Numbered from the stretch's first letter, positions 1 to 64,000 are shown. The stretch: DNA of 64,000 bases from a virus (IMGVR_UViG_3300042908_000811:1-64000), one strand, 5' to 3'. Notes: generated by a model from the sequence alone, not told the origin. Numbers and translations are program-made.

Positions 1-87
1 ATGTCGATAATATGGTAAGTTATAATCGGTACCACCGGCACAAGATTCAATCCGTGCGTCAATGGAAGGTCAAATGGATCACCAAAA
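1..87. repeat. Left copy of an 87-bp perfect inverted repeat (partner 39405-39491); truncated by window edge
   Basis: reverse complement of 1-87 is identical to 39405-39491 base by base. Confidence 0.8.
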
Positions 88-245
88 ACGTCCCAGTGAT
101 ATAGAGATTTCACGCCAGAAGGAGAAATTACATACCCGCAAATTGGATATTCTATATCTTTATTGATATAACAAATTTGAAATTCCCAACCAGCGGCAGT
201 TATACATTTTCCCCCAGCATTGACAAAATCAAGAATTGTGAGCAT
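1..245 (-). CDS. partial ORF (N-terminus MLTILDFVNAGGKC... at 245, runs off left edge through the inverted repeat)
   Basis: ATG at 245-243 minus strand, open to window edge. Confidence 0.3.
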   Translation of the reverse strand, partial: MLTILDFVNAGGKCITAAGWEFQICYINKDIEYPICGYVISPSGVKSLYHWDVFGDPFDLPLTHGLNLVPVVPIITYHIID

Positions 246-540
246 TCAATTTCTCCATAGCAAATTTAAGAGATTCATTTAACCTATCAATAAAAGTAGT
301 ATCTTTAGAGCGAATAAGGTTTTCTTTCAATTCAACTATATTTTTATCACAAGGATCTTCTAATACCTTATTCAAAAGAGTATTATTCATTTAGATACGA
401 TCTCAAAAATTTTAGTTCCTATAGCAATGAATAACCAAACCCAACCAATAATAAATTTATAATTAGTTTCATTATTAGCAGAAGCAATCCAAACTTGAGA
501 AATGATTATACAAGTATAAAAGAATAATTTACTTTCCATT

Positions 541-1158
541 CTAAGTCCAATTTTCCCAAGATTCTAAATTGAAACTAAGGCGAAGATAAATCTTAGGATC
601 ACCTTCATACTTATTACATTCTACCCTAAAACCACCACATTCTGTAGTATAATCCGTTTCTTTAGATTTAAGACATTCGGTTACAGCAGTATTCATTAGT
701 TTTCTAGCGTGTTGGCGAAGTTCATAAATTTCAGGAACTCCATTAGAACCAAACCATTTCCAATTAAGAAAATCCATTACCTTCTTAACTTTTTCGAAGT
801 TGAAGTTATCAAGAATTTCATTAATATCATTGGTTGAATCATTATAGACCGTCTTCTTCGGTTCAATACTCCATCTATAATTTAATTGATCAAATTTTGA
901 GGTTTCGATATCTTCTGGATTTGTCAATAATAAATCATACCAAGGAGTAACATAATCCACATTTAGTCGATATCTAACCTTATCACCTCGTTTATACGCA
1001 TCAATCAATGATTGAGTAAACTCGTCCGGTTTAACCCGATATTCGATATTTTCAAACCAATGCGGGGTTGGAGTATCTACCCAACCAAAATGTTCTTTTA
1101 CTTGAATAGTTTTTCCGTCTGCCCATTGCTTAATCAAATCTTTATGTTTATGCGCCAT
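541..1158 (-). CDS. hypothetical protein 205 aa
   Basis: ORF track; long ORF in minus-strand gene train. Confidence 0.5.
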   Translation of the reverse strand: MAHKHKDLIKQWADGKTIQVKEHFGWVDTPTPHWFENIEYRVKPDEFTQSLIDAYKRGDKVRYRLNVDYVTPWYDLLLTNPEDIETSKFDQLNYRWSIEPKKTVYNDSTNDINEILDNFNFEKVKKVMDFLNWKWFGSNGVPEIYELRQHARKLMNTAVTECLKSKETDYTTECGGFRVECNKYEGDPKIYLRLSFNLESWENWT

Positions 1159-2121
1159 TACTTATTCTCCAATGTTTCAATTTTATGTTTAATACTATCC
1201 ATTATCTCTAGGATTTTATCAACCTCTTGATTGGTCTTTTGAATCAACAGAAGTTGTTCAGTTTCTTTCTGTTTAGCAAAATAAATCTTTTGCCCAATCC
1301 AAACAGCATTGGTAATCATAGCAAGACTTAGTACAAAATAGAAAAGCTTTTCGTTCATATACACCTCAAAAATTCAACAACAAGTATAGTCTACCGTAGA
1401 ACGAAGAAAAAGTCAAGCGATTAGCAACCTTCTGAATTATCTTCTGGAGAAATTGCTGGAGTACATTCTTGAAATGTTGTTTCTCCATAACGTCTTGAAT
1501 AATACCATTTCTTATTACAAGTAGTACAAGTCGTTTCTCCAGAGGTAGTATTACCGTCAGGATTGGTATTATTCCCATGCTTATCGTAAATTGGAGGATA
1601 ATACATGGAAGTAGTCATTCCAATACCGTATTGAAATCTGCAATCTTCTCTTGGGCAATTTGGGTTTGGATTATTCATTGTTAAACCTCGTCAAAATGTC
1701 TTTCTAGTTTATGTTCTTGAATATAAGAACAATAATCAAAAGTATGAGATTCTCTAACTGTAGCAGCAAAATAAAACAATAACAATAAACGACTTACTTC
1801 ATAGGCAGTAATATCTTCTTTGGGATTATACTCATATCGTTTATCTCCATTAGGAAATACAATATGCCCAACAGAAATTTTACCGAAAAAGACGCCAATA
1901 TCTGCGTAGGCACTATCAATTTTATTTTCCATCATCAACAACTCCAATTATCTTACAATGTTTGTCTCTAGGTAATGCTTTTTCACATTCTTTTATTGAA
2001 TCATGGTACTCCGTGAGAGGAGATGAAACCATTCCAACAGAAACCACTATACCCAATAAAAACGCTAAAACTATATTTACGACGGAAATAACAAAACTAA
2101 AATCATTCATCTTTGTTAAAC

Positions 2122-2601
2122 CTAAAACTTTTCTTCAGTCGTTATCAGAAGTTGGTTAGTTTCTTCGTCAAAAGAAACATTAACCCAGTCATCCTTTGAA
2201 ATAGGAAATCTATGAATGATATCGCCAGAGCGGAATTCTACTTCTTCTGCCGATCTAAATTTAGAAAATTCTATTCCACCGTAAATATAGTTGTGGAGAT
2301 TTAGATATCCGCAGTTCATGCCAATACCATATGAATCCATGTAGAAATTAAATACGTCGTACAAAACGTGACGATAACTACCCTGTTCTTCTACATCGCC
2401 TTTATGAATCTTAGAACATACATAAAAGAATGCTTTTAGTTTATCATCATAGGATAGATTATCCCAGAACGATTCGGCATCCTTCTTATATTGTTCGTCA
2501 GATGCTTCTATTTCTTGGCGCAACTTTTCCATTTCTGGAGAATCAAGCATTTCTTTGAAATTTTTCTTTTCGACTTCGTATATTCCTTTTTCTTCAGACA
2601 T
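2122..2601 (-). CDS. hypothetical protein 159 aa
   Basis: ORF track. Confidence 0.5.
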   Translation of the reverse strand: MSEEKGIYEVEKKNFKEMLDSPEMEKLRQEIEASDEQYKKDAESFWDNLSYDDKLKAFFYVCSKIHKGDVEEQGSYRHVLYDVFNFYMDSYGIGMNCGYLNLHNYIYGGIEFSKFRSAEEVEFRSGDIIHRFPISKDDWVNVSFDEETNQLLITTEEKF

Positions 2602-2604
2602 AAG

Positions 2605-3003
2605 TTAATCTCCTAAAACATTCCAAAATCTAAATTGTTCAGACAGTTTTTCTATTACGATATATTTCTCATCACTAGTAAGATTTTTCATTCGATTTTC
2701 TACTACCTTGGTAATATCATCACAAATATCATCATATACTTCATAGGGATCAAAAGTATTAAGATCATCTTCTGATATGTTAAAAATCCTAAAAAATTCT
2801 TCATTATCTATATTTTTTAGAAATGATTCTTTTATTGGTTTTACTTCTTCTTTCTCTAGTAGATCATAAAGATATGTTAAATATGTTACAGATAACCCAA
2901 TATAATATGTATCTGTTTGAATGCTTCCGTGAATCGCTTTTAGATTATTGATTAGATCAGGAATCTGGTTTCTAAATTCGCTCATTTTCCAACCTTTTTC
3001 CAA
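2605..3003 (-). CDS. hypothetical protein 132 aa
   Basis: ORF track. Confidence 0.5.
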   Translation of the reverse strand: MEKGWKMSEFRNQIPDLINNLKAIHGSIQTDTYYIGLSVTYLTYLYDLLEKEEVKPIKESFLKNIDNEEFFRIFNISEDDLNTFDPYEVYDDICDDITKVVENRMKNLTSDEKYIVIEKLSEQFRFWNVLGD

Positions 3004-4059
3004 GAATCATTACGAATATCCAAATCTACAACCTCTCCCCAGATACGCCAGTAGTTGGGGATTTTATCTGGATGGCATCCACGAAAATGTTTCTTATCAA
3101 TTCCCATCGCATCTGATAGAAACTGTTCCACATCATCCCAATTATAATATTCTAAGGTTTGAGGTTTCATAATTTAATGCCCCAAGATTCTATAAATTTT
3201 TTGTTAATAAAAAGTTCAAGGAAATCCGTATAATACATGTCTGTTACGTATCCTCCTGCAAATGTAAATAGAAAGTAGTCTCCTCTTATTCCCTTCACCA
3301 CTAATTCTTGTCTCAAGGTATCTTCGGAATCAAAGGGGTAAAATACCAATGTATCTCCAATTTGAGGACAAGGAGCAAGTCGGAATAACCACCAGCGTTT
3401 AATCCTCCACCACATAAATTTCTATCTTACTTTTTTTGTAGGCAAACAAACTTATATTCTTTCACGGTTCCTCCAACCAATGGATTCCCCTCTTGTCCTG
3501 CTTTTTGACAAGATTCTAATGTAGAAAACCCATCAACAGAATTAAGAGCAACACTATCTCCTTTAGAGAAGGCTCCAGCATAAATAAACATCACTAATAC
3601 ATAACTCATTCATCATCTCCATAAATAAACATCTCAGGAACAGCATCACCCTTTTTCATTGAAATTTCATACTTATTAAGAATTCTATCAAACTCAACGA
3701 TTCCAACCGTCTTACATTTGAGAGCGTGTTGCCTAAATCCACAACCTTCTGATAATACTAGAGGATAATCCTTAAAACGTCTCCAAGATTCATACCAACC
3801 TTCGCTCACAAACATAGCACACCAAAGTTTTTCAAGATGCGTAATCATTATTTTCCTCAATAAAAGAATAATCTTCTTTATCATTGCCATTAACATAAAC
3901 AGGAATTATGTCATATCCTCTATTCTTCCAATATTGATGGTCAAATTCAGTTTCTATGAATACTGGTCCGACAGGTTCAGATTTTTGATTACCAAAAAGA
4001 TAAGGACCAAAATTACCATCACCAACAACAAACCAACCTATTTGTTCCATATTATTTAC

Positions 4060-4509
4060 CTAAGAAAAATATCTTGAAGAAAAGGAGTACCCATCTTCAT
4101 CGTGCCAATAAACATCCTCGTCCCGATATTCTCTCCAAATGTCAGCATACCTTTGTTCTTTTAGAATTTCATCAATGTGATCTAAATTCCTATGCCCATC
4201 GTCACGAACAAAACCAGGAGATTTATAGGTTTCTACCATTTCTACAAATTCTTCATACGAAACAGCCTCGCCGTATTCATCAATGATAGGATTATCCTTG
4301 AGATATTCTTTCCATTGCTTCCAAGACTTTAGTTGAAAGTCTTCTGGAACTTCTAAAGTCTTGTCATCGCTGTCTTCAATATACCCATATTGTCCATCAT
4401 ATCCTCTGAAGTGGAAAGCCCAACCCCAAGAACTTTTGCCGATGTGAATTTTATTGGAACGATTACAACATTCGCATTTGTTGAATTCTGCGTAAAAGTT
4501 AGTGCCCAT
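4060..4509 (-). CDS. hypothetical protein 149 aa
   Basis: ORF track. Confidence 0.5.
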   Translation of the reverse strand: MGTNFYAEFNKCECCNRSNKIHIGKSSWGWAFHFRGYDGQYGYIEDSDDKTLEVPEDFQLKSWKQWKEYLKDNPIIDEYGEAVSYEEFVEMVETYKSPGFVRDDGHRNLDHIDEILKEQRYADIWREYRDEDVYWHDEDGYSFSSRYFS

Positions 4510-4639
4510 ATTTCACCTCTAAATTTCACTTTATATAAATAGTATATACCCATCGGGTAAAAAAGTCAAGTCATAAAAAATGTCCTTCGCGGATCACCAC
4601 AATCCCAAGGACTCTAACGCTTAATAGGAGCATCAGCAT

Positions 4640-5554
4640 ATGTATTTATTTGTCTATAAAACTACACACATCAATGGAAAATATTATATTGGTCGCCATC
4701 AAACCAATGATATAAACGACGGGTATCTAGGATCTGGTAAATGGGTTTCTGGAATAAAAGATAAATTAACTTTATCAAGAGAAATCATCGCAGAAACGAA
4801 TTCAATTAAGGAATTATACGAATTAGAAGAATATTATATAGAAAAATATTGGAATGATCCCTTATGTATGAATATGATTAAAGGATCTAATGGTTATACT
4901 TCAGAGGACAATTTTAGAAAAATCGTAAAAGGAACTCATCCTTTTCAGTCGAGAGAAGATGGAACTTCCTTACAAACGGATCGTGTGAATGCTGGAACTC
5001 ATCATTTGTTAAAAAGAGAAGATGGTTCTTCTTTAACACAAGACAGAGTGAAAGAAGGAACTAATCCTTTTCAGTCGAGAGAAGATGGAACTTCCTTACA
5101 AACTGACCGTGTGAATGCTAGAACTCATCATTTGTTAAAAAGAGAAGATGGAAGTTCTGTTGCATCCGATAGAGTGAAAGAGGGAACTAATCCTTTTCAG
5201 ACGAGAGAAGATGGAACTTCCTTACAACAAGATAGAGTCAATTCTGGAACTCACAATTTTTTAAAAAGAGAAGATGGAACTTCTGTTTCATCAGATAACA
5301 ATCTTAAAAGAGTTGCAAATGGAACTCATAATTTTCTAACAAGATCGGATGGAACGAATTTACAAACCGATAAAGTTGCAAATGGAACTCATCTTTTCCT
5401 ACAAAATAAGGGTTTGGTTCCGTGTTATAATAAACAAGGAGAATACAAACGAATTCCAAAAGAAAAATATCATTCCCAAGTCGGGCTAAAGGAAGATTGG
5501 GAATGGGTGCATAATTTGAGCAAAGAAGGCAAGAGAAGAAAACCTTCGTTTTAA
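4640..5554 (+). CDS. GIY-YIG homing endonuclease (Seg/I-TevI-like) with about 8 tandem 21-aa C-terminal repeats
   Basis: N-terminal VYKTTHINGKYYIGRH...GYLGSGKW GIY-YIG motif; repeated GTHxFxxREDGTSLQTDRV units; lone plus-strand gene in minus block. Confidence 0.7.
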   Translation: MYLFVYKTTHINGKYYIGRHQTNDINDGYLGSGKWVSGIKDKLTLSREIIAETNSIKELYELEEYYIEKYWNDPLCMNMIKGSNGYTSEDNFRKIVKGTHPFQSREDGTSLQTDRVNAGTHHLLKREDGSSLTQDRVKEGTNPFQSREDGTSLQTDRVNARTHHLLKREDGSSVASDRVKEGTNPFQTREDGTSLQQDRVNSGTHNFLKREDGTSVSSDNNLKRVANGTHNFLTRSDGTNLQTDKVANGTHLFLQNKGLVPCYNKQGEYKRIPKEKYHSQVGLKEDWEWVHNLSKEGKRRKPSF

Positions 5555-5929
5555 AGGATTATTCAAAACTCCAATAGTTTATTAGAAATTTCTTCAAGAT
5601 CAGTTGCATTCACTGTCAATACATCTGTTCCGATAACCAAACGAAATTCTAAAAACGCAGGAACACTAATCAGGACAATAGGAGCGAGGCCATGACACAT
5701 GAAGGTATCGACTTTTCCCTGATCGTATTTTGATTTTGATTCCTTATCATCGTGATATGTGTCACGGATATGATTCGCATATTGTACATTCTTTTTGATG
5801 AATTCTGCGAAAGAGTTATACATAGAAGAATCCATTCTAAATTGAGAGCAAGTAGGAATAGATTCCGCTCTATCATTGAATACACCAATCTGTAGAAATG
5901 CGTAACTAACTTGTTTTACAATAATCATT

Positions 5930-6184
5930 TTATTCACATTGTCCTAATAGCATTGCTTCTATTTCTGTAAACTTCTCTTGTACAGGAAATACTTTACCAG
6001 AAGTCAGATGTACGATAGCATTTCCTCTGTAGATTTTATTCTTAAACCGTTCTCCTGTTTCTGGATTGAAGTTGAATGCCATTGGTCCAGTGACCGCAGC
6101 AACTTGATCCTTGTGGAACATTATCTTTCCACAAACTTCTTCACCATACTCGGTAATACGAATTGCTGTCAATTTTATAAACAT
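5930..6184 (-). CDS. small early protein 84 aa
   Basis: ORF track; own conserved promoter upstream. Confidence 0.5.
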   Translation of the reverse strand: MFIKLTAIRITEYGEEVCGKIMFHKDQVAAVTGPMAFNFNPETGERFKNKIYRGNAIVHLTSGKVFPVQEKFTEIEAMLLGQCE

Positions 6185-6230
6185 TTTAGCTTCCTCATTT
6201 CAATCTACTGTAAAGTTCCAACCACAAGAC

Positions 6231-6258
6231 TATTTTACTACAATTTATAGAAAAGTCA
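6231..6258 (-). promoter_or_regulatory. early promoter TTGACT-16-TAAAAT plus conserved leader AGTCTTGTGGTTGG
   Basis: minus strand reads GATTGACTTTTCTATAAATTGTAGTAAAATAGTCTTGTGGTTGGAAC..GAGGAAGCTAAATG. Confidence 0.6.
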
Positions 6259-6444
6259 ATCGTCCTTGTCCAAGTCCCATGCGTATTTTTCTGCATAATT
6301 CAACCGATCCATATGGTCTACAAATTTTTCGCAAAGAGCATACACATTTTTCAGCGAATGAAAATCGTCTCCAGCAAGTTGAGCTTCGAGGTCTGACATC
6401 CTATCGGCATTTGCCACGTAATTTACATAATCCTCAAGCGTCAT
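6256..6444 (-). CDS. small protein 62 aa; near-identical inverted paralog of 49305-49502
   Basis: MTLEDYVNYVANADRMSDLEAQL... vs MTKMTLEDYVNYMANADNMSDLEAQL...; same CAACTGGAGAAACGAAATG leader. Confidence 0.6.
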   Translation of the reverse strand: MTLEDYVNYVANADRMSDLEAQLAGDDFHSLKNVYALCEKFVDHMDRLNYAEKYAWDLDKDD

Positions 6445-6539
6445 TTCGTTTCTCCAGTTGATTTCTAACTATGGGACTATTGTATCTGAACTGACAGGGA
6501 AAGACAAGGTTTTTCTTTCGGGGTTGCCGTAATCATTTT

Positions 6540-6740
6540 TCAAAAAATATCTTTTGAAGATGTTTCCAAAGCTTGAAGTCCATCTTCTTCTGAATCGAAA
6601 TACCCATCCACATAATAATACATTGGTTCTCCATTTTGATGTGTCAAAAACGGTCCGTATGCCCCAATCCAATACTTGCCGTCGGACTCAAACAGCGCAA
6701 CTTCGTTAGTTTCGTTGTGGTATTTTACGAATCTTGACAT
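6540..6740 (-). CDS. small protein 66 aa with cassette-type promoter/leader
   Basis: upstream minus strand CCTTGACTTTCCC..GATACTATAGTCCCATAGTTAGAAATCAACTGGAGAAATCAAATG. Confidence 0.5.
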   Translation of the reverse strand: MSRFVKYHNETNEVALFESDGKYWIGAYGPFLTHQNGEPMYYYVDGYFDSEEDGLQALETSSKDIF

Positions 6741-6974
6741 TTGATTTCTCCAGTTGATTTCTAACTATGGGACTATAGTATCTGAACTGACAGGGAAAGT
6801 CAAGGATTTTCTTTCGGGGTTGCCGTAATTTCGCAATGTTGATTTCTTGGAAGCGTTGATTCGCATTCTTCGATTGCTTTTTGTGTTTTTGAAACAACGG
6901 TGAATGGTAAACTAACAAAAAGATCAATCAATATTATTGCAAAAGACATACCAAATAAAAATGTTGGAGTATCT

Positions 6975-7241
6975 TTATTCATCATTGACCTTTTCATATG
7001 TCATTTCAAAAATATCTCTACGACAAGGATAGATTTCTTCTTTCACCCCTTTGATAATATAATCTCCCGATTGAGCTATCATTCGTCCTTCAAGAGTTTC
7101 AATGAACAAAGTTCCACCCACATTTGGAACAACTTTCTCTTCAACAACGGCATCAACAAACCATTCTGGAAAAGAAATTGCTGCCATTTCGTAATACCAA
7201 ATAAAGGCATCAATTTCAACTGGTTTCTTGCGATATTTCAT
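6975..7241 (-). CDS. hypothetical 88 aa; paralog of 11689-12042
   Basis: shared MKYxKKPxEIDAxxW...TLEG...GDxIIxGVKxExYxCxxDIFxMTYEK pattern. Confidence 0.55.
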   Translation of the reverse strand: MKYRKKPVEIDAFIWYYEMAAISFPEWFVDAVVEEKVVPNVGGTLFIETLEGRMIAQSGDYIIKGVKEEIYPCRRDIFEMTYEKVNDE

Positions 7242-7738
7242 TTTGTGATTCTCTTTAATCTTTCTTCAAAAGTTAAATCTTCATCAAGACTTAATTTAGT
7301 TAAGTCGTATTTTGTATTTTCTTGGATTCTATCGAATATTGGTTCTTGTGGTTCTTGTTTTCTTTTTAGAATACACCAAATATCAGAACCATAAATTGGA
7401 TCATCAATCCAAAGATCATATAACTGTCGTAGTTCTTTTACTTCGATTTCTTCATCATCAGAACATCCCCGAGCGAATAAATCATTACAGTTTACGAACA
7501 ATCCAGTTGTTTTCTTTGCTTCTTCGCACCAATCATCTTCCCACCAATGATTGGTTACAAATATTACCCCATTGATCAATAAATGAGCAAGACCAAATTC
7601 TTCTTCGAAGTTTAATTCTTTTTCTGGTTTGTTTGGATATGTTTGAGAACCGTCTTCATTTTTATATTTTCCCCAATCCAGTTCCCAGAAAATGCGTTTT
7701 GGGTCAATTTCATATTTTAAATCTGGATTGTATTTCAT
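7238..7738 (-). CDS. hypothetical protein 166 aa
   Basis: ORF track; ATGA overlap with downstream gene. Confidence 0.5.
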   Translation of the reverse strand: MKYNPDLKYEIDPKRIFWELDWGKYKNEDGSQTYPNKPEKELNFEEEFGLAHLLINGVIFVTNHWWEDDWCEEAKKTTGLFVNCNDLFARGCSDDEEIEVKELRQLYDLWIDDPIYGSDIWCILKRKQEPQEPIFDRIQENTKYDLTKLSLDEDLTFEERLKRITK

Positions 7739-7920
7739 TTTACAAAATCTCTGGATTGTTTGGAGTATCCAAAATCAAACTAGCAATTATTTCTTTTCTA
7801 ACTTGAGTTTCAAGCACCCTAGCAAACGTATATACATAAGGATTCAAATCCATCGAACCATCTGGCTGTTCTTTGAGTTTGAATCCTTGTTCCAAAGCCA
7901 TTCGTTTAATAGTTGATCTG

Positions 7921-8436
7921 TCAATCATTTACTTTCTCCACAAATTCAATATCAGTTTTCTTGTATCTAAGATGGGTGTGTAATGCCAAACTATCATCCA
8001 TTCGTTGTAGTAATACAGTTTTTTCTGTTACTTCAATAATTTTTTGTTCTGTTAAACAACTTGCTCCTTGTAGTTTAACAAACCATTTGTCACCAACCTT
8101 CAATTCTGGAGGAACAACAAAAGGCGTTGGAATATATGCCGTTTTACTTGATGTAGTTGGTGGAATTCCTGCAAAAGTATGATCTGTAATAGGAGTTCCA
8201 TTCCAAGGAGCAGTCATTGAATCTGGTAAAGGTTTAATATATGTCATTTGTTCATTGTCTTTAGATTTTAAATATTCTTGAAATTCTTTTTCCATTCCTT
8301 CCGAATAATAGACTGGATACCACTCTCCCCCATTCTCCATTTGTTCCCAATCATCTTCAAAATTTCTTCTATATAGACTACCATCATCATCTTCGATGAT
8401 ATGAGATTGTATTGGTTGTATTTTTTTAAATTCCAT
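7921..8436 (-). CDS. hypothetical protein 171 aa
   Basis: ORF track. Confidence 0.5.
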   Translation of the reverse strand: MEFKKIQPIQSHIIEDDDGSLYRRNFEDDWEQMENGGEWYPVYYSEGMEKEFQEYLKSKDNEQMTYIKPLPDSMTAPWNGTPITDHTFAGIPPTTSSKTAYIPTPFVVPPELKVGDKWFVKLQGASCLTEQKIIEVTEKTVLLQRMDDSLALHTHLRYKKTDIEFVEKVND

Positions 8437-8483
8437 AATTCTTTTTCATCCTTTAGCAATAACTGCAACATTTACAGAAAAAG

Positions 8484-8915
8484 TCAAGGTTTATCATTTC
8501 GGGTTTCTATTTCTTTTATGGCATCCTTGAGTGTTTCTGAAAAATTCAATGCAGTCTGCTTTGTAAGAATAGTAGTAGTTTGTAGAGAAATGTATCCATT
8601 CCACCAAATTTCTTTGGTTAGTTTAATTCGTTGATGTAATCCATTGATTAGCGATTGAACGGAATTTACAATGAGATATAAGAACGGATTGTCAATCTTA
8701 TGAGTTTCCCAATTCGCTAAAGTTTTCCACCAATGAGTTTTTGCAGTGGTATGAAAATATACTACGATTTCTCCATACTCGTCGGCTTCTATTTCAAGGT
8801 CAATCTTATCATCTGGATTAGTACACGAACAATTTACTGAATAAAACTTAGCATCCTTGAAATCGTGAGTTAGCATTATACCTTCTGCTGGTTTTTGATA
8901 TTTTGATTTAGTCAT
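8484..8915 (-). CDS. hypothetical protein 143 aa
   Basis: ORF track. Confidence 0.5.
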   Translation of the reverse strand: MTKSKYQKPAEGIMLTHDFKDAKFYSVNCSCTNPDDKIDLEIEADEYGEIVVYFHTTAKTHWWKTLANWETHKIDNPFLYLIVNSVQSLINGLHQRIKLTKEIWWNGYISLQTTTILTKQTALNFSETLKDAIKEIETRNDKP

Positions 8916-9123
8916 TAAATTCTTTCTTCCACATATCAGGATAAACTTCTGAGGTCAAGTCCATTACCCATTGGCAAGGATAATGGCGCAAACACGATAT
9001 TGCTTGTTGTCTAATGTGTTTAGGAACTTTTGGAGTCTTTTTTGGATCAAGTAAATCTAACAGAAACTTTTCTGTTTGAACAACTGACCTGTATCTTTCT
9101 GAACTTATAGTCATGATCTTTTC

Positions 9124-9786
9124 CTATTTTCTCATGGCAGGTCTGAATGAGTATTTCTTATCAAACCCAGCATATTCAATTTTAAATTTATCATCCAACA
9201 CTACTGGCGGATCAATATCGGGGCTACCATTAATTTGGTTTAACATAAAGTAAGAGATATCCTGATAGATTTGTTCAGCGGGATACATTGATACAAAGTT
9301 AATAATATCACCTAGAATCGGAGTATCTGTAGTAAATCTGCCACCCTCAATCACAACTACAGGAGATTTGTGTTTAATGCAGAAATCAAGATTCTTTTGA
9401 GAAAACTCGCCCATATAGTATTCAGGAGTTTTCCTAGGATAAACCTCCCATCTACTACGTTTTCCTTTGAGAAGATTTAGATGTTTTTCTACTTCTGTAG
9501 AATTTTTATAAGCAGTCCATATTTGAGTTTTTGGATATTCGCTTTTTCTGAATAGAAGAAATTTCTTCCCGCAAACAATCAACCAACGGAAATCGTAATC
9601 ATATATAGTATTAGCGAGCCTAAGAACAAGATCAACTTCATCATTTTTAATCTTAGAATCATCATTAAAATATATTTGAGAAAGATCGTTTAATAGATGG
9701 CGCTCATAGACTACTTTTGGATCAGGACCACCAAAATTTGTAGAATAGAAATCGTAATAATCTTTAAACTTCGTTATAATTTTCAT
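9124..9786 (-). CDS. hypothetical protein 220 aa
   Basis: ORF track. Confidence 0.5.
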   Translation of the reverse strand: MKIITKFKDYYDFYSTNFGGPDPKVVYERHLLNDLSQIYFNDDSKIKNDEVDLVLRLANTIYDYDFRWLIVCGKKFLLFRKSEYPKTQIWTAYKNSTEVEKHLNLLKGKRSRWEVYPRKTPEYYMGEFSQKNLDFCIKHKSPVVVIEGGRFTTDTPILGDIINFVSMYPAEQIYQDISYFMLNQINGSPDIDPPVVLDDKFKIEYAGFDKKYSFRPAMRK

Positions 9787-10004
9787 CTTCGGTAATTTCT
9801 ATATCAGAAGCACCAATATCCCAACCATCCACCTTAATCCAATCTTCGGTTTTGTAGGTGTTTGGGATAGTGTGATAGACAATCATCTTCTCTCCAGATA
9901 AACCATGAGTATCAGAACACTCAGAAACTTGGAAACCAATGGATACATTATACTTTTCTAATAACGCTTTGAATTCTTGCTGAAAAGTTTCTTTGTTGTT
10001 CATT

Positions 10005-10199
10005 TTATACCTCAATTTCGTTTACATACGAAACGTCAATAAAATATCTTGAAGATTCAAGACACAATTTTTCTGCCTTTTCTTTATCAGAAAAGACACC
10101 TTGAACGGAAGCACCCATTCCACGATCTTCTTCCAGAACAACATACAAAACATCAGGTTCTTTTACAATTTTCATTTCAGTCTCCATTTTTCCAACCAC
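10005..10199 (-). CDS. small protein, member of the MKV..V.Y../GVF.SxEKA family
   Basis: MKIVKEPDVLYVVLEEDRGMGASVQGVFSDKEKAEKL resembles 17547-17866 and 51149-51854 ORFs. Confidence 0.5.
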   Translation of the reverse strand: MVGKMETEMKIVKEPDVLYVVLEEDRGMGASVQGVFSDKEKAEKLCLESSRYFIDVSYVNEIEV

Positions 10200-10205
10200 A
10201 AGACT

Positions 10206-10233
10206 ATTTTACTACAATCCACAGAAAAGTCAA
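10206..10233 (-). promoter_or_regulatory. early promoter TTGACT-16-TAAAAT plus AGTCTTGTGGTTGG leader
   Basis: minus strand CGCTTGACTTTTCTGTGGATTGTAGTAAAATAGTCTTGTGGTTGGAAAAATGGAGACTGAAATG. Confidence 0.6.
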
Positions 10234-11456
10234 GCGTTGAGAGGATGATAGGAAAAATGTCTTCCTAAGTTGTGTTCTTGCAAGAATTCTTCTACCTTAA
10301 GAGATCCATATAACGTAATGGTAGTTACAAAAAACAGTTGCATTAAGCGAGATAATTCGTAAGGCGTTATATCTTGTTTTGGTTCGTATACAATCCGAAA
10401 ATTCTTTGTATAGATATTCAAATCACTGATAGGAATATCAGCGGCAGATAGTCTATCACCATCATATTTTTCTTTTACTGTTTCAATCATTGTATGTGAT
10501 ACCTGTCAATAAGTTTATGATAAAAGTCCAATAAAGGACCACAAAGTTCTAACGGAGTTTCTTGGTAATGTTCTTGAAGTAATTCGTGAACATCTGTTAT
10601 GATTAGTTCAGCAAACTTTTCTTCATTGAATTCTGGATGAATACCTCCCCAACCATCATCAACAATAACAGTTGCTTTTTGTTTCAATTCTTCGAATATA
10701 TCAATCATAATCTATATTACTTAGTATTCGAAGTGTAATTCATTTTAAACAAAATAGAAAACAAAAAACTAATTCCCCACATTTGCAACCAACCAACTTC
10801 TTTCAAAATAGTTACCGCAGGAACCAAACAAGAATTCCAAAGTATCATTATAGGATAAGAAAGCAGAAAACTAAAAAATATAGCAACAACAAAAATTCCA
10901 ATTATATTTCCAATTATATTATGTATCATATATTTACCTAATTTAATTATAATCAACGTTCCAATGAAATTTACCCAAAATAAAACAAAATCGTGGAGAA
11001 TCGTACCAGAAAAATTCACAAGCAAAAAATGGTTTGCCTTTCCAAGTATTCCATCCGAAATAATGATTACCATCTTTCATAAGATAAAACATATCTTTCA
11101 ATGATATATTATCAGGATTAAGAATCAGTCTTGTCCATTACTCAATCGACTTTAAGATCATTCAACATATTTAATGACATAATCACATAAACATCATTCA
11201 ACCTTTTCAAGAAGTTTTTTTAATCTTTCATTTTCTTTTTTCAAATCAGTAAGATAATTGCCATATCCATTGGTTACGTGTCTACAAGATTCATTCAAAC
11301 AAATAAAATCTGCTGTTTCCCACAGAACTCCCAAAATTTGAAATTCTTTAGATTGCATGTTCTTTTTAGAAAATTTGTGCATCATTTCTGAAGGAGCAGA
11401 TACTTCCATTAATACCATTGCATTGGTAGAACCACCACATTTTTCACAATTAAACA

Positions 11457-11705
11457 TTATTCAACTCCAAAATGTTCTTTAATCTTTTCGCCTAACCATT
11501 CTCCGTGATAATCATTCTCAACCATTACAGATATACATTCTTGAATAATAAGGTTAGTGAATCTTTCGGAAAATGCAAATGGAATGTACATTCTATCTAA
11601 ATCGCCATATCTGTCTAACTGATCATCAAAACATTCAGTAATAGCAGATATGGTAAGTTTTTTAATTCTTTCGTTCACGGTAAGTTCTTTAATTCTTTCG
11701 TTCAT
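11457..11705 (-). CDS. small protein 82 aa, ...HFGVE family (paralogs 13301-13579, 18162-18386)
   Basis: shared IIQEC/VVQEC/IIEEC core and C-terminal FG(V/I)E/FGVDQ. Confidence 0.5.
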   Translation of the reverse strand: MNERIKELTVNERIKKLTISAITECFDDQLDRYGDLDRMYIPFAFSERFTNLIIQECISVMVENDYHGEWLGEKIKEHFGVE

Positions 11706-12042
11706 TCTTTAACCTATATCTATATGGAATTTCCTTATCAGACATTTTCTTTTCCTTTTCATAAGTCATATTGAATATGTCCTCTTTACAAAGATAATGC
11801 TCTCCTTTAACTCCTGTGATAATAAAATCTCCTTGGCTTACTTCACACCAACCTTCAAGAGTTTTTATTAACCCTTTCCCTTTATAGGAGTTTAAGCAGG
11901 TCGCCAATCCTGCATCAGTTGGATCAGAATATATTCGGTATCCTTCATCATACGCTTCGTGATAGTCAAGTACAGCATTGTGATCTCCGAACGAGAACCA
12001 TTGAACTGCGTCGATTTCTATAGGTTTCTTTATATATTTCAT
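11689..12042 (-). CDS. hypothetical 117 aa; paralog of 6975-7241
   Basis: MKYIKKPIEIDAVQW...TLEG..GDFIITGVKGEHYLCKEDIFNMTYEK. Confidence 0.55.
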   Translation of the reverse strand: MKYIKKPIEIDAVQWFSFGDHNAVLDYHEAYDEGYRIYSDPTDAGLATCLNSYKGKGLIKTLEGWCEVSQGDFIITGVKGEHYLCKEDIFNMTYEKEKKMSDKEIPYRYRLKNERKN

Positions 12043-12384
12043 AATATTACTCGAAAAAAGGGGAATTTATTCCCAAAGAAAACAAATTTGCTTGTTCATT
12101 TGTTTTCCAAATTTCTAACACAAGACTATTGTAAACGAACTCGCAGAAAAAGTCAAGTAGGAGCATCAACCTCAATTGCCCAATGTACTACTTTCCAATC
12201 GCCTAAACAATCTTCAAAAGTATAATTCTCGTCTACGTGGGCTTTTCCAAATTTAGCACACATCTTTTCATACCAAAACGGAAAATAATCTCTACGAATA
12301 TCTTCTTCCGATAAAACCTCTACGATATCAGTATTATTACTTTCATCAAACCAATTTATTTGAAAATACCGCATCTAATTTCCT

Positions 12385-12801
12385 TCAGTATCTATTGGTA
12401 AGTTGATTGCGAATATTACTCTCAAGAGTGAACATCTGATTCTGAAACATAGAGTTAATTGCCTTAACAAGACACGTTCCAATACCTTCTTGGACAGTAT
12501 TATGAATGATTTCATTTATTTCGCTTTCGTGTTCATAGATATATTGCTTGATGATTTCATCAACATTTGGTTGAAGCAATTCCTGAATCATCTGATGGAT
12601 CAACGGCGGTGTGATTTGTTTATTGTTATTATAATGTCCGGTGATGGTAACTTTCTCAGTGAAGAAAACTTCTTCTAGTCCACGATCAATTATCTTCTTT
12701 AGGTCATCGTCTGAAAGAAGATCACCTATAGACTCACGAATCCGAGTCTTTAATTTTTCTTCAAAAGTTTCATTAGTTTGAATTTCATTGCTCATTGTCA
12801 T
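12385..12801 (-). CDS. hypothetical protein 138 aa
   Basis: ORF track. Confidence 0.5.
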   Translation of the reverse strand: MTMSNEIQTNETFEEKLKTRIRESIGDLLSDDDLKKIIDRGLEEVFFTEKVTITGHYNNNKQITPPLIHQMIQELLQPNVDEIIKQYIYEHESEINEIIHNTVQEGIGTCLVKAINSMFQNQMFTLESNIRNQLTNRY

Positions 12802-12847
12802 TCATCTTCCTCATAATTATCATCATATTCAAAAATGTAATTTTTAT

Positions 12848-12918
12848 CTACATATATGTAGAGGTCTCGCGTACTATTAATAGTACGTTTAGAGGTCTCG
12901 CGTACTATTAATAGTACG
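12848..12918. promoter_or_regulatory. palindrome CTACATATATGTAG followed by 2 x 28-bp direct repeat AGAGGTCTCGCGTACTATTAATAGTACG, each with a perfect 16-bp palindrome GTACTATTAATAGTAC (operator-like)
   Basis: read directly in the 140-bp intergenic gap between two minus-strand genes. Confidence 0.5.
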
Positions 12919-12941
12919 AATTGTAGACCATCTACACCAAC

Positions 12942-13304
12942 TCATTTCTCAAACCACCGTATTTTTGAATTGGTTTTTTCGTATTCTTCTACGATTTGGT
13001 CAAGAGTCCATACTTCAGTCGTCTCAAACGTATCTAACCATTTTGAAAAAGTATACCAATCTTCTCCTCTCATAACTGGTAAACTTAATTCTTCACCATA
13101 GGGATAATCAGTGCCTCTAATATCAATTCTACCACCAAACCAATACACTTTTATCTTTTCGTAAGTATATTCATCACCTTTTTTTAAGTGTGGGAATACA
13201 ATAGAATCGCGTTCAAGAATTTTAGTAACAGTTTCTGTGAATCCATTATTTCTGAACCAATCCATAGAAAGCGGACCCATCATATTTGTACTATAAGTTA
13301 TCAT
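12942..13304 (-). CDS. hypothetical protein 120 aa
   Basis: ORF track. Confidence 0.5.
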   Translation of the reverse strand: MITYSTNMMGPLSMDWFRNNGFTETVTKILERDSIVFPHLKKGDEYTYEKIKVYWFGGRIDIRGTDYPYGEELSLPVMRGEDWYTFSKWLDTFETTEVWTLDQIVEEYEKTNSKIRWFEK

Positions 13305-13579
13305 TCAATACCAAAAGTTTCTTTGATGTCATCACGAATAGATTTCAGGGCATCATAGGTCCATTCACACGCCATTTCTCCTGCTGCACTATTGCCGCAA
13401 GGTATTCTATAGGTTTCAATCTTATCTATACATTCCTGTACGACAAGGTCGGTGAATTTTTCTAATTCTGAATCATACTGTGTGCTCCAATCAATAACGG
13501 CATCTTGCGGTTTCCATTCCTCGTCCCGCCAGAAAATGAAACCTGCCTTTTCTGCTAATTCTCTAGCTTTAGGATTCAT
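13301..13579 (-). CDS. small protein 92 aa, ...FGIE family
   Basis: MNPKARELAEKAGF...VVQECIDKI...ETFGIE. Confidence 0.5.
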   Translation of the reverse strand: MNPKARELAEKAGFIFWRDEEWKPQDAVIDWSTQYDSELEKFTDLVVQECIDKIETYRIPCGNSAAGEMACEWTYDALKSIRDDIKETFGIE

Positions 13580-14019
13580 TTTACCACCTTTATTTGATAA
13601 CCTAACAAAGATTCAATCTCTGCTACTGTTAATTCTTTTACTTTAGTGGTCTTCTTGAGAAATTCTTCTTCTGTATATTCTACACCATTCAAATACCAAC
13701 AGCGAGTACCATCAGAATATTCAATAGCGGGGCCATCTTCCCGATGAAGATCGCCATTCAAGTACCAATAACGACTGCCTTCATATGATTCAACAGCAGG
13801 ACCATCTTCTCGATGACACTTGCCATTCAAATACCAAGAACGAGTACCATCAGCATGTTCAAAAGCAGGACCATCTATCCGATGACGCTTGCCATTCAAA
13901 TACCAAGCACTAAGACCATTTGCATATTCAATAGCAGGACCATCTTCTCGGTGGTATTTGCCATTCAAATACCAACCACGGTCGCCATTATCAAAGACTT
14001 TTACAGTGTATTCAATCAT
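13576..14019 (-). CDS. MORN-like (WYLNG..HREDGPA) repeat protein, paralog 1 of 4
   Basis: approx 23-aa repeats GxxRxWYLNGxxHREDGPAxEY; C-terminus KELTVAEIESLLGYQIKVVK shared by all four. Confidence 0.65.
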   Translation of the reverse strand: MIEYTVKVFDNGDRGWYLNGKYHREDGPAIEYANGLSAWYLNGKRHRIDGPAFEHADGTRSWYLNGKCHREDGPAVESYEGSRYWYLNGDLHREDGPAIEYSDGTRCWYLNGVEYTEEEFLKKTTKVKELTVAEIESLLGYQIKVVK

Positions 14020-14321
14020 TTTACCACCTTTATCTGATAACCCAATAATGCTTCAATCTCTGCTACTGTTAATTCTTTAGCTTTAAGGGTTTTCTTGTTG
14101 AATTCTTTTTCTGTATATTCTTCGTCGTTCAGATACCAACGACGAGTACCATTAGTAAATTCCATAGCAGGACCATCTTCTCGGTGAAGTTTGCCATTCA
14201 AATACCACCAACGACTACCATTTGAATATTCAATAGCGGGACCATCTTCTCGATGCCGCTTGTCATTCAGATACCACCAACGATCACCATTATCAAAGAC
14301 TTTTACTGTATATTCAATCAT
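14016..14321 (-). CDS. MORN-like repeat protein, paralog 2 of 4
   Basis: same repeats and shared C-terminus; ATGA overlaps. Confidence 0.65.
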   Translation of the reverse strand: MIEYTVKVFDNGDRWWYLNDKRHREDGPAIEYSNGSRWWYLNGKLHREDGPAMEFTNGTRRWYLNDEEYTEKEFNKKTLKAKELTVAEIEALLGYQIKVVK

Positions 14322-14761
14322 TTGACCACCTTTACTGGATACCCTAATAACTCTTCGATTTCTGCTATTGTAAGTTCTTTTGCTTTGAAAGCCAACTTGA
14401 GAAATTCTTCTTCTGTATATTCTTCATCATTCAGATACCAATAACGATCACCATTTGCATATTCAATAGCAGGTCCATCTATCCGATGACGCCTGCCATT
14501 CAAATACCAACAACGAGTGCCATCAATATACTCACAAGCAGGACCATCTTCTCTATGGAGATTGCCATTCAAATACCAACAACGACTACCATCAATGTAC
14601 TCACAAGCAGGACCATCTTCTCGGTGACGATTGCCATTCAAGTACCAATAACGACTACCATCAGCATCTTCAATAGCGGGTCCATCTTCACGATGTCGCT
14701 TGTCATTCAGCCACCAATAACGAGTGCGATTGTCATCAACTTTTACTGTATATTCTATCAC
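14318..14761 (-). CDS. MORN-like repeat protein, paralog 3 of 4
   Basis: same repeats and shared C-terminus. Confidence 0.65.
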   Translation of the reverse strand: MIEYTVKVDDNRTRYWWLNDKRHREDGPAIEDADGSRYWYLNGNRHREDGPACEYIDGSRCWYLNGNLHREDGPACEYIDGTRCWYLNGRRHRIDGPAIEYANGDRYWYLNDEEYTEEEFLKLAFKAKELTIAEIEELLGYPVKVVK

Positions 14762-15078
14762 TTTACCACCTTTACTGCATAGCCCAACAAAGATTCAATT
14801 TCTGCTACTGTTAGTTCTTTTACTTTAGTGGTCTTCTTGATGAATTCTTCTTCAGTATATTCTTCATCATTCAACCACCACTCACGAGTGCCATTAGTAA
14901 ATTCACAAGCGGGACCATCTTCCCGATGGAGATTGCCATTCAAATACCAACAACGAGAACCATTGGCATATTCAATAGCAGCGCCATCTTCTCTATGCAA
15001 TTGACCATTTAAATACCAATAACGATTACCATTATCATTGACTTTTACCGTGTATTCGATCACTTCACCACCTTTCAT
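14758..15078 (-). CDS. MORN-like repeat protein, paralog 4 of 4
   Basis: same repeats and shared C-terminus. Confidence 0.65.
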   Translation of the reverse strand: MKGGEVIEYTVKVNDNGNRYWYLNGQLHREDGAAIEYANGSRCWYLNGNLHREDGPACEFTNGTREWWLNDEEYTEEEFIKKTTKVKELTVAEIESLLGYAVKVVK

Positions 15079-15119
15079 AATATTACTCGAAAAAGGGGGA
15101 ATTTATCCCCCTTAATGAA

Positions 15120-15986
15120 TTACTTTAGATTCAACATTGGGATAGAACTTGATCCCATAGTTGTTTGAGGTAGTTTGCCATCCCATCCCCTTGCAATTTC
15201 ATATTGAACTAATTGAGGACTAGTATTCAACGCTTTAGATTTAGCTTCGATAGCAGTTGCTTCAGCCTCGCCCTTAATTCGTACAGATTCTGCCTCTGCC
15301 CTTGCTACTGCTAGTTTAGATTCTGCTTCACCCTTTGCTTCTTCAATTTTCTTTTGTGCTTCCGCTTTCGCAGTTTGAATTTCGTTTTCTCTCAATAGTG
15401 CCTTTTGAGTTGCTTCTACCTTAGCGTTAATAGCAGCCCTAACAGAATCAGGCAATCTCAATTCACCAATCCAGTAAATTTGAGAGATAGTGAACAATTC
15501 CTTATTTTGTTCTCGTACAATATTTTCAACTTCCTTCATCAATTCCGCCTTGCCTTCGCCATATACATATTCAATTGATTTTGTCGAAGCAACAGAAACC
15601 AGAGCATCTCTTACTTGATTTCTAATGAAAGTATCTGTAATTTCGTCAATACCTCTTCGATAGGTTTGAAAGATATTAGCAACCTTATCAGGAAGAACAG
15701 CATAAGAAATACCAATATCAGCATTGACCGTTAATCCTTCCTTTGTTTGGAAAGAAAACGATTCCTTTTCGTTCCAAGTATAATTTTGTAGATATGTAGG
15801 GAACTTATAAAGTTCTTCGCCAAATCCAATGTAATATCTACCAACTGGTAATACTTGTTCGCTTACACCTTTATCCGTTCCATAAAGATCAATCTTTACA
15901 CCAACCGATCCAGCAGGAACTGAGGAGCAGTTCGACAGAAGAAGAATACCAATAACAACAAAAACGCCAATAACAAACTTAATCAT
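15120..15986 (-). CDS. SPFH/band-7 (stomatin/prohibitin-like) membrane-anchored protein
   Basis: N-terminal hydrophobic anchor with Cys (LLLSNCSS); SPFH-like core; Ala/Glu-rich coiled-coil C-terminus. Confidence 0.7.
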   Translation of the reverse strand: MIKFVIGVFVVIGILLLSNCSSVPAGSVGVKIDLYGTDKGVSEQVLPVGRYYIGFGEELYKFPTYLQNYTWNEKESFSFQTKEGLTVNADIGISYAVLPDKVANIFQTYRRGIDEITDTFIRNQVRDALVSVASTKSIEYVYGEGKAELMKEVENIVREQNKELFTISQIYWIGELRLPDSVRAAINAKVEATQKALLRENEIQTAKAEAQKKIEEAKGEAESKLAVARAEAESVRIKGEAEATAIEAKSKALNTSPQLVQYEIARGWDGKLPQTTMGSSSIPMLNLK

Positions 15987-16192
15987 TTTTCACCTTTTTC
16001 TTTAAAATAAACCCAAGCAACAAAAACAACGTGTCCTACAACAAGGAGAAACGCCCAAGTCATACCTAAAACAACATTAATAGTATTAGCAGAAGAAATC
16101 AAATCTGGTAGAGTGACCCTAAATGAGAAAAAATCTACCAACAAAATCAAAATACTAATGCCAAACCAACGCACAAACTTTTCAAAATTCAT
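15983..16192 (-). CDS. small two-helix membrane protein, possible SPFH partner
   Basis: 69 aa with two hydrophobic segments; ATGA-coupled upstream of the SPFH gene. Confidence 0.45.
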   Translation of the reverse strand: MNFEKFVRWFGISILILLVDFFSFRVTLPDLISSANTINVVLGMTWAFLLVVGHVVFVAWVYFKEKGEK

Positions 16193-16193
16193 C

Positions 16194-16868
16194 TTATTTC
16201 TCCTTTATCAAAAATTTGTTTGAGATCGCCTTAAAGGAAATGCTAGGGTTTTGAATACATTTAAATACCAATCCTTCTCGTTCAGTAATACTATTCAATT
16301 CAGATTTACCTTCGGCATATTTCAACAAGGACTCAATAGAATCAGATATGCCAACTTGTTCAAGAACTGGAACGTGTTTTAATTCTAACGACTCACACAA
16401 ATGCAATCTCTCAATAGAATTATAGTATTCTTGCTTATCAATATCATAGACATCAAAAACATAGAAATCCTGCCCAGAAATCTTGTATGGATTGCCTTGA
16501 ATCGAAGTTCCAATAACTTCTCCTTGAATAGCAATATTCTTTCCAAGTAACTTCAATTTAGATTCCAAATCATACTTCTGACACATTTTCCAGAAAGTGT
16601 TATCATCATTTGGTTTCAGATCCAAATTTCTTGAGCAGACACCGAAATCTCCATCATTATAATAGATGGTACAAGACGATCCGTCCAGCTTTTCTGAAAC
16701 TTCAAAATCATATTCTTTGAAAGATTCAAATTCGTCAACTAGATTTTGAATCCGAGGTTGATCGGTCTTACGAATGAAAGACGGAAACAATCCTTTTATT
16801 TCACCAGCAAGACAAGCAGGAATGGGTGGTTCGTATTTAATAATACCTAGAGGATAAGAAACATCCAA
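16194..16868 (-). CDS. RNA ligase nucleotidyltransferase domain (KxDG motif EKLDGSS); same frame as 16869-17207 across one TGA
   Basis: FEVSEKLDGSSCTIYY motif I; track start is TTG directly after the TGA with no RBS. Confidence 0.6.
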   Translation of the reverse strand: MDVSYPLGIIKYEPPIPACLAGEIKGLFPSFIRKTDQPRIQNLVDEFESFKEYDFEVSEKLDGSSCTIYYNDGDFGVCSRNLDLKPNDDNTFWKMCQKYDLESKLKLLGKNIAIQGEVIGTSIQGNPYKISGQDFYVFDVYDIDKQEYYNSIERLHLCESLELKHVPVLEQVGISDSIESLLKYAEGKSELNSITEREGLVFKCIQNPSISFKAISNKFLIKEK

Positions 16869-17207
16869 TCATTCAAATAACATACTATCTACATTATCTA
16901 ACAGACTTAACGGAAGTAGAAGACCTTGGGATAGAGTACCTCTCAAGCGAACGGTACGCAATCTTTCTCCCTTGATTCCCTCGTATTCTCTTGGTTCATT
17001 ACCTTTTGATAAGAAGGGAGCAATCTCAGTAGGAATAAAACTATCTATCTCGCAATAGATAACAAGATCACCGACGGCATATTTACCCACAGAATCTACA
17101 ACATTCCAACCTTGGATTTTATAAGAACAAATCCTATCAGCACCCTCAATAGGAACAACGTCAAGAACTTTTTGAATCGAAGCAAGTTTTCTCATTTTAG
17201 TCTCCAC
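16869..17207 (-). CDS. N-terminal OB-fold (PheRS/EMAP tRNA-binding-like) module of a DraRnl/Rnl5-type RNA ligase, ending in an in-frame TGA
   Basis: RKLASIQKVLDVVPIEGADRI...GDLVIYCEIDSFIP...LRGTLSQGLLL pattern; stop TGA at 16869-16871. Confidence 0.55.
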   Translation of the reverse strand: METKMRKLASIQKVLDVVPIEGADRICSYKIQGWNVVDSVGKYAVGDLVIYCEIDSFIPTEIAPFLSKGNEPREYEGIKGERLRTVRLRGTLSQGLLLPLSLLDNVDSMLFE

Positions 17208-17225
17208 TTTTTTAACTACAAGACT

Positions 17226-17254
17226 ATTGTAACTGAAGTTTAGAAAAAAGTCAA
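17226..17254 (-). promoter_or_regulatory. early promoter TTGACT-17-TACAAT plus AGTCTTGTAGTT leader
   Basis: minus strand GCTTGACTTTTTTCTAAACTTCAGTTACAATAGTCTTGTAGTTAAAAAAGTGGAGACTAAAATG. Confidence 0.6.
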
Positions 17255-17325
17255 GCGGTCATATTGCTGAATCTCAGCGCCTTCTGCCCAAGCGTGGATA
17301 GGGTCTGCATGTTTGGGTATTGTCA

Positions 17326-17547
17326 TTATTCTCTCTCAATTCTAATTTTCTTTCTTAACTCTAATGAAAAATTATACCCAGATTTTGGCGAGAAATCCTT
17401 TTCAAACATTTCCCCAAGTTTTCTCATAGCATCTAAAGCAAGTTCTTCTGATTCAAAATCTTCTAGGATAAACCTATAGCGTTCGTTATTTCGCAACAAC
17501 ACATTATATGGATCAACCTCAAAATAATATTCAGTATGAATTTTCAT
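17326..17547 (-). CDS. hypothetical protein (likely start MKIHTEYYF at 17547, TAATG overlap)
   Basis: ORF track 17326-17562; internal ATG overlaps upstream stop. Confidence 0.45.
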   Translation of the reverse strand: MKIHTEYYFEVDPYNVLLRNNERYRFILEDFESEELALDAMRKLGEMFEKDFSPKSGYNFSLELRKKIRIERE

Positions 17548-17708
17548 TATTCCACTTCCCATTCTTTAATAATAAATTGACCAGAATCATTTTTCTTTTC
17601 TTCTGGTAATTCATCGATATACTTTTGGGCTTTTTCTCTCGAATCAAAGACTCTATCATAAAAATCTTCAACAGAAAAATCTACATATACTACAACATAT
17701 ACTTTCAT
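17547..17708 (-). CDS. small protein 53 aa, MKVYVVVY.../RVFDSREKAQKYIDE family
   Basis: manual translation; below the 60-aa track cut-off; ATGA overlap with next copy. Confidence 0.45.
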   Translation of the reverse strand: MKVYVVVYVDFSVEDFYDRVFDSREKAQKYIDELPEEKKNDSGQFIIKEWEVE

Positions 17709-17866
17709 TCTACATCCTGTTCTTCAATGACAAAAGCATTCCAATCTTTAAAAAATTCTGGCATTTCGTCGATACATCTCTGAGCTTTTTCCCTTGAATC
17801 AAAAACGCCATAGACGCAATCCTCGTCCTCTATCCACTCCTCATAAACTACGGCATAGACTTTCAT
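17705..17866 (-). CDS. small protein 53 aa, MKVYAVVY.../GVFDSREKAQRCIDE family
   Basis: manual translation; tandem paralog of 17547-17708. Confidence 0.45.
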   Translation of the reverse strand: MKVYAVVYEEWIEDEDCVYGVFDSREKAQRCIDEMPEFFKDWNAFVIEEQDVE

Positions 17867-17910
17867 TGGTCATCGCCAAAATAATCAAACTCCATTTTTA
17901 ATCTTTTCGT

Positions 17911-18165
17911 TCATTTTTCAATACAAAAATGCTGTATAATCTCATCATCTGTTAGTTCGACTGCTTCCATTTCTAAAAATAGAGAAACGTCGTTACCAAT
18001 AAAGCGTTCTTGGCCAACTTCTGAATACTTTTTGGCGGAATAGAGCATACCTGCTCTAAACGCTTCTGCCACAATCAATTCAGCAATCTCAAAATATTCT
18101 TCTTCTGGAAGAATGCCAGTATCGTCACAAATCTTTTTTACAATATTAACGAGTTCGCTGTTCAT
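17911..18165 (-). CDS. hypothetical protein 84 aa
   Basis: ORF track. Confidence 0.5.
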   Translation of the reverse strand: MNSELVNIVKKICDDTGILPEEEYFEIAELIVAEAFRAGMLYSAKKYSEVGQERFIGNDVSLFLEMEAVELTDDEIIQHFCIEK

Positions 18166-18386
18166 TGGTCAACTCCAAAACGTAGTTTGATTTCTTCAGC
18201 AAATCCACGACCAACGAGGTCAATCATCCCTTTTCCTGCTGTGGCATTACTACACACACCAGCACATTCCTCAATAATCAATTCAGCAAATCTTTTAAAT
18301 TCCGGCATGTCCCAGTGACCAACACCGAACATATCAGGAAGATAACCTGCTTGTTTAGCAAGTTCTTTAATCTTTTCTTGATTCAT
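18162..18386 (-). CDS. small protein 74 aa, ...FGVDQ family
   Basis: MNQEKIKELAKQAGY...IIEECAG...RFGVDQ. Confidence 0.5.
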   Translation of the reverse strand: MNQEKIKELAKQAGYLPDMFGVGHWDMPEFKRFAELIIEECAGVCSNATAGKGMIDLVGRGFAEEIKLRFGVDQ

Positions 18387-18842
18387 CTTTTACTTCCCAA
18401 CACCAATGTACAGCAATTTTTCGTTCATTTTTGAACCCTCGGAATATCCTCTATTTCGTTTTTTCTGTTAGTTCGTCGAACACCTCGGATGCAAGAAGAT
18501 TTACTCTCCTGACAATGTCCTCGTAGGATTGCATATTCCCTTTTGGGAGACTGGTCCAGTTACGAATAACCCACAATGCGTGAAGAGCAGGATCTTTCGG
18601 TGGTTTGAACTCTGACATTTTGTACCTCGATTCCAACAGTTAAGTAGAAATATATTCTACTACAAAAAAAGAAAAAAGTCAAGGGGAACGGACACTAATC
18701 CATACTCCAATCCCAATGTACAACAATGAAATCATTTAAACAGTCCTCAAAACAGTAATGCGAATGTCTTCTTCGGATACAGTGGAAATCCATCCAGATT
18801 CACCATCAAATTCGTCGAAGGAATAATATCTCATTAGGTATT

Positions 18843-19157
18843 CTAAGTCAATCCCATTCCAGTAGCATCATATAATTGAGCGTAAATGGGAGAAGCATAT
18901 ACATCATTCTGATTGAATACATTGAAGAATTCTTGTGCTTCTTCCATTGTATCAAAAAAGAATAAACCTCCATTAAGATATTCATCTTTATCAATTTTTG
19001 GTTTCAATGATTCCAAAACAGACTCCCCGATATATGAATCATTGTCATCAAAAGTTAATCCATTATTAATGTAAACAGCAGGTTTGCCTTTTTGAGCAAC
19101 TGCTAGAGAATTGATAGCATTCCAATCAACGTATTCCGGTTTCATCTTTGTCTCCAC
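18843..19157 (-). CDS. hypothetical protein 104 aa
   Basis: ORF track. Confidence 0.5.
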   Translation of the reverse strand: METKMKPEYVDWNAINSLAVAQKGKPAVYINNGLTFDDNDSYIGESVLESLKPKIDKDEYLNGGLFFFDTMEEAQEFFNVFNQNDVYASPIYAQLYDATGMGLT

Positions 19158-19206
19158 GTTTTTTGAACCACAAGACTATTTTACTACAATTTCAGAAAAA
19201 GTCAAG

Positions 19207-19362
19207 TCAAAGAGAACTAACAAACTGACCAATATGGACTTCGTATTCCCTCGATTTCGGTATTTTGTTAAAATATTTTTGCGCTTCCTCAAGCGTCAAA
19301 AAATACTCTAACACCTGTTCAATTTTTTGACCACGCCAAAGTTTGTATACACAATATTCCAT
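19207..19362 (-). CDS. small protein 51 aa (MEYCVYKLWRGQKIEQVLEYF...) with own promoter at about 19380-19425
   Basis: manual translation; TTGACT-16-TACAAT and GGAGACAAAGATG upstream. Confidence 0.4.
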   Translation of the reverse strand: MEYCVYKLWRGQKIEQVLEYFLTLEEAQKYFNKIPKSREYEVHIGQFVSSL

Positions 19363-19626
19363 CTTTGTCTCCACGTTTTTTGAACCACAAGACTATTGTA
19401 ACTGATCTTCAGAAAAAGTCAAGCGTCCCATATTACTTGAGCAGTTGCTTCGTGAGTTTTCTTTTTCTTGGTATCAAAGTAGACAACTTTTCTTAGAACA
19501 GCGGTATGCCCACAACCATCATCAAAATCTTCGTAATAGTATTCAACGACTTTATTTGGTGATCGAGCATAGAAAGGTAAACAGGGTTCAATAGTGTGTT
19601 CAATAACGGTATCTGCAAATTTTAGA

Positions 19627-20025
19627 TTATTCATTATTTAAGTATCTATTTTCGTTGTATTGACGCAAATCATACAACAACTGATCAGAAAAAGGTTTTT
19701 CAAAAGGTTCTAGATAGGAAAGAACCTTCTTTACCTTACGCCAAAGAATATGACGATCAAGCGATCCAATATGAGGAACCTTGGTTTCAAACGTCTCCCC
19801 ATGCATATCAAGACTGCCATCCTCGCGTCGAGGGAAGATAGTGGTATTATATCCGTCTAAAAAACATCCCCCATTGGCAACCCATAAACAAACGTGTGTT
19901 TCTTTATGAACTATATTATAAGGTTTTCCTTGTTCACCGTAGAAATTACCATGACGCCAATCTTCTGGATTATCTAACATCTTCCAGATTTCATAACACA
20001 CTGGCGATAGAATTTTCTCAATCAT
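19627..20025 (-). CDS. hypothetical protein 132 aa
   Basis: ORF track. Confidence 0.5.
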   Translation of the reverse strand: MIEKILSPVCYEIWKMLDNPEDWRHGNFYGEQGKPYNIVHKETHVCLWVANGGCFLDGYNTTIFPRREDGSLDMHGETFETKVPHIGSLDRHILWRKVKKVLSYLEPFEKPFSDQLLYDLRQYNENRYLNNE

Positions 20026-20295
20026 TTTTAAACTCCTTCAATTCTGCCCAAGAGAAGACAACATTGGCTATGTCTTTACGCTTAGATTCACCGAATACCA
20101 ATTTTCTTATCTTTCCGAGAAAAGTGTTATTTCTCACGTAGGTTACGATCAAAGATGATGTTATTTCTTCCATATCCTCTTCTGAAATATATCCCTTTTC
20201 GTGCAACATTAACGCCGTTCTGTGGGCTATGTTGGTGCAATGTTCCTGATACTCAAGTCCTGTGAGCGTCAATGTAATAAATTCATTGCTCATTT

Positions 20296-20805
20296 TTAAT
20301 CACCATACAAATTATTAACATAACGCTTTACTTGATCCTCAACTCTATCTCCCCAGAAATCGTAATGGTTACGAAAGAAATCAATTAATGATGATTCAAT
20401 GTTATCCTTAATAGGATAATCATATTCTTCTGATTCTTTTCCTTCAAGGAGTTCCAGTGTCTTCTCCCTCCATTCTTCTAAGGTTTCGCAAATATGAAAT
20501 TCTACGTCATCGTAAATCTCATTTGGGCTAATAACGCCTTTCGCAATTGCTTCAAGGCGATAAGCCTCTCTATGGAATGGATCAATCCAATGATATCCAA
20601 TACTTTCTCTTTCATTGACAGATTCTAATTGATAGATGAACTTCGTATCGGTATCAAATATAGCCAATGCATGTATAGGACCATTACCAGAATCAACTTC
20701 ATCTGATTCAATATATCTAGTATTCTTTCCAAAACAATTCCAATAGTATTTCTCACCAGACGTTACCCTATAACCGATAAAATCCAAAAACTCTTCAAGA
20801 AACAT
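20296..20805 (-). CDS. hypothetical protein 169 aa
   Basis: ORF track. Confidence 0.5.
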   Translation of the reverse strand: MFLEEFLDFIGYRVTSGEKYYWNCFGKNTRYIESDEVDSGNGPIHALAIFDTDTKFIYQLESVNERESIGYHWIDPFHREAYRLEAIAKGVISPNEIYDDVEFHICETLEEWREKTLELLEGKESEEYDYPIKDNIESSLIDFFRNHYDFWGDRVEDQVKRYVNNLYGD

Positions 20806-20818
20806 AATTTACTCCTTA

Positions 20819-21244
20819 CTATCCTGCTGCATCGACAATGTTTTCATTATTTGCCGCAATGATTTTCTCGGCAAATTCTACTATATCATTCATACGCTCT
20901 GCAACGCTGTCATGCCCGTATGCGTGACCACGATCATATGCTTCGGAATAACAAATATCAAAGACTTTACTAGGAATACCGAACTCTTTACGCATTTCAG
21001 AAATCCAGTAATCTACTACCTTTTGTTCATTTTCGTAATATAGTTTTAGTTTTTCTTCATATATTTCTTTGTTTACTTCTGACCTTTCAACATTTTCGGA
21101 AAATGTGAGGGCGTCGTTACGATTCTCGAATGTCTGACATTCACCATTCTTATAGGCATACCAAACGTATTCTTTTGCTGGATATTTGGGGAAAGAACTT
21201 ACGGCATTTTCGCATTCTTTATAAGTGAGCATTTTTATCACCAA
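20819..21244 (-). CDS. hypothetical protein 141 aa
   Basis: ORF track. Confidence 0.5.
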   Translation of the reverse strand: MVIKMLTYKECENAVSSFPKYPAKEYVWYAYKNGECQTFENRNDALTFSENVERSEVNKEIYEEKLKLYYENEQKVVDYWISEMRKEFGIPSKVFDICYSEAYDRGHAYGHDSVAERMNDIVEFAEKIIAANNENIVDAAG

Positions 21245-21639
21245 GAGCTATTATAATAAACATCCATACCATCTTTAATCGCTTCCAATGCTTCCTCGAC
21301 GAATTTCAAATCTCTGTCACTGCCGTATTCTTCGCCGTAGTAATTGTAATCCCCACCGAAGAAAAACCCAAAAGTCCTAGTTAGAGTTTTATTCTTGATA
21401 GCTGTTCTGAGATTCTTCAAATCTTCTTCAGTTAGTTTAACAGTGTTACCATTGAAATCAGGGTCTTTACCACCTTTTGCGCGATAGAGTTCATCCATCC
21501 AACCGTGAAGATAATTGTTCTTACGCCAATACCAACCCTCTTCGACGTATTCTTCTTTTTCCGGAAGATAAAAATCAACCTCAACTCCTTCTGGAATCAG
21601 ACCTTTCCCAACCTTGTAAGCATACATATCAAGACCCAT
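21238..21639 (-). CDS. hypothetical protein 133 aa
   Basis: ORF track. Confidence 0.5.
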   Translation of the reverse strand: MGLDMYAYKVGKGLIPEGVEVDFYLPEKEEYVEEGWYWRKNNYLHGWMDELYRAKGGKDPDFNGNTVKLTEEDLKNLRTAIKNKTLTRTFGFFFGGDYNYYGEEYGSDRDLKFVEEALEAIKDGMDVYYNSSW

Positions 21640-21695
21640 TTTTTTCTCCGGTAAATTTCAACAACAAGACTATCATACCTGATCAGGCGAAAAAG

Positions 21696-22241
21696 TCAAG
21701 CGTAGATTTTATTTTCATCTTCCGGTAGGGATTCAAGGATTGATGGAATTTCTTCTATTGCTAATGGAGTAAGATTCCACAAATCCATTCCAACATTTAA
21801 TTGTTGACGATTTCCTTTCCATTTACTGTGGAGGTGTCCAAATAGGTTTATCGATCCGTAATGTGATTTGTTCCATGCTCTTAATGGATAATGACACATA
21901 ACATAGTGTTTACCATTAATCTTATGATCTAACAAATCAAATACCCTACCATCAAAACAATCAATAAAATCTTGATGCTTTGTTAAATGTACATCGTGAT
22001 TTCCAGATACGAGACAAAGTTTACCATTAAGGCGTCCTAGGAAATCTACAGTTTCTTTAAGTTTTCCAAAAGAAACATCTCCAAGAATAAAAATTTCATC
22101 GTTCTTAGAAACTTTAGAATTCCAACGCTCAACAATGGTATCATTCATCAATTCTACTGAAGAAAATTGACGAGCATCAGGTTCATATTCTAATATTTTT
22201 TTATGAAACGCATGAATGTCGCTTGTAAAGAATATGCTCAT
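21696..22241 (-). CDS. calcineurin-like metallophosphoesterase (protein phosphatase or polynucleotide 2',3'/3'-phosphatase)
   Basis: SDIH, LGD, GNHD, CHYP, FGHLH motif series; ATGA-coupled to kinase and RNA ligase 1. Confidence 0.7.
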   Translation of the reverse strand: MSIFFTSDIHAFHKKILEYEPDARQFSSVELMNDTIVERWNSKVSKNDEIFILGDVSFGKLKETVDFLGRLNGKLCLVSGNHDVHLTKHQDFIDCFDGRVFDLLDHKINGKHYVMCHYPLRAWNKSHYGSINLFGHLHSKWKGNRQQLNVGMDLWNLTPLAIEEIPSILESLPEDENKIYA

Positions 22242-22654
22242 AGTACCTCGAATAATTCTGAAATATCGTATTGAAATCTTTGCTTCATTTTTTCTACAGT
22301 TTCTTCTGGAACATTATGGATTGATCCAAAATTGTTCTGACAAAGAATTACAGTTGGAATGATATTATACTTCTTAGCAAGTTCAAAATAAGGTTTTAGT
22401 TCTTTCTTGGTTGTGAAGGTATTGGATACAACTACCATTTCACCTTCAGCTAACACTCTATCAGTTTGTTCTTGACACCACTTATGAGCTTGTCTAAGTT
22501 TTGAAGCATCAAAATTATAATTACCATCCGAATCTATAAAATACATATCTGCTTCAAAATGTTCAGAAAAAGGATATGCAAAACTCATATCGCCAGCAAG
22601 TGTACTTTTGGACGAACCTGGCAATCCTCGAATTAAAATCATTCTTTTAGTCAA
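22238..22654 (-). CDS. P-loop polynucleotide 5'-kinase-like protein (T4 Pnk kinase-domain-like)
   Basis: LIRGLPGSSKSTLA Walker A resembles T4 Pnk ILTIGCPGSGKSTWA; sits between phosphoesterase and Rnl1. Confidence 0.6.
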   Translation of the reverse strand: MTKRMILIRGLPGSSKSTLAGDMSFAYPFSEHFEADMYFIDSDGNYNFDASKLRQAHKWCQEQTDRVLAEGEMVVVSNTFTTKKELKPYFELAKKYNIIPTVILCQNNFGSIHNVPEETVEKMKQRFQYDISELFEVL

Positions 22655-23582
22655 GATAGTTCTCCAAAAAAGTACGAGTAAAGTTTAATCGAGATTGTTC
22701 ATCCATTTCAGAAAATACTTCTCTGTTTTCTTTAATATGTCCGACCAAGGGATAGTATTCTTCATCAATCTTACTCAAGTCACCATTTAACAAAGAATCA
22801 ATATTTTGCTTACGAGCAAACAATTTGTTAATCAAGTAATATGGAGATTTTAATTTAAACGATTCCCCATCTTTTGTGTATGCAACATAACCTTCATGTT
22901 TTACCTTCTTAACTCTTTCCTTTAATTCGCCTAGAGTAGTATAAGTTGGAACTGGAACATTCCACAATCCCAACATATAATATTCACGATCAAATTCAGA
23001 ACTACAATACCAATCCAATCCATAGTCAACCATCTGAGAAATTGACGTGGAATGGGATATTTTATCATTATAACCATTATCTCTTTGACCCAAGAAATAC
23101 ACTCCTTCTTTTTCTGGAATAATATGAGGATCAGAAGAATGACAAATTTCAAACATAAAAGTAGTATTATGAATGAAATTCTTCTCAGGAATTGCTTTTA
23201 ATATCATTTCCCTTGCTAACTTAGCATAATCAGAATCCAAAGATCCAGTAGTTGCAACTACAACACCATCTTTATACTTTGATGCCGTTGCCATAAATCC
23301 ATTATACTTCTTGATTGCTAAGACCTTTTCATCATCAGATAATACTGGAGAGTTCTTTTCTATTCCGTAATTATAGATTTTATCGAAAGGATGAACAATA
23401 ATGTTGAAATCTTTATCTACTACCAGACCACGACACTTTTCAAGATAACGATTCCAAAGCCCATCAAAAAAGACTTTTCTTTTATATTTTAATACAAATA
23501 AATCAGTATAGGATTCAGATTTTTTCATCTGAACAAGATTAGAATTGTTTTCTACATATTCTTTGAGTTGTGACTGTAACAT
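22647..23582 (-). CDS. rnlA: RNA ligase 1 (T4 RnlA/gp63-like)
   Basis: KCRGLVV, KKYNG (motif I), HEGYVAYTKDGESFKLKS match T4 Rnl1 ECRGIMF, KEDG, IEGYVAVMKDGSHFKIKS as recalled from memory. Confidence 0.75.
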   Translation of the reverse strand: MLQSQLKEYVENNSNLVQMKKSESYTDLFVLKYKRKVFFDGLWNRYLEKCRGLVVDKDFNIIVHPFDKIYNYGIEKNSPVLSDDEKVLAIKKYNGFMATASKYKDGVVVATTGSLDSDYAKLAREMILKAIPEKNFIHNTTFMFEICHSSDPHIIPEKEGVYFLGQRDNGYNDKISHSTSISQMVDYGLDWYCSSEFDREYYMLGLWNVPVPTYTTLGELKERVKKVKHEGYVAYTKDGESFKLKSPYYLINKLFARKQNIDSLLNGDLSKIDEEYYPLVGHIKENREVFSEMDEQSRLNFTRTFLENYLD

Positions 23583-23633
23583 ATTTACGCTCCTTAAACA
23601 GAAAGTAAATCATACTACAGTCTTGAGAAAAAG

Positions 23634-24464
23634 TCAAGTCCAGAGGGATCTACGCAGACGAATAAGTTTTATCAACATTTCTTCATCTTCTTGAAAATAA
23701 TCCTCCTCGATTTTATTCATAAGATCATGAATCCTTCTGGTTTCTAATTTTTCTTCTTCGGTTTCTGGTGTACACATATAATCCCAAAGGCTATCGCCGC
23801 TATTGGTTTTTGTTTCGTAACGGGCGTTCCACCCAGAAACTTCATAAGGGTCGGGTCTATTAGGTCTGGTGAATTTCCACCAATGGTAGAGTTCAGAGAT
23901 TTCTTGAGCTTTCAGAGATTGTTCAGTAGGTTGACCATATTCTGGATCATCTTTACTTAATCCCCAAGATTCGTCTTTGATAAGAGTAGTTTCCCAATCA
24001 AGATAATCTAGACCAGATTGAGCATTTCTCCAAGTTCTGCTCTTAAACCAACCTTTTGAATGCCAAGGCGCATTATATTTTACTGCAGAAGCTTCATCGC
24101 AAATGATATTTTTCCATGCAACTTCCACCTCGACAAAATTCACAAGCTCATCAAATAAACAATGAAGAATTCTTTCATCTAGTTCGTGCCATTCACCTTT
24201 TTTCAAATTGGACGTGAGTTGATGAGTTTTGGTTACAAATCTATTAACTAACCAATATTTCACAGAATAGAGTTTATCAATAGGATACATAATAAAGTCT
24301 TGAATCTTATCAAGAGCAGTTTCAGCAAGCCAATATCGAAATGGATGTTTCGTTTTAGCAGTTTGCTTCCAATCTCGCCATTCTTTAGAAGTTCCGCATT
24401 CTGGTTGAGGAGTACCTCTTACCCAATTAGCGAATTTCCCGTTTGACCAATATCTGTTTCTCAT
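23634..24464 (-). CDS. hypothetical protein 276 aa
   Basis: ORF track. Confidence 0.5.
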   Translation of the reverse strand: MRNRYWSNGKFANWVRGTPQPECGTSKEWRDWKQTAKTKHPFRYWLAETALDKIQDFIMYPIDKLYSVKYWLVNRFVTKTHQLTSNLKKGEWHELDERILHCLFDELVNFVEVEVAWKNIICDEASAVKYNAPWHSKGWFKSRTWRNAQSGLDYLDWETTLIKDESWGLSKDDPEYGQPTEQSLKAQEISELYHWWKFTRPNRPDPYEVSGWNARYETKTNSGDSLWDYMCTPETEEEKLETRRIHDLMNKIEEDYFQEDEEMLIKLIRLRRSLWT

Positions 24465-27400
24465 ATTATTCCGGTTTCATATAAACAAAATTACATAACA
24501 TCATACAAGACCTATCAATCTTGACAACGCAATTAGATTTCTCTATCGAGAGTATTTTACCTTTAAAAGAGTTATAACAAATAACTCTCATTCCTACTTT
24601 AAATTCCATTATTTCTTAGAATAATTTGAATATGGACTTAGAACAGAAAGCAGAAAGAACGCTGCGGCAATATTCTCAAAATCATATTCAATATTTAATT
24701 GAAATAATGTATTAATAGACCAAATAAATCCACAAGGTATAATTATAATATATACAGCAAGTAAAATACCAAAAACGCAAAGACCAAGTTTCATATCACA
24801 CCATTATAAAAGAAAAGTATCACACTGACGACCTTTGGGAAGATTTTTATGATGAGGGCAATTTTCTCTGTATATACAACCAGCAACAAGAGAAAATATC
24901 AATACAAAAAATAACGCTCTCATATATTACCACGTAATAGAAACATAATCTTCACCTTGACGGATTAGATAATATTTGACATTAAATCCTTGATCCTTGA
25001 TAACTTTCTCTACCTTTTGCCAATCCGAAGAATTGCTTCTAGGTCCAAGCAACCAAATATAAGGACTATAACTTTCTTTGGTACATCTATAATTATCAAT
25101 AATAAATTCTTTCTTACCATCTAATGCTGCATCTCTGATATCTTCAAATACATATCGGAGTTGCTCGTCAATATTATTAAAAATTGCTCGTTTTGTTAGT
25201 TCTTTCGCCTTTTCAGCTGTTATCATTATTATTCCTCATATTTCGCCATAGGTTGAATTATTAGATAATTTTCAGTTAAGAAAAAATTACCATAAGGTTG
25301 CCAACCTTCTTTGATATACTTATTTACGTCATCTTGCAATTCTGCAAAATTTTCAACCATAATAATTTTATATTCAACAATTTTAGACATATTACCTCAC
25401 GCAATCATAGGTCCATCATTAGTTTCTTCAATTTCTTCTTTACCTTCATTAACCAAAGTTCCACCAATTTCTTCTGTAATAATATAAATCTTATTACCAT
25501 CTTTGATTATATTATTGATAGGATAATGATTAAAAGATGTATAAACCAATACTTCGTATTCTTTATTGTTATTGGAATCATTGAAAATATTTTTCAAATC
25601 TTGGGAATTTAGAATCATATCTTTTCCATTACCTTAGTTCTTAGATATTCTATCAAAGTATCTGATAACTCATCGATACTTTCGAGAGGCAAAGTAGTTT
25701 TCCACTTATCTTGAGTTGCTGAAGGATTCTTAGCAGAACTCAACGTAGAATAAAAGTTAATATCTACATAATCAGGAATTGACGAATCTTTTATTTCAAA
25801 ATAAAGATTATAGTTATTACCAGTTCCATCAACAGTTGTGTTCAGTAAAGTATTTAATTCTTTATTCATTATCAGTTACCTTTCTATATTCAATACAAGT
25901 AACTTGATCAACATTATTATTGTCAAGTATCAAAGATTTAGTACAATTCCATTCAGATTTTATAATAATATAACTGTTATCGTTAATCAACAAAAAAGCA
26001 ACAAAAAGAGAAATGAAAAAACAAGCAATCGTAATAACAATAGTCTTAGCCATATCCATACTTACCTCGATATAATCACAGCATTTGCTTTTTCAAAAGA
26101 AAGACCTTCTTTTCCATAGGAAATATCAAAGGCATCTCCATGTTTTCCATAATACCATTCATCGTAAACATTTAAATAAATTTCTTTTTCAGATACACCA
26201 ATATCTTCAGTATATCCACCTTCATATCCATTAACAACAACTATCGCTTCAGGATCAAATCCTGATAATACTACAATCAACTCTTTTACATTCATACTTT
26301 TCTTCCTGCGTGTTGGATTTCAGAAGGCAATAATACTTGATAATTTCCTTTATTGTAGGCTAGTGCAACAGGATATTTCTTAGAAACTTCTTTCTTATAT
26401 TCTTCGTTTGGTTTTGTAGCGATATGATCCGAAGTAACCGAAACAATATTTCGGTGGTCGGTCGCCCAGTTTGGAATATCAAGAGATTTCAGCTTTTTCT
26501 TTTCTTTTTTTACCTGTAAATGTTTAAAACCCTTGCCGTACAGGTAAAAAAGGTATTCTTCAGGAGTTAGTTTAGGTTCACCAATTCGCTTTTGGTTTTT
26601 ATTGAATACCACCAGACTTTCTAGATCTTTTTTTGTCAATTTCATATTAAAAAATCTCACAAAATTCAACTACAAAAGTATTATACCGTAAGAGCGGTAC
26701 AAAGTAAAGTCATCGACAACCTAAAAGTTTCTTGACTCTTGTATTGATATCATTATAGATTTGGCGCTGATCTTTTGTTAATGAAATTGAATCATCAAGC
26801 CAATCCAAATCCCTTTTAATTTGATATAATTCATCATATATTTGTTCTAGAGTAAATTGCGAAACTTTATCTATCAAATACTTTTCCATAATGAACCTAC
26901 TTCTGTATACAGACAGATTTTTCTACCATATCAATCTTAGAGATTTCCGATATAGCAAATTGACATTTATTAAGAGAACTAAATTCTTGGAATAGAATTT
27001 GCTTTTGACCATACCCCAGAGATAATACTAGCATCAATACAAACATATCAACCTCTATGTTGTTTCAACAATCGTAAATTCAAAACGAAATTTTCTACTG
27101 TTAGCGTTGTTATAGCTGATAATAGAATCAATCTCTCATTATCCGTACCTTTTGTGGCGTTAAATTTCTCATAAATTTCGCTAGCCATTAATTTAAAAGC
27201 ATCAGATTCAGATATAGACAAATCAGCAAAATCTATAGGATATTCGTTAGAAGATTCTTTGGCCAATTCTGCTATGATATCAACACAATCTATATCTCTC
27301 ATCAGGAGAATTCCCAATCTTCTGGATAATCAACCTGATGAACAAATTGAAACTTTTGTTCATCAGACCAAGAAGTTAAATAGGAGTTTTCCTTATCAAA

Positions 27401-28893
27401 CAACTCTAGATATTCTTCATCAGAAATTCTTCTGGAAGAGACAATAGTTTCCCCAAGATGTAATTGAGAAAACTCCTGCTGAACCTCTTCCATAGAAACA
27501 GTATCTAAAGCGTGTTCTTCATTCTTACATTCCACAACGTAGTTCATTCGAAACTGCGAAATAGCAGTCACAATATATTTTGGCATAATACAACTCCTAA
27601 TATTCCAATCGCTTTCTCAAAATAACAGAATCCGCCTTAATTTCATAAACTAAAACATCTCCTAGATGTAAATCTAACTCTTCACAAATCTCTTCAGGAA
27701 TCTCTATTATAGCATAGCCCTCAAAATCATATTCGACTTTTCTTGTATAAATTTTATTCATTTTCTTTCAATATTTTCTGAACGTCTTTGTAGCATTTCC
27801 CACAATTACAGCAAAGTTGTAATTTATGGAATTCTCTGACAGACTTAATCTTATTACACTTAATAAGACTTCTCATTTTGGATTCATTTAGATTAGAACA
27901 AACGCAAATAATCATAAACGACTATTCAGAATATCCCATACTTTCTTGATAACTTTCGAACTCTTGATCTGAAACTCTACAAACATCACCATCTTCATCA
28001 ACATATAAAACGCCTGCGTCCTCAAGAGAATATATGGCATTATCCCAACCTTTTTTCAAACCCCTATTATAGACATAATATCCATAAACCCCACCAGCAA
28101 CACAAAGAGCAATAAAAAACTTAATTTCTTCCCAACTAATTTCTATTGTAACCATATTAGTCTCCTGGTTTATAAACTTCCTTAATATTTATTGTAGGTT
28201 GCTTATTGTATTGTTTACGAAAATGTTTAATGATATATTCTAATACCGGAAAATCCACACCAACAGATTTACAAATATAATAATCGTCAAACCCTGCTTG
28301 GACCAGTTGATCAACATCGTCAGAAATTGGCTTTAGAATTCCCATATTACCTCAATTTTGAAATTTCTAGTTTAACGTCTTCGATTGAAATATTATCAGT
28401 AGATACGGAATGTTCCGCATCAAGAATCATTTCTACCTTCGTTACTGTAGATTGTTTACCAATTTGGTAAGCAACCCAAGAATTAGCAAATATAAAAACT
28501 AACAGTAAAAAACCTTTCAATAAAGAATCAGTTTGTTGCATATTTTGCTCCTGTATATTGGGCTTTGATAGATCTTTCTATCGGATTAGAAGGAATTCCA
28601 TCTCTATGAGCCGATTCTACAGCAACTTTAGCATGATCTTCAGAGATAAACCATCCAATGAAAAGGTTATCTACCATTGCTTTATACTTATCGCCATAAA
28701 GAACGATAGACCCAAGAATTCTACCGGCAGGGTCGTGATAATATCCGTTGGTCCAAGAATCCATAAACGTCTCCGATTATTGTAAGAAATATTATTATAA
28801 ACTTGGAATGTGAAAAAGTAAAGTCGGATTTTCGTTGGAAGTCTAGGGTAATCCGCAACCTAGTTCACACATCCCAAGGCGCGAGAGGTGTGG

Positions 28894-29403
28894 TTATAAT
28901 AAACTATTTATTCTTTTAATAGTATCTTTCCAGGATAGGTGATGAATACCAATTCCACCCATACTGTTCCAATTATCAATAGTAGATTTGGTATCATCTA
29001 TCAAAATTCTTCCCGGTTTTGAATAATAATGCTTATACTTTTTTCCTGGAACGAATACCGGATGAAATGGTACATTATATTTCTTCAACCAAAACCCTTT
29101 TTGTGCTGACAATTCTTTTATGTATTCTTCTTTTGCGGTCGAAGTAAGAATACAAATAGGAATCTTGTGTTGTTTATGGACACCCTTTAGATACTCCAAG
29201 CCTTCTTTAAAATCCGGCATAGGTTCTAGAACAGCAAATTGTTTGTTTTCAATAAAATCATGAAATCGCTTTTTATGAAGTTTTTTACGTTTTGTATTAG
29301 AAGGATTATAATCTTCTTCCGGGTCCGCTTTATAGAGTTGAGCGTATCTTTTCTTGAAATCAGAAAGTACGCCATCTTGGTCAACAAAAATTTCACTTAT
29401 CAT
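28894..29403 (-). CDS. 5'(3')-deoxyribonucleotidase (NT5C/HAD-type, T5 dmp-like)
   Basis: N-terminal IFVDQDGVLSDF resembles the VLVDMDGVLADFE signature. Confidence 0.65.
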   Translation of the reverse strand: MISEIFVDQDGVLSDFKKRYAQLYKADPEEDYNPSNTKRKKLHKKRFHDFIENKQFAVLEPMPDFKEGLEYLKGVHKQHKIPICILTSTAKEEYIKELSAQKGFWLKKYNVPFHPVFVPGKKYKHYYSKPGRILIDDTKSTIDNWNSMGGIGIHHLSWKDTIKRINSLL

Positions 29404-29866
29404 TTTTGAGTAATTTTGATATTTTAAATAGATTTAATTCTGCGTAACTTAATTTCGATCTAAGTTCGCCATTAATAACAGTTCCACGGGAATCAAGAAC
29501 TTGAGTTATTTGTTTGAGCAGACATTCCGTAAGAATTATCATTTCTTCTTTTTCAAAGGATTTCATATATTCACACGTAAAAAAGGAGGGATATTTGGTA
29601 ATAAGGAATCCCTCCTGAACCTCACCTAACTCAAGCGGCTAGGGCAAATTTTGAATCATTTGCAATTATTGTATTTACTTCTTTGACCGGGATATCCCAA
29701 TCCTAACGACTTCAGTATTGCCGAGCGCATATAAACTATTTACTACCACGTCGAAACTGATCTTCCCCATCAAAAGCATACTATTCATTAGCTCTTACTA
29801 GATATAAACTTGATCAGTTATTATATCGTTCGCTTTCTCGGTTATAGTAACCTTCCTAGTATGCTT

Positions 29867-29898
29867 TTGGTGGAGAAGGCGGGAATCGCACCCGCGTC
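29867..29898 (-). other. isolated tRNA 3' fragment (T-arm plus acceptor 3' strand plus CCA) with no 5' half
   Basis: minus strand GGACGCGGGTGCGATTCCCGCCTTCTCCACCA; no complementary 5' acceptor upstream; inside a 650-bp ORF-free gap. Confidence 0.5.
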
Positions 29899-30079
29899 CG
29901 CAATAACTTTCGTTTATATGTTTACGCTGTTATAAACTTTCAACAATTAAACCAAACAAATATGCGACGGACCCAATCATACCAAGAAAAAATATCAAAA
30001 GAATAGTTAATAATACATTTTTTGTTAAATCTTCTAGCATAATTGAGTCCCCGCAATAGTTTATATTAAACTATTTATA

Positions 30080-30289
30080 TCAATTACCTTTTCGGAAGGC
30101 TCTATCAACTTTTGCTTCAAGTTCGCTCAGGCGAGCATCTTGAGTCGCATTCTTTTCAGCCATTGCAGTATGATCCGCTTCAACCGCACGCATATGATCT
30201 GTGAGTTGCTCTTGAACCGAAGGAGTAGTCGCCTTTGCTGCACAACCTACAAACATACCCATACTTAGCATTAGAATTACAAACTTCAT
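30080..30289 (-). CDS. Lpp (Braun lipoprotein)-like small coiled-coil lipoprotein
   Basis: signal peptide with lipobox FVGC, then 50-aa Ala/Glu-rich helix. Confidence 0.5.
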   Translation of the reverse strand: MKFVILMLSMGMFVGCAAKATTPSVQEQLTDHMRAVEADHTAMAEKNATQDARLSELEAKVDRAFRKGN

Positions 30290-32081
30290 AATATTACCTC
30301 ATTTACAGCTTAACAAAACATCACCATTATTGGTGAATTTGGGTTGGAGTATCGTCTCGTGTTTAAGATCAATATTGATCTCCTATCCTCCGATTTAATC
30401 TTGCTCCGCAACGACAAGAATTCTAAGCGAATCTTTTGATAGGATGGCATTTCCCCTTGACGATTAGGGTTTGCGGTTTCTTTCCCTCACACTCCAATAA
30501 TCTTAATGAATCCATTCTTCTCTTACAAATTCTACTGTTCCTCTTTGAATCAGTTCGTTTAAAATATCCAACTTCTCGTATTCTTCAAGCGCATTACTTT
30601 CTAATAATTGCCTAAGTTCTTTATCCGAAAGATTCTTGTATCCTATCATTATTATTTTCCAATATATTACCAAACAATGTATGTAATTTATTTATAGAAT
30701 TCTCTGAAACTAACCAGACATACCTTATATTAGAAGAATACTCCAGAAAATCCCATGCATCTTTGAATTCTTGAAATTCTCCAATATATTCAACGTCGTT
30801 CATAGGAGTCAAAACATAATACTTTTTCATGTGAAGAATATAAATTTAACACAAGCTGCAATGATTACGATTCTATATATCAATTCTATAATAGCATCAA
30901 ATAAATGCCCATAGAATTCGTAATCACTCATTCTCATGTTTAGGTTTCATTGGAAGTTTTAATCCATGTTGAGCAAAATCCATAAAAGATTGTAAATCTG
31001 TTACATTATATTCAACACCATCTACTGAACAATTCGGAACACTACCATCATTAAAAAAACAAGGAAGCTCGTACAAATACCAAGTGAGCCATCCGTATAA
31101 ATCTTCTCCAAGAAGTTTGGTCAGGAGGAATTGGTTTTGGAAATAAAGAGAATCGGTATACTTATTTTCGTTTATAAACTCGCACAAAGAAGTATCGACT
31201 TCTCTTAAAGAAGACAGATATTTTTCTGATTCCTTGTGATAATTTTCAATATTAGTTACAATTTCTTTAAAATCTTCAAGATAAACTGTCATAATACTCT
31301 CCTATAAATCCCTATCTTTCATTGCAGAATGAATAAAAACGCAAGCAAGTATCAAAGCAATTACATATATCGCTATGCCAAATTGGATTAAAGTAACCAA
31401 GATAACACCATATAAAACAATAAACCGCCAATAACAAGCCACTGACCCCAAACAAAAGTACCAATTTCCTCTCTAATTTCGCCAGAGTTAATTGCTACAA
31501 AAATACAAACGAAAAAAATTAGAAACCACATAACAATTCTCAAAAATCAAAACATTCCTTAGGAATAAAGGCGTAATATTTGTTGGTAATTTCGTCGTCG
31601 AAAATCTTTACCTTTTCTGCAAAAAGAGATCCGTTGTTTAAAATGATATTTCTACGGCGGCAGAAAATTTCTGTTCTCAACCTACTCGCTTTCTTACCAC
31701 CCTCATAGAACTTACGATAAGCATATTTTCGCATTTGGGTTTGAATATCCTTCTTTGGATTAAAGGTTACTATATCGAAAATTTCATATCGTGTACCACT
31801 AGTACCGGGAGTGGAATTTTGACCATGAAGAACAATAAACTTACACATAACATCCTCTTATCGTTGATTAGAATTATATTCTACCGTTGAAAATTAAAAA
31901 AGTAAAGTCCAACCAGATTTATGATCGCAATTCTTCACCCAAATATCTCTCCCTTTTGTATTACAAACAACAAATCCCTCGCGCTCAAACTTTCTCGTCC
32001 TTTCTTCTCCGAAATAATAAAAAATAAAAAATGTAATAATCAAGAGAATGTAAAACCTTACGAGGAATTTATCTTTCATAC

Positions 32082-32630
32082 CTACTCTCCATAAAGAAGC
32101 ATATAAACGTCCGAAGCAACGTCATGTTTAGGGTTATGTTTCCAAACGAGATTTTCAAAATCAAACCCTGGAATTTTACAATATCCTCCTCGAGAAGTTT
32201 CTTTAAGAATATCTATTGCAGTCCTAAAGTCCCGCCAAGAAGAATACCTAAACAAAGGTTCCTCTTTTAAAGAATATTTACAAAGGTGATCGCTAATGTA
32301 TTGGTCAAAAGAACCTCTGATAAAAACAACACTTTCAGAATTGTTTGTTTTATCTTTTATGTAGGATTTAAGAACATCTATCCCTTCTTTAGCAGACAAA
32401 TCAGAATCAGAAGGTTTGAATGAAATATCTCTAGTCAATTTTGGAACTTTGGTATTCCACCAATCCATGGTATCTTTGGATACTGTTCTTTTATATTTCT
32501 GAATTTGTTCTTTGACGTCAAACTTTACAAGCAAAGTATTTTCTACCAGGTCTTCATAAGAATATTTCTCGGTTTCATCAAACCAAAGTATTGCCGCAGA
32601 TAATACTACGGCAGTTTCTCTGGTATCCAA
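32082..32630 (-). CDS. hypothetical protein 182 aa
   Basis: ORF track. Confidence 0.5.
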   Translation of the reverse strand: MDTRETAVVLSAAILWFDETEKYSYEDLVENTLLVKFDVKEQIQKYKRTVSKDTMDWWNTKVPKLTRDISFKPSDSDLSAKEGIDVLKSYIKDKTNNSESVVFIRGSFDQYISDHLCKYSLKEEPLFRYSSWRDFRTAIDILKETSRGGYCKIPGFDFENLVWKHNPKHDVASDVYMLLYGE

Positions 32631-32726
32631 AGTTTCAATGTCGAACGCAAAAATAATACACCCCCAAAATAATTATATATAAAACAAAAAAGGACTTTTC
32701 AATAACAATTTGATTCATAATTATCC

Positions 32727-34883
32727 TCAAGAAATGAAGTCAATGAATTTTTTCAGGAATATTCTGGTATTCACTCTATTACTCATAACTTTATGAAACT
32801 CTTTTGACATAGTTGTAACAGTTTTACTATCAAAACCATCTGATAATGATTCTTCTTTATTCAATAGATTACCCTTAACAAAATAGAATTTATCAAACTC
32901 AGACGGAACTTCAATACAATTATCTCTATTAAATTCCCTAACTTTTGATGCTCCATCTGCACCAAAACCAAAATAAGAATAAACATTACGTTTTAGTTCT
33001 TTGGCGCTTGCTAACCTAAAGGCAAACATTCTAAAGTTAGAAATTTGTTTTGTAAACTTAACACAAGCATTAGTTTCTTGAATTCTGTTTCTCGGTTTAA
33101 TCAACAAGGTTTCTTTAGTTTGTTTGTCTCTAAAATAGATATTTAAAAATTCTGTTTCTATTGTATAATTGCGAGCATATCCATTCTGATTAACATAAAA
33201 ACAAATACCATGAGATTCGCCATCTGTAAGGTAAATACTATTTACAATCTGTACTTTAGTCCTAGTTTGGAACTCTTCAACAACTTTCTTTGATAGAAAA
33301 ATAGAATGATTCAATGGAGTATTACCAAGACTAAACCATTCTGGAGGATATACCTTTGGACCATGCGCACCTTCATAATGACCAAAACTGTATCCATCAA
33401 AATTCAAAAGACAATTACTAGCATATACAAATTCTGAATTAGACATTCTGGAAGAAAATACATTATACAACATTACTGGTTGCAAAATCAGTTCTTTTTC
33501 TTTGAATTTTTTATTCCTATTTGGATAATTAGTAGAAAACGCATACACTTCAAATGGAATATTTTGTTTTCTACAAAATATAAGCATAGTCAGCAATTGC
33601 TTAATGGTATCTTTCATCCAATCAACCATTGAACCAGACCAATCCAAAAAGAATACAAGTCCGTGACTTTGAGACTTTGGAATTGAAGTAGACCGTTTAA
33701 AGATATCTTCTGAAATCTTATATGAATACAATTTATTAAGATGAATATCTCCTGTTTTGGATACTTTTGCTTTCTTTCTGCCTTTGGCGTTCTTTTTAAG
33801 ATTAAATTCTTTAATCAAATAAGACACTACAGTAGAATTTTCAACTTTAAACTTATTATACGCCGTTTGATCTAATACAAACGGCATTTGTTTTCTATTA
33901 TACCAGTCGCTATAATAAGCTGTAGAGAAATAATTAGAAAGTTTTTTATACAAGACTTTATAATCTTCTACATATTCTGATATTTTAATATCAGGAATAT
34001 CTACATATACAGAATCTTTACTAGATTCAGAATATAATTCCTCTTTTCTAATTTCTGCTTCTTCTTGAGTAAATGATTTTAGGTTACTCTGAATAAATTC
34101 TTCCAAAGAGCCTAATTCATCACCACCAATAGAATTAGGTAATGTGCTATTATAGTTTCCAGAATCACTAGATTCTGAGTCTTGTTCACCCTCTTCTGTT
34201 TCTCCAGATAGCGGGGCGATATTGTTAGTTATGGAATCAAAAGGTTCATAATCACCATAAGAAGGTTTGTTTTCACCCAAACCGTCTGATTCTTCTTCAT
34301 ATCTTTTTTCTAATTGTTCTTTAATATAATTTTGAATTTCCAAAGAAACATTAATAGTTTCTTCAAAGGTTTCTGTAGTTTCTACTTTATTCAGAAGGAC
34401 TTTTTCTTCATCGTTGAATTCGATAAAAGAAAGGAATCCAATTTTACAGTAAAGGTTGATTTTATCAATCAAATTGAGCGAAGACAAGTCGTCTACTTTA
34501 GACAAACCAAAGAAATCAGAATTGGATAATTCTTTATATGCACGATAATAAATTGAACGCAAACCAGGATATTTCCGTTTAACCAACCTTTCAATACGAC
34601 TATCTTCTACAACATTAACGATTGTATGATTTAAAGATTTTTTTCTACAAATTTCAACCCAATCAACAGGCGAATTGATACTATGACCAACCTCATGCGA
34701 CAACATCAGGTCAAGGCAGTCTGTAGACAGGTCATCCTTAAACTTAGGCACAACAAGAAGTCTATTTTTGGTATCAAAAAACGCGCTTCTAACGCCAGAC
34801 CTCTGCTCAACAAGTAGGTTCTCTTCAGACATCAAGCGAGCAAGGTTGGATTTGGATTCTGTAAGGTTCATAATCTTCCTCAA
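32727..34883 (-). CDS. CobT-like protein with C-terminal von Willebrand factor A domain
   Basis: 718 aa; VFFLDWSGSMVD MIDAS-type DxSGS motif; phage CobT homologs usually pair with a CobS AAA ATPase (present at 36352). Confidence 0.55.
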   Translation of the reverse strand: MRKIMNLTESKSNLARLMSEENLLVEQRSGVRSAFFDTKNRLLVVPKFKDDLSTDCLDLMLSHEVGHSINSPVDWVEICRKKSLNHTIVNVVEDSRIERLVKRKYPGLRSIYYRAYKELSNSDFFGLSKVDDLSSLNLIDKINLYCKIGFLSFIEFNDEEKVLLNKVETTETFEETINVSLEIQNYIKEQLEKRYEEESDGLGENKPSYGDYEPFDSITNNIAPLSGETEEGEQDSESSDSGNYNSTLPNSIGGDELGSLEEFIQSNLKSFTQEEAEIRKEELYSESSKDSVYVDIPDIKISEYVEDYKVLYKKLSNYFSTAYYSDWYNRKQMPFVLDQTAYNKFKVENSTVVSYLIKEFNLKKNAKGRKKAKVSKTGDIHLNKLYSYKISEDIFKRSTSIPKSQSHGLVFFLDWSGSMVDWMKDTIKQLLTMLIFCRKQNIPFEVYAFSTNYPNRNKKFKEKELILQPVMLYNVFSSRMSNSEFVYASNCLLNFDGYSFGHYEGAHGPKVYPPEWFSLGNTPLNHSIFLSKKVVEEFQTRTKVQIVNSIYLTDGESHGICFYVNQNGYARNYTIETEFLNIYFRDKQTKETLLIKPRNRIQETNACVKFTKQISNFRMFAFRLASAKELKRNVYSYFGFGADGASKVREFNRDNCIEVPSEFDKFYFVKGNLLNKEESLSDGFDSKTVTTMSKEFHKVMSNRVNTRIFLKKFIDFIS

Positions 34884-34900
34884 ATTTACGTTACGAAATA

Positions 34901-34929
34901 ATCATAGCTCACAACAAGAAAAAAGTAAA
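34901..34929 (-). promoter_or_regulatory. promoter TTTACT-17-TATGAT for the CobT-like gene
   Basis: minus strand CTTTACTTTTT...TATGAT then GAGGAAGATTATG. Confidence 0.55.
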
Positions 34930-34944
34930 GTGAAAAATAAAGCT

Positions 34945-34972
34945 TTACTTTTTATTTTTTTAAAAATAGAAT
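34945..34972 (+). promoter_or_regulatory. divergent promoter TTTACT-16-TAGAAT for the plus-strand cluster; the two -35 regions form the inverted repeat AAAAAGTAAAG/CTTTACTTTTT
   Basis: read directly at the strand-switch point. Confidence 0.55.
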
Positions 34973-35035
34973 GAGTATGTACCCCGGTTGAACTATAGAA
35001 TTTAGATAAATATTCTATTTTAGAAGTTCTTATAA

Positions 35036-35374
35036 ATGTTAACTTATTCCATTCGTCATATTGATTTGAGCGATCAAGCATTTGTTGATGAATTTATTGC
35101 TTCTTTACATAAGGAGTTTTTTCGTTCTGATATTTTCGAAGCATCTACGCCTTTATCAATTCCTAATCATTATCATTTAGATCATGAGAGCAGGTTTATT
35201 CTAGAAGGAAATGCAACATTTATAATTGATGGTAATGTTTTTAATTGTTCTCCGGGAGATTATATTCAAATAGGACCAAAAGTGATCCATAAGTTTGAAT
35301 ATGACGGGGAATCTCCATTGAAGGTGATCAGATTTTTTTCTGAAGGAAATGTTTGGGAATCTTATTACGTTTAG
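35036..35374 (+). CDS. cupin-fold small protein
   Basis: GNATFIIDGNVFNCSPGDYIQIGPKVIHKF cupin-like motifs. Confidence 0.45.
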   Translation: MLTYSIRHIDLSDQAFVDEFIASLHKEFFRSDIFEASTPLSIPNHYHLDHESRFILEGNATFIIDGNVFNCSPGDYIQIGPKVIHKFEYDGESPLKVIRFFSEGNVWESYYV

Positions 35375-35383
35375 GAGAATAAC

Positions 35384-35596
35384 ATGTTACCCGTTTTAAT
35401 TATCGCTACATCGGTAGTATTTCTCATATTAATGGGAATATTAATGTTAACATTTTTTATCCCGTTTGTCAATAATATACTAGAAGAATTATTTAAAGGC
35501 GAATTTGCAGTATCCGTAATTGAAATGTTTTTGGTTGTATTTATATTCTTGACAATTATATTTGGCGGATTTGCTTTGTTAGTTAGTTTATTATAA
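35384..35596 (+). CDS. small membrane protein (two TM helices)
   Basis: hydrophobic 70-aa ORF. Confidence 0.45.
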   Translation: MLPVLIIATSVVFLILMGILMLTFFIPFVNNILEELFKGEFAVSVIEMFLVVFIFLTIIFGGFALLVSLL

Positions 35597-35606
35597 ATAA
35601 TTCTAT

Positions 35607-36245
35607 TTGGAGAATAATGTCATGACAGAATTAAACAGATTAAAAAGTGCATTAGGCAGTAAAGAAAACCTCGACGAAATTTCTAATTCTGTTAAATCTT
35701 CTTATGTCAAAAAAGCGATCAATAAAAACATAGAAGATTCAGGAAATCTTATCAAGAAAGGTAAGGATATGTCTAATAAAGAATATGCTGATGCAAATCA
35801 AAAACTTGATAAAAGAGATAAGAATATTAAAAAGGTAATTTCAAAATTGAGTAAGCCAGTACAAGAATCCAAAGACCCAAAAGAATACGATTATGAGGGT
35901 GAAATGGCGAAGAATGATCTGCATATCATTACGATGCACGCAGAAAGAATTGCTGAACTGTTGGATGATAACACTAATATGCCAGAATGGGTTCAATCAA
36001 AACTAACTCTAGCAAAAGATTATATGCAGACCATTTCTGATTATCTTTGTGCAGAAATGAGAGAAGATATGGATGAGGCTTGCTGGAAAGGTTATGTGCA
36101 ATTAGGTATGAAAGAAAAAGGTGGTAAAACGGTTCCAAATTGTATTCCTACAAGTAAGGTTCCAAGAAAAGCTAAGATTAAGTCTGAAGATGTAAGCGAA
36201 TCGTCTGATAAAACGCTTGTAAAAAAACGTATGCCAAAATGGTAG
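35607..36245 (+). CDS. hypothetical charged protein 212 aa
   Basis: ORF track. Confidence 0.5.
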   Translation: MENNVMTELNRLKSALGSKENLDEISNSVKSSYVKKAINKNIEDSGNLIKKGKDMSNKEYADANQKLDKRDKNIKKVISKLSKPVQESKDPKEYDYEGEMAKNDLHIITMHAERIAELLDDNTNMPEWVQSKLTLAKDYMQTISDYLCAEMREDMDEACWKGYVQLGMKEKGGKTVPNCIPTSKVPRKAKIKSEDVSESSDKTLVKKRMPKW

Positions 36246-36266
36246 TGTAGTTGATATTTTTTTAAC

Positions 36267-36301
36267 AAAAAAAGCGGAGTAAATCCCCGCTTTACTTTTT
36301 T
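36267..36301 (+). terminator. rho-independent terminator whose U-tract (CTTTACTTTTTT) doubles as the -35 of the next promoter
   Basis: AAAAAAGCGGAGTAAATCCCCGCTTTACTTTTTT. Confidence 0.6.
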
Positions 36302-36351
36302 GAAGTCTTGCGCTAGACTATAGTCTCTATTAAATTTTTGAGATTTTTATC

Positions 36352-37509
36352 ATGTTTACAGAAGCAGAAAAGTCGTTCGTTTCTATTATTGAATCCAAGT
36401 TCGGTAAAGATTATGTAATTTCTCGTAAAGAAATTGACGAACTTTATTCAGAAAACAAACCCAATGTTTCTTATCCTTATTGGTTAACCAAAGAACCGTA
36501 TAAGGTTGCTTGGGGTAAGTTTAAAGTTCCTTCTACTGATGATATCGCCGAAGTTATTATGCCAAACCTAAATCCAGTAATTGAAAATGTAGTACCAATG
36601 AAAAAACAAGTTCATGAAATGAAAGATTCTACTTCTTTAATACCTCAAAAAGATCCCAATTTTGAAAAGTTCGGTTTCTATACAGACCTGAAGAATATTA
36701 TTAAATCAAAAAAGTTCTTTCCTATCTTTATTTCTGGACTTTCTGGTATTGGGAAAACTTTCTTGGTTGAACAAATTTGTGCAGAACTAAAGCGTGAATG
36801 TGTTCGTGTAAATTTCTCTGTTGAAACTGATTCCGTAGACTTAATTGGCGGACCAAGTTTGGTTGATGGTAATATTGTTTATAATGATGGTCCCGTTATT
36901 GAATGTTTAGAAAACGGATATGTATTACTGCTTGACGAAATCGATCGTTCAAATCCAAATAATATTCTTATTTTGAATGGTATTCTTGAAGGTAGAGGAT
37001 TTTATAATCCAAAAACCAAAAAGTTCATTCAAGCGAAAGAAGGTTTCAATGTAATTGTTACAGCCAACTCAAAAGGCTATGGAGACGAAACTGGTAAATT
37101 CTTATCTCAGATTCTTGATTCTGCTTTTCTTGAACGGTTCGTTATTACTCTGGAACAACCTTTTCCTACTGAAAAAGTAGAAACAAAAATTCTCTCACAT
37201 CATTTAGAAGATTCTGACTTTATTGATAAGTTGGTACGTTGGGCGAATGTTATTCGTAAGACTTATCAGAACGGTGGTGTTGATGAAATTATTTCAACCA
37301 GACGTTTGGTACATATTGCAGAAACGTATAACATATTTAAGAATAAATTGAAGGCGATTGAACTGTGCTGTTCAAGGTATGAAACCCATGTCAAAGAAAG
37401 TTTTTTGGATCTGTATACAAAAATAGATTCTGGAGTGAGTTTTGACGCTGACGGTAATGTTGTTGGTGAAGAAAAAATTCACCCAATGCCAGATGATATA
37501 GCTTTTTAA
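36352..37509 (+). CDS. CobS/MoxR-like AAA+ ATPase
   Basis: Walker A ISGLSGIGKTF, Walker B YVLLLDEIDRS. Confidence 0.6.
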   Translation: MFTEAEKSFVSIIESKFGKDYVISRKEIDELYSENKPNVSYPYWLTKEPYKVAWGKFKVPSTDDIAEVIMPNLNPVIENVVPMKKQVHEMKDSTSLIPQKDPNFEKFGFYTDLKNIIKSKKFFPIFISGLSGIGKTFLVEQICAELKRECVRVNFSVETDSVDLIGGPSLVDGNIVYNDGPVIECLENGYVLLLDEIDRSNPNNILILNGILEGRGFYNPKTKKFIQAKEGFNVIVTANSKGYGDETGKFLSQILDSAFLERFVITLEQPFPTEKVETKILSHHLEDSDFIDKLVRWANVIRKTYQNGGVDEIISTRRLVHIAETYNIFKNKLKAIELCCSRYETHVKESFLDLYTKIDSGVSFDADGNVVGEEKIHPMPDDIAF

Positions 37510-37566
37510 TTTGATTAAACCCCTCGGAATTATAAATACTTAAAAATTATATTTTCCGAGGAGTTT

Positions 37567-38562
37567 ATGTTAAGATTTATTCAATACCTAGAAGAGAAAA
37601 AATCTTCTTATGAAGACAAAAAAGATACTGTAAATATAAGTGATATTAGGGGTAAAATGCACGAAAACCTAGTTCATCATATATTGAACGGTGGAAGTCA
37701 TTCATCCCCTGGATATGAAGCAGAACATGATATATTAAGGCAACATATTTCTGATGAAGAATATGAGCACGCTAAAAAAAGAGCTGCTCATGCAGCAGAA
37801 CATATTAAGAAACATATTATTCAACCACATTTAGATTCTGGTAGAAAACTTTCAAGTATTACTAGAACTTCAAAAGCCGGAGAAATAGGCGAACATCAAT
37901 CAGACAACCCGTCTGATTTGTTATTAAATTTTGACGACGAGAAAGGCGAAAAATCTCGTCATGGATTAAGTTTGAAGGCGTCAGCTAAAAAAGGGAAACA
38001 GGTTCCAGTATCAAACCCTGGTTTGGGTACTTTGAAGAGGTATAGTGGTGTAGATTCTGGTTCGGATTACTCAGAGTTTCATAATAATTTACATAATGCT
38101 TATGGTATTTCTGGAAAAAGTCAAGCGGAAAAAGAAAAGCTAATGAAATCTCACCCACAGTATAAAGACATACAAAAGCGTGGTGGGGAATTTTTAAAAA
38201 GTTCTGTTTCTGCTCACGCCGAAGGATTGCAAAAACATTTTGACGAAAATCCAGAAAACAAAACACATTTTCTCAGAAAAGAAGTATTAAGGTTGAATGC
38301 TTCTCATCCAGTATCAATGGTTACTAGTGGTGGAGAAGGAGAGAATGTTGGTACGGAACATAAAGATTCTTCGCATTTTGATCATTTATTAGGCGATCAT
38401 TCTAAAATATCGCACAGAGTTTCTGGTAATTCTATTATTTTTAATCATGCAGATCATGGCGATTTTGCTAAAATGCGGTTTAAGTATGCTTCTAGAGTAG
38501 GTTCTCCAATAAAAGGTTCTGGAGAAATTATCAAACCGAAAAAGAAGTTACCAAAAATGTAA
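37567..38562 (+). CDS. hypothetical His-rich protein 331 aa
   Basis: ORF track. Confidence 0.5.
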   Translation: MLRFIQYLEEKKSSYEDKKDTVNISDIRGKMHENLVHHILNGGSHSSPGYEAEHDILRQHISDEEYEHAKKRAAHAAEHIKKHIIQPHLDSGRKLSSITRTSKAGEIGEHQSDNPSDLLLNFDDEKGEKSRHGLSLKASAKKGKQVPVSNPGLGTLKRYSGVDSGSDYSEFHNNLHNAYGISGKSQAEKEKLMKSHPQYKDIQKRGGEFLKSSVSAHAEGLQKHFDENPENKTHFLRKEVLRLNASHPVSMVTSGGEGENVGTEHKDSSHFDHLLGDHSKISHRVSGNSIIFNHADHGDFAKMRFKYASRVGSPIKGSGEIIKPKKKLPKM

Positions 38563-38571
38563 CAAATACTG

Positions 38572-38599
38572 AAAAAGGGATGAAGCCATCCCTTTTTTA
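38572..38599 (+). terminator. rho-independent terminator
   Basis: AAAAAGGGATGAAGCCATCCCTTTTTT. Confidence 0.65.
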
Positions 38600-38619
38600 T
38601 TGTCTGGCGTAAAAAACCC

Positions 38620-38648
38620 TTTACTTTTTTTGAGTCTTGCGGTAAGAT
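38620..38648 (+). promoter_or_regulatory. promoter TTTACT-17-TAAGAT
   Basis: CCCTTTACTTTTTTTGAGTCTTGCGGTAAGATAT. Confidence 0.5.
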
Positions 38649-38681
38649 ATATTTTCTGCCCTAAATTATCGAGAGTTATAT

Positions 38682-39113
38682 ATGAAATATAAGAAAGTAA
38701 TTTGTGATGGTGAAGAACTAAATGATTATTATGTTAGTGAATCTGGAGATTTTCTTTCTAAGAAAAGAGGAACTTTAAAACCACTTAAAGTAAATTTTAC
38801 TGAAGATAAATATAACCCATACCCTAAGATTGGTTTGTCAATTAATGGAAAAAGTAAAACTAAGTCGGTGCATAGATTAGTTTGTGAAACTTGGAAAACC
38901 CCTCCTATACCGGAAGAATTACAGTCTGTAGATTGGGATAGTATTTCAGAAACAGATAGAAATATTTTGTTAAGGTTTGTCTCTCACGCAGAGAGATACC
39001 AAGTAAACCACATAGACCACGACATTATGAATTTTAATATTAACAATTTGGAATGGGTATCAACAAAAGAAAATCAGAATAAGTATCAAATTCATAAAGC
39101 TTCGCGTTTATAA
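38682..39113 (+). CDS. HNH homing endonuclease
   Basis: QVNHIDHDIMNFNINNLEWVSTKENQNKY HNH_3-type motif. Confidence 0.65.
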   Translation: MKYKKVICDGEELNDYYVSESGDFLSKKRGTLKPLKVNFTEDKYNPYPKIGLSINGKSKTKSVHRLVCETWKTPPIPEELQSVDWDSISETDRNILLRFVSHAERYQVNHIDHDIMNFNINNLEWVSTKENQNKYQIHKASRL

Positions 39114-39116
39114 TTA

Positions 39117-39413
39117 TTGAAATATCTCAGTGAGATTTATATTATGAAATTTTTTCGTACTTCAGTAGTTCCAGTAATTTGGCGTAAAACTGTAACTGAT
39201 AAACTTATTCCGAATTTATATTCGGGTTTATCTTTGGACGTTAAGTATTGCCCTTCTTGTAAACAATATCACCCTAAAGTGGATTTCTATTTTGAAAGTA
39301 GGTCGAAGAAAAAGTTTCCAGAACAATTGAGGAGTATTTGTATTCGTTGTTTTGATAAACCTAAACCTTCTAATGTTGAATCTTCTTCACTTACCCTTGA
39401 AGACTTTTGGTGA
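39117..39413 (+). CDS. Cys-rich zinc-finger protein 98 aa
   Basis: CPSCKQYH...CIRC. Confidence 0.4.
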   Translation: MKYLSEIYIMKFFRTSVVPVIWRKTVTDKLIPNLYSGLSLDVKYCPSCKQYHPKVDFYFESRSKKKFPEQLRSICIRCFDKPKPSNVESSSLTLEDFW

Positions 39414-39491
39414 TCCATTTGACCTTCCATTGACGCACGGATTGAATCTTGTGCCGGTGGTACCGATTATAACTTACCATATTATCGACAT
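39405..39491. repeat. Right copy of the 87-bp inverted repeat (partner 1-87)
   Basis: identical to reverse complement of 1-87. Confidence 0.8.
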
Positions 39492-39546
39492 TGCTCAATT
39501 ATCTAAATTCGCTAGGGTACAAGACCTGGTAAATTCGGAGATAAAA

Positions 39547-39642
39547 CGCATAAGTAATCGGGGAACTTTATGTTCCCCTTCTGAAAACGCATAAGTAATC
39601 GCATAAGTAATTTGAAAACGCATAAGTAATCGCATAAGTAAT
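39547..39642. repeat. 5 copies of 12-mer CGCATAAGTAAT (39547, 39588, 39600, 39619, 39631), arranged as 2 x 31-bp tandem unit plus one upstream copy; small terminator-like hairpin between
   Basis: read directly; region has no ORF. Confidence 0.6.
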
Positions 39643-39645
39643 TTG

Positions 39646-39714
39646 GGTCATACGACCCCATATGGCTATTCTATTCGGGGATGTTTTTACATCCCCTTGT
39701 ATGGTCATACGACC
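39646..39714. repeat. 12-bp direct repeats GGTCATACGACC flanking a perfect hairpin GGGGATGT-TTTT-ACATCCCC (39677-39696)
   Basis: read directly. Confidence 0.55.
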
Positions 39715-39777
39715 ATCCCATAGCACCAACCCATAACATCTATCAGGAAGTTTATAAAAAGGAAGTTCACCCTCCAG

Positions 39778-39843
39778 CTTTACTTCCTGCTCTCTTGAGG
39801 TAGACTATCCCTACTGAAAGCAAAAACACCTGGAGCAAAAATC
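39778..39843 (+). promoter_or_regulatory. promoter/leader cassette copy 1 (variant with TAGACTATCCC)
   Basis: CTTTACTTCCT...GTAGACTATCCCTA...CCTGGAGCAAAAATCATG. Confidence 0.55.
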
Positions 39844-40074
39844 ATGAACCTTACACCCGAACAGCGTATTGCCCTGACCCACCTGTACGTACAGCACAAG
39901 CTTGAGGTTCAGCAAGATTGGGCACCTAGTGAGCGTGATACACCCGAACAACTAGCAATTGATATCAATCACCGCCATCAGAATGAAAACAGCCCAAGAT
40001 TCACCGACGAGCAATTCCTTTCAATGTTAAAGGAATATGGCGCTCCAGTATACGAACGGTTCACGGCAGCATAG
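39844..40074 (+). CDS. small protein 76 aa
   Basis: ORF track. Confidence 0.5.
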   Translation: MNLTPEQRIALTHLYVQHKLEVQQDWAPSERDTPEQLAIDINHRHQNENSPRFTDEQFLSMLKEYGAPVYERFTAA

Positions 40075-40108
40075 GAAGTTTTTGACCATAGGAAATCACA
40101 GATTTCCG

Positions 40109-40185
40109 CTTTACTTCCTGATTCACTCCAAGTAGACTATCCCTATTGAACAAAAGGGCAATACCAGAAGCAACTGAGGTGATAT
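40109..40185 (+). promoter_or_regulatory. promoter/leader cassette copy 2 (variant)
   Basis: CTTTACTTCCT..GTAGACTATCCCTATTGAAC...GAGGTGATATATG. Confidence 0.55.
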
Positions 40186-41169
40186 ATGTTTGATTATAAT
40201 ATTCTTTCTCCAAATCGTCGTGCGTTCGTTGACACTGCGCTGGAAGTTTTCCCAGATTTGTCTACCACCATCACTTCAAAGCAAATCGACCAGGTTGTAG
40301 CGGCAAAAGGTATCTCATACCCACAATGGTTTATTGTAGAATCTAACAGGGAATCCCGTGGAGTATATCATTTCCCTACCAAAGTAGAAGTTCAAACCAT
40401 TACTGAAACTGATGAGGAAATCTCAATTCGTATTGCTGATACCTATGAATCTATGGAAGCGTTGGTATCTTCTGTGGCATCCAATACTGTAAACTCGTTG
40501 ATTATCGCTGGTGCTGCTGGTATTGGAAAGTCACATACTGTCAATAAGGTATTGACTGACATCAATTATGGATCGGAATATAACTTCACCATCCATAAAG
40601 GATACTTGCGTGCAACTCACTTATTCCGTATGCTTTGGGAAAATCGTCATTCTGGTATGACAATCGTTATTGATGATTGTGATGCTATATTTTCTGACGA
40701 AACTGCCTTAAATATTTTGAAAGCCGCATTGGAATTAAAGCCTGTCCGTAGGATTGGTTGGGGATCAGAAAAGGAATTTCTTGATGAAGACGGTGAAACT
40801 ATTCCGCGATATTTTGATTATGAAGGATCAATTATATTCCTGACAAATCTACCTATCCGCGAATTAATCGCTTCTGGCAATAAGAATGCTCCTCATTTGT
40901 CAGCATTAGAATCCCGTTCGTTAGTATTGGATATGAAGATCAAAACTCGCAGAGAATATTTGATCAAAATCAAACAAACTGTTAACGCTGGTATGTTGCG
41001 CGATAAAGGTTTCTCCAAGGCTGAAGAAACCCAAATCATGGATTATATTGAACAGCACAAGGAATCTTTTACTGAACTTTCATTAAGAATGGTAGAAAAG
41101 GTATCTGCGTTGTTCAAGGCAAATCCTTCTAATTGGGAAAAACTTGTTCGGGCAGTTTGTATGAAATAA
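40186..41169 (+). CDS. AAA/P-loop ATPase
   Basis: Walker A IIAGAAGIGKSHTV, Walker B MTIVIDDCDAIF. Confidence 0.55.
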   Translation: MFDYNILSPNRRAFVDTALEVFPDLSTTITSKQIDQVVAAKGISYPQWFIVESNRESRGVYHFPTKVEVQTITETDEEISIRIADTYESMEALVSSVASNTVNSLIIAGAAGIGKSHTVNKVLTDINYGSEYNFTIHKGYLRATHLFRMLWENRHSGMTIVIDDCDAIFSDETALNILKAALELKPVRRIGWGSEKEFLDEDGETIPRYFDYEGSIIFLTNLPIRELIASGNKNAPHLSALESRSLVLDMKIKTRREYLIKIKQTVNAGMLRDKGFSKAEETQIMDYIEQHKESFTELSLRMVEKVSALFKANPSNWEKLVRAVCMK

Positions 41170-41186
41170 ATACAAATTGTTTCTAT

Positions 41187-41212
41187 GGGGAATCTTTTGA
41201 TTCCCCTTTTTC
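41187..41212 (+). terminator. rho-independent terminator
   Basis: GGGGAATCTTTTGATTCCCCTTTTTC. Confidence 0.6.
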
Positions 41213-41222
41213 TGGAGGTGTC

Positions 41223-41417
41223 ATGTTTGTATCTATTAACAATATCAATTATTTCGTAATCCCCGATAACAAATCTCCAATTGAAATCTTCTATGAAGTC
41301 TTCAATAGAATGTCAGTCCAATCAATCTCTCCAGACCAAAAGCGTTCCATTATAAACCAAATCAGTGAACAATTACAAAATGAACAATTACAGAATAACG
41401 TATACCGATCTGTTTGA
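41223..41417 (+). CDS. small protein about 64 aa
   Basis: ATG after GGAGGTG RBS. Confidence 0.45.
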   Translation: MFVSINNINYFVIPDNKSPIEIFYEVFNRMSVQSISPDQKRSIINQISEQLQNEQLQNNVYRSV

Positions 41418-41682
41418 AGGTACATTCACTTCTAATGTATATGCTTCAACAGAAAGCTCTGCATTAAGTATATTATTCAATGACTTAGGTTTCGTCACAA
41501 TTCATAATATAGAAATGTTATGACAAGGTTATTCGCTGCTGTATTGGTACTAGGTTCTTGTTGGAATCCTCATATCACCATCAATGTGCTGGAGAAAATG
41601 GTATATGGTATCAATGGATTCTACTCCACCATGATACTTGCTGCAGAGGAATCTGCAAGGAAGCAGAGGTAGGAAGTTCAGG

Positions 41683-41748
41683 CTTTACTTCCTACCAGAT
41701 TGAGGTATCCTATCCTTGTAGTCAGAAAAAACCAACTGGAGAATGAAA
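41683..41748 (+). promoter_or_regulatory. promoter/leader cassette copy (preceded by AGGAAGT forming a hairpin with ACTTCCT)
   Basis: GGCTTTACTTCCTACCAGATTGAGGTATCCTATCCTTGTAGTCAGAAAAAACCAACTGGAGAATGAAAATG. Confidence 0.6.
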
Positions 41749-41958
41749 ATGGCGAATATGTCCTACTGCAGATTTCAAAACACTTCTAATGATCTTCTGG
41801 ATTGCGTCAATACAATGCAGGACGAGGAAACTCTTCAGGACCTGGATTTGAGCGAGGAAGAATTGCGAGCAATGGTGCGCATGGTTAAGTTGTGCGGAAG
41901 GTTTGTTGAGGAGTACGAACGCCTGCAAAGTGCAGAAGTGTATGAGGAAGAGGAGTAA
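41749..41958 (+). CDS. small acidic protein about 69 aa
   Basis: ORF track 41743; consensus spacing favours the second ATG. Confidence 0.5.
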   Translation: MANMSYCRFQNTSNDLLDCVNTMQDEETLQDLDLSEEELRAMVRMVKLCGRFVEEYERLQSAEVYEEEE

Positions 41959-41959
41959 C

Positions 41960-42015
41960 CTTTACTTCCTGAACGAATCAGGTATCCTATAGTTGTAGTC
42001 AACAATATCTGGAGA
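41960..42015 (+). promoter_or_regulatory. promoter/leader cassette copy
   Basis: CCTTTACTTCCTGAACGAATCAGGTATCCTATAGTTGTAGTCAACAATATCTGGAGATTGATGATG. Confidence 0.6.
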
Positions 42016-42213
42016 TTGATGATGAACGAAATTCAAGACCTTTTGATTCGACTCTGGCATCGCGAAATCAGCGCAGATGATGTAGCAGATGAACTTTGCT
42101 ACAATGGACCTCAAGTTGATGAGTTCGAAGAAACCTTGCGGAAGGTTTGGAGGCGCGAAATCAGCGCCGACGATGGTTACGATGCCCTGCTTGAAGTCGA
42201 ACCAAACCTTTAG
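42016..42213 (+). CDS. small protein with internal duplication (WHREISADD / WRREISADD)
   Basis: ORF track. Confidence 0.5.
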   Translation: MMMNEIQDLLIRLWHREISADDVADELCYNGPQVDEFEETLRKVWRREISADDGYDALLEVEPNL

Positions 42214-42214
42214 A

Positions 42215-42276
42215 CTTTACTTCCTGTCTGATTGTAGTATCCTATCCTTGTAGTCAACAATATCTGGAGAACAACC
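42215..42276 (+). promoter_or_regulatory. promoter/leader cassette copy
   Basis: GACTTTACTTCCTGTCTGATTGTAGTATCCTATCCTTGTAGTCAACAATATCTGGAGAACAACCATG. Confidence 0.6.
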
Positions 42277-42516
42277 ATGAGCATTTCACTTTTCAAAACC
42301 CGCGAATTCACCAACAAACTTCTTGAAGCAGTTGATGAGGGGTACATTGATCCGCGTGATGCGCTTACTGCTGCCCTATCGTATATGTCAGAAGCAGAAG
42401 TCAAGGATATGTGCGCTGTCAATGAATTCTTTGCTTATGAGGAAGACGAGGAGGAAGAGGATGAAAGCGATCCCCTGGACGATTTCAACTATGTAGGATC
42501 CCGGCATCATTATTGA
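42277..42516 (+). CDS. small acidic protein (C-terminal EEDEEEEDESD)
   Basis: ORF track. Confidence 0.5.
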   Translation: MSISLFKTREFTNKLLEAVDEGYIDPRDALTAALSYMSEAEVKDMCAVNEFFAYEEDEEEEDESDPLDDFNYVGSRHHY

Positions 42517-42530
42517 TAGGAAGTCAGAGA

Positions 42531-42589
42531 CTTTACTTCCTGTCTGATTGTAGTATCCTATCCTTGTAGTCAATAACTGGAGAACGAAA
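42531..42589 (+). promoter_or_regulatory. promoter/leader cassette copy (AGGAAGT...ACTTCCT hairpin upstream)
   Basis: GACTTTACTTCCTGTCTGATTGTAGTATCCTATCCTTGTAGTCAATAACTGGAGAACGAAAATG. Confidence 0.6.
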
Positions 42590-42790
42590 ATGGACAAGGT
42601 TGAGCTTCGCAATCAATTGACGGCTGATATTGAACAGTTTCTTGCTAATGGAGGAGTAGTTGTAACTCAAACAGCACAGAAAGTAAAGGTGCGTCATCCT
42701 GTTACTGGACATCAAAAACTATTCTTTGGTCCAAAAGCGCCGCATAGATACCCTGCCTCTTCTTGGTCTTTTATTGATATGAAGAAATAA
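42590..42790 (+). CDS. small protein 66 aa; paralog of 49560-49820 (EQFLAxGG motif)
   Basis: LTADIEQFLANGGVVVTQTAQKVKV vs LSQSLEQFLAAGGTITTLPTKKVRT. Confidence 0.5.
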   Translation: MDKVELRNQLTADIEQFLANGGVVVTQTAQKVKVRHPVTGHQKLFFGPKAPHRYPASSWSFIDMKK

Positions 42791-42791
42791 T

Positions 42792-43118
42792 ATGAAAACC
42801 TTATTTGAACGCAAAGAAAATTGTCTGTTACTGATTGCTTATGCTTCATTAAAGAATTGGGAGGAATCAACTGATAAGGAGAATTTGTCTGCAGAGAAAG
42901 CCAGGATTGAACGTGTTATTGCCGATATCTTTACAAAGAACAAACTTGATGTAGATTATAATCAATTCGTTCTAGAGTTTGTAAAGGAACATGGTCGCGA
43001 GATTGTATATGGGAACGAATATACATATGACGTTTCTATCCCAGACGAATATACAGAATTGGATGTTAATGTGATGATTGACAAATATATTCGCAAGCAG
43101 AATGGCTCAAAGTATTGA
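42792..43118 (+). CDS. hypothetical protein 108 aa
   Basis: ORF track. Confidence 0.5.
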   Translation: MKTLFERKENCLLLIAYASLKNWEESTDKENLSAEKARIERVIADIFTKNKLDVDYNQFVLEFVKEHGREIVYGNEYTYDVSIPDEYTELDVNVMIDKYIRKQNGSKY

Positions 43119-43332
43119 TAGGAAGATAAATAATGGATGCGATATATTCTATTCTTATTCTTATCTGGATGCTCCTTCCATGAATGTTCCCTGAATCCAG
43201 GATTGAATTCTTTATTGGCAAACCCAGCAAAGAAGGTAACAAGCGTTGATGTTGGAGAGGTGGTATCTGATCCGTTGCATAATGTGTCAGCAGTTTTAAA
43301 GTGTCCACTGTAGGAAGTCAATAACAAAACCA

Positions 43333-43394
43333 CTTTACTTCCTATCCGATTGCGGTATCCTATCCTTGTAGTCAGACAAAACTGGAGAAAAACG
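43333..43394 (+). promoter_or_regulatory. promoter/leader cassette copy
   Basis: CACTTTACTTCCTATCCGATTGCGGTATCCTATCCTTGTAGTCAGACAAAACTGGAGAAAAACGATG. Confidence 0.6.
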
Positions 43395-43709
43395 ATGACC
43401 GAATATAGCATTGGCGCTGCCACACGTGCGAACGATCCTTGCGCTTATAACGTCCAGGGTGTTACCATCACCGCTGAGGAACGCGAAGCATTGCTGGATG
43501 CTTACGTTGCCCAACAACTCGAGATCCAACGCAAGTGGGGTAATCGGGAGACTGCTGAGGAAATCCGCGCTAACCTTGAGTTCCCACACGGCAACCCTGC
43601 CAAACCGAAGTGGGATGACGAAACTCTTCTCCGCGAAATGGTTCAGTACGGACTCGAAGTCCTGTTGAAGTTTATGGACGAAAGGGGAACTCCTTTACTT
43701 CCTGCTTGA
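43395..43709 (+). CDS. hypothetical protein 104 aa, GC-rich
   Basis: ATG at consensus spacing after GGAGAA; within track ORF 43350-43709. Confidence 0.5.
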   Translation: MTEYSIGAATRANDPCAYNVQGVTITAEEREALLDAYVAQQLEIQRKWGNRETAEEIRANLEFPHGNPAKPKWDDETLLREMVQYGLEVLLKFMDERGTPLLPA

Positions 43710-43754
43710 ATGTAGTATCCTAGAGTTGTAGTCAGACAAAACTGGAGAACTGAA
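43693..43754 (+). promoter_or_regulatory. promoter/leader cassette copy
   Basis: CCTTTACTTCCTGCTTGAATGTAGTATCCTAGAGTTGTAGTCAGACAAAACTGGAGAACTGAAATG. Confidence 0.6.
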
Positions 43755-44483
43755 ATGACAAAGAAACCTTCTGGATACATCATCTATCGCGGTCCTTCTC
43801 TTCTGGATGGCAAACCGATCGTTGTTGTAGCAATCACCAAGGAATCCAAGAACTCCAAGACTGGCAACATGATCCAGACCTACATCCTGGTTGACAACGG
43901 TGAAATGCCGGTTGCCAACTACCAGTCCCTTGCAGACGAATCTATCTGCGGTGAATGTAAGCATCGTCGTGGTAAGGGTGGTGCTTGCTACGTGAATGTT
44001 GGTCAGGGTCCAACGATTGTCACCAAAGGCATTGCTCGCGGAATCTATCCTTATGATCCTTCCGCTGCTGCCCGTGCTTGCGATAATCGCGCTGTTCGTC
44101 TTGGTACTTATGGCGATCCTGCTGCTGTTCCTGGGTATGTATGGGCAACTCTTCTATATGGTTCTAAATCCCACACGGGATATACCCATCAATGGAAGTC
44201 TGGCAAAGCCAACCACGTTCAGGAATGGTGTATGGCATCTGCTGACTCTGAGCAGGAACGTGCTGAAGCCAAGGCATTAGGCTGGCGCACCTTCCGCGTC
44301 CGTACTACTGAGGAAGACATTCTGAAGGGTGAATTCGTCTGCCCTGCTTCTGATGAGGGCAAGAAACGTATGCTTTGCGTTGATTGTACTGCTTGCTCTG
44401 GTGGGTTTAATGCTCGCAAAGGAGACCCTTGCATAATCGTGCACGGCACCCTCAAACGTCGTTTTCGCCTCGCGATTGCTTGA
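43755..44483 (+). CDS. Cys-rich hypothetical protein 242 aa with clearly higher GC and E. coli-like codon usage
   Basis: ORF track; ICGECKHRRGKGGACY and CVDCTACSGG cysteine clusters. Confidence 0.55.
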   Translation: MTKKPSGYIIYRGPSLLDGKPIVVVAITKESKNSKTGNMIQTYILVDNGEMPVANYQSLADESICGECKHRRGKGGACYVNVGQGPTIVTKGIARGIYPYDPSAAARACDNRAVRLGTYGDPAAVPGYVWATLLYGSKSHTGYTHQWKSGKANHVQEWCMASADSEQERAEAKALGWRTFRVRTTEEDILKGEFVCPASDEGKKRMLCVDCTACSGGFNARKGDPCIIVHGTLKRRFRLAIA

Positions 44484-44556
44484 TAAAATGTTGTAGGAGG
44501 TTAACTAAATCTAAATTGACTAAGTTTGTTTGATTCTTTTTTAATTAACATTTGAG

Positions 44557-44760
44557 GTGTATATGACTTATTCTGTAGTTCTTGATTCTTCTAATTCTTA
44601 CCTTGTTCCTTCTGATAATGGTATGTCTTTCACCAATGCTTGTATGGAAGTCATTAATTATACAATTGAGGCTGGTTACGATATTCAGCAAGAATTGTTT
44701 GAGACTTTGCTAAGCGAAGGTGAAGATTCAAGAGACACGTTTGGTCTGATTAAAGCATAA
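44557..44760 (+). CDS. small protein 67 aa (AT-rich; own TTGACT-type promoter at about 44500)
   Basis: ORF track. Confidence 0.45.
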   Translation: MYMTYSVVLDSSNSYLVPSDNGMSFTNACMEVINYTIEAGYDIQQELFETLLSEGEDSRDTFGLIKA

Positions 44761-44804
44761 TAATCTCCCGAATACATATTTCTATTTCTATCCAAGGAAA
44801 TAAT

Positions 44805-44999
44805 ATGTATTCAATCAAAGTCAACAATATGTTTGTGTCAAGGTATCTTTCTGCTTCTCAAAAGGTACAATTGACAACTGTAATGGATTACATCAAAATG
44901 TTCAAAACAGAGCAAGAGGCAATACAATTCAAGGATGAATTTTGTATACCAAAATACGGCATTGAGGTGGGAAGTGCAGAAGTTGTTACTGCTCCATAG
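44805..44999 (+). CDS. small protein 64 aa
   Basis: ORF track. Confidence 0.45.
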   Translation: MYSIKVNNMFVSRYLSASQKVQLTTVMDYIKMFKTEQEAIQFKDEFCIPKYGIEVGSAEVVTAP

Positions 45000-45002
45000 C
45001 AG

Positions 45003-45060
45003 CTTTACTTCCTACCCAATTGCGGTATCCTATTCTTGTAGTCGCTAATTGAGAACAAAG
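45003..45060 (+). promoter_or_regulatory. promoter/leader cassette copy
   Basis: GCTTTACTTCCTACCCAATTGCGGTATCCTATTCTTGTAGTCGCTAATTGAGAACAAAGATG. Confidence 0.55.
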
Positions 45061-45198
45061 ATGACAAAACAAGATCTCATTGATGAACTGTACCTTCAGC
45101 GTGATTGCGCCGTTTCCATTGAGGAATGGCAACATCTTACCTTACAGATCATGCGACTGGAACAGGAAGTTGAACTGGAAAACAGCTTTACTTCCTAA
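45061..45198 (+). CDS. small protein 45 aa
   Basis: manual ORF below track cut-off. Confidence 0.4.
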   Translation: MTKQDLIDELYLQRDCAVSIEEWQHLTLQIMRLEQEVELENSFTS

Positions 45199-45247
45199 CT
45201 GATTGTAGTATCCTATAGTTGTAGTCAATTTTAACTGGAGAATGAAA
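45186..45247 (+). promoter_or_regulatory. promoter/leader cassette copy (hairpin AGGAAGT..ACTTCCT)
   Basis: GCTTTACTTCCTAACTGATTGTAGTATCCTATAGTTGTAGTCAATTTTAACTGGAGAATGAAAATG. Confidence 0.6.
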
Positions 45248-45562
45248 ATGGGTTATCGTTCTGAAATCGTTATCGCCATCGATCCTACTGTATATAACGA
45301 ATGCCCTCCTGATGTAAAGGAAGCATTCGCGGAAATCTGGAGTGAACCTAGTCTTAATGAAGCAGAAAGGATTGTTTTTCATCACGATTGCATCAAATGG
45401 TATGATGTTTACCCTGTCGTTGCCACTATTGATAATTGGTTAAACTCGCTGGATGAAACTGAATATGGTTTGGTTGAATTGGGTGAAGACCTTGGTGATG
45501 TGAGAATGGAAGGTGAATATTGGACTTATGGGCTTGATTTCGTACGCAAGATTGACTTTTGA
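45248..45562 (+). CDS. hypothetical protein about 104 aa
   Basis: track ORF 45242; second ATG matches cassette spacing. Confidence 0.5.
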   Translation: MGYRSEIVIAIDPTVYNECPPDVKEAFAEIWSEPSLNEAERIVFHHDCIKWYDVYPVVATIDNWLNSLDETEYGLVELGEDLGDVRMEGEYWTYGLDFVRKIDF

Positions 45563-45570
45563 GGTATAAC

Positions 45571-45726
45571 ATGGGCAATTATCCAGACGTTGACGAACCA
45601 AACGAAGATTATGAAGATGAACCATATGATTATGATGACTCCATGGATGGGGAATTTGATTCAGCAATGACCTCAGTGGGGTGGGGTGAGGATGAATCAT
45701 ATAATCATTGGGCAGAGGAATTTTAA
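45571..45726 (+). CDS. very acidic 51-aa protein (MGNYPDVDEPNEDYEDEPYDYDD...)
   Basis: manual ORF; Asp/Glu/Tyr rich. Confidence 0.4.
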   Translation: MGNYPDVDEPNEDYEDEPYDYDDSMDGEFDSAMTSVGWGEDESYNHWAEEF

Positions 45727-45743
45727 GCACTGAGTTCTCCATG

Positions 45744-45798
45744 GGCAGGGTGTTCCACTCCAGGGAAACGACTACACCACCCTGCCCACTTTACTTCC
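45744..45798 (+). terminator. GC-rich hairpin (GGGCAGGGTG / CACCCTGCCC) running into the CTTTACTT -35 of the next cassette
   Basis: 10-bp inverted repeat followed by a T-rich tract. Confidence 0.5.
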
Positions 45799-45849
45799 TG
45801 CTTGAATGTAGTATCCTATAGTTGTAGTCAAAACCAACAGGAGATCATC
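45789..45849 (+). promoter_or_regulatory. promoter/leader cassette copy
   Basis: CACTTTACTTCCTGCTTGAATGTAGTATCCTATAGTTGTAGTCAAAACCAACAGGAGATCATCATG. Confidence 0.6.
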
Positions 45850-46062
45850 ATGAAACTGTTCAAAGTCAATGCCAACTCAGAGTATACCTTCGTCAAAGAA
45901 GTGTTTTCCTTTGTGGGAGCAACCAATGCGGTATATGCTGATGACTTCAAAGGCTTCTGGCTCCTGGAAGCTGGAGACAAGAAATTTGTCTTCACCGCAG
46001 CAGTAGAGGATGAGTGGTTGGAAGTTCATCGGGACACTTTACTTCCGCGTCCATTCAGGTAG
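45850..46062 (+). CDS. small protein 70 aa
   Basis: within track ORF 45802-46062. Confidence 0.5.
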   Translation: MKLFKVNANSEYTFVKEVFSFVGATNAVYADDFKGFWLLEAGDKKFVFTAAVEDEWLEVHRDTLLPRPFR

Positions 46063-46098
46063 AATAAACCTATCAAAGCAACTAACAGGAGAACAAAA
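46037..46098 (+). promoter_or_regulatory. degenerate cassette copy inside the 3' end of the previous ORF
   Basis: CACTTTACTTCCGCGTCCATTCAGGTAGAATAAACCTATCAAAGCAACTAACAGGAGAACAAAAATG. Confidence 0.45.
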
Positions 46099-46311
46099 AT
46101 GACCTCGATGTCTTATTGCATGATGGAGAACTCTTCTCTCGAAATGGCGCAGGTTGTAAACTACATGATCGAAGCAGACTCCTGGGAGGATATGGATTTC
46201 AATCAGTACGAAGAATCAGCAAAGTCTCATCTGTATGATCTGTGTAAGAAGTTTATCAAGCACTATGATCGCTTGGAAGAAAACGTCGAAGAGTTTGAAT
46301 TGGAGACTTGA
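46099..46311 (+). CDS. small acidic protein 70 aa
   Basis: ORF track. Confidence 0.5.
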   Translation: MTSMSYCMMENSSLEMAQVVNYMIEADSWEDMDFNQYEESAKSHLYDLCKKFIKHYDRLEENVEEFELET

Positions 46312-46370
46312 CTTCCGTCCTCGTCCAGGTATAATAACTCTGTAGTCAACAAACAACTGGAGAAACGAAC
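46307..46370 (+). promoter_or_regulatory. cassette copy with full consensus TTGACT-16-TATAAT
   Basis: CTTGACTTCCGTCCTCGTCCAGGTATAATAACTCTGTAGTCAACAAACAACTGGAGAAACGAACATG. Confidence 0.65.
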
Positions 46371-46823
46371 ATGATGCAAGCAGGAACTTATTACATCGGC
46401 GATCTAGCATACGTGATGCACCCTGAGTGGGAAGAATTCTGTTCAATCACTATCGACGGACATGATTGCCTGGATGGAGAATTCAATCTCTCTGATGGTC
46501 GCCGATTCGCTACCTACGGAACTGCATACGGTGACGGATCTTATCAATCCAGCACCAATGATACGCTATACGTTGACGCTGGACTAATCGGTTGCATTCG
46601 CATCGAGGATATCAGCGAAGATCTTACCGAAGACCAGATCCGTGATCTTGGTATGATCCACAATTTTGAGAAGGCATTCCACACCTCTGGCGGTCGCGGA
46701 GAAGCAAACTGGGATGGCGTGATCAAGTTTGGCGAAGTATCTGTAGAGACCGATCCCTATGTGGAAGAAGAGGAAGACGAATATGATTACGAAGAAGATT
46801 ATGACTATGATGGTCCAGCATAA
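46371..46823 (+). CDS. hypothetical 150 aa with extremely acidic C-terminal tail (YVEEEEDEYDYEEDYDYDGPA)
   Basis: ORF track. Confidence 0.5.
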   Translation: MMQAGTYYIGDLAYVMHPEWEEFCSITIDGHDCLDGEFNLSDGRRFATYGTAYGDGSYQSSTNDTLYVDAGLIGCIRIEDISEDLTEDQIRDLGMIHNFEKAFHTSGGRGEANWDGVIKFGEVSVETDPYVEEEEDEYDYEEDYDYDGPA

Positions 46824-46900
46824 CTGAGTTCACGGCAACGGCGAATGCTCTCCAGGCAGAGGACTCGTTCCTCGTTCGACTACACCCTTCGCCGTTGCCA

Positions 46901-46953
46901 CTTTACTTCCTGCTTGAATGTAGTATCCTATAGTTGTCAATTGGAGAACAACA
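46901..46953 (+). promoter_or_regulatory. cassette copy, preceded by 12-bp-stem inverted repeat GGCAACGGCGAA/TTCGCCGTTGCC
   Basis: CACTTTACTTCCTGCTTGAATGTAGTATCCTATAGTTGTCAATTGGAGAACAACAATG. Confidence 0.55.
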
Positions 46954-47088
46954 ATGGGTTACATCTTCTGCCTTGCTCTTATCTTCACTCTGAATCATCT
47001 TATCGTTGGTTCTGGGAAACGCTCCCCTCGCATCCCGAGGATTGTCAAATCTGGTCGGAAGTCTCATCACGGACTTCCGATTCTTTAG
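46954..47088 (+). CDS. 44-aa membrane/basic peptide (MGYIFCLALIFTLNHLIVGSGKRSPRIPR...)
   Basis: manual ORF below track cut-off. Confidence 0.4.
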   Translation: MGYIFCLALIFTLNHLIVGSGKRSPRIPRIVKSGRKSHHGLPIL

Positions 47089-47090
47089 GA

Positions 47091-47152
47091 CTTTACTTCC
47101 TCCCCCGCTGTAGTATCCTATACCTGTAGTCAACAATAACTGGAGAACAACA
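47091..47152 (+). promoter_or_regulatory. promoter/leader cassette copy
   Basis: GACTTTACTTCCTCCCCCGCTGTAGTATCCTATACCTGTAGTCAACAATAACTGGAGAACAACAATG. Confidence 0.6.
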
Positions 47153-47335
47153 ATGTATCCAACCCACAGAACTATATTCGGTCCATTCGTTTCTGACCTG
47201 AAGAAATACAACATCCCATACGTCTTGGTTGGGAAGAATGCTCATGGTCAAGGAATGTACGAAGTTCCGATTGATGTCATAGATATACTGAAAGACAAAT
47301 GCCCTCTCTATGTTGTAGGGAAAGGTTGGGTTTGA
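47153..47335 (+). CDS. small protein 60 aa
   Basis: ORF track. Confidence 0.5.
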   Translation: MYPTHRTIFGPFVSDLKKYNIPYVLVGKNAHGQGMYEVPIDVIDILKDKCPLYVVGKGWV

Positions 47336-47354
47336 CTTAACAGGATAAAAAACC

Positions 47355-47615
47355 ATGACCATAATTGATGACCTGATCAGTGTCACTACCTCCAACCAAG
47401 ATGGTTGGGCTTTGGCCGATGCCTACGAATACGAGAGGTCAGGACACGTAAACTCAGACCTGCAGCCATACCTTGATTGGTGGTATGGAGACAGGGACGA
47501 CCTTCCCACACCGAGCTTGGGTTCTTTGAAATACTTTGAAGAACTAACAAAGTCCGCGGAAGGCACTAAAACGAACGCTCTTTCAACAGGAGAACATCAT
47601 GAAAAAAGTATATGA
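47355..47615 (+). CDS. small protein 86 aa
   Basis: ORF track. Confidence 0.45.
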   Translation: MTIIDDLISVTTSNQDGWALADAYEYERSGHVNSDLQPYLDWWYGDRDDLPTPSLGSLKYFEELTKSAEGTKTNALSTGEHHEKSI

Positions 47616-47853
47616 TTTCTATGCTGATCCGGGACACGGTTGGCTCAAGGTTAAGTTAAGCGAATTAGTTAAACTCAATATCCTACATGAAATCAGCCAA
47701 TATTCATATATCAGAAAAGATGATGTATATCTGGAAGAGGATTGTGATTTAAGTGTTTTCATGAAAGCAAAAGGTATTGATATTAAATTTAGAGAACATC
47801 ATTCTAATAAAAGTTCTAAAATAAGAAATTATAATCGTCTGATGTTTGTATAA
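47599..47853 (+). CDS. small protein 84 aa (AT-rich)
   Basis: ORF track. Confidence 0.45.
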   Translation: MKKVYDFYADPGHGWLKVKLSELVKLNILHEISQYSYIRKDDVYLEEDCDLSVFMKAKGIDIKFREHHSNKSSKIRNYNRLMFV

Positions 47854-47944
47854 AAATTGTCTCGAAGTGCTTGACAAGGAGCAAAGATGCCCCTATGTGG
47901 TGGTACAGGATATTTCGGTCATCAAGCGCAGATCAATATCATTC

Positions 47945-48011
47945 TTTGACTTTACTTCCTTCCAATATATAGTATCCTATACCTGTAGTCAACAATAACT
48001 GGAGAAACGAA
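47945..48011 (+). promoter_or_regulatory. cassette copy (TTTGACTTTACTTCC: both -35 variants fused)
   Basis: CTTTGACTTTACTTCCTTCCAATATATAGTATCCTATACCTGTAGTCAACAATAACTGGAGAAACGAAATG. Confidence 0.6.
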
Positions 48012-48203
48012 ATGTCTTGGATCCTAGCCGTTGTATTCCTGAATGGTGAAGTTCTTGCAAATGACTTCAAAACCGAAGCAGAATGCACTCGCGAAATGCG
48101 ACTGACCATCCGTGCAATGGAAGCAGAAGGTGAGAAGTTCACTGAAGTAACCTGCACTCCTGGTATCGTTATCAGCGCGATTGATGATGAAGAAGAAGAA
48201 TGA
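48012..48203 (+). CDS. small protein 63 aa, hydrophobic N-terminus and acidic tail
   Basis: ORF track. Confidence 0.5.
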   Translation: MSWILAVVFLNGEVLANDFKTEAECTREMRLTIRAMEAEGEKFTEVTCTPGIVISAIDDEEEE

Positions 48204-48278
48204 TCTACCCTGCCGAAGCATAATGGATGTTCTGGAGATTGTCAACAAGGAAGAAAGGAATGCGACTGCTGATAGAGG

Positions 48279-48337
48279 CTTTACTTCCTATCAGATTGTA
48301 GTATCCTATAGTTGTAGTCACTAACTGGAGAAACGAA
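48279..48337 (+). promoter_or_regulatory. promoter/leader cassette copy
   Basis: GCTTTACTTCCTATCAGATTGTAGTATCCTATAGTTGTAGTCACTAACTGGAGAAACGAAATG. Confidence 0.6.
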
Positions 48338-48553
48338 ATGAACGTATACGAAATGCTTGATACTCTCTCTGGTCTCGCTTTGGAAAAGTCCAAACAAAGA
48401 ATGGGTGAACACAATTATGCATATGCCTTTGGAATGGTTGTTGCTGAACTCCAGACAGACCTTGACGAAATGGGGCTGACCAAGAAACAAATGAAAGTCC
48501 TTCATGATCGTATCGCCAAACTCCAATTACATGTAAACCAGGGGAGCAAATGA
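48338..48553 (+). CDS. small protein 71 aa
   Basis: ORF track. Confidence 0.5.
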   Translation: MNVYEMLDTLSGLALEKSKQRMGEHNYAYAFGMVVAELQTDLDEMGLTKKQMKVLHDRIAKLQLHVNQGSK

Positions 48554-48762
48554 TGGCATATTACAGCAATGATTTCTATACTAAAACCAATCCAAACTTT
48601 CAGGAGTTCATTACACAATTAGAGAATTTGTCGCGCAAGTTTGGTGTGGTAGTATACGGACACTTTGATCTTACAGACAACCCTGATGAGTTCAAGAATG
48701 TCGTGTATGACAGAGACATTAGTTCTAGCGATATCTGCGCAAGAGGTTACTGGAGCGAATAA
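48550..48762 (+). CDS. small protein 70 aa
   Basis: ORF track; ATGA overlap. Confidence 0.5.
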   Translation: MMAYYSNDFYTKTNPNFQEFITQLENLSRKFGVVVYGHFDLTDNPDEFKNVVYDRDISSSDICARGYWSE

Positions 48763-49040
48763 ATGCGATACACAAACGAAATTGTATACTTTTCATTTCT
48801 CTTAACAGTAACTGCATTTCTTTTCTTCGTATTACAATGAAATACTTTCTACTTCTAATCTCAATGGGAGCTTACTCTTATGTCTCAACGCAAGATTTCA
48901 ACGACCAATCCCGTAGCAAAGAATATGAGCAAGTTCAATCAATCGAAAGTGTATCGCGATAAGAAAAAGGATTATCAACGAAAGGAGAAGTATTCTTACT
49001 CCACCTCTATTGTTCAAGAATCTTACAAGTTTCCCGATAT

Positions 49041-49265
49041 ATGAAAATCTTAGAATGGGTGGCAACTCTGGTGACAATCATAGGAGCATTCCTCACTGCA
49101 TTTGATTATCACCCATTCAACCTCATATTCCTTAACCTTGGCAGTGTATTGTGGTTAACCTGGGCGATCCTGGATCATAAACTGTCTATTGCTCTAGTCA
49201 ATGGGGTAATGCTCCTCATCTACATAGCAGGAATGCTTCACCCTTTACTTCCTACTCTCCTGTAG
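49041..49265 (+). CDS. small integral membrane protein 74 aa
   Basis: ORF track; two hydrophobic helices. Confidence 0.5.
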   Translation: MKILEWVATLVTIIGAFLTAFDYHPFNLIFLNLGSVLWLTWAILDHKLSIALVNGVMLLIYIAGMLHPLLPTLL

Positions 49266-49304
49266 TATCCTATAGTTGTAGTCAAAACCAACTGGAGAAA
49301 CGAA
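49243..49304 (+). promoter_or_regulatory. promoter/leader cassette copy
   Basis: CCTTTACTTCCTACTCTCCTGTAGTATCCTATAGTTGTAGTCAAAACCAACTGGAGAAACGAAATG. Confidence 0.6.
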
Positions 49305-49502
49305 ATGACGAAAATGACGCTTGAGGATTATGTAAATTACATGGCAAATGCCGATAACATGTCAGATCTCGAAGCTCAACTTCCTGGCGACGATTTTCAT
49401 TCGCTGAAAAATGTGTATGCTCTTTGCGAAAAATTTTTAGACCATATGGATCGGTTGGATTATGCAGAAAAACACCCATGGGACTGGGACAAGGACGCTT
49501 GA
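49305..49502 (+). CDS. small protein 65 aa; near-identical inverted paralog of 6256-6444
   Basis: protein identity about 85 percent over 60 aa. Confidence 0.6.
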   Translation: MTKMTLEDYVNYMANADNMSDLEAQLPGDDFHSLKNVYALCEKFLDHMDRLDYAEKHPWDWDKDA

Positions 49503-49559
49503 CTTTTTCTGAGATTGTAGTATCCTATAGTTGTAGTCAAAACCAACTGGAGAACGAAA
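49498..49559 (+). promoter_or_regulatory. cassette copy with TTGACTTTTTCTGAG -35 (minus-block subtype)
   Basis: CTTGACTTTTTCTGAGATTGTAGTATCCTATAGTTGTAGTCAAAACCAACTGGAGAACGAAAATG. Confidence 0.6.
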
Positions 49560-49820
49560 ATGAACAAACAAGAAGTTCGTGAGTCCTTGTCTCAATCGCT
49601 TGAACAATTCCTTGCTGCTGGTGGTACAATCACCACTCTTCCAACAAAGAAAGTCAGAACCAAGAACACTGTGTCTTGTCGTTATCGTCGAGGGGTTGGC
49701 TCCAAGTCTGAACAATTCAAGGGTGCTGAACCACAACCTCTTCATTCCTGGTGCGTTTGGTCTCCCGATAGATTGAACAACGTCAACTATCGTCCAATGT
49801 ACTTCAGCAAGAAGCACTAA
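49560..49820 (+). CDS. small protein 86 aa; paralog of 42590-42790
   Basis: ORF track. Confidence 0.5.
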   Translation: MNKQEVRESLSQSLEQFLAAGGTITTLPTKKVRTKNTVSCRYRRGVGSKSEQFKGAEPQPLHSWCVWSPDRLNNVNYRPMYFSKKH

Positions 49821-49835
49821 TAAAGGAGAACAATC

Positions 49836-50159
49836 ATGGCTATCATCACTGTACACTTCGCTCCACTCTCAATGCGTCGCACTCTCTGCACCTCAGAGGC
49901 AGTAGAGAAGTTGGTCCAAGACACCTTTGGAGAATATACCTCACATGAACCATTCTACTCTCCATTGATTGGAGAGGAAGCAGCAGAGGATGTATTCGAC
50001 CTATCAAACAATCCGTCGCGAGAATTTGATCGCAAATTCGTCTTCAAAGACGCTCGCACAGTCAATGTTGGAGACGTCGTTGAGGTAGACTACATGGGTG
50101 TACCATCATTCTTCCTTTGTAAAGGAATTGGTTGGGCGAAGTTGGACTTTACTTCCTGA
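49836..50159 (+). CDS. hypothetical protein 107 aa
   Basis: ORF track; AGGAGAACAATCATG RBS. Confidence 0.5.
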   Translation: MAIITVHFAPLSMRRTLCTSEAVEKLVQDTFGEYTSHEPFYSPLIGEEAAEDVFDLSNNPSREFDRKFVFKDARTVNVGDVVEVDYMGVPSFFLCKGIGWAKLDFTS

Positions 50160-50208
50160 AGAGTTGCGGTATCCTATAGTTGTAGTCAAAACCAACCTGA
50201 GAACAACT
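50147..50208 (+). promoter_or_regulatory. cassette copy (SD variant ACCTGAGAA)
   Basis: GACTTTACTTCCTGAAGAGTTGCGGTATCCTATAGTTGTAGTCAAAACCAACCTGAGAACAACTATG. Confidence 0.55.
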
Positions 50209-50559
50209 ATGACCAAACAAGCCCTCAAAAGGCTCCTCAATAGCAACCTCGAAGTTAAGTTGTACAATGGTTGCTTCAACGTAGTCACTGCTAAAGCGGA
50301 ATTCTCCCGTTACTCTTGGGAACTCCGAGTCGAAGTGACCAATCAAGCACTTGCCTGGCAGTGTGGTGATAAGAGCGAAGTATCTCTTTGGTTGTGGCAA
50401 GGTAGCAGCGGCGTTCGAGTTGATCTTCCCGCAGAACTCAATGAACTTGTTGAGCAAATGAAGAAGGCTGGTCAAATGACTGATGAAGCTGCTCTCGAGC
50501 TATCTCGAAGCAACGCCAGACTCTTTGAAGAAGCAATGACCGAACTTGGTATGCGCTAA
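50209..50559 (+). CDS. hypothetical protein 116 aa
   Basis: within track ORF 50098-50559. Confidence 0.5.
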   Translation: MTKQALKRLLNSNLEVKLYNGCFNVVTAKAEFSRYSWELRVEVTNQALAWQCGDKSEVSLWLWQGSSGVRVDLPAELNELVEQMKKAGQMTDEAALELSRSNARLFEEAMTELGMR

Positions 50560-50622
50560 TTTACTTCCTGACGAATTGCGGTATCCTAGAGTTGTAGTCA
50601 AAACAAAAATGTAGAGGCGGAA
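50559..50622 (+). promoter_or_regulatory. cassette copy (variant leader)
   Basis: AATTTACTTCCTGACGAATTGCGGTATCCTAGAGTTGTAGTCAAAACAAAAATGTAGAGGCGGAAATG. Confidence 0.5.
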
Positions 50623-50892
50623 ATGTTAGACGAAACTTATATAGAAGCAATCAAAACCGTTAGCAAACCAGATTTTTCTGTCAGCATAGATCATAAGTTC
50701 TCCTATGACCTTGACAAGGACATAGGAGAACTACTGTGGACAATTATCGCAGATAACACTGATGAATTTAGCCTTGTCGCATTCCCAACCAAGGAGGAAG
50801 CTCTCGCATTCTGCGAAGAATGTGGTTGGAAGATTACCAGTGTGTCTCAGGATCGCACCCATTACTATCAGGAATGGTTTTTTGGAAAATGA
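50623..50892 (+). CDS. hypothetical protein 89 aa
   Basis: ORF track. Confidence 0.5.
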   Translation: MLDETYIEAIKTVSKPDFSVSIDHKFSYDLDKDIGELLWTIIADNTDEFSLVAFPTKEEALAFCEECGWKITSVSQDRTHYYQEWFFGK

Positions 50893-50904
50893 AAAAGCCG
50901 CTGA

Positions 50905-50966
50905 CTTTACTTCCTTCCAGATTGTAGTATCCTATAGTTGTAGTCAAAACCAACTCGAGAATGAAA
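50905..50966 (+). promoter_or_regulatory. promoter/leader cassette copy
   Basis: GACTTTACTTCCTTCCAGATTGTAGTATCCTATAGTTGTAGTCAAAACCAACTCGAGAATGAAAATG. Confidence 0.6.
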
Positions 50967-51143
50967 ATGACTTATGAAGTATATACTTGGAAGCTATCAG
51001 CGGATACTGATCCGGTATTAGTAGAACGGAAGAAGTTTACCAAATTTTTTGATGCTTGTGATTATCGGGAGTTGATGGAAGAAAAAGGGTATGAATGTCA
51101 TTTGTTCGATAATGAATCATTGAAAAATCTATATAAGAAGTAA
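50967..51143 (+). CDS. small protein about 58 aa
   Basis: track ORF 50961; second ATG fits cassette spacing. Confidence 0.45.
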   Translation: MTYEVYTWKLSADTDPVLVERKKFTKFFDACDYRELMEEKGYECHLFDNESLKNLYKK

Positions 51144-51148
51144 ATATT

Positions 51149-51304
51149 ATGAAAGTTTATGCTGTCTTCTACGTTGAATACATCGAACCCACAATGGATT
51201 GTTTCAATCACCTCGAGAAAATCTTTGATTCTGAAACAAAGGCAAAAGAGTATGTGGAACGCAAAGGTGGTGACTACATAATGAAAGAAATCACTGTAGA
51301 ATAG
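51149..51304 (+). CDS. MKVY-family small protein 51 aa (copy 1 of 4 in tandem)
   Basis: MKVYAVFYVEYIEPTMDCFNHLEKIFDSETKAKEYVERKGG; manual ORF. Confidence 0.45.
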   Translation: MKVYAVFYVEYIEPTMDCFNHLEKIFDSETKAKEYVERKGGDYIMKEITVE

Positions 51305-51314
51305 GAAAACAAAA

Positions 51315-51476
51315 ATGAAAGTCTTCATCGTAACAAAACAAGGATATGAAGAAACATTACTCCTTGGAGTATTTGCAACAAAAGAATTAGCACAAGAACA
51401 TATTGATTGGTGCTGCGAAGTATTTGATCACAAATCCCACTATGATATCGTTGAAGAAACTGTAATAGGAATATAA
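51315..51476 (+). CDS. MKVY-family small protein 53 aa (copy 2)
   Basis: MKVFIVTKQGYEETLLLGVFATKELAQEHI... Confidence 0.45.
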   Translation: MKVFIVTKQGYEETLLLGVFATKELAQEHIDWCCEVFDHKSHYDIVEETVIGI

Positions 51477-51649
51477 TGAAACAGAAATTTGTTGTTAATT
51501 GTTTCTACCGCGAATGCTTTGGTCCGCATACTGTATTCGAATTTGACACTATGGAAGAAGCCCTTGAATGCGAGATGCAGGAGGATCGCTCGACGAATAA
51601 CTGGGATAGCGTCCAACTTGATGTTGTTGACGTAGAATGCGGAGACTAA
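51476..51649 (+). CDS. small Cys-containing acidic protein 57 aa
   Basis: manual ORF, TAATG coupling. Confidence 0.4.
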   Translation: MKQKFVVNCFYRECFGPHTVFEFDTMEEALECEMQEDRSTNNWDSVQLDVVDVECGD

Positions 51650-51650
51650 A

Positions 51651-51854
51651 ATGAAAGTTTATCTGGTAAAGTATTTCGAAAGCGGTGAACCCGAAATTAT
51701 GGGTGTATATGCTTCAAAAGAATTAGCAGAAACCTATATTGATTTTCGTATGAATGATATGTTATTCTGGAAATCATTTGAAGAAAGGGAAGCAGAGAAA
51801 AAGTTTTTACGTCCTGATTTTTCAATCACTGAAATGGAATTGATATCAGAGTAA
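51651..51854 (+). CDS. MKVY-family small protein 67 aa (copy 3)
   Basis: MKVYLVKYFESGEPEIMGVYASKELAETYIDF... Confidence 0.5.
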   Translation: MKVYLVKYFESGEPEIMGVYASKELAETYIDFRMNDMLFWKSFEEREAEKKFLRPDFSITEMELISE

Positions 51855-51897
51855 CAGTTGAGGAGGAACTGAAATGAAATTCACTAATCTATAGAGA

Positions 51898-52308
51898 ATG
51901 AAAATGGCAGAAGTAACAAGAAATCGGTTAGGCAACGTAACCAACCCATATCAAGGTGACTTCAAGAAAGTCCTTTGTGTATGCAGTGCTGGGCTACTCA
52001 GATCACCAACGGCAGCTTGGGTATTATCGCGTGACCCTTGGAACTTCAATACCAGAGCAGTGGGTTACAGCGAAGAATATGCGTTGGTGGTTCTTGATGC
52101 TGTACAACTTGCTTGGGCAGATGAGGTAGTTGTGTTTGACAAAAGTCACCATAAAGCAGTCAAAAGATTACTTGAAGAGCATGGGTGGGAAAAGCCAGTT
52201 CACAACTTAAACGTACCCGATGAGTTCAGTTACCGTGAACAACCACTGGTAGATATGCTAACCGAGCGATTCAAGGAGCTTTATCCACCGAACAAACTAT
52301 CACAATGA
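51898..52308 (+). CDS. low-molecular-weight protein-tyrosine phosphatase / ArsC-like (CxxxxxR P-loop)
   Basis: KVLCVCSAGLLRSP matches the LMW-PTP V-C-x-G-x-x-x-R-S-P signature; the start may instead be the second ATG at 51904. Confidence 0.55.
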   Translation: MKMAEVTRNRLGNVTNPYQGDFKKVLCVCSAGLLRSPTAAWVLSRDPWNFNTRAVGYSEEYALVVLDAVQLAWADEVVVFDKSHHKAVKRLLEEHGWEKPVHNLNVPDEFSYREQPLVDMLTERFKELYPPNKLSQ

Positions 52309-52496
52309 TGTACCTTCTACTCCAAGAAACAACCAAATGGGACTTTCCAAGTAACATATACGTCGTAACCGAAAACAAACAACGCTGCGTTGGTTACTTC
52401 AAAAATGGATACGACATACCAGATATGTTCAAAAAACCAGTGTCGTTTGATACCAGATATAGAACGTTCAAAACTCTAGGGAAAATAGAAGGGTAA
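52305..52496 (+). CDS. small protein 63 aa
   Basis: ORF track. Confidence 0.45.
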   Translation: MMYLLLQETTKWDFPSNIYVVTENKQRCVGYFKNGYDIPDMFKKPVSFDTRYRTFKTLGKIEG

Positions 52497-52610
52497 TGGC
52501 TGAATGATGTATGTTGTAAGGTGGTAATGCACCCCCCCACCCCCTTTCGTAGATTGCTTAGCAAATTTCTCCAAAGAGATCTTCTTGTGCGGGTTCCCAT
52601 ATGCCAACTA

Positions 52611-52700
52611 GCTGCGAGATAGATTAACGAAGATATTTGAGTTGCGAGATAGATTAACGAAGATATTTGAGTTGCGAGATAGATTAACGAAGATATTTGG
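52611..52700. repeat. 3 tandem copies of a 30-bp unit GTTGCGAGATAGATTAACGAAGATATTTGA (iteron-like)
   Basis: read directly. Confidence 0.8.
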
Positions 52701-52837
52701 ACACCCCCCTTTTTACAGTGATTGAAAATTATTCATCAATCGCAAAAATTTTTTCGCGAGGAGAAATACACGAAAAACCTTTGATTTTTCTATCGGAAGT
52801 CAAAGACTTCCTATTGCGAAAAGGGTTGATACATTTT

Positions 52838-53040
52838 AGAGATTTCTTTGAGAATCTTTTGGAGAATCTTTTGGAGAATCTTTTGGAGAATCTTTTGGAG
52901 AATCTTTTGGAGAATCTTTTAGAGATTTCTTTGAGAATCTTTTGGAGATTTCTTTGAGAATCTTTTAGAGAATCTTTTAGAGATTTCTTGGAGAATCTTT
53001 TGGAGAATCTTTTAGAGATTTCTTTGAGAATCTTTTGGAA
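52838..53040. repeat. about 17 tandem 12-bp units GAGAATCTTTTG / GAGATTTCTTTG
   Basis: read directly; the ORF-track product ENLLENLL... is just this repeat translated. Confidence 0.8.
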
Positions 53041-53287
53041 TAGGTTTATATGCGAGAGCCGAGAACCGCGAGATCTTAAAGAGAAAAAGAATTAAAAATA
53101 TTTTAAGAAAATCAGAAAATTGGTATAAATTTTATATAAATAGGGTTATGAATAAATTACTCACATCATTTATACCCCGTTTAGTGTCATTAGAATGGCA
53201 TATGGATTATTGCGCGAAAAATATTGATCGCAATCAATCCAGGGAAAGAGGGTTTTTTGATTAGTTTGTAGTTTAACAAAAGAATTC

Positions 53288-53321
53288 AAAAAACCCGGAA
53301 TCGAAAGAAACCGGGTTTTTT
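53288..53321. terminator. bidirectional rho-independent terminator
   Basis: AAAAAACCCGGAATCGAAAGAAACCGGGTTTTTT. Confidence 0.65.
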
Positions 53322-53354
53322 ATTGGGGGTGAAAAACTTCCTATTGGGAAAGGC

Positions 53355-53383
53355 TTTACTTTCCTAGACTATGAGGTAGAATA
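53355..53383 (+). promoter_or_regulatory. promoter TTTACT-17-TAGAAT at the head of the tRNA cluster
   Basis: GGCTTTACTTTCCTAGACTATGAGGTAGAATATC. Confidence 0.55.
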
Positions 53384-53420
53384 TCTTATAGTTCGCTCTT
53401 TAACAAAAAGGATAAATTGA

Positions 53421-53495
53421 TTCGGGATCGTCTAATTGGTAGGACACCAGCCTTTGAAGTTGTGAATCGTGGTTCGAGTCCACGTCCCGAAACCA
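53421..53495 (+). tRNA. tRNA-Gln (anticodon TTG; one mismatch in anticodon stem)
   Basis: acceptor TTCGGGA/TCCCGAA, T-arm CGTGGTTCGAGTCCACG, CCA encoded; manual fold. Confidence 0.5.
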
Positions 53496-53503
53496 AATTT
53501 TAT

Positions 53504-53578
53504 GGTGGTTATGATGTAATGGTAGCACCCCTCTCTGTGAAAGAGGAAGCACGGGGTCAGAACCCGTTGCTCACCCCA
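53504..53578 (+). tRNA. tRNA-His (anticodon GTG) with extra G(-1) opposite discriminator C
   Basis: CCTCT-CTGTGAA-AGAGG anticodon arm; CCA encoded; weak D-stem. Confidence 0.5.
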
Positions 53579-53580
53579 AA

Positions 53581-53656
53581 GCATCTGTGACAGTGATGGT
53601 TCATGTACCGGACTGAAAATCCGAGGATGTTGGTTCGATTCCAACCGGATGCACCA
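53581..53656 (+). tRNA. tRNA-Phe (anticodon GAA)
   Basis: acceptor GCATCTG/CGGATGC, loop CTGAAAA, T-arm GTTGGTTCGATTCCAAC, CCA. Confidence 0.65.
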
Positions 53657-53768
53657 ATTTAGGTCTAACCGAAAGGCGACCTTTGATACATAACCTTGTT
53701 GGCATTATGCCTAAGCAATAACAAGTGTCCTAAAACGACCGGCGAGCGTTCACTGTATCAAGAATTTT

Positions 53769-53843
53769 AGTCGGGTAACTCAGAGGCAGAGTGACGCATT
53801 TACACTGCGTAAGTCGAGATATCGTAATTCTCCCCGACTACCA
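53769..53843 (+). tRNA. tRNA-Val (anticodon TAC)
   Basis: acceptor AGTCGGG/CCCGACT, D ACTC/GAGT, ACGCA-TTTACAC-TGCGT, CCA. Confidence 0.65.
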
Positions 53844-54060
53844 TTTATGCCCCTGTAGTGTAATGAATAGCACGCAATGCTACGGACATTGTAGAGAGGG
53901 TTTGAATCCTTCTGGGGGTGCATATTTTATGGAGGGTTATCTAGCCGGGGATGCTAGCACTGCCTTGAAAGCAGTTGGAACCGAAAGGTCAGGGGATCAA
54001 TACCACCAACCCTCCGCAGTTTTAATTCCTTATAAATATTTCCTTTATGAGGAGTCATAT

Positions 54061-54762
54061 ATGTTTAAACCAACTTATCTTTATGTTAAGACCCATAATA
54101 AAACAGGGTTGAAGTATTTTGGAAAAACCGTTTCGAAAGATCCGCAAAAATATCAAGGTTCTGGAAGTTATTGGAAAAAACATATTAAAAAACACGGTTA
54201 CGATGTAACTACGGAAATAATTGGGCTCTTTAATGATGAAAAAGAATGTAAAAAAGTTTCTACGAAGTTTAGTTCAGAAAACGATATTGTTAAATCTAAA
54301 AAATGGGCAAATCTAAAAGAAGAAACATTAGATGGCGGTTGGGACCATATAGGTAAAGATCATTTTACGCATCAATATCCGCATTTAAAAGATATGAATT
54401 CAAAACTTTTAGAAAAAAGAAAAAGCGATGAAAATTTTGATGCGGAATATAAAAAAGCAATATCAAGAGGGATAAACAATAAATCTGAAGAAGAAAGACG
54501 AGATTGGAATAAAAAAATATACGAGAGTAAAGTAAAGAATAATTCTTTTAGTGCAGATCATCTACAATCGCAAGAAGTTATACAAAAACGAAATACAACA
54601 TTTAAATTGATTGGACACCAAAAGGGCGAAAAAAATTCTCAATATGGAACTTGTTGGGTTTGGTGTGAAAAAGAAGGTAATAAAAAAATAAAGAAAGAAT
54701 TATTACAAGAATACTTGAATAAAGGTTGGGAAAAGAAATATATTCCAGGATATAACAAATAG
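54061..54762 (+). CDS. GIY-YIG homing endonuclease (Seg-like) inside the tRNA cluster
   Basis: MFKPTYLYVKTHNKTGLKYFGKT...YQGSGSYWKKH; GAGGAG RBS; track ORF 53791 starts upstream across tRNA-Val. Confidence 0.6.
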   Translation: MFKPTYLYVKTHNKTGLKYFGKTVSKDPQKYQGSGSYWKKHIKKHGYDVTTEIIGLFNDEKECKKVSTKFSSENDIVKSKKWANLKEETLDGGWDHIGKDHFTHQYPHLKDMNSKLLEKRKSDENFDAEYKKAISRGINNKSEEERRDWNKKIYESKVKNNSFSADHLQSQEVIQKRNTTFKLIGHQKGEKNSQYGTCWVWCEKEGNKKIKKELLQEYLNKGWEKKYIPGYNK

Positions 54763-54847
54763 AAGATAATATCAGATGGTTCTGATACCTGCTTGGAAAG
54801 CAGTGTGATCCGAAAGGGTTGCAGTTCAATTCTGCTGTCTTCTGCCA
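54761..54847 (+). tRNA. tRNA-Ser (anticodon GGA), long variable arm
   Basis: acceptor AGAAGAT/GTCTTCT, loop TTGGAAA, variable arm GTGATCCGAAAGGGTTGC, CCA. Confidence 0.6.
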
Positions 54848-54893
54848 AATTTATATTTAAATAAATAAATATTTATTTTTACGGAACAAATAA

Positions 54894-55130
54894 ATGAAAA
54901 CGTATAAAGAGTTTATAGAAAATATTTTTGAATCCAAAAATAGTATTCCAGTTGATAAAGGAGTTCTCCACACTAGAGATAGTTTATCTAATAAAGTACA
55001 AAAATTTGCCCCGGAAACCACCGACGATGAAAAATGGAACAAAGTTAAAGCAATAGAACATTTGAGAAAAGGGAATATGTTAACAGCAAAATATTATTTA
55101 CATAAAATTGGAATCAAAGATAAAATTTGA
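54894..55130 (+). CDS. hypothetical protein 78 aa
   Basis: ORF track. Confidence 0.45.
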   Translation: MKTYKEFIENIFESKNSIPVDKGVLHTRDSLSNKVQKFAPETTDDEKWNKVKAIEHLRKGNMLTAKYYLHKIGIKDKI

Positions 55131-55160
55131 CTTTACTTTTTGTAAAAACGTAGTAAGATA
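55127..55160 (+). promoter_or_regulatory. promoter TTGACT..TAAGAT inside the tRNA cluster
   Basis: TTGACTTTACTTTTTGTAAAAACGTAGTAAGATATAAAAATAGTC. Confidence 0.5.
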
Positions 55161-55174
55161 TAAAAATAGTCAAT

Positions 55175-55260
55175 GGAAAGTGAACCAGTCGGGGTGCTGG
55201 GACTACCTGCTAAGTAGATCGTACCTGCCAAGGTATTTGGATCGAGACCAACGCTTTCCG
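55175..55260 (+). tRNA. tRNA-Ser (anticodon GCT), long variable arm, no encoded CCA
   Basis: acceptor GGAAAGT/GCTTTCC, D CCAG/CTGG, loop CTGCTAA, variable arm TACC-TGCCAA-GGTA. Confidence 0.55.
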
Positions 55261-55269
55261 AAATTTAAC

Positions 55270-55352
55270 AGCGATGTGGTGGAATGCATACACGTTAGTC
55301 TTAGAAACTAATGCCTTCGGGATTGAGAGTTCAAGTCTCTCCATCGCTACCA
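55270..55352 (+). tRNA. tRNA-Leu (anticodon TAG), long variable arm
   Basis: TTAGT-CTTAGAA-ACTAA, T-arm GAGAGTTCAAGTCTCTC, CCA. Confidence 0.65.
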
Positions 55353-55359
55353 ATTTATT

Positions 55360-55431
55360 GCTCCTATAGTAGAAATGGTAGAACACATTCTTGGTAAGAA
55401 TGAGGCGCAGGATCGTAACCTGCTAGGAGCT
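55360..55431 (+). tRNA. tRNA-Thr (anticodon GGT), no encoded CCA
   Basis: acceptor GCTCCTA/TAGGAGC, CATTC-TTGGTAA-GAATG. Confidence 0.6.
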
Positions 55432-55442
55432 AAAAATTTAAT

Positions 55443-55516
55443 GTGCGCGTGACCGAATGATTAGGTAGTTGGCTGCAACCCTTCTTATGCAGGTTTGAGT
55501 CCTGTCGCGCACTCCA
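55443..55516 (+). tRNA. tRNA, anticodon uncertain (possibly Cys GCA), irregular anticodon stem
   Basis: acceptor GTGCGCG/CGCGCAC, T-arm GCAGGTTTGAGTCCTGT, CCA. Confidence 0.45.
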
Positions 55517-55522
55517 AGTTAT

Positions 55523-55600
55523 CTGGATGTAGCTCAGTTTGGTCAGAGTTCTCGGTTTGGAACCGAGTTGTCGCAGGTTCGAATCCTGCCATCCAGACCA
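55523..55600 (+). tRNA. tRNA-Pro (anticodon TGG)
   Basis: GCTCAGTTTGGTCAGAGT D-arm, CTCGG-TTTGGAA-CCGAG, GCAGGTTCGAATCCTGC, CCA. Confidence 0.7.
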
Positions 55601-55816
55601 ATTTTAAATCTGAAGAAGATAGCACAACCGATAGACCTTGAAGGTTAGTGTATAAGCAGTGGGTGGGGTCAATAAATACCACCTTGATCGTGGTTCTCGT
55701 ATGAGATAGGATAAAATCCTCTGGCGACGATCCTCAAAAAAGTGCTTTACTTTTTAAATTAAGTAAGTATAATAGTTCTATAGTTTGGAACTGCTCTTTA
55801 AAAAGTTGAAAAATAA

Positions 55817-55901
55817 TGGTTGCGTGGTGGAACTGGTATACACAAGTGCCTTAAGAGCATTTGCCTTCGGGATTGAGAGTTCGAGTCTCTCCGCAACTAC
55901 C
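55817..55901 (+). tRNA. tRNA-Leu (anticodon TAA), long variable arm
   Basis: AGTGC-CTTAAGA-GCATT, variable TGCCTTCGGGATTGA, CCA. Confidence 0.6.
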
Positions 55902-55909
55902 AATTTTAA

Positions 55910-55985
55910 TGCACCGTTCGTCTAGTGGTTTAGGATTCCAGATTTTCACTCTGGGGAGAAGGTTTCGAATACCTTACGGTGTACC
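55910..55985 (+). tRNA. tRNA-Glu (anticodon TTC)
   Basis: CCAGA-TTTTCAC-TCTGG, T-arm AAGGTTTCGAATACCTT, CCA. Confidence 0.65.
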
Positions 55986-55991
55986 AATTTA

Positions 55992-56067
55992 TAGCGGGAT
56001 AGTTCAGAGGTAGAATGCGAGTCTCATAAGCTCGTGGTCGGTGCGTTCGAATCCACCTCCCGCTACC
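55992..56067 (+). tRNA. tRNA with anticodon CAT (Met or Ile-lysidine), copy 1
   Basis: acceptor AGCGGGA/TCCCGCT, CGAGT-CTCATAA-GCTCG, CCA. Confidence 0.55.
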
Positions 56068-56197
56068 AAACATAATGATAGGAAATATCATTTGACTGAT
56101 GGAAAGACATCTAGGTGTTACCCCGAAATTGGTAAACAATGTGTTGAACCGAGCATTGCTCCTACTTGTATAAGTATCGGTTCAATTATATAAAAAC

Positions 56198-56276
56198 GCA
56201 TTTTGCGACTGATCATCGAGTAGTTTGGATAACAGTCTGTATTACGGACGAGTTGGTTCGATTCCAATTAAATGCG
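56198..56276 (+). tRNA. tRNA-like element: good acceptor and T-arm (GTTGGTTCGATTCCAAT), body not resolved
   Basis: GCATTTT...TAAATGC acceptor pairing; internal 8-bp hairpin GACTGATC/GATAACAGTC. Confidence 0.3.
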
Positions 56277-56284
56277 TTTCTATA

Positions 56285-56375
56285 TAATGAGATAAGACGA
56301 CTAATAAGCATTTTAGCACGTGGTTCTCCATTGTGAAGTGGATAAAGGATACAATCTAGGATTGTTATCTCATTA
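56285..56375 (+). ncRNA. structured RNA candidate 1: 11-bp closing stem TAATGAGATAA/TTATCTCATTA around an approx 70-nt interior
   Basis: read directly; no ORF; inside tRNA operon. Confidence 0.35.
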
Positions 56376-56383
56376 TACGATTT

Positions 56384-56479
56384 ATAAGATAGGATATTCA
56401 ACGGGACCGTAACTCCCGGTTATCTGACAATAGCGAGTATCTTGTGTCAGCAAGTTTAGGATTGAATGTTCTATCTTAT
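56384..56479 (+). ncRNA. structured RNA candidate 2: nested stems ATAAGATAG/CTATCTTAT, ATTCAA/TTGAAT, CGGGA/TCCCG, CTGACA/TGTCAG
   Basis: read directly; no ORF. Confidence 0.35.
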
Positions 56480-56602
56480 ATAAAAATATACTATAGAAGC
56501 GACTCATTGATAGTGCATCTATGTTACTGAGGAACCAGACCGTGCTAGGAGGCTTGAAAAAGTCGAGGATCTGTGATAGTATATTTTTATATAAAGAGTT
56601 TT

Positions 56603-56684
56603 GGATGAGATGCTCTAATGGTAGGGCAGCGGACTGTAACCCCGTGGCTTCGGCAAGTTGGTTCGATTCCAACCTCATCCACCA
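56603..56684 (+). tRNA. tRNA-Tyr (anticodon GTA), class II, imperfect anticodon stem
   Basis: acceptor GGATGAG/CTCATCC, loop CTGTAAC, variable GGCTTCGGCA, T-arm GTTGGTTCGATTCCAAC, CCA. Confidence 0.5.
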
Positions 56685-56690
56685 AATTCT

Positions 56691-56767
56691 GCCCGTCAAG
56701 CATAAGTGGTATATGCGTCCGACTCATAATCGGGGGAAAGTTGGTTCGAATCCAATGGCGGGCACCA
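56691..56767 (+). tRNA. tRNA with anticodon CAT (Met or Ile-lysidine), copy 2
   Basis: acceptor GCCCGTC/GGCGGGC, D GCAT/ATGC, TCCGA-CTCATAA-TCGGG, CCA. Confidence 0.65.
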
Positions 56768-56786
56768 GAAAGTTTAAGAATATATT

Positions 56787-56869
56787 GCGGGGATGTATCT
56801 CAACGGTCTTCTAAACCGTCGTTAACCGAGTAATTGGAGTATGCAGGTTCGAGTCCTGTCTTCCCCGCA
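56787..56869 (+). tRNA. irregular tRNA-like gene (acceptor GCGGGGA/TCCCCGC; candidate anticodon arm ACGGT-CTTCTAA-ACCGT = TCT) with no resolvable D-arm
   Basis: T-loop GGTTCGAGTCC present; no CCA. Confidence 0.35.
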
Positions 56870-56892
56870 ATATATTTTTGGTAGAGAAAAAA

Positions 56893-57672
56893 ATGTCTAG
56901 GAAATTAAAAAATGCTATTCCGTCATCAAAAAGTTTAGTTTGTTGTTTGAAATGTAAATCAACAGTTACTTCTATAAATTTTTCAAAACATTATGATAGT
57001 AAATTATGTAATGGTGGTGGAAAATTTAAAATAGAAAATCTTATTAACTGTAAGTATTGTGATTTATCGTTTGTTGGATTTTCCGCCACCAAAAAAGCGA
57101 GTCATTCAAGATGGTGTGAATTTAACCCAAGATCAAAAATTGATAAAGAAAATCTAGCAAAGAGAAAGAATCTTTATCCAATAAAAGATAAAGATTCTTG
57201 GAAAAATTCTATTTCTGATGCCCATAAGCGAGGTTGCTATTCTAATTCCACAGAAAAAGGGTTACAAACTAAAATAAAGAACGGAACTTTATACCCAACA
57301 GAAGAAACAAAGAAAAAGATAAGCATTGCTGCACAAAATTCTGAACACCAAAGGGTTTGTAAAAAATCGCATAAATTTGTTGATAAAATAGGAAGAGAAT
57401 TTATATTTGATTCTTCTTGGGAAGATGCCTTAGCAATAAGGTTGGACGAATTAAGTATTGATTGGATAAGACCACCTCCAATCAAATATACGTTAAACGG
57501 AAAAAGTAAAAATTATTTTCCTGATTTTTATCTTCCTGGATTTAATCTTTATCTTGATCCTAAGAATTCTTATTGTATAAAAGTTCAGAAAGAAAAAATA
57601 GAAATAGTATCTAAACAAATAAATTTATTGATATTGGAGTCTCTACAAGATTGTAAAAATTTTACAATATAA
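56893..57672 (+). CDS. putative endonuclease (N-terminal Cys zinc-finger clusters; C-terminal FDSSWE...YFPDFYL motif, PD-(D/E)xK-like)
   Basis: track ORF 56878; ATG at 56893. Confidence 0.4.
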   Translation: MSRKLKNAIPSSKSLVCCLKCKSTVTSINFSKHYDSKLCNGGGKFKIENLINCKYCDLSFVGFSATKKASHSRWCEFNPRSKIDKENLAKRKNLYPIKDKDSWKNSISDAHKRGCYSNSTEKGLQTKIKNGTLYPTEETKKKISIAAQNSEHQRVCKKSHKFVDKIGREFIFDSSWEDALAIRLDELSIDWIRPPPIKYTLNGKSKNYFPDFYLPGFNLYLDPKNSYCIKVQKEKIEIVSKQINLLILESLQDCKNFTI

Positions 57673-57713
57673 TAAAAGAATATTGGATATAATCGTAAAG
57701 TCTAGAAATATAA

Positions 57714-57798
57714 GGGGCGGACGCCGAATTGGTTGCGGCACTAGACTTTTAATCTAGCGATTATATCCGAGTGGGTTCGAATCCCACTCGCCCCACCA
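57714..57798 (+). tRNA. class-II-shaped tRNA (13-nt variable arm) with anticodon loop CTTTTAA (anticodon TTT by standard numbering)
   Basis: acceptor GGGGCGG/TCGCCCC, D GCCG/CGGC, CTAGA-CTTTTAA-TCTAG, T-arm GTGGGTTCGAATCCCAC extendable to 8 bp, CCA. Confidence 0.5.
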
Positions 57799-57930
57799 AT
57801 TTGTGTTGCAACTAATGTCGGTAACGCCCTTCCTCCGACTTAAAATGACTGATAAGTATGTTAAATAATTGCCTCGACGCAACGAGGTGGATGGTTGACC
57901 AATGCTTAAAGGTAATAGGGTAACAAATTT

Positions 57931-58004
57931 GCTTCTATAATTCAAAGGTAGAATACCGAACTGATAATTCGGAAACGATGGATCGATACCATCTAGGAGC
58001 ACCA
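57931..58004 (+). tRNA. tRNA-Ile (anticodon GAT)
   Basis: CCGAA-CTGATAA-TTCGG, T-arm GATGGATCGATACCATC, CCA. Confidence 0.7.
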
Positions 58005-58029
58005 AATAAAAATCGCCCCGAAGGGCGAT
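58004..58029 (-). terminator. rho-independent terminator for the minus-strand tail-collar gene
   Basis: minus strand ATCGCCCTTCGGGGCGAT followed by TTTTTATTT. Confidence 0.6.
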
Positions 58030-58034
58030 GGGTA

Positions 58035-58292
58035 TTAGAAGAAGTCTGGATATAAACCGTTGATACAAATCAAGTATCTTGGATTATTTCCCCAATCTGG
58101 AATTGTGTTGTTTTTTGGACGTAAATCTGGGAGCTTAAAGTTATGAATACCGTCTCCCCCATAAACAGATCCGATAATAGAATATAATGCTTGATGATCG
58201 TTTATTGATAATGTTTGACCTTCGCAAAACATAAAATTGTTTGGGCAACGATAACCAGCGAACATTTTAATAACGCCAATAAATTCTTCCAT
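58035..58292 (-). CDS. phage tail-collar domain (MdpB-like) protein 85 aa
   Basis: MFAGYRCPNNFMFCEGQTLSINDHQALYSIIGSVYGGDG...FKLPDLR matches the tail-collar domain consensus. Confidence 0.6.
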   Translation of the reverse strand: MEEFIGVIKMFAGYRCPNNFMFCEGQTLSINDHQALYSIIGSVYGGDGIHNFKLPDLRPKNNTIPDWGNNPRYLICINGLYPDFF

Positions 58293-58322
58293 AGTAACCT
58301 CAATGTTAAAAAAATGTATTTA

Positions 58323-58396
58323 GGCGATATAGTTTAGTGATAGAACAAGAGATTCATATCCTCTGAGCAGAAGTTTGATTCTTCTTATCGCCACCA
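58323..58396 (+). tRNA. tRNA with anticodon CAT, copy 3 (loop-closing mismatch)
   Basis: acceptor GGCGATA/TATCGCC, loop TTCATAT, T-arm AGAAGTTTGATTCTTCT, CCA. Confidence 0.5.
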
Positions 58397-58405
58397 AAGA
58401 GTTAT

Positions 58406-58480
58406 GGTTCCATAGTGTAGTGGTCTGCACGATGCCCTGTCAAGGCATAAGTCCGGGATCGTTCCCCGGTGGAACCGCCA
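58406..58480 (+). tRNA. tRNA-Asp (anticodon GTC)
   Basis: ATGCC-CTGTCAA-GGCAT, T-arm CCGGGATCGTTCCCCGG, CCA. Confidence 0.7.
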
Positions 58481-58493
58481 ATTTAAAAACTAC

Positions 58494-58521
58494 TTTACAT
58501 TTATTAGGTTGTGTAGTAAAA
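58494..58521 (+). promoter_or_regulatory. promoter TTTACA-16-TAAAAT
   Basis: CTTTACATTTATTAGGTTGTGTAGTAAAATA. Confidence 0.55.
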
Positions 58522-58531
58522 TAAAAAAACT

Positions 58532-58606
58532 GCCTCTAAAACATTGTTAGTGATGTACCTGATTTGTACTCAGGATAACTCGGCGCAACTCCGGGTGGAG
58601 GCTCCA
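58532..58606 (+). tRNA. tRNA-Thr (anticodon TGT)
   Basis: acceptor GCCTCTA/TGGAGGC, D ACAT/ATGT, CCTGA-TTTGTAC-TCAGG, CCA. Confidence 0.65.
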
Positions 58607-58623
58607 TTTTAAATAAAAATATT

Positions 58624-59193
58624 ATGAAAATTACACATCAAAATATAATGTTAATTGAAAATTGGTTGACCCGAAATAATAAACAAATAAATTTGGGTGA
58701 TGATTTTGTTAGAGAAGTTTATCAAGAAGTTTTAGAAAAAATATTTAAAATTAAAGATACCGAATCGTTAAAAACTAGAAAAAGAGCGTATAGGTTACAA
58801 TATGATTATGTCAGAAGAGACTTACTAAAGATTAAGTATAAATGGAACAATAATTCTTCAACTGGTATAAAAGAGGGATTTGTTTATGCAATTGGTAATC
58901 CTGCTTGGAAAGATTATGTAAAGATTGGATCTGCTATTGATGTAATGGATAGATTAAAATCTTACCAAACAAGTTCGCCTCATAGAGATTATTATTTAAT
59001 AGATTATTATTTTTCTCATAATAGATTGTTAGAAGAATCTAATCTACATAAAACTTTTGATGAAAGAAATTCTGAGTGGTGTAAAGTTTCCGAAAAAGAA
59101 ATAAAAGAAAAATTCAAAAATTTGAAAAATATTAATGGGATAGAAGTTCTACAAGAAAAACTTACAGAACAAAAGAAAAGAAAAGAATATTGA
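58624..59193 (+). CDS. T5orf172 / GIY-YIG-superfamily domain protein (MUG113-like)
   Basis: GFVYAIGNPAWKDYVKIGSAIDVMDRLKSYQTSSP...EWCKV. Confidence 0.55.
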   Translation: MKITHQNIMLIENWLTRNNKQINLGDDFVREVYQEVLEKIFKIKDTESLKTRKRAYRLQYDYVRRDLLKIKYKWNNNSSTGIKEGFVYAIGNPAWKDYVKIGSAIDVMDRLKSYQTSSPHRDYYLIDYYFSHNRLLEESNLHKTFDERNSEWCKVSEKEIKEKFKNLKNINGIEVLQEKLTEQKKRKEY

Positions 59194-59274
59194 TAGAACA
59201 CATACAAGAAGTAAAAATAAATAAACATAAAGTAGATTATAATAGATTTTCTTCTATATAAGTAAAAGTTTAAT

Positions 59275-59352
59275 TCCCAGTTAGCAATCATGGTGAATGC
59301 GCTCCGCTGTTAACGGAGAACGAGGCAGGATCGTTACCTGCACTGGGAGCCA
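59275..59352 (+). tRNA. tRNA-Asn (anticodon GTT)
   Basis: CTCCG-CTGTTAA-CGGAG, T-arm GCAGGATCGTTACCTGC, CCA. Confidence 0.65.
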
Positions 59353-59358
59353 ATTTAA

Positions 59359-59437
59359 GGGGAATGGGACTGCTAGTGGTGGTCGCCTCGCTTGCACCGA
59401 GGATAACAGATCGGTTAGAATCCGATATTCTCCACCA
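59359..59437 (+). tRNA. tRNA-Ala (anticodon TGC)
   Basis: CCTCG-CTTGCAC-CGAGG, T-arm ATCGGTTAGAATCCGAT, CCA. Confidence 0.65.
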
Positions 59438-59444
59438 ATTTATT

Positions 59445-59520
59445 CCGGGTTTAGCTGAGGTTGGTTTAGCACTGCGTTTGGGACGCAGGGACGGGAGTTC
59501 GAATCTCTCAATCCGGACCA
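59445..59520 (+). tRNA. second tRNA-Pro-like (loop TTTGGGA, anticodon TGG)
   Basis: CTGCG-TTTGGGA-CGCAG, T-arm GGGAGTTCGAATCTCTC, CCA. Confidence 0.5.
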
Positions 59521-59537
59521 ATTTATTAGAGTATATT

Positions 59538-59729
59538 ATGGATCAAAAAGAAGCTCAAGAAATATACAATTTATCAGAAAGAGCAATTAATAGGGTAAGA
59601 GATTGCGCCTATCAAGAACAATTTATCCTTAAAACAAAATCTATAGACGTTCTTTATAGTCAAGTATTAACTATATTAGAAAAGAAAAGATTAAGATCAG
59701 AAGCATTCTTGAATAGAAGTAAAGAATAA
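59538..59729 (+). CDS. small protein 63 aa (MDQKEAQEIYNLSERAINRVRDC...), possible HTH regulator
   Basis: internal ATG of track ORF 59364-59729, whose upstream part overlaps tRNAs. Confidence 0.4.
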   Translation: MDQKEAQEIYNLSERAINRVRDCAYQEQFILKTKSIDVLYSQVLTILEKKRLRSEAFLNRSKE

Positions 59730-59730
59730 T

Positions 59731-59804
59731 ACGTCACTGGTGTAATGGTAACATTTTCGGCTCCAACCCGAACGTTCAGGGTTCAAATCCTTGGTGGCGT
59801 GCCA
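59731..59804 (+). tRNA. tRNA-Trp (anticodon CCA)
   Basis: TTCGG-CTCCAAC-CCGAA, T-arm CAGGGTTCAAATCCTTG, CCA. Confidence 0.65.
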
Positions 59805-59809
59805 AATTT

Positions 59810-59884
59810 GCGGGTATAGTTTAATTGGGAAAATCAATGCTTGCCAAGCATTAGTCGTCGGATCGTAACCGATTACCCGCTCCA
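59810..59884 (+). tRNA. tRNA-Gly (anticodon GCC)
   Basis: AATGC-TTGCCAA-GCATT, T-arm TCGGATCGTAACCGA, CCA. Confidence 0.65.
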
Positions 59885-59916
59885 ATATAATAGAGGAAAA
59901 ATAATGTAGGTGAATT

Positions 59917-60390
59917 ATGAAACATACCATAAACATAAAAGAAGTTCAAACGTATATAGAATCGTTAAGTCCCCAAACTAAAATTTATATTGGTGGCGAT
60001 TCTGAACGATTCAAAATTAATGGTGTATGGTATGCGGATTATGCGACTGTAATTGTAGTCCATATTGATGGTAAACACGGTTGTAAAGTGTTTGGCGAAA
60101 TCGCCAGAGAAAGAGATTTCGACCAAAAGAAAGCAAAACCAAGAATGCGATTAATGACAGAAGTATACAAAATTGCAGAACTATATCTTAAATTGAAAGA
60201 TGTACTTGAAGATAGAGATGTTGAAGTTCATATAGACATAAATCCAGATGAACATTATGGTTCTTCTTGTGTTATATCTGAAGCAGTAGGTTATATTCGG
60301 GGTATGTGTAACGTTGTTCCCCTGGTTAAACCAAACGCCTGGGCAGCATCAACTTGTGCTGACAGATTAAAGAGTTTAAAAGTAGCATGA
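59917..60390 (+). CDS. hypothetical protein 157 aa
   Basis: ORF track. Confidence 0.5.
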   Translation: MKHTINIKEVQTYIESLSPQTKIYIGGDSERFKINGVWYADYATVIVVHIDGKHGCKVFGEIARERDFDQKKAKPRMRLMTEVYKIAELYLKLKDVLEDRDVEVHIDINPDEHYGSSCVISEAVGYIRGMCNVVPLVKPNAWAASTCADRLKSLKVA

Positions 60391-60602
60391 TATATCTAGT
60401 AGAAGGATATAATAAATCAGATTATATTACTGATATTGTTAATTGGGAACCTTTACGTTATTTTGAAACTTTACAGCAATCTTTTCTGTATATGGATAAT
60501 ATGAAAGAAAGAAATTATGAAACTAGAGTCCGGTTGACTGATTCTCCTGTTGAAGAGATAACTCAACCGGACGAACACTGGGAAATTTTCTTTGGAGTGT
60601 GA
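60387..60602 (+). CDS. hypothetical protein 71 aa
   Basis: ORF track; ATGA overlap. Confidence 0.5.
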   Translation: MIYLVEGYNKSDYITDIVNWEPLRYFETLQQSFLYMDNMKERNYETRVRLTDSPVEEITQPDEHWEIFFGV

Positions 60603-60620
60603 CTTTACTTTTTAGGTTGA

Positions 60621-61019
60621 TTGGGTTACGATATCTTTCGTAAAGTAAACAACATTGAGAATATTATGAAATCTGTTTTTATCTTGGGCTTTATTTTGGT
60701 TTCTTTTTCTGTTAATGCGGAAAGATATATTGAATATCACGAAAACCCTAATGCCCTCTTTGACGCTACAAAGAACTTTACTAATATGTCAAACATTACT
60801 TGGCGTACTGCAAAAAATGTAACCAAAGCGTGTAACGAAGAAAAGAAAAAACGTGGTAAAAAGCCATACGGATACGTTGTAGAAGCATGCGCGTTTTGGG
60901 ATAAAACTTTGGGGTTTGATACTTGTCTTGTAATAACAGAAAAGAAAACTTCAATGGCTACAATTGGGCATGAGGTTATGCACTGTTTTTCTGGGGCTTG
61001 GCATGAAGACTTTAAATAA
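60621..61019 (+). CDS. secreted small HExxH zinc-metallopeptidase-like protein
   Basis: signal peptide MKSVFILGFILVSFSVNA; GHEVMHCFSGAWHED, close to the metzincin HExxHxxGxxH motif. Confidence 0.45.
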   Translation: MGYDIFRKVNNIENIMKSVFILGFILVSFSVNAERYIEYHENPNALFDATKNFTNMSNITWRTAKNVTKACNEEKKKRGKKPYGYVVEACAFWDKTLGFDTCLVITEKKTSMATIGHEVMHCFSGAWHEDFK

Positions 61020-61112
61020 AAGTTTCTAATAAGAATAGAAAAAGTTAAACAAATTATAGTTTGTATTTGTTTAGTGATGTTGGTTGTGTTTATTATCTAA
61101 GGAGAATATATT

Positions 61113-61274
61113 ATGTCTGGAACTGTTATTAAGCGATGTGGTTGTAAGGGTAATCCTTCTCATGCGTCTGATTTTCAAGATGCCAAGTATGGTCAAGGAA
61201 ATCGCGTTATGTCTCTAGATCAAAAGAAATCTGAGGCAACATGTTCTGTATGTGGAAAGACTGTGAAGTTGTAA
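61113..61274 (+). CDS. 53-aa Cys4 zinc-ribbon protein
   Basis: AAGGAGAATATATTATG RBS; CGCKG...CSVCGK. Confidence 0.4.
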   Translation: MSGTVIKRCGCKGNPSHASDFQDAKYGQGNRVMSLDQKKSEATCSVCGKTVKL

Positions 61275-61614
61275 TCATGCTAAAATATGAACCCTATATA
61301 GTAGCAACAGGATTTCTAATAATTGTTTTTATTATAATGTTCTTTTAAAGTTTATGCGGGTGTGGTATAGATATATGTGCCTTGGATTTCCAATCCAAAG
61401 AGGCTGGAGAGTTACCAGTCGCCCGCTCAATTTATTTCCAATAATTCTTTTATTTCGTCCATTATAGATTTTAACCTATATTCTTTATAGGTTATTCTTA
61501 TTACATCAATCCCGTATTGAGTAGAGATAATTATATCTCTATATTCGTCTTGAATTTTCGTATCTTTATGTTGCGAACCATCTAATTCTATTATAAGGTT
61601 TTTATCTGGAAAAT

Positions 61615-61648
61615 AAAAAGGGGTCTAAACGGACCCCTTTACTTTTTC
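61615..61648 (+). terminator. rho-independent terminator fused to the next promoter's -35
   Basis: AAAAAGGGGTCTAAACGGACCCCTTTACTTTTTC. Confidence 0.6.
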
Positions 61649-61666
61649 TTGGCATAGGCTTAGAAT
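61638..61666 (+). promoter_or_regulatory. promoter TTTACT-17-TAGAAT
   Basis: CTTTACTTTTTCTTGGCATAGGCTTAGAATTTACC. Confidence 0.55.
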
Positions 61667-61699
61667 TTACCTTCCTTAAAAATAAAAACGTTTTTCGTT

Positions 61700-62398
61700 A
61701 TGAAGATTGTAATTGATACTGAAAACTTTACAACACCGTTCAAAAAATTGAACAATTCGATGAAAGAAACATCAAAACTCGTATGGAAGAATTCTGATGC
61801 GGGACATGTAGCTTTGTTTGGAGTTTCTTTAGTTTTGTGCGGGTATATTATTTCTAGTAAAATTGATAATTACCTCAATAGAAATAGTAATAGAGGTACT
61901 GTGGACGTTACTCTGGAAAAGCCCGATACGGAGGAGTACAAATTAAACGTTAAACAGCCAAAAACCAAATACTCTCAATTATATAATACCGGGAAGAAAA
62001 TTTCTTTATCAAATAAAGAATTTGATTGTCTCGCAAAAAATATTTATTGGGAAACTTCATTTGAACCGCTATTGGGACAAATGGCAGTCGCTAATGTAAC
62101 TTATAATAGGGTTTTGTCTGGTAAATGGGGTGATACGTTTTGTGATGTAGTATATGCCCCAAAACAATTTTCTTGGACGAACCACAAAAAACTTAGAAAC
62201 GCAAACCCCAAAAATAAAGCTCAATGGGAAAGAGCAAAACATTCAGCAAACCTTTTTACAAAGGGAGTTAGAGTAACAACTTTGGATAAATCGCAATTTT
62301 ATTTTGCGCAATATATTAAAGCGCCAAAATGGAGTAAAAGTATGTCAAAACAAGCGCACATTGGACAACACATCTTTTTTGCACAAAACGGAGACTAA
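61700..62398 (+). CDS. SleB/Hydrolase_2-family cell-wall hydrolase with N-terminal TM anchor (endolysin or virion lysin candidate)
   Basis: NIYWETSFEPLLGQMAVANVTYNRVLSGKWGDTFCDVVYAPKQFSW. Confidence 0.65.
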   Translation: MKIVIDTENFTTPFKKLNNSMKETSKLVWKNSDAGHVALFGVSLVLCGYIISSKIDNYLNRNSNRGTVDVTLEKPDTEEYKLNVKQPKTKYSQLYNTGKKISLSNKEFDCLAKNIYWETSFEPLLGQMAVANVTYNRVLSGKWGDTFCDVVYAPKQFSWTNHKKLRNANPKNKAQWERAKHSANLFTKGVRVTTLDKSQFYFAQYIKAPKWSKSMSKQAHIGQHIFFAQNGD

Positions 62399-62399
62399 T

Positions 62400-62588
62400 A
62401 TGAAAGGCGGAAAGGTAGCAAACCTTGTTGATTGGGATAATGAGGAAAATTACGATGAACTTCTCGAAAGAGAAAGAGAATACAGAGAACAAATCAAAGT
62501 TCGGAAAGCATTTAAGAGATTTGCTGAACCAACAAATCCTAAGAAAGGAAAGGTACAATATTCCAGAACAACTACAAGAGGAATTTAA
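62400..62588 (+). CDS. small basic protein about 62 aa
   Basis: internal ATG of track ORF 62304-62588 after an ACGGAG RBS. Confidence 0.4.
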   Translation: MKGGKVANLVDWDNEENYDELLEREREYREQIKVRKAFKRFAEPTNPKKGKVQYSRTTTRGI

Positions 62589-62946
62589 TTTTCTTCTTAA
62601 AAAAATAGAAAAAGCAAAAGATGCACCAAATTTCGAACTATATGATGGTTGTATTGTGGTTCTGAAAACCAACTACGGAAAATATTACAAAAAATGAGAC
62701 GCTTTACTTCCTGTTGCGATAAGGGTAAAATTATCTTGAAGTTGGGAATTTTAACCTTATTTTTTCACTCGGAGACTGCAATGAGCGACAAATATTTTTC
62801 AAAGGTGTACCGTGGCTTTCTGATTCAACAAACCAGCAAAGGTTACGTTGTCCCTATGCTTCCTAATTGGAGCAAGGGACCAGTACCACAAGGTCCGTTT
62901 TCAACGTTCGGGATTGCAGAACACATTATTGATAGGGTATTAAACA

Positions 62947-63186
62947 ATGGATGAACTATATACAGCATTAAAGAACGATTTGGTGGAAATAGTATTTACT
63001 AAATCTGATGGTAGCACTAGGGTAATGACTGCCACTTTACAAGAATCCCTATTACCAGAAAGGTCAGAAACAACCGCCACCAGCAAAAAGGTAAATCAAA
63101 ACGTTACTGCTGTATGGTCTATAGAAGATGAAGGTTGGCGGGCGTTTAAAAACGATTCAATCATTTCTTGGAAAACAATTAGTTGA
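62947..63186 (+). CDS. hypothetical protein 79 aa
   Basis: ORF track. Confidence 0.45.
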   Translation: MDELYTALKNDLVEIVFTKSDGSTRVMTATLQESLLPERSETTATSKKVNQNVTAVWSIEDEGWRAFKNDSIISWKTIS

Positions 63187-63352
63187 TATGAAGTTTGGGA
63201 TCTTTTTCGGTTTAATTCTTGGAGTTTGGTTTGGTTGGTTTTTCGCGATCAATTATACAATTTCTGTAATAGAAAGGAAACAAGGAGTTATGACCGTTGA
63301 AGATTGGTCAAGAATGAGAGAACTAACCCTACAACTAAGAAAAGATAAAATG

Positions 63353-63607
63353 TTATTTTTCTGACTTTGTAGAATTAATGATCGTTTCTAATTCAGAGAT
63401 GTAGTTTTTTATGGCTACATCTCTTTTTAGTAAAGCCCATTTAGTTTCATCATCAACACAAACCAAACTATCCGATCTAACTTTTTGTAATTCTGGTTTA
63501 GGGGGTAAAGTAAGAGGAGTAGTCACATAAACAATCCGTTCGGAAGGTTTTGGGGCGCACCCGGTTAATAACAATACAAGTATAATATATTTACCAATTC
63601 TCATCAT
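63353..63607 (-). CDS. lipoprotein (lipobox LTGC, Pro-rich), possible outer-membrane spanin subunit
   Basis: MMRIGKYIILVLLLTGCAPKP...PLTLPPKP. Confidence 0.4.
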   Translation of the reverse strand: MMRIGKYIILVLLLTGCAPKPSERIVYVTTPLTLPPKPELQKVRSDSLVCVDDETKWALLKRDVAIKNYISELETIINSTKSEK

Positions 63608-64000
63608 TGAAAAAATCTTCCTTTTTTGGTTTTTTAACGGTTTGTTTCTTACGTTCTTTTAGGTTTTTTTCAACCTTTTCTTTTTGTTCTATTTGAACCT
63701 TTTCTACTTCTTGTTTTTCTACTTTACATGTTTTTCTTTGTTCTAGAAATTCGTAGATAATTTCAAGAAGCTTCCTTAGAATTTCCATTTTCACCACCCC
63801 AGGCAATAGGTTCTTTAGTGACAAATCTGAGACATATATTAATCAATGTTAACGCTTGCACTTGTAAATCTTCAGATACAACGAAACCATACTCTTTCTG
63901 AACCCAAAACGCCAAAAACGCTAAAAGGTTCACCCATATAGTTTTTGATTTAAGAATTCTTTTTACAGCAACGTTTGGAGATTCTTCAACAATAACGGTT

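Follow-up and report, generated by a model that had tools for sequence, protein, structure and literature searches.

The closest described systems are the PeSL cassettes of the T4-type phages RB49/phi1, T4/PST and KVP40/nt-1 (Arbiol et al. 2010, PMC2839356; Comeau et al. 2014, PMC4122927), with the promoter motif TTTACW-N17-TAYWAT in T4/PST (PMC4122927), and the T4-type early promoters, for which Nolan et al. 2006 (PMC1524935) used the consensus of Miller 2003 (reviewed in PMC2988021). S-PM2 is said to lack PeSLs (PMC4503421). The window analyzed here, a stretch of 64,000 nt, comes from an uncultured freshwater T4-type phage whose CobS and CobT genes resemble those of cyano- and pelagimyophages, a lineage in which dense PeSLs have not previously been reported. 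Adjoining a homolog of T4 NrdC.10 is an island where one block of 56-67 nt is present in 20 copies on the plus strand between 41683 and 50969, every copy ending at the ATG of a small gene (Table 1). The first-pass annotation had counted about 22 in 41683-50966; 20 lie inside that range, and 22 is reached once two variant cassettes upstream of the array are added. We consider it quite likely that these cassettes are complete T4-type early expression units that also serve as patches of recombination homology, by the PeSL mechanism.

The array is not an accident of composition or of coding sequence. TTTACTTCC occurs 22 times on the plus strand and 0 times on the minus strand, and a 24-mer of the leader gave 5 matches at <=3 mismatches, compared with 0 in 100 shuffles. 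The upstream ORF stops from 98 nt before to 24 nt after the start of the -35 box and never reaches the -10, so the cassettes are intergenic and do not belong to coding repeats. Every copy is co-oriented with its start codon at a near-constant distance, and 42 of the 45 matches to a loose promoter pattern in the window are co-oriented with local genes.

The block runs from cTT(T/G)ACT through 16 nt to TAnnnT, an 18-29 nt A-rich leader, a GGAG Shine-Dalgarno (SD) and ATG, and reads as a predicted T4-type early promoter followed by a short leader and a ribosome-binding site. This agrees with the sigma70-type early promoter proposed earlier: the -35 is of the T4-type (G/C)TT(T/G)AC form, switching between TTTAC and TTGAC at the third T, and the -10 varies only as TAnnnT. 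Among the copies and relatives the -10 register holds TATCCT, TATAAT, TAGAAT, TAGACT, TAAAAT, TACAAT, TATGAT or TATACT, with T-12, A-11 and T-7 kept in all of them; the TTGACT-16-TATAAT claimed for copy 46307 is present. Conservation of A-11 and T-7, a consensus reaching beyond both hexamers, and a place ahead of novel small ORFs and of tRNA genes are further likenesses to T4-type early promoters. In contrast to these, no A-rich UP element (the region upstream of the -35 has a GC of 0.45 and is not AT-rich) and no TGn extended -10 are evident, and conservation runs on into the transcribed region. Family 1 scored only 8/12 in a scan with the E. coli consensus, under the cut-off, and by E. coli standards TATCCT makes a weak -10.

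Conservation is bipartite, with invariant CTTTACTTCCT and GTATCCTAT on either side of a variable stretch whose mean pairwise identity is 0.50, compared with 0.77 for the whole 46-nt core. The leader consists of two conserved blocks, TTGTAGTCA and CTGGAGAA, with an A/C-rich stretch of variable length between them, and the conserved blocks take in the predicted transcript start, GTAGTCA. The conserved leader of about 25 nt described earlier therefore exists as blocks and not as a continuous element, and the claim that it is much longer than in PeSLs was overstated. The predicted leaders have an A content of 45% and show less structure than shuffled versions of themselves (mean MFE -3.2 versus -4.1). 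The invariance of GTATCCTAT and TTGTAGTCA exceeds the needs of sigma70. Because the spacer between the conserved blocks has diverged, this invariance is not explained by recombination alone.

A convincing stem-loop, in which ACTTCCT forms the 3' arm or CTTTACTT the U-tract, stands upstream of only about half of the cassettes, and to that extent the earlier statement that many cassettes directly follow a hairpin holds. In 9 of 22 cassettes GGAAGT occurs <=40 nt upstream (binomial P about 1e-14), and at 45790, 46902 and 47092 a long GC-rich stem finishes immediately ahead of ACTTTACTT. The AGGAAGT/ACTTCCT stem-loops have no U-tract after them, making a terminator role doubtful for this type.

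Table 1. Cassettes, associated stems and related features of the window.
Feature	Position	Strand	-35 start	Signals and stems	Gene behind the cassette; remarks
Variant cassette	39778-39846	+	39779	TTTACT-16-TAGACT, ATCCCTACTGAAAGCAA leader, GGAG; GGAAGT arms at 39746 and 39761 can both pair with ACTTCC 39782-39787	39844-40074, 76 aa
Variant cassette	40109-40188	+	40110	TTTACT-17-TAGACT; hairpin 40091-40107, then GCTTTACTT	40186-41169, 327 aa, T4 NrdC.10-like AAA
Family 1	41683-41745	+	41684	Stem TAGGAAGT (41671-41678)/ACTTCCTA	41743-41958, 71 aa
Family 1	41960-42021	+	41961		42019-42213, 64 aa; left partner of L009 deletion
Family 1	42215-42279	+	42216		42277-42516, 79 aa, acidic; right partner of L009 deletion, junction within common TTGTAGTCAACAATATCTGGAGA
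Family 1	42531-42592	+	42532	Stem TAGGAAGT (42517-42524)/ACTTCCT	42590-42790, 66 aa, basic; SutA-RBD-like match, below threshold
Family 1	43333-43397	+	43334	Stem TAGGAAGT (43311-43318)/ACTTCCTA	43395-43709, 104 aa, GC 0.52
Family 1	43693-43757	+	43694	-35 box is the right end of a block ~97% identical with L016	43755-44483, 242 aa, GC 0.50, phrog_2554
Family 1	45003-45063	+	45004	Leader GTAGTCGCTAATTGAGAA; hairpin 44989-45002 and CTTTACTT	45061-45198, 45 aa
Family 1	45186-45244	+	45187	Stem AGGAAGT (45164-45170)/ACTTCCT	45242-45562, 106 aa
GC-rich stem	45743-45852 region	+		GGGCAGGGTG (45743)/CACCCTGCCC (45778-45787)	Directly before next cassette
Family 1	45789-45852	+	45790	Own ACTTTACTT is the U-tract of the stem	45850-46062, 70 aa
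Sub-family B	46037-46101	+	46038	TTTACT-16-TAGAAT, AAACCTATCAAAGCAA leader	46099-46311, 70 aa
Sub-family A	46307-46373	+	46308	TTGACT-16-TATAAT, AACTCTGTAGTCAA	46371-46823, 150 aa, acidic
Long GC-rich stem and family 1	46834-46956	+	46902	GGCAACGGCGAA (46834)/TTCGCCGTTGCC (46888-46899); leader shortened	46954-47088, 44 aa, hydrophobic/basic peptide
Stem	47054-47081 (feature 47054-47155)	+		GTCGGAAGTC/GACTTCCGAT and TCTTT	
Family 1	47091-47155	+	47092		47153-47335, 60 aa
Family 1	47950-48014	+	47951		48012-48203, 63 aa, acidic
Family 1	48279-48340	+	48280		48338-48553, 71 aa
Family 1	49243-49307	+	49244		49305-49502, 65 aa; left partner of L044/L048 deletion
Chimeric cassette	49498-49562	+	49499	Family-2 -35 half (GCTTGACTTTTTCTGAGATTGTAG) joined to family-1 -10 and leader	49560-49820, 86 aa; right partner of L044 deletion
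Family 1	50147-50211	+	50148	SD CTGAGAA	50209-50559, 116 aa
Family 1	50559-50625	+	50560	Divergent leader	50623-50892, 89 aa
Family 1, last of array	50905-50969	+	50906		50961/50967-51143, 58/60 aa
Family 2	6170-21699	-	~6260, 10233, 12156, 17254, 19205, 19422, 21699	GCTTGACTTTTTCTG-N3-ATTGTAG-TAAAAT/TACAAT/TATGAT-AGTCTTGTGGTT..GGAGA..ATG	Seven clear copies
Paralog of 49305-49502	6236-6464	-			88.7% nt identity

The minus-strand family noted in 1-24 kb, with its TAAAAT/TACAAT -10 and AGTCTTGTGGTT leader, was recovered as family 2. The homology of the minus-strand paralog at 6236-6464 extends from the SD through the ATTGTAGTA spacer of the next promoter, indicating that the unit that moved consisted of SD, gene and next -35 box.

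Genes led by cassettes within 41683-50966 encode 44-242 aa, the range given earlier; the 327-aa gene of copy 40110 lies outside it. The products of 42277, 45571, 46371 and 48012 are as acidic as described (pI 4.1-4.2), with the correction that 45571 is not cassette-led, and those of 46954 and 49041 are hydrophobic peptides, as described. The two ORFs of about 50 percent GC were confirmed (43395-43709 and 43755-44483), and the island is higher in GC than 1-39000 (0.425 versus 0.336), the genes directly behind cassettes being GC-richer (0.44 versus 0.38 and 0.34). An anti-defence or DNA-mimic role for the cargo, as the first-pass annotation had expected, found no support: PHROGs and Pfam searches returned almost only families of unknown function, and a confident structure model of the 150-aa acidic protein had no match in the PDB, and hence none to solved anti-restriction or DNA-mimic structures.

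Comparison of the locus across related phages, a check that the annotation had proposed, revealed cassette-bounded gain, loss and swapping of genes. Among near-identical metagenome strains, single genes were deleted, inserted or replaced, with junctions at varying points inside cassettes. Strain L009 lacks exactly gene 42016-42215, with a shared 23-mer of the leader as the junction, and strains L044 and L048 lack gene 49305-49502, the junction being a shared 39-mer. In L044/L048, four genes between cassettes 46902 and 47951 have also been replaced, an additional gene (39 aa in L044) stands with a second copy of its cassette at 50148, and a promoter is chimeric: in L044 the upstream half of cassette 47950 has been swapped for a TTGACTTCC..TATAAT half. 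An extra 122-aa gene is inserted at cassette 50560 in L010, L044 and L038. Of the seven structural differences that separate near-identical strains in this stretch, two do not follow cassette boundaries: one, in L014, lies inside the array, and the other, in L007, at a 12-mer array immediately downstream of the cassettes.

Following the same core gene, each of four more distant relatives (L016, L017, L019 and L092) has a homogenized cassette version of its own, a pattern that suggests concerted evolution for the most part. The AAA core gene of L016 has 72% nucleotide identity, yet four cassette-led genes are 95-98% identical, with neighbors at 68-79%; the shared genes stand in scrambled order, and the shared blocks end in the SD/leader and in the following -35. 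Sub-family B predominates in L016, where the ortholog of 46371-46823 is preceded by a near-identical sub-family A cassette.

These features support the earlier view of PeSL-like mobile cassettes in a T4-type hyperplastic region, with stem-loops in about half of them and cassette-bounded gene exchange. Like PeSLs, the cassettes are composite units (upstream stop codon, stem-loop, sigma70-type -35/-10, SD, ATG), densely packed between small ORFans, with half or degraded copies present, and where close relatives differ by a deletion, insertion or replacement, the breakpoints lie within the repeats, such as between -10 and SD. The -35 matches the TTTACW type of T4/PST. The stem-loop is not fixed in place: here it precedes or overlaps the -35, in L019 it lies between -35 and -10, and in L092 it falls within the leader. 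Unlike PeSLs, the cassettes have a 16-nt spacer and a TATCCT -10, are much more homogeneous within the genome, transcript start included, comprise several interchangeable promoter sub-families and chimeras, and lead genes that are GC-richer than the rest of the genome; the AT-rich tract upstream of the -35 in RB49/phi1 is absent, and the promoters and terminators are predictions.

Homogeneity of this kind might mean only that ordinary promoters were recently duplicated in series, with no special part in gene flow, any direct repeats sufficing. Direct repeats of 40-60 nt are all substrates for T4-type recombination (discussed in PMC2839356), the crossover points are scattered as plain homologous recombination would give, and the cassette sequences are lineage-specific. 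This explanation nevertheless seems improbable to us, since the genes behind the cassettes are mutually unrelated except for a few paralog pairs, so that the array is no block of duplicated genes, functional blocks stayed invariant while spacer positions diverged, five phages whose core genes are 58-72% identical retain this architecture, and each of the four genes recently exchanged with L016 stands behind a cassette. That the repeats are dedicated site-specific recombination sites (attC/attI-like) or small selfish elements, and not primarily promoters, is very hard to credit. The cassette-plus-gene layout does resemble integron cassettes (an analogy made in PMC2839356), many copies carry the conserved inverted repeat AGGAAGT/ACTTCCT, and, as with integron cassettes and lambdoid 'morons', single genes are gained or lost as units with expression kept. 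However, junctions vary in position (leader 23-mer, 39-mer, spacer ATTGTAG, SD), no attC site and no integrase or other recombinase family was found in the island, terminal inverted repeats and target duplications are absent, and every copy keeps its orientation and distance to a start codon. In contrast to morons, the flanking regulatory repeats themselves supply the recombination homology.

The block-wise conservation could instead be functional and no by-product of recombination, the blocks beyond sigma70 recognition (the ACTTCCT extension, GTATCCTAT, the transcript start TTGTAGTCA, and GGAG with its A-rich tail) being cis targets of a phage-encoded factor. Such a factor might turn the entire early regulon off or on, as a repressor or modified polymerase, or might target the 5' leader that the transcripts share, as a RegB-like endoribonuclease or a translational repressor. 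The neighboring spacer has diverged, so unconstrained sites had time to change; (G/A)TAGTCA recurs 6 nt after the -10 in the window, in L016, in L017 and, a single time, in L019; in families 1 and 2 the -10 is flanked by two TTGTAGT copies spaced 16 nt apart; and the SD region GGAGAACGAAA matches 10/11 positions of the RegB/S1 consensus GGAGRAYARAA (PMC1702504). The mechanism that shuts off T4 early promoters is not known (PMC2988021). We judge this account unlikely, since GGAG with an A-rich spacer also makes a good ribosome-binding site in its own right, no RegB-family Pfam match appeared among 26 mid-size ORFs of the window (part of the genome) and the island genes, and the sequences after the -10 in L092 and most L019 cassettes differ so strongly that no single element is common to the clade.

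Under the favored reading, of early expression units doubling as homology patches, host RNA polymerase with its primary sigma factor would read the -35 cTT(T/G)ACT and the -10 TAnnnT (mostly TATCCT) across the 16-nt spacer, probably starting at the G of GTAGTCA, and the weakly structured leader would lead into the GGAG and ATG. The stem-loops ahead of about half of the cassettes may insulate them from, or end, the upstream transcript, the -35 region doubling as 3' arm or U-tract. Because direct repeats of ~60 nt stand between almost every gene, they could act as homology patches for the phage recombination machinery; crossovers inside cassettes would delete, insert, duplicate or replace single genes while leaving expression signals intact. 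The same exchanges may homogenize cassettes within one genome and pass single genes between diverged phages at co-infection. This gene-shuffling arrangement is already described for the PeSLs of T4-type phages; new here are conservation in blocks that take in the predicted transcript start GTAGTCA, the chimeric promoters, and the GC-richer genes behind the cassettes.

The plus strand of the island, between 41683 and 50969, carries 20 copies of one promoter, leader and Shine-Dalgarno (SD) block, with two variants at 39778 and 40109, in agreement with the cassette array described in the first-pass annotation. The motif TTTACTTCC occurs 22 times on the plus strand and 0 times on the minus strand, and the 24-mer leader has 5 matches at ≤3 mismatches, compared with 0 in 100 shuffles. 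Every copy is closed by a start codon, with the SD and ATG located 52–76 nt past the -35 start. The stop codon of the upstream ORF falls no earlier than -98 and no later than +24, counted from the -35 start, positions that rule out a coding repeat. The unit is bounded by an upstream stop and a downstream SD and start codon, as is the case for the promoter-early stem-loop (PeSL) cassettes of T4-type phages. The 20 copies are packed into 9.3 kb among mostly unannotated ORFs of 44–242 aa, and the array adjoins a homolog of T4 NrdC.10.

Alignment in register of 18 copies of family-1, the main plus-strand cassette type, resolved the block pattern listed in the table. With TTTACT taken as the -35 and TATCCT as the -10, the family-1 spacer is 16 nt long. 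All 22 copies fit TT(T/G)ACT-16-TAnnnT, and T-12, A-11 and T-7 are kept both across copies and in relatives. Odd copies in the same register have TAGACT, TAGAAT or TATAAT as the -10, or TTGACT in place of TTTACT. The earlier description of copy 46308 (named by its -35 start) as a perfect TTGACT-16-TATAAT, of the gene sizes, of acidic products and short hydrophobic peptides, and of raised GC, held in each case. Given a start 7 nt past the -10, transcripts would begin GUAGUCA; the predicted leaders are 18–29 nt long and 45% A, with structure weaker than in shuffled versions.

Positions and features of the cassettes, cargo genes, strain differences, relatives and neighboring elements (copies named by -35 start)
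Feature	Position (strand)	Sequence or content	Remark
Family-1 block 1		CTTTACTTCCT	invariant
Family-1 block 2		5–7 variable positions	pairwise identity 0.50
Family-1 block 3		GATTGTAG	semi-conserved
Family-1 block 4		GTATCCTAT	invariant
Family-1 block 5		two positions	variable
Family-1 block 6		TTGTAGTCA	invariant; predicted transcript start
Family-1 block 7		A/C-rich stretch	length varies
Family-1 block 8		CTGGAGAA, 4 or 5 mostly A residues, ATG	
Hairpin arm without promoter	43113-43136	TTGATAGGAAGATAAATAATG	possible degraded half-cassette
-35 remnant past gene 47153-47335	47326-47345	GGTTTGACTTAACAGG	possible degraded half-cassette; L016 has the same gene end, then a full cassette
Small basic proteins	42590-42790; 49560-49820	paralogs, 36% identity	Pfam SutA RNA-polymerase-binding domain below gathering score (26.1 and 25.0 vs 29.3 bits)
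Acidic 150-aa protein	46371-46823	pI 4.1; disordered D/E/Y-rich tail	widespread family (756 metagenomic homologs; phrog_20074)
Cys-rich 242-aa protein	43755-44483	GC 0.50	phrog_2554
Strain L009	between cassettes 41961 and 42216	gene missing, exactly	junction in shared 23-mer TTGTAGTCAACAATATCTGGAGA
Strains L044/L048	between cassettes 49244 and 49499	gene missing	junction in shared 39-mer
Strain L044	between cassettes 46902 and 47951	four genes replaced by three others	
Strain L044	50148	extra 39-aa gene and duplicated cassette	
Strains L044, L010, L038	50560	extra 122-aa gene	
Strain L044	5' of 48012 gene	chimeric promoter	
Relative L016		three cassette sub-families	two are the window's odd copies 46038 and 46308
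Relative L019		TTTACTTTCGGCCATGGATGGCCTATAAT	palindrome in spacer
Relative L017		CGCTTGACATTTTTTT..TAGAATGTACCCATAGTCAGAAAGCAACC	
Relative L092		AAAAcGCTTTACATCTG..TACAATTGTTCTTAAGTTG	then GC hairpin in leader
Homing-endonuclease-like ORF	4640-5554 (+)	63/126-nt internal repeats at 4929-5297	opposite strand to neighbors
Coding repeat	13685-15034 (-)	69-nt repeat over ~1.35 kb	spans several ~147-aa ORFs (repeat proteins)
tmRNA	29584-29989 (-); L093 5756-6129	two-piece (permuted), alphaproteobacterial type	Rfam RF01849/RF04321
Non-coding stretch	39414-39778	CGCATAAGTAAT ~5 times and a 31-mer twice at 100% (39541-39645); three GC hairpins, GGGGAAC..GTTCCCC, GGGTCATACGACCC, GGGGATG..CATCCCC	directly 5' of first cassette; candidate iterons, origin or regulatory region
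Tandem array	52613-52699	30-mer, 2.9 copies	perfect or near-perfect; just 3' of island
Tandem array	52850-53039	12-mer GAGAATCTTTTG, ~16 copies	perfect or near-perfect; just 3' of island
Predicted T4-type promoter	55746		inside tRNA array

T4-type early promoters are recognized in the literature by a (G/C)TT(T/G)AC box in which G and T alternate (PMC1524935), and the PeSL promoter of T4 and PST is TTTACW-N17-TAYWAT (PMC4122927). Searching for the E. coli consensus scored family-1 at 8/12 and missed most cassettes, and the totals of a generic E. coli promoter and terminator scan were not above those of shuffles, which makes it uninformative for this array. Support for reading the cassettes as sigma70-type early promoters therefore comes from their position and orientation and from the variation they tolerate, not from a consensus score. 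Transposon-like elements and promoters of a single-subunit RNA polymerase were ruled out by the strict co-orientation with start codons and by the bipartite -35/-10 with its TAnnnT degeneracy. Scanning the window with a looser pattern (TT[TG]AC[TA], 16–17 nt, TAnnnT, then SD and ATG) returned 45 sites, 42 of them co-oriented with local genes, and this pattern appears to be the general promoter type of the phage. The second, minus-strand family noticed previously in 1–24 kb (family-2) was recovered and is homogeneous, with the form GCTTGACTTTTTCTG-N3-ATTGTAG-TAAAAT/TACAAT-AGTCTTGTGGTT; the remaining sites have only an extended -35, cTT(T/G)ACTTTTT, in common. Approximately 20 more predicted promoters of the form cTT(T/G)ACTTTTT-17-TAnnnT precede genes on both strands of 1–39000 and 51000–64000.

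Hairpins directly upstream of many cassettes had also been described, correctly but convincingly for only about half of the copies: a clear stem is present in ~12 of 22, and in the remainder it is weak or absent. GGAAGT, the complement of the ACTTCC past the -35, lies ≤40 nt upstream in 9/22 cassettes (P ~1e-14), and ACTTCC(T) forms the 3' arm of stems at 39779, 40110, 41684, 42532, 43334, 45004 and 45187; the ACTTCCT-arm stems have no U-tract. Three long GC stems, at 45790, 46902 and 47092, end directly before ACTTTACTT. The array resembles PeSLs in four sequence features (promoter, boundaries, location and junctions), and in part in its stem-loops, but differs in the AT-rich tract expected 5' of the -35, where the 25 nt upstream instead have a mean GC of 0.45 and so exceed the 0.354 average of the window.

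Strains from public metagenomes that are 94–100% identical in matching flanks were compared, and five of the seven structural differences among them proved to be cassette-bounded. The other two are a deletion inside a gene of L014 and a difference in L007, whose alignment to the window breaks within the 12-mer array (~52863–53010) and which probably differs in 12-mer copy number. Across co-occurring strains, a given gene slot can be vacant, occupied or taken over by other genes. In the window, cassette 49499 is chimeric, its -35 half being of family-2 and its -10 and leader of family-1; the gene before it has a paralog at 6236-6464 (-), 88.7% identical, and the homology begins at the SD and continues as far as the ATTGTAGTA spacer of the next promoter. 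Comparison of the locus across relatives, as proposed in the first-pass annotation, thus found cassette-bounded gain, loss and replacement of genes. This natural variation between strains strengthens the support for regarding these elements as putative PeSL-type early promoter cassettes.

In four more distant phages found via the NrdC.10-like protein (identity 71% in L016, 62% in L017/L018, 59% in L019 and 58% in L092), a dense small-gene array lies 3' of the NrdC.10-like gene, each with its own homogeneous cassette. TTKAC, TAnnnT, GGAG and the layout are common to all, and the remainder is lineage-specific, a signature of concerted evolution within the genome. Stem-loop positions across the window and its relatives span the sub-classes of RB49/phi1 (PMC2839356). 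Exact-motif scans of IMG/VR yielded only chance single matches for the family-1 and L016-type cassettes, and retrieved only its own contig for that of L019. The window and L016 have 72% nucleotide identity in the neighboring core gene; four single genes, all of them cassette-led, are 95–98% identical between the two, with neighbors at 68–79% and shuffled order. For gene 43395-43709, the high-identity block begins at the SD, reaches the next CCTTTACTT and is flanked by promoters of different sub-families, and the ends of the mosaic blocks common to both phages lie in cassettes. These alignments reveal that single, expression-ready genes have recently been exchanged between diverged phages.

The cassette-led genes also differ in composition. 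The GC of the island is 0.425, compared with 0.336 in the first 39 kb, and mean GC is 0.44 for cassette-led genes, 0.38 for island genes without their own cassette (Mann-Whitney P = 0.0016) and 0.34 for long ORFs elsewhere. Third-position GC is ~0.45 in most cassette-led genes and 0.23 in two AT-rich ORFs just upstream of the island. The array 3' of the NrdC.10-like gene is likewise GC-richer than the sequence 5' of it in L016, L019 (0.32 to 0.415), L092 (0.37 to 0.43) and L017 (0.27 to 0.31). The presence of this step in every relative indicates that it is a property of the clade, and not of the window phage alone.

PHROG and Pfam searches assigned almost no function to the ~30 island ORFs. 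Judging from the SutA matches, the paralogous pair of small basic proteins may bind RNA polymerase early in infection. The suggestion that the cargo consists of anti-defense or DNA-mimic proteins (such as Ocr or ArdA) was not supported: the acidic ORFs had no functional Pfam or PHROG matches, and the fold search, which covered the 150-aa protein, found no PDB match for its confident AlphaFold model (pLDDT 86; best Foldseek E 0.79). For the 86-aa protein, phmmer against the PDB likewise gave no match. The Cys-rich 242-aa protein has 40–50% identical homologs in phages of Mycobacterium, Gordonia, Caulobacter, Roseobacter, Klebsiella and Yersinia, and its gene appears to be a widely travelled one. 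The GC shift could mean either that cassette-led genes circulate in a pool with GC-richer phages, or that early genes are tuned to the tRNAs of the host, at a stage when the A/U-decoding tRNAs of the phage have yet to build up. The homologs of the 242-aa protein in Mycobacterium, Gordonia, Roseobacter and Caulobacter phages favor the shared pool.

Spacer positions have diverged within the cassette while GTATCCTAT and TTGTAGTCA are invariant, and (G/A)TAGTCA recurs 6 nt past the -10 in three or four of five phages. Taken together, these observations suggest that the GTATCCTAT and TTGTAGTCA blocks are probably under selection of their own, beyond the effects of recombination alone. It is conceivable, if unlikely, that this selection acts on start-site choice and promoter escape, on recognition by a shared regulator, or at the post-transcriptional level. 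In most cassettes the SD region fits the RegB/S1 site GGAGRAYARAA (PMC1702504) at 9–10 of 11 positions; however, no RegB Pfam match was found among the scanned ORFs of the 64-kb window, and the sequence also makes a good ribosome-binding site in its own right. We consider it quite improbable that the invariant elements beyond the needs of sigma70 recognition (the AGGAAGT/ACTTCCT hairpin, GTATCCTAT and TTGTAGTCA) bind a phage-encoded factor, either for joint shut-off of the early regulon or for excision and integration of cassettes. If they did, the array would represent an integron-like exchange system with promoters as recombination sites, and diverged freshwater T4-type phages would be linked by a common pool of GC-richer genes. 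The crossover points vary by case, which fits homologous recombination between short repeats and argues against a site-specific system.

The 64-kb window, with a G+C content of about one third, encodes 23 tRNAs and a tmRNA of the two-piece type, together with CobS, two RNA ligases, an SPFH protein, a homing-endonuclease-like ORF, a CobT-like protein whose best matches are in cyano- and pelagimyophages (~32% identity), and the NrdC.10 homolog, an AAA protein matched by 1307 phage records, mostly T4-like. Genes run leftward below ~35 kb and rightward above, and no structural or replication core genes are found within the window. A megablast search of 50,697 deposited phage genomes found no close relative of the island, and metagenomes of freshwater lakes are the source of the near-identical contigs. 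Most likely, the window covers the non-structural, hyperplastic part of the genome of a large, uncultured phage of the T4 superfamily. The tmRNA tag, ANDSKFALAA, occurs exactly in only one of 185,579 species genomes, that of the betaproteobacterium Roseateles depolymerans, whose tmRNA is of the ordinary one-piece type. Related marine myophages carry alpha-type two-piece tmRNAs whatever the host, including non-alphaproteobacterial ones (PMC9004378).

Dense PeSLs are unreported in this lineage (PMC4503421), for which PMC7029224 gives only generic promoter prediction. What sets this array apart is its lineage, the unusually strong homogeneity of the cassettes, the interchangeable promoter halves and the GC-shifted cargo. 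Our results document one example well and do not establish a new principle; they extend PeSL-mediated shuffling, described so far for a few cultured T4-like phages of enterobacteria and Vibrio, to an uncultured freshwater lineage that is abundant, with evidence drawn from natural populations. The locus is well suited to asking how small early genes are taken up and tried out by large phages, why the cassettes of one genome stay alike as lineages diverge, and whether the conserved transcript start, or the high GC of the cassette-led genes, is functional.
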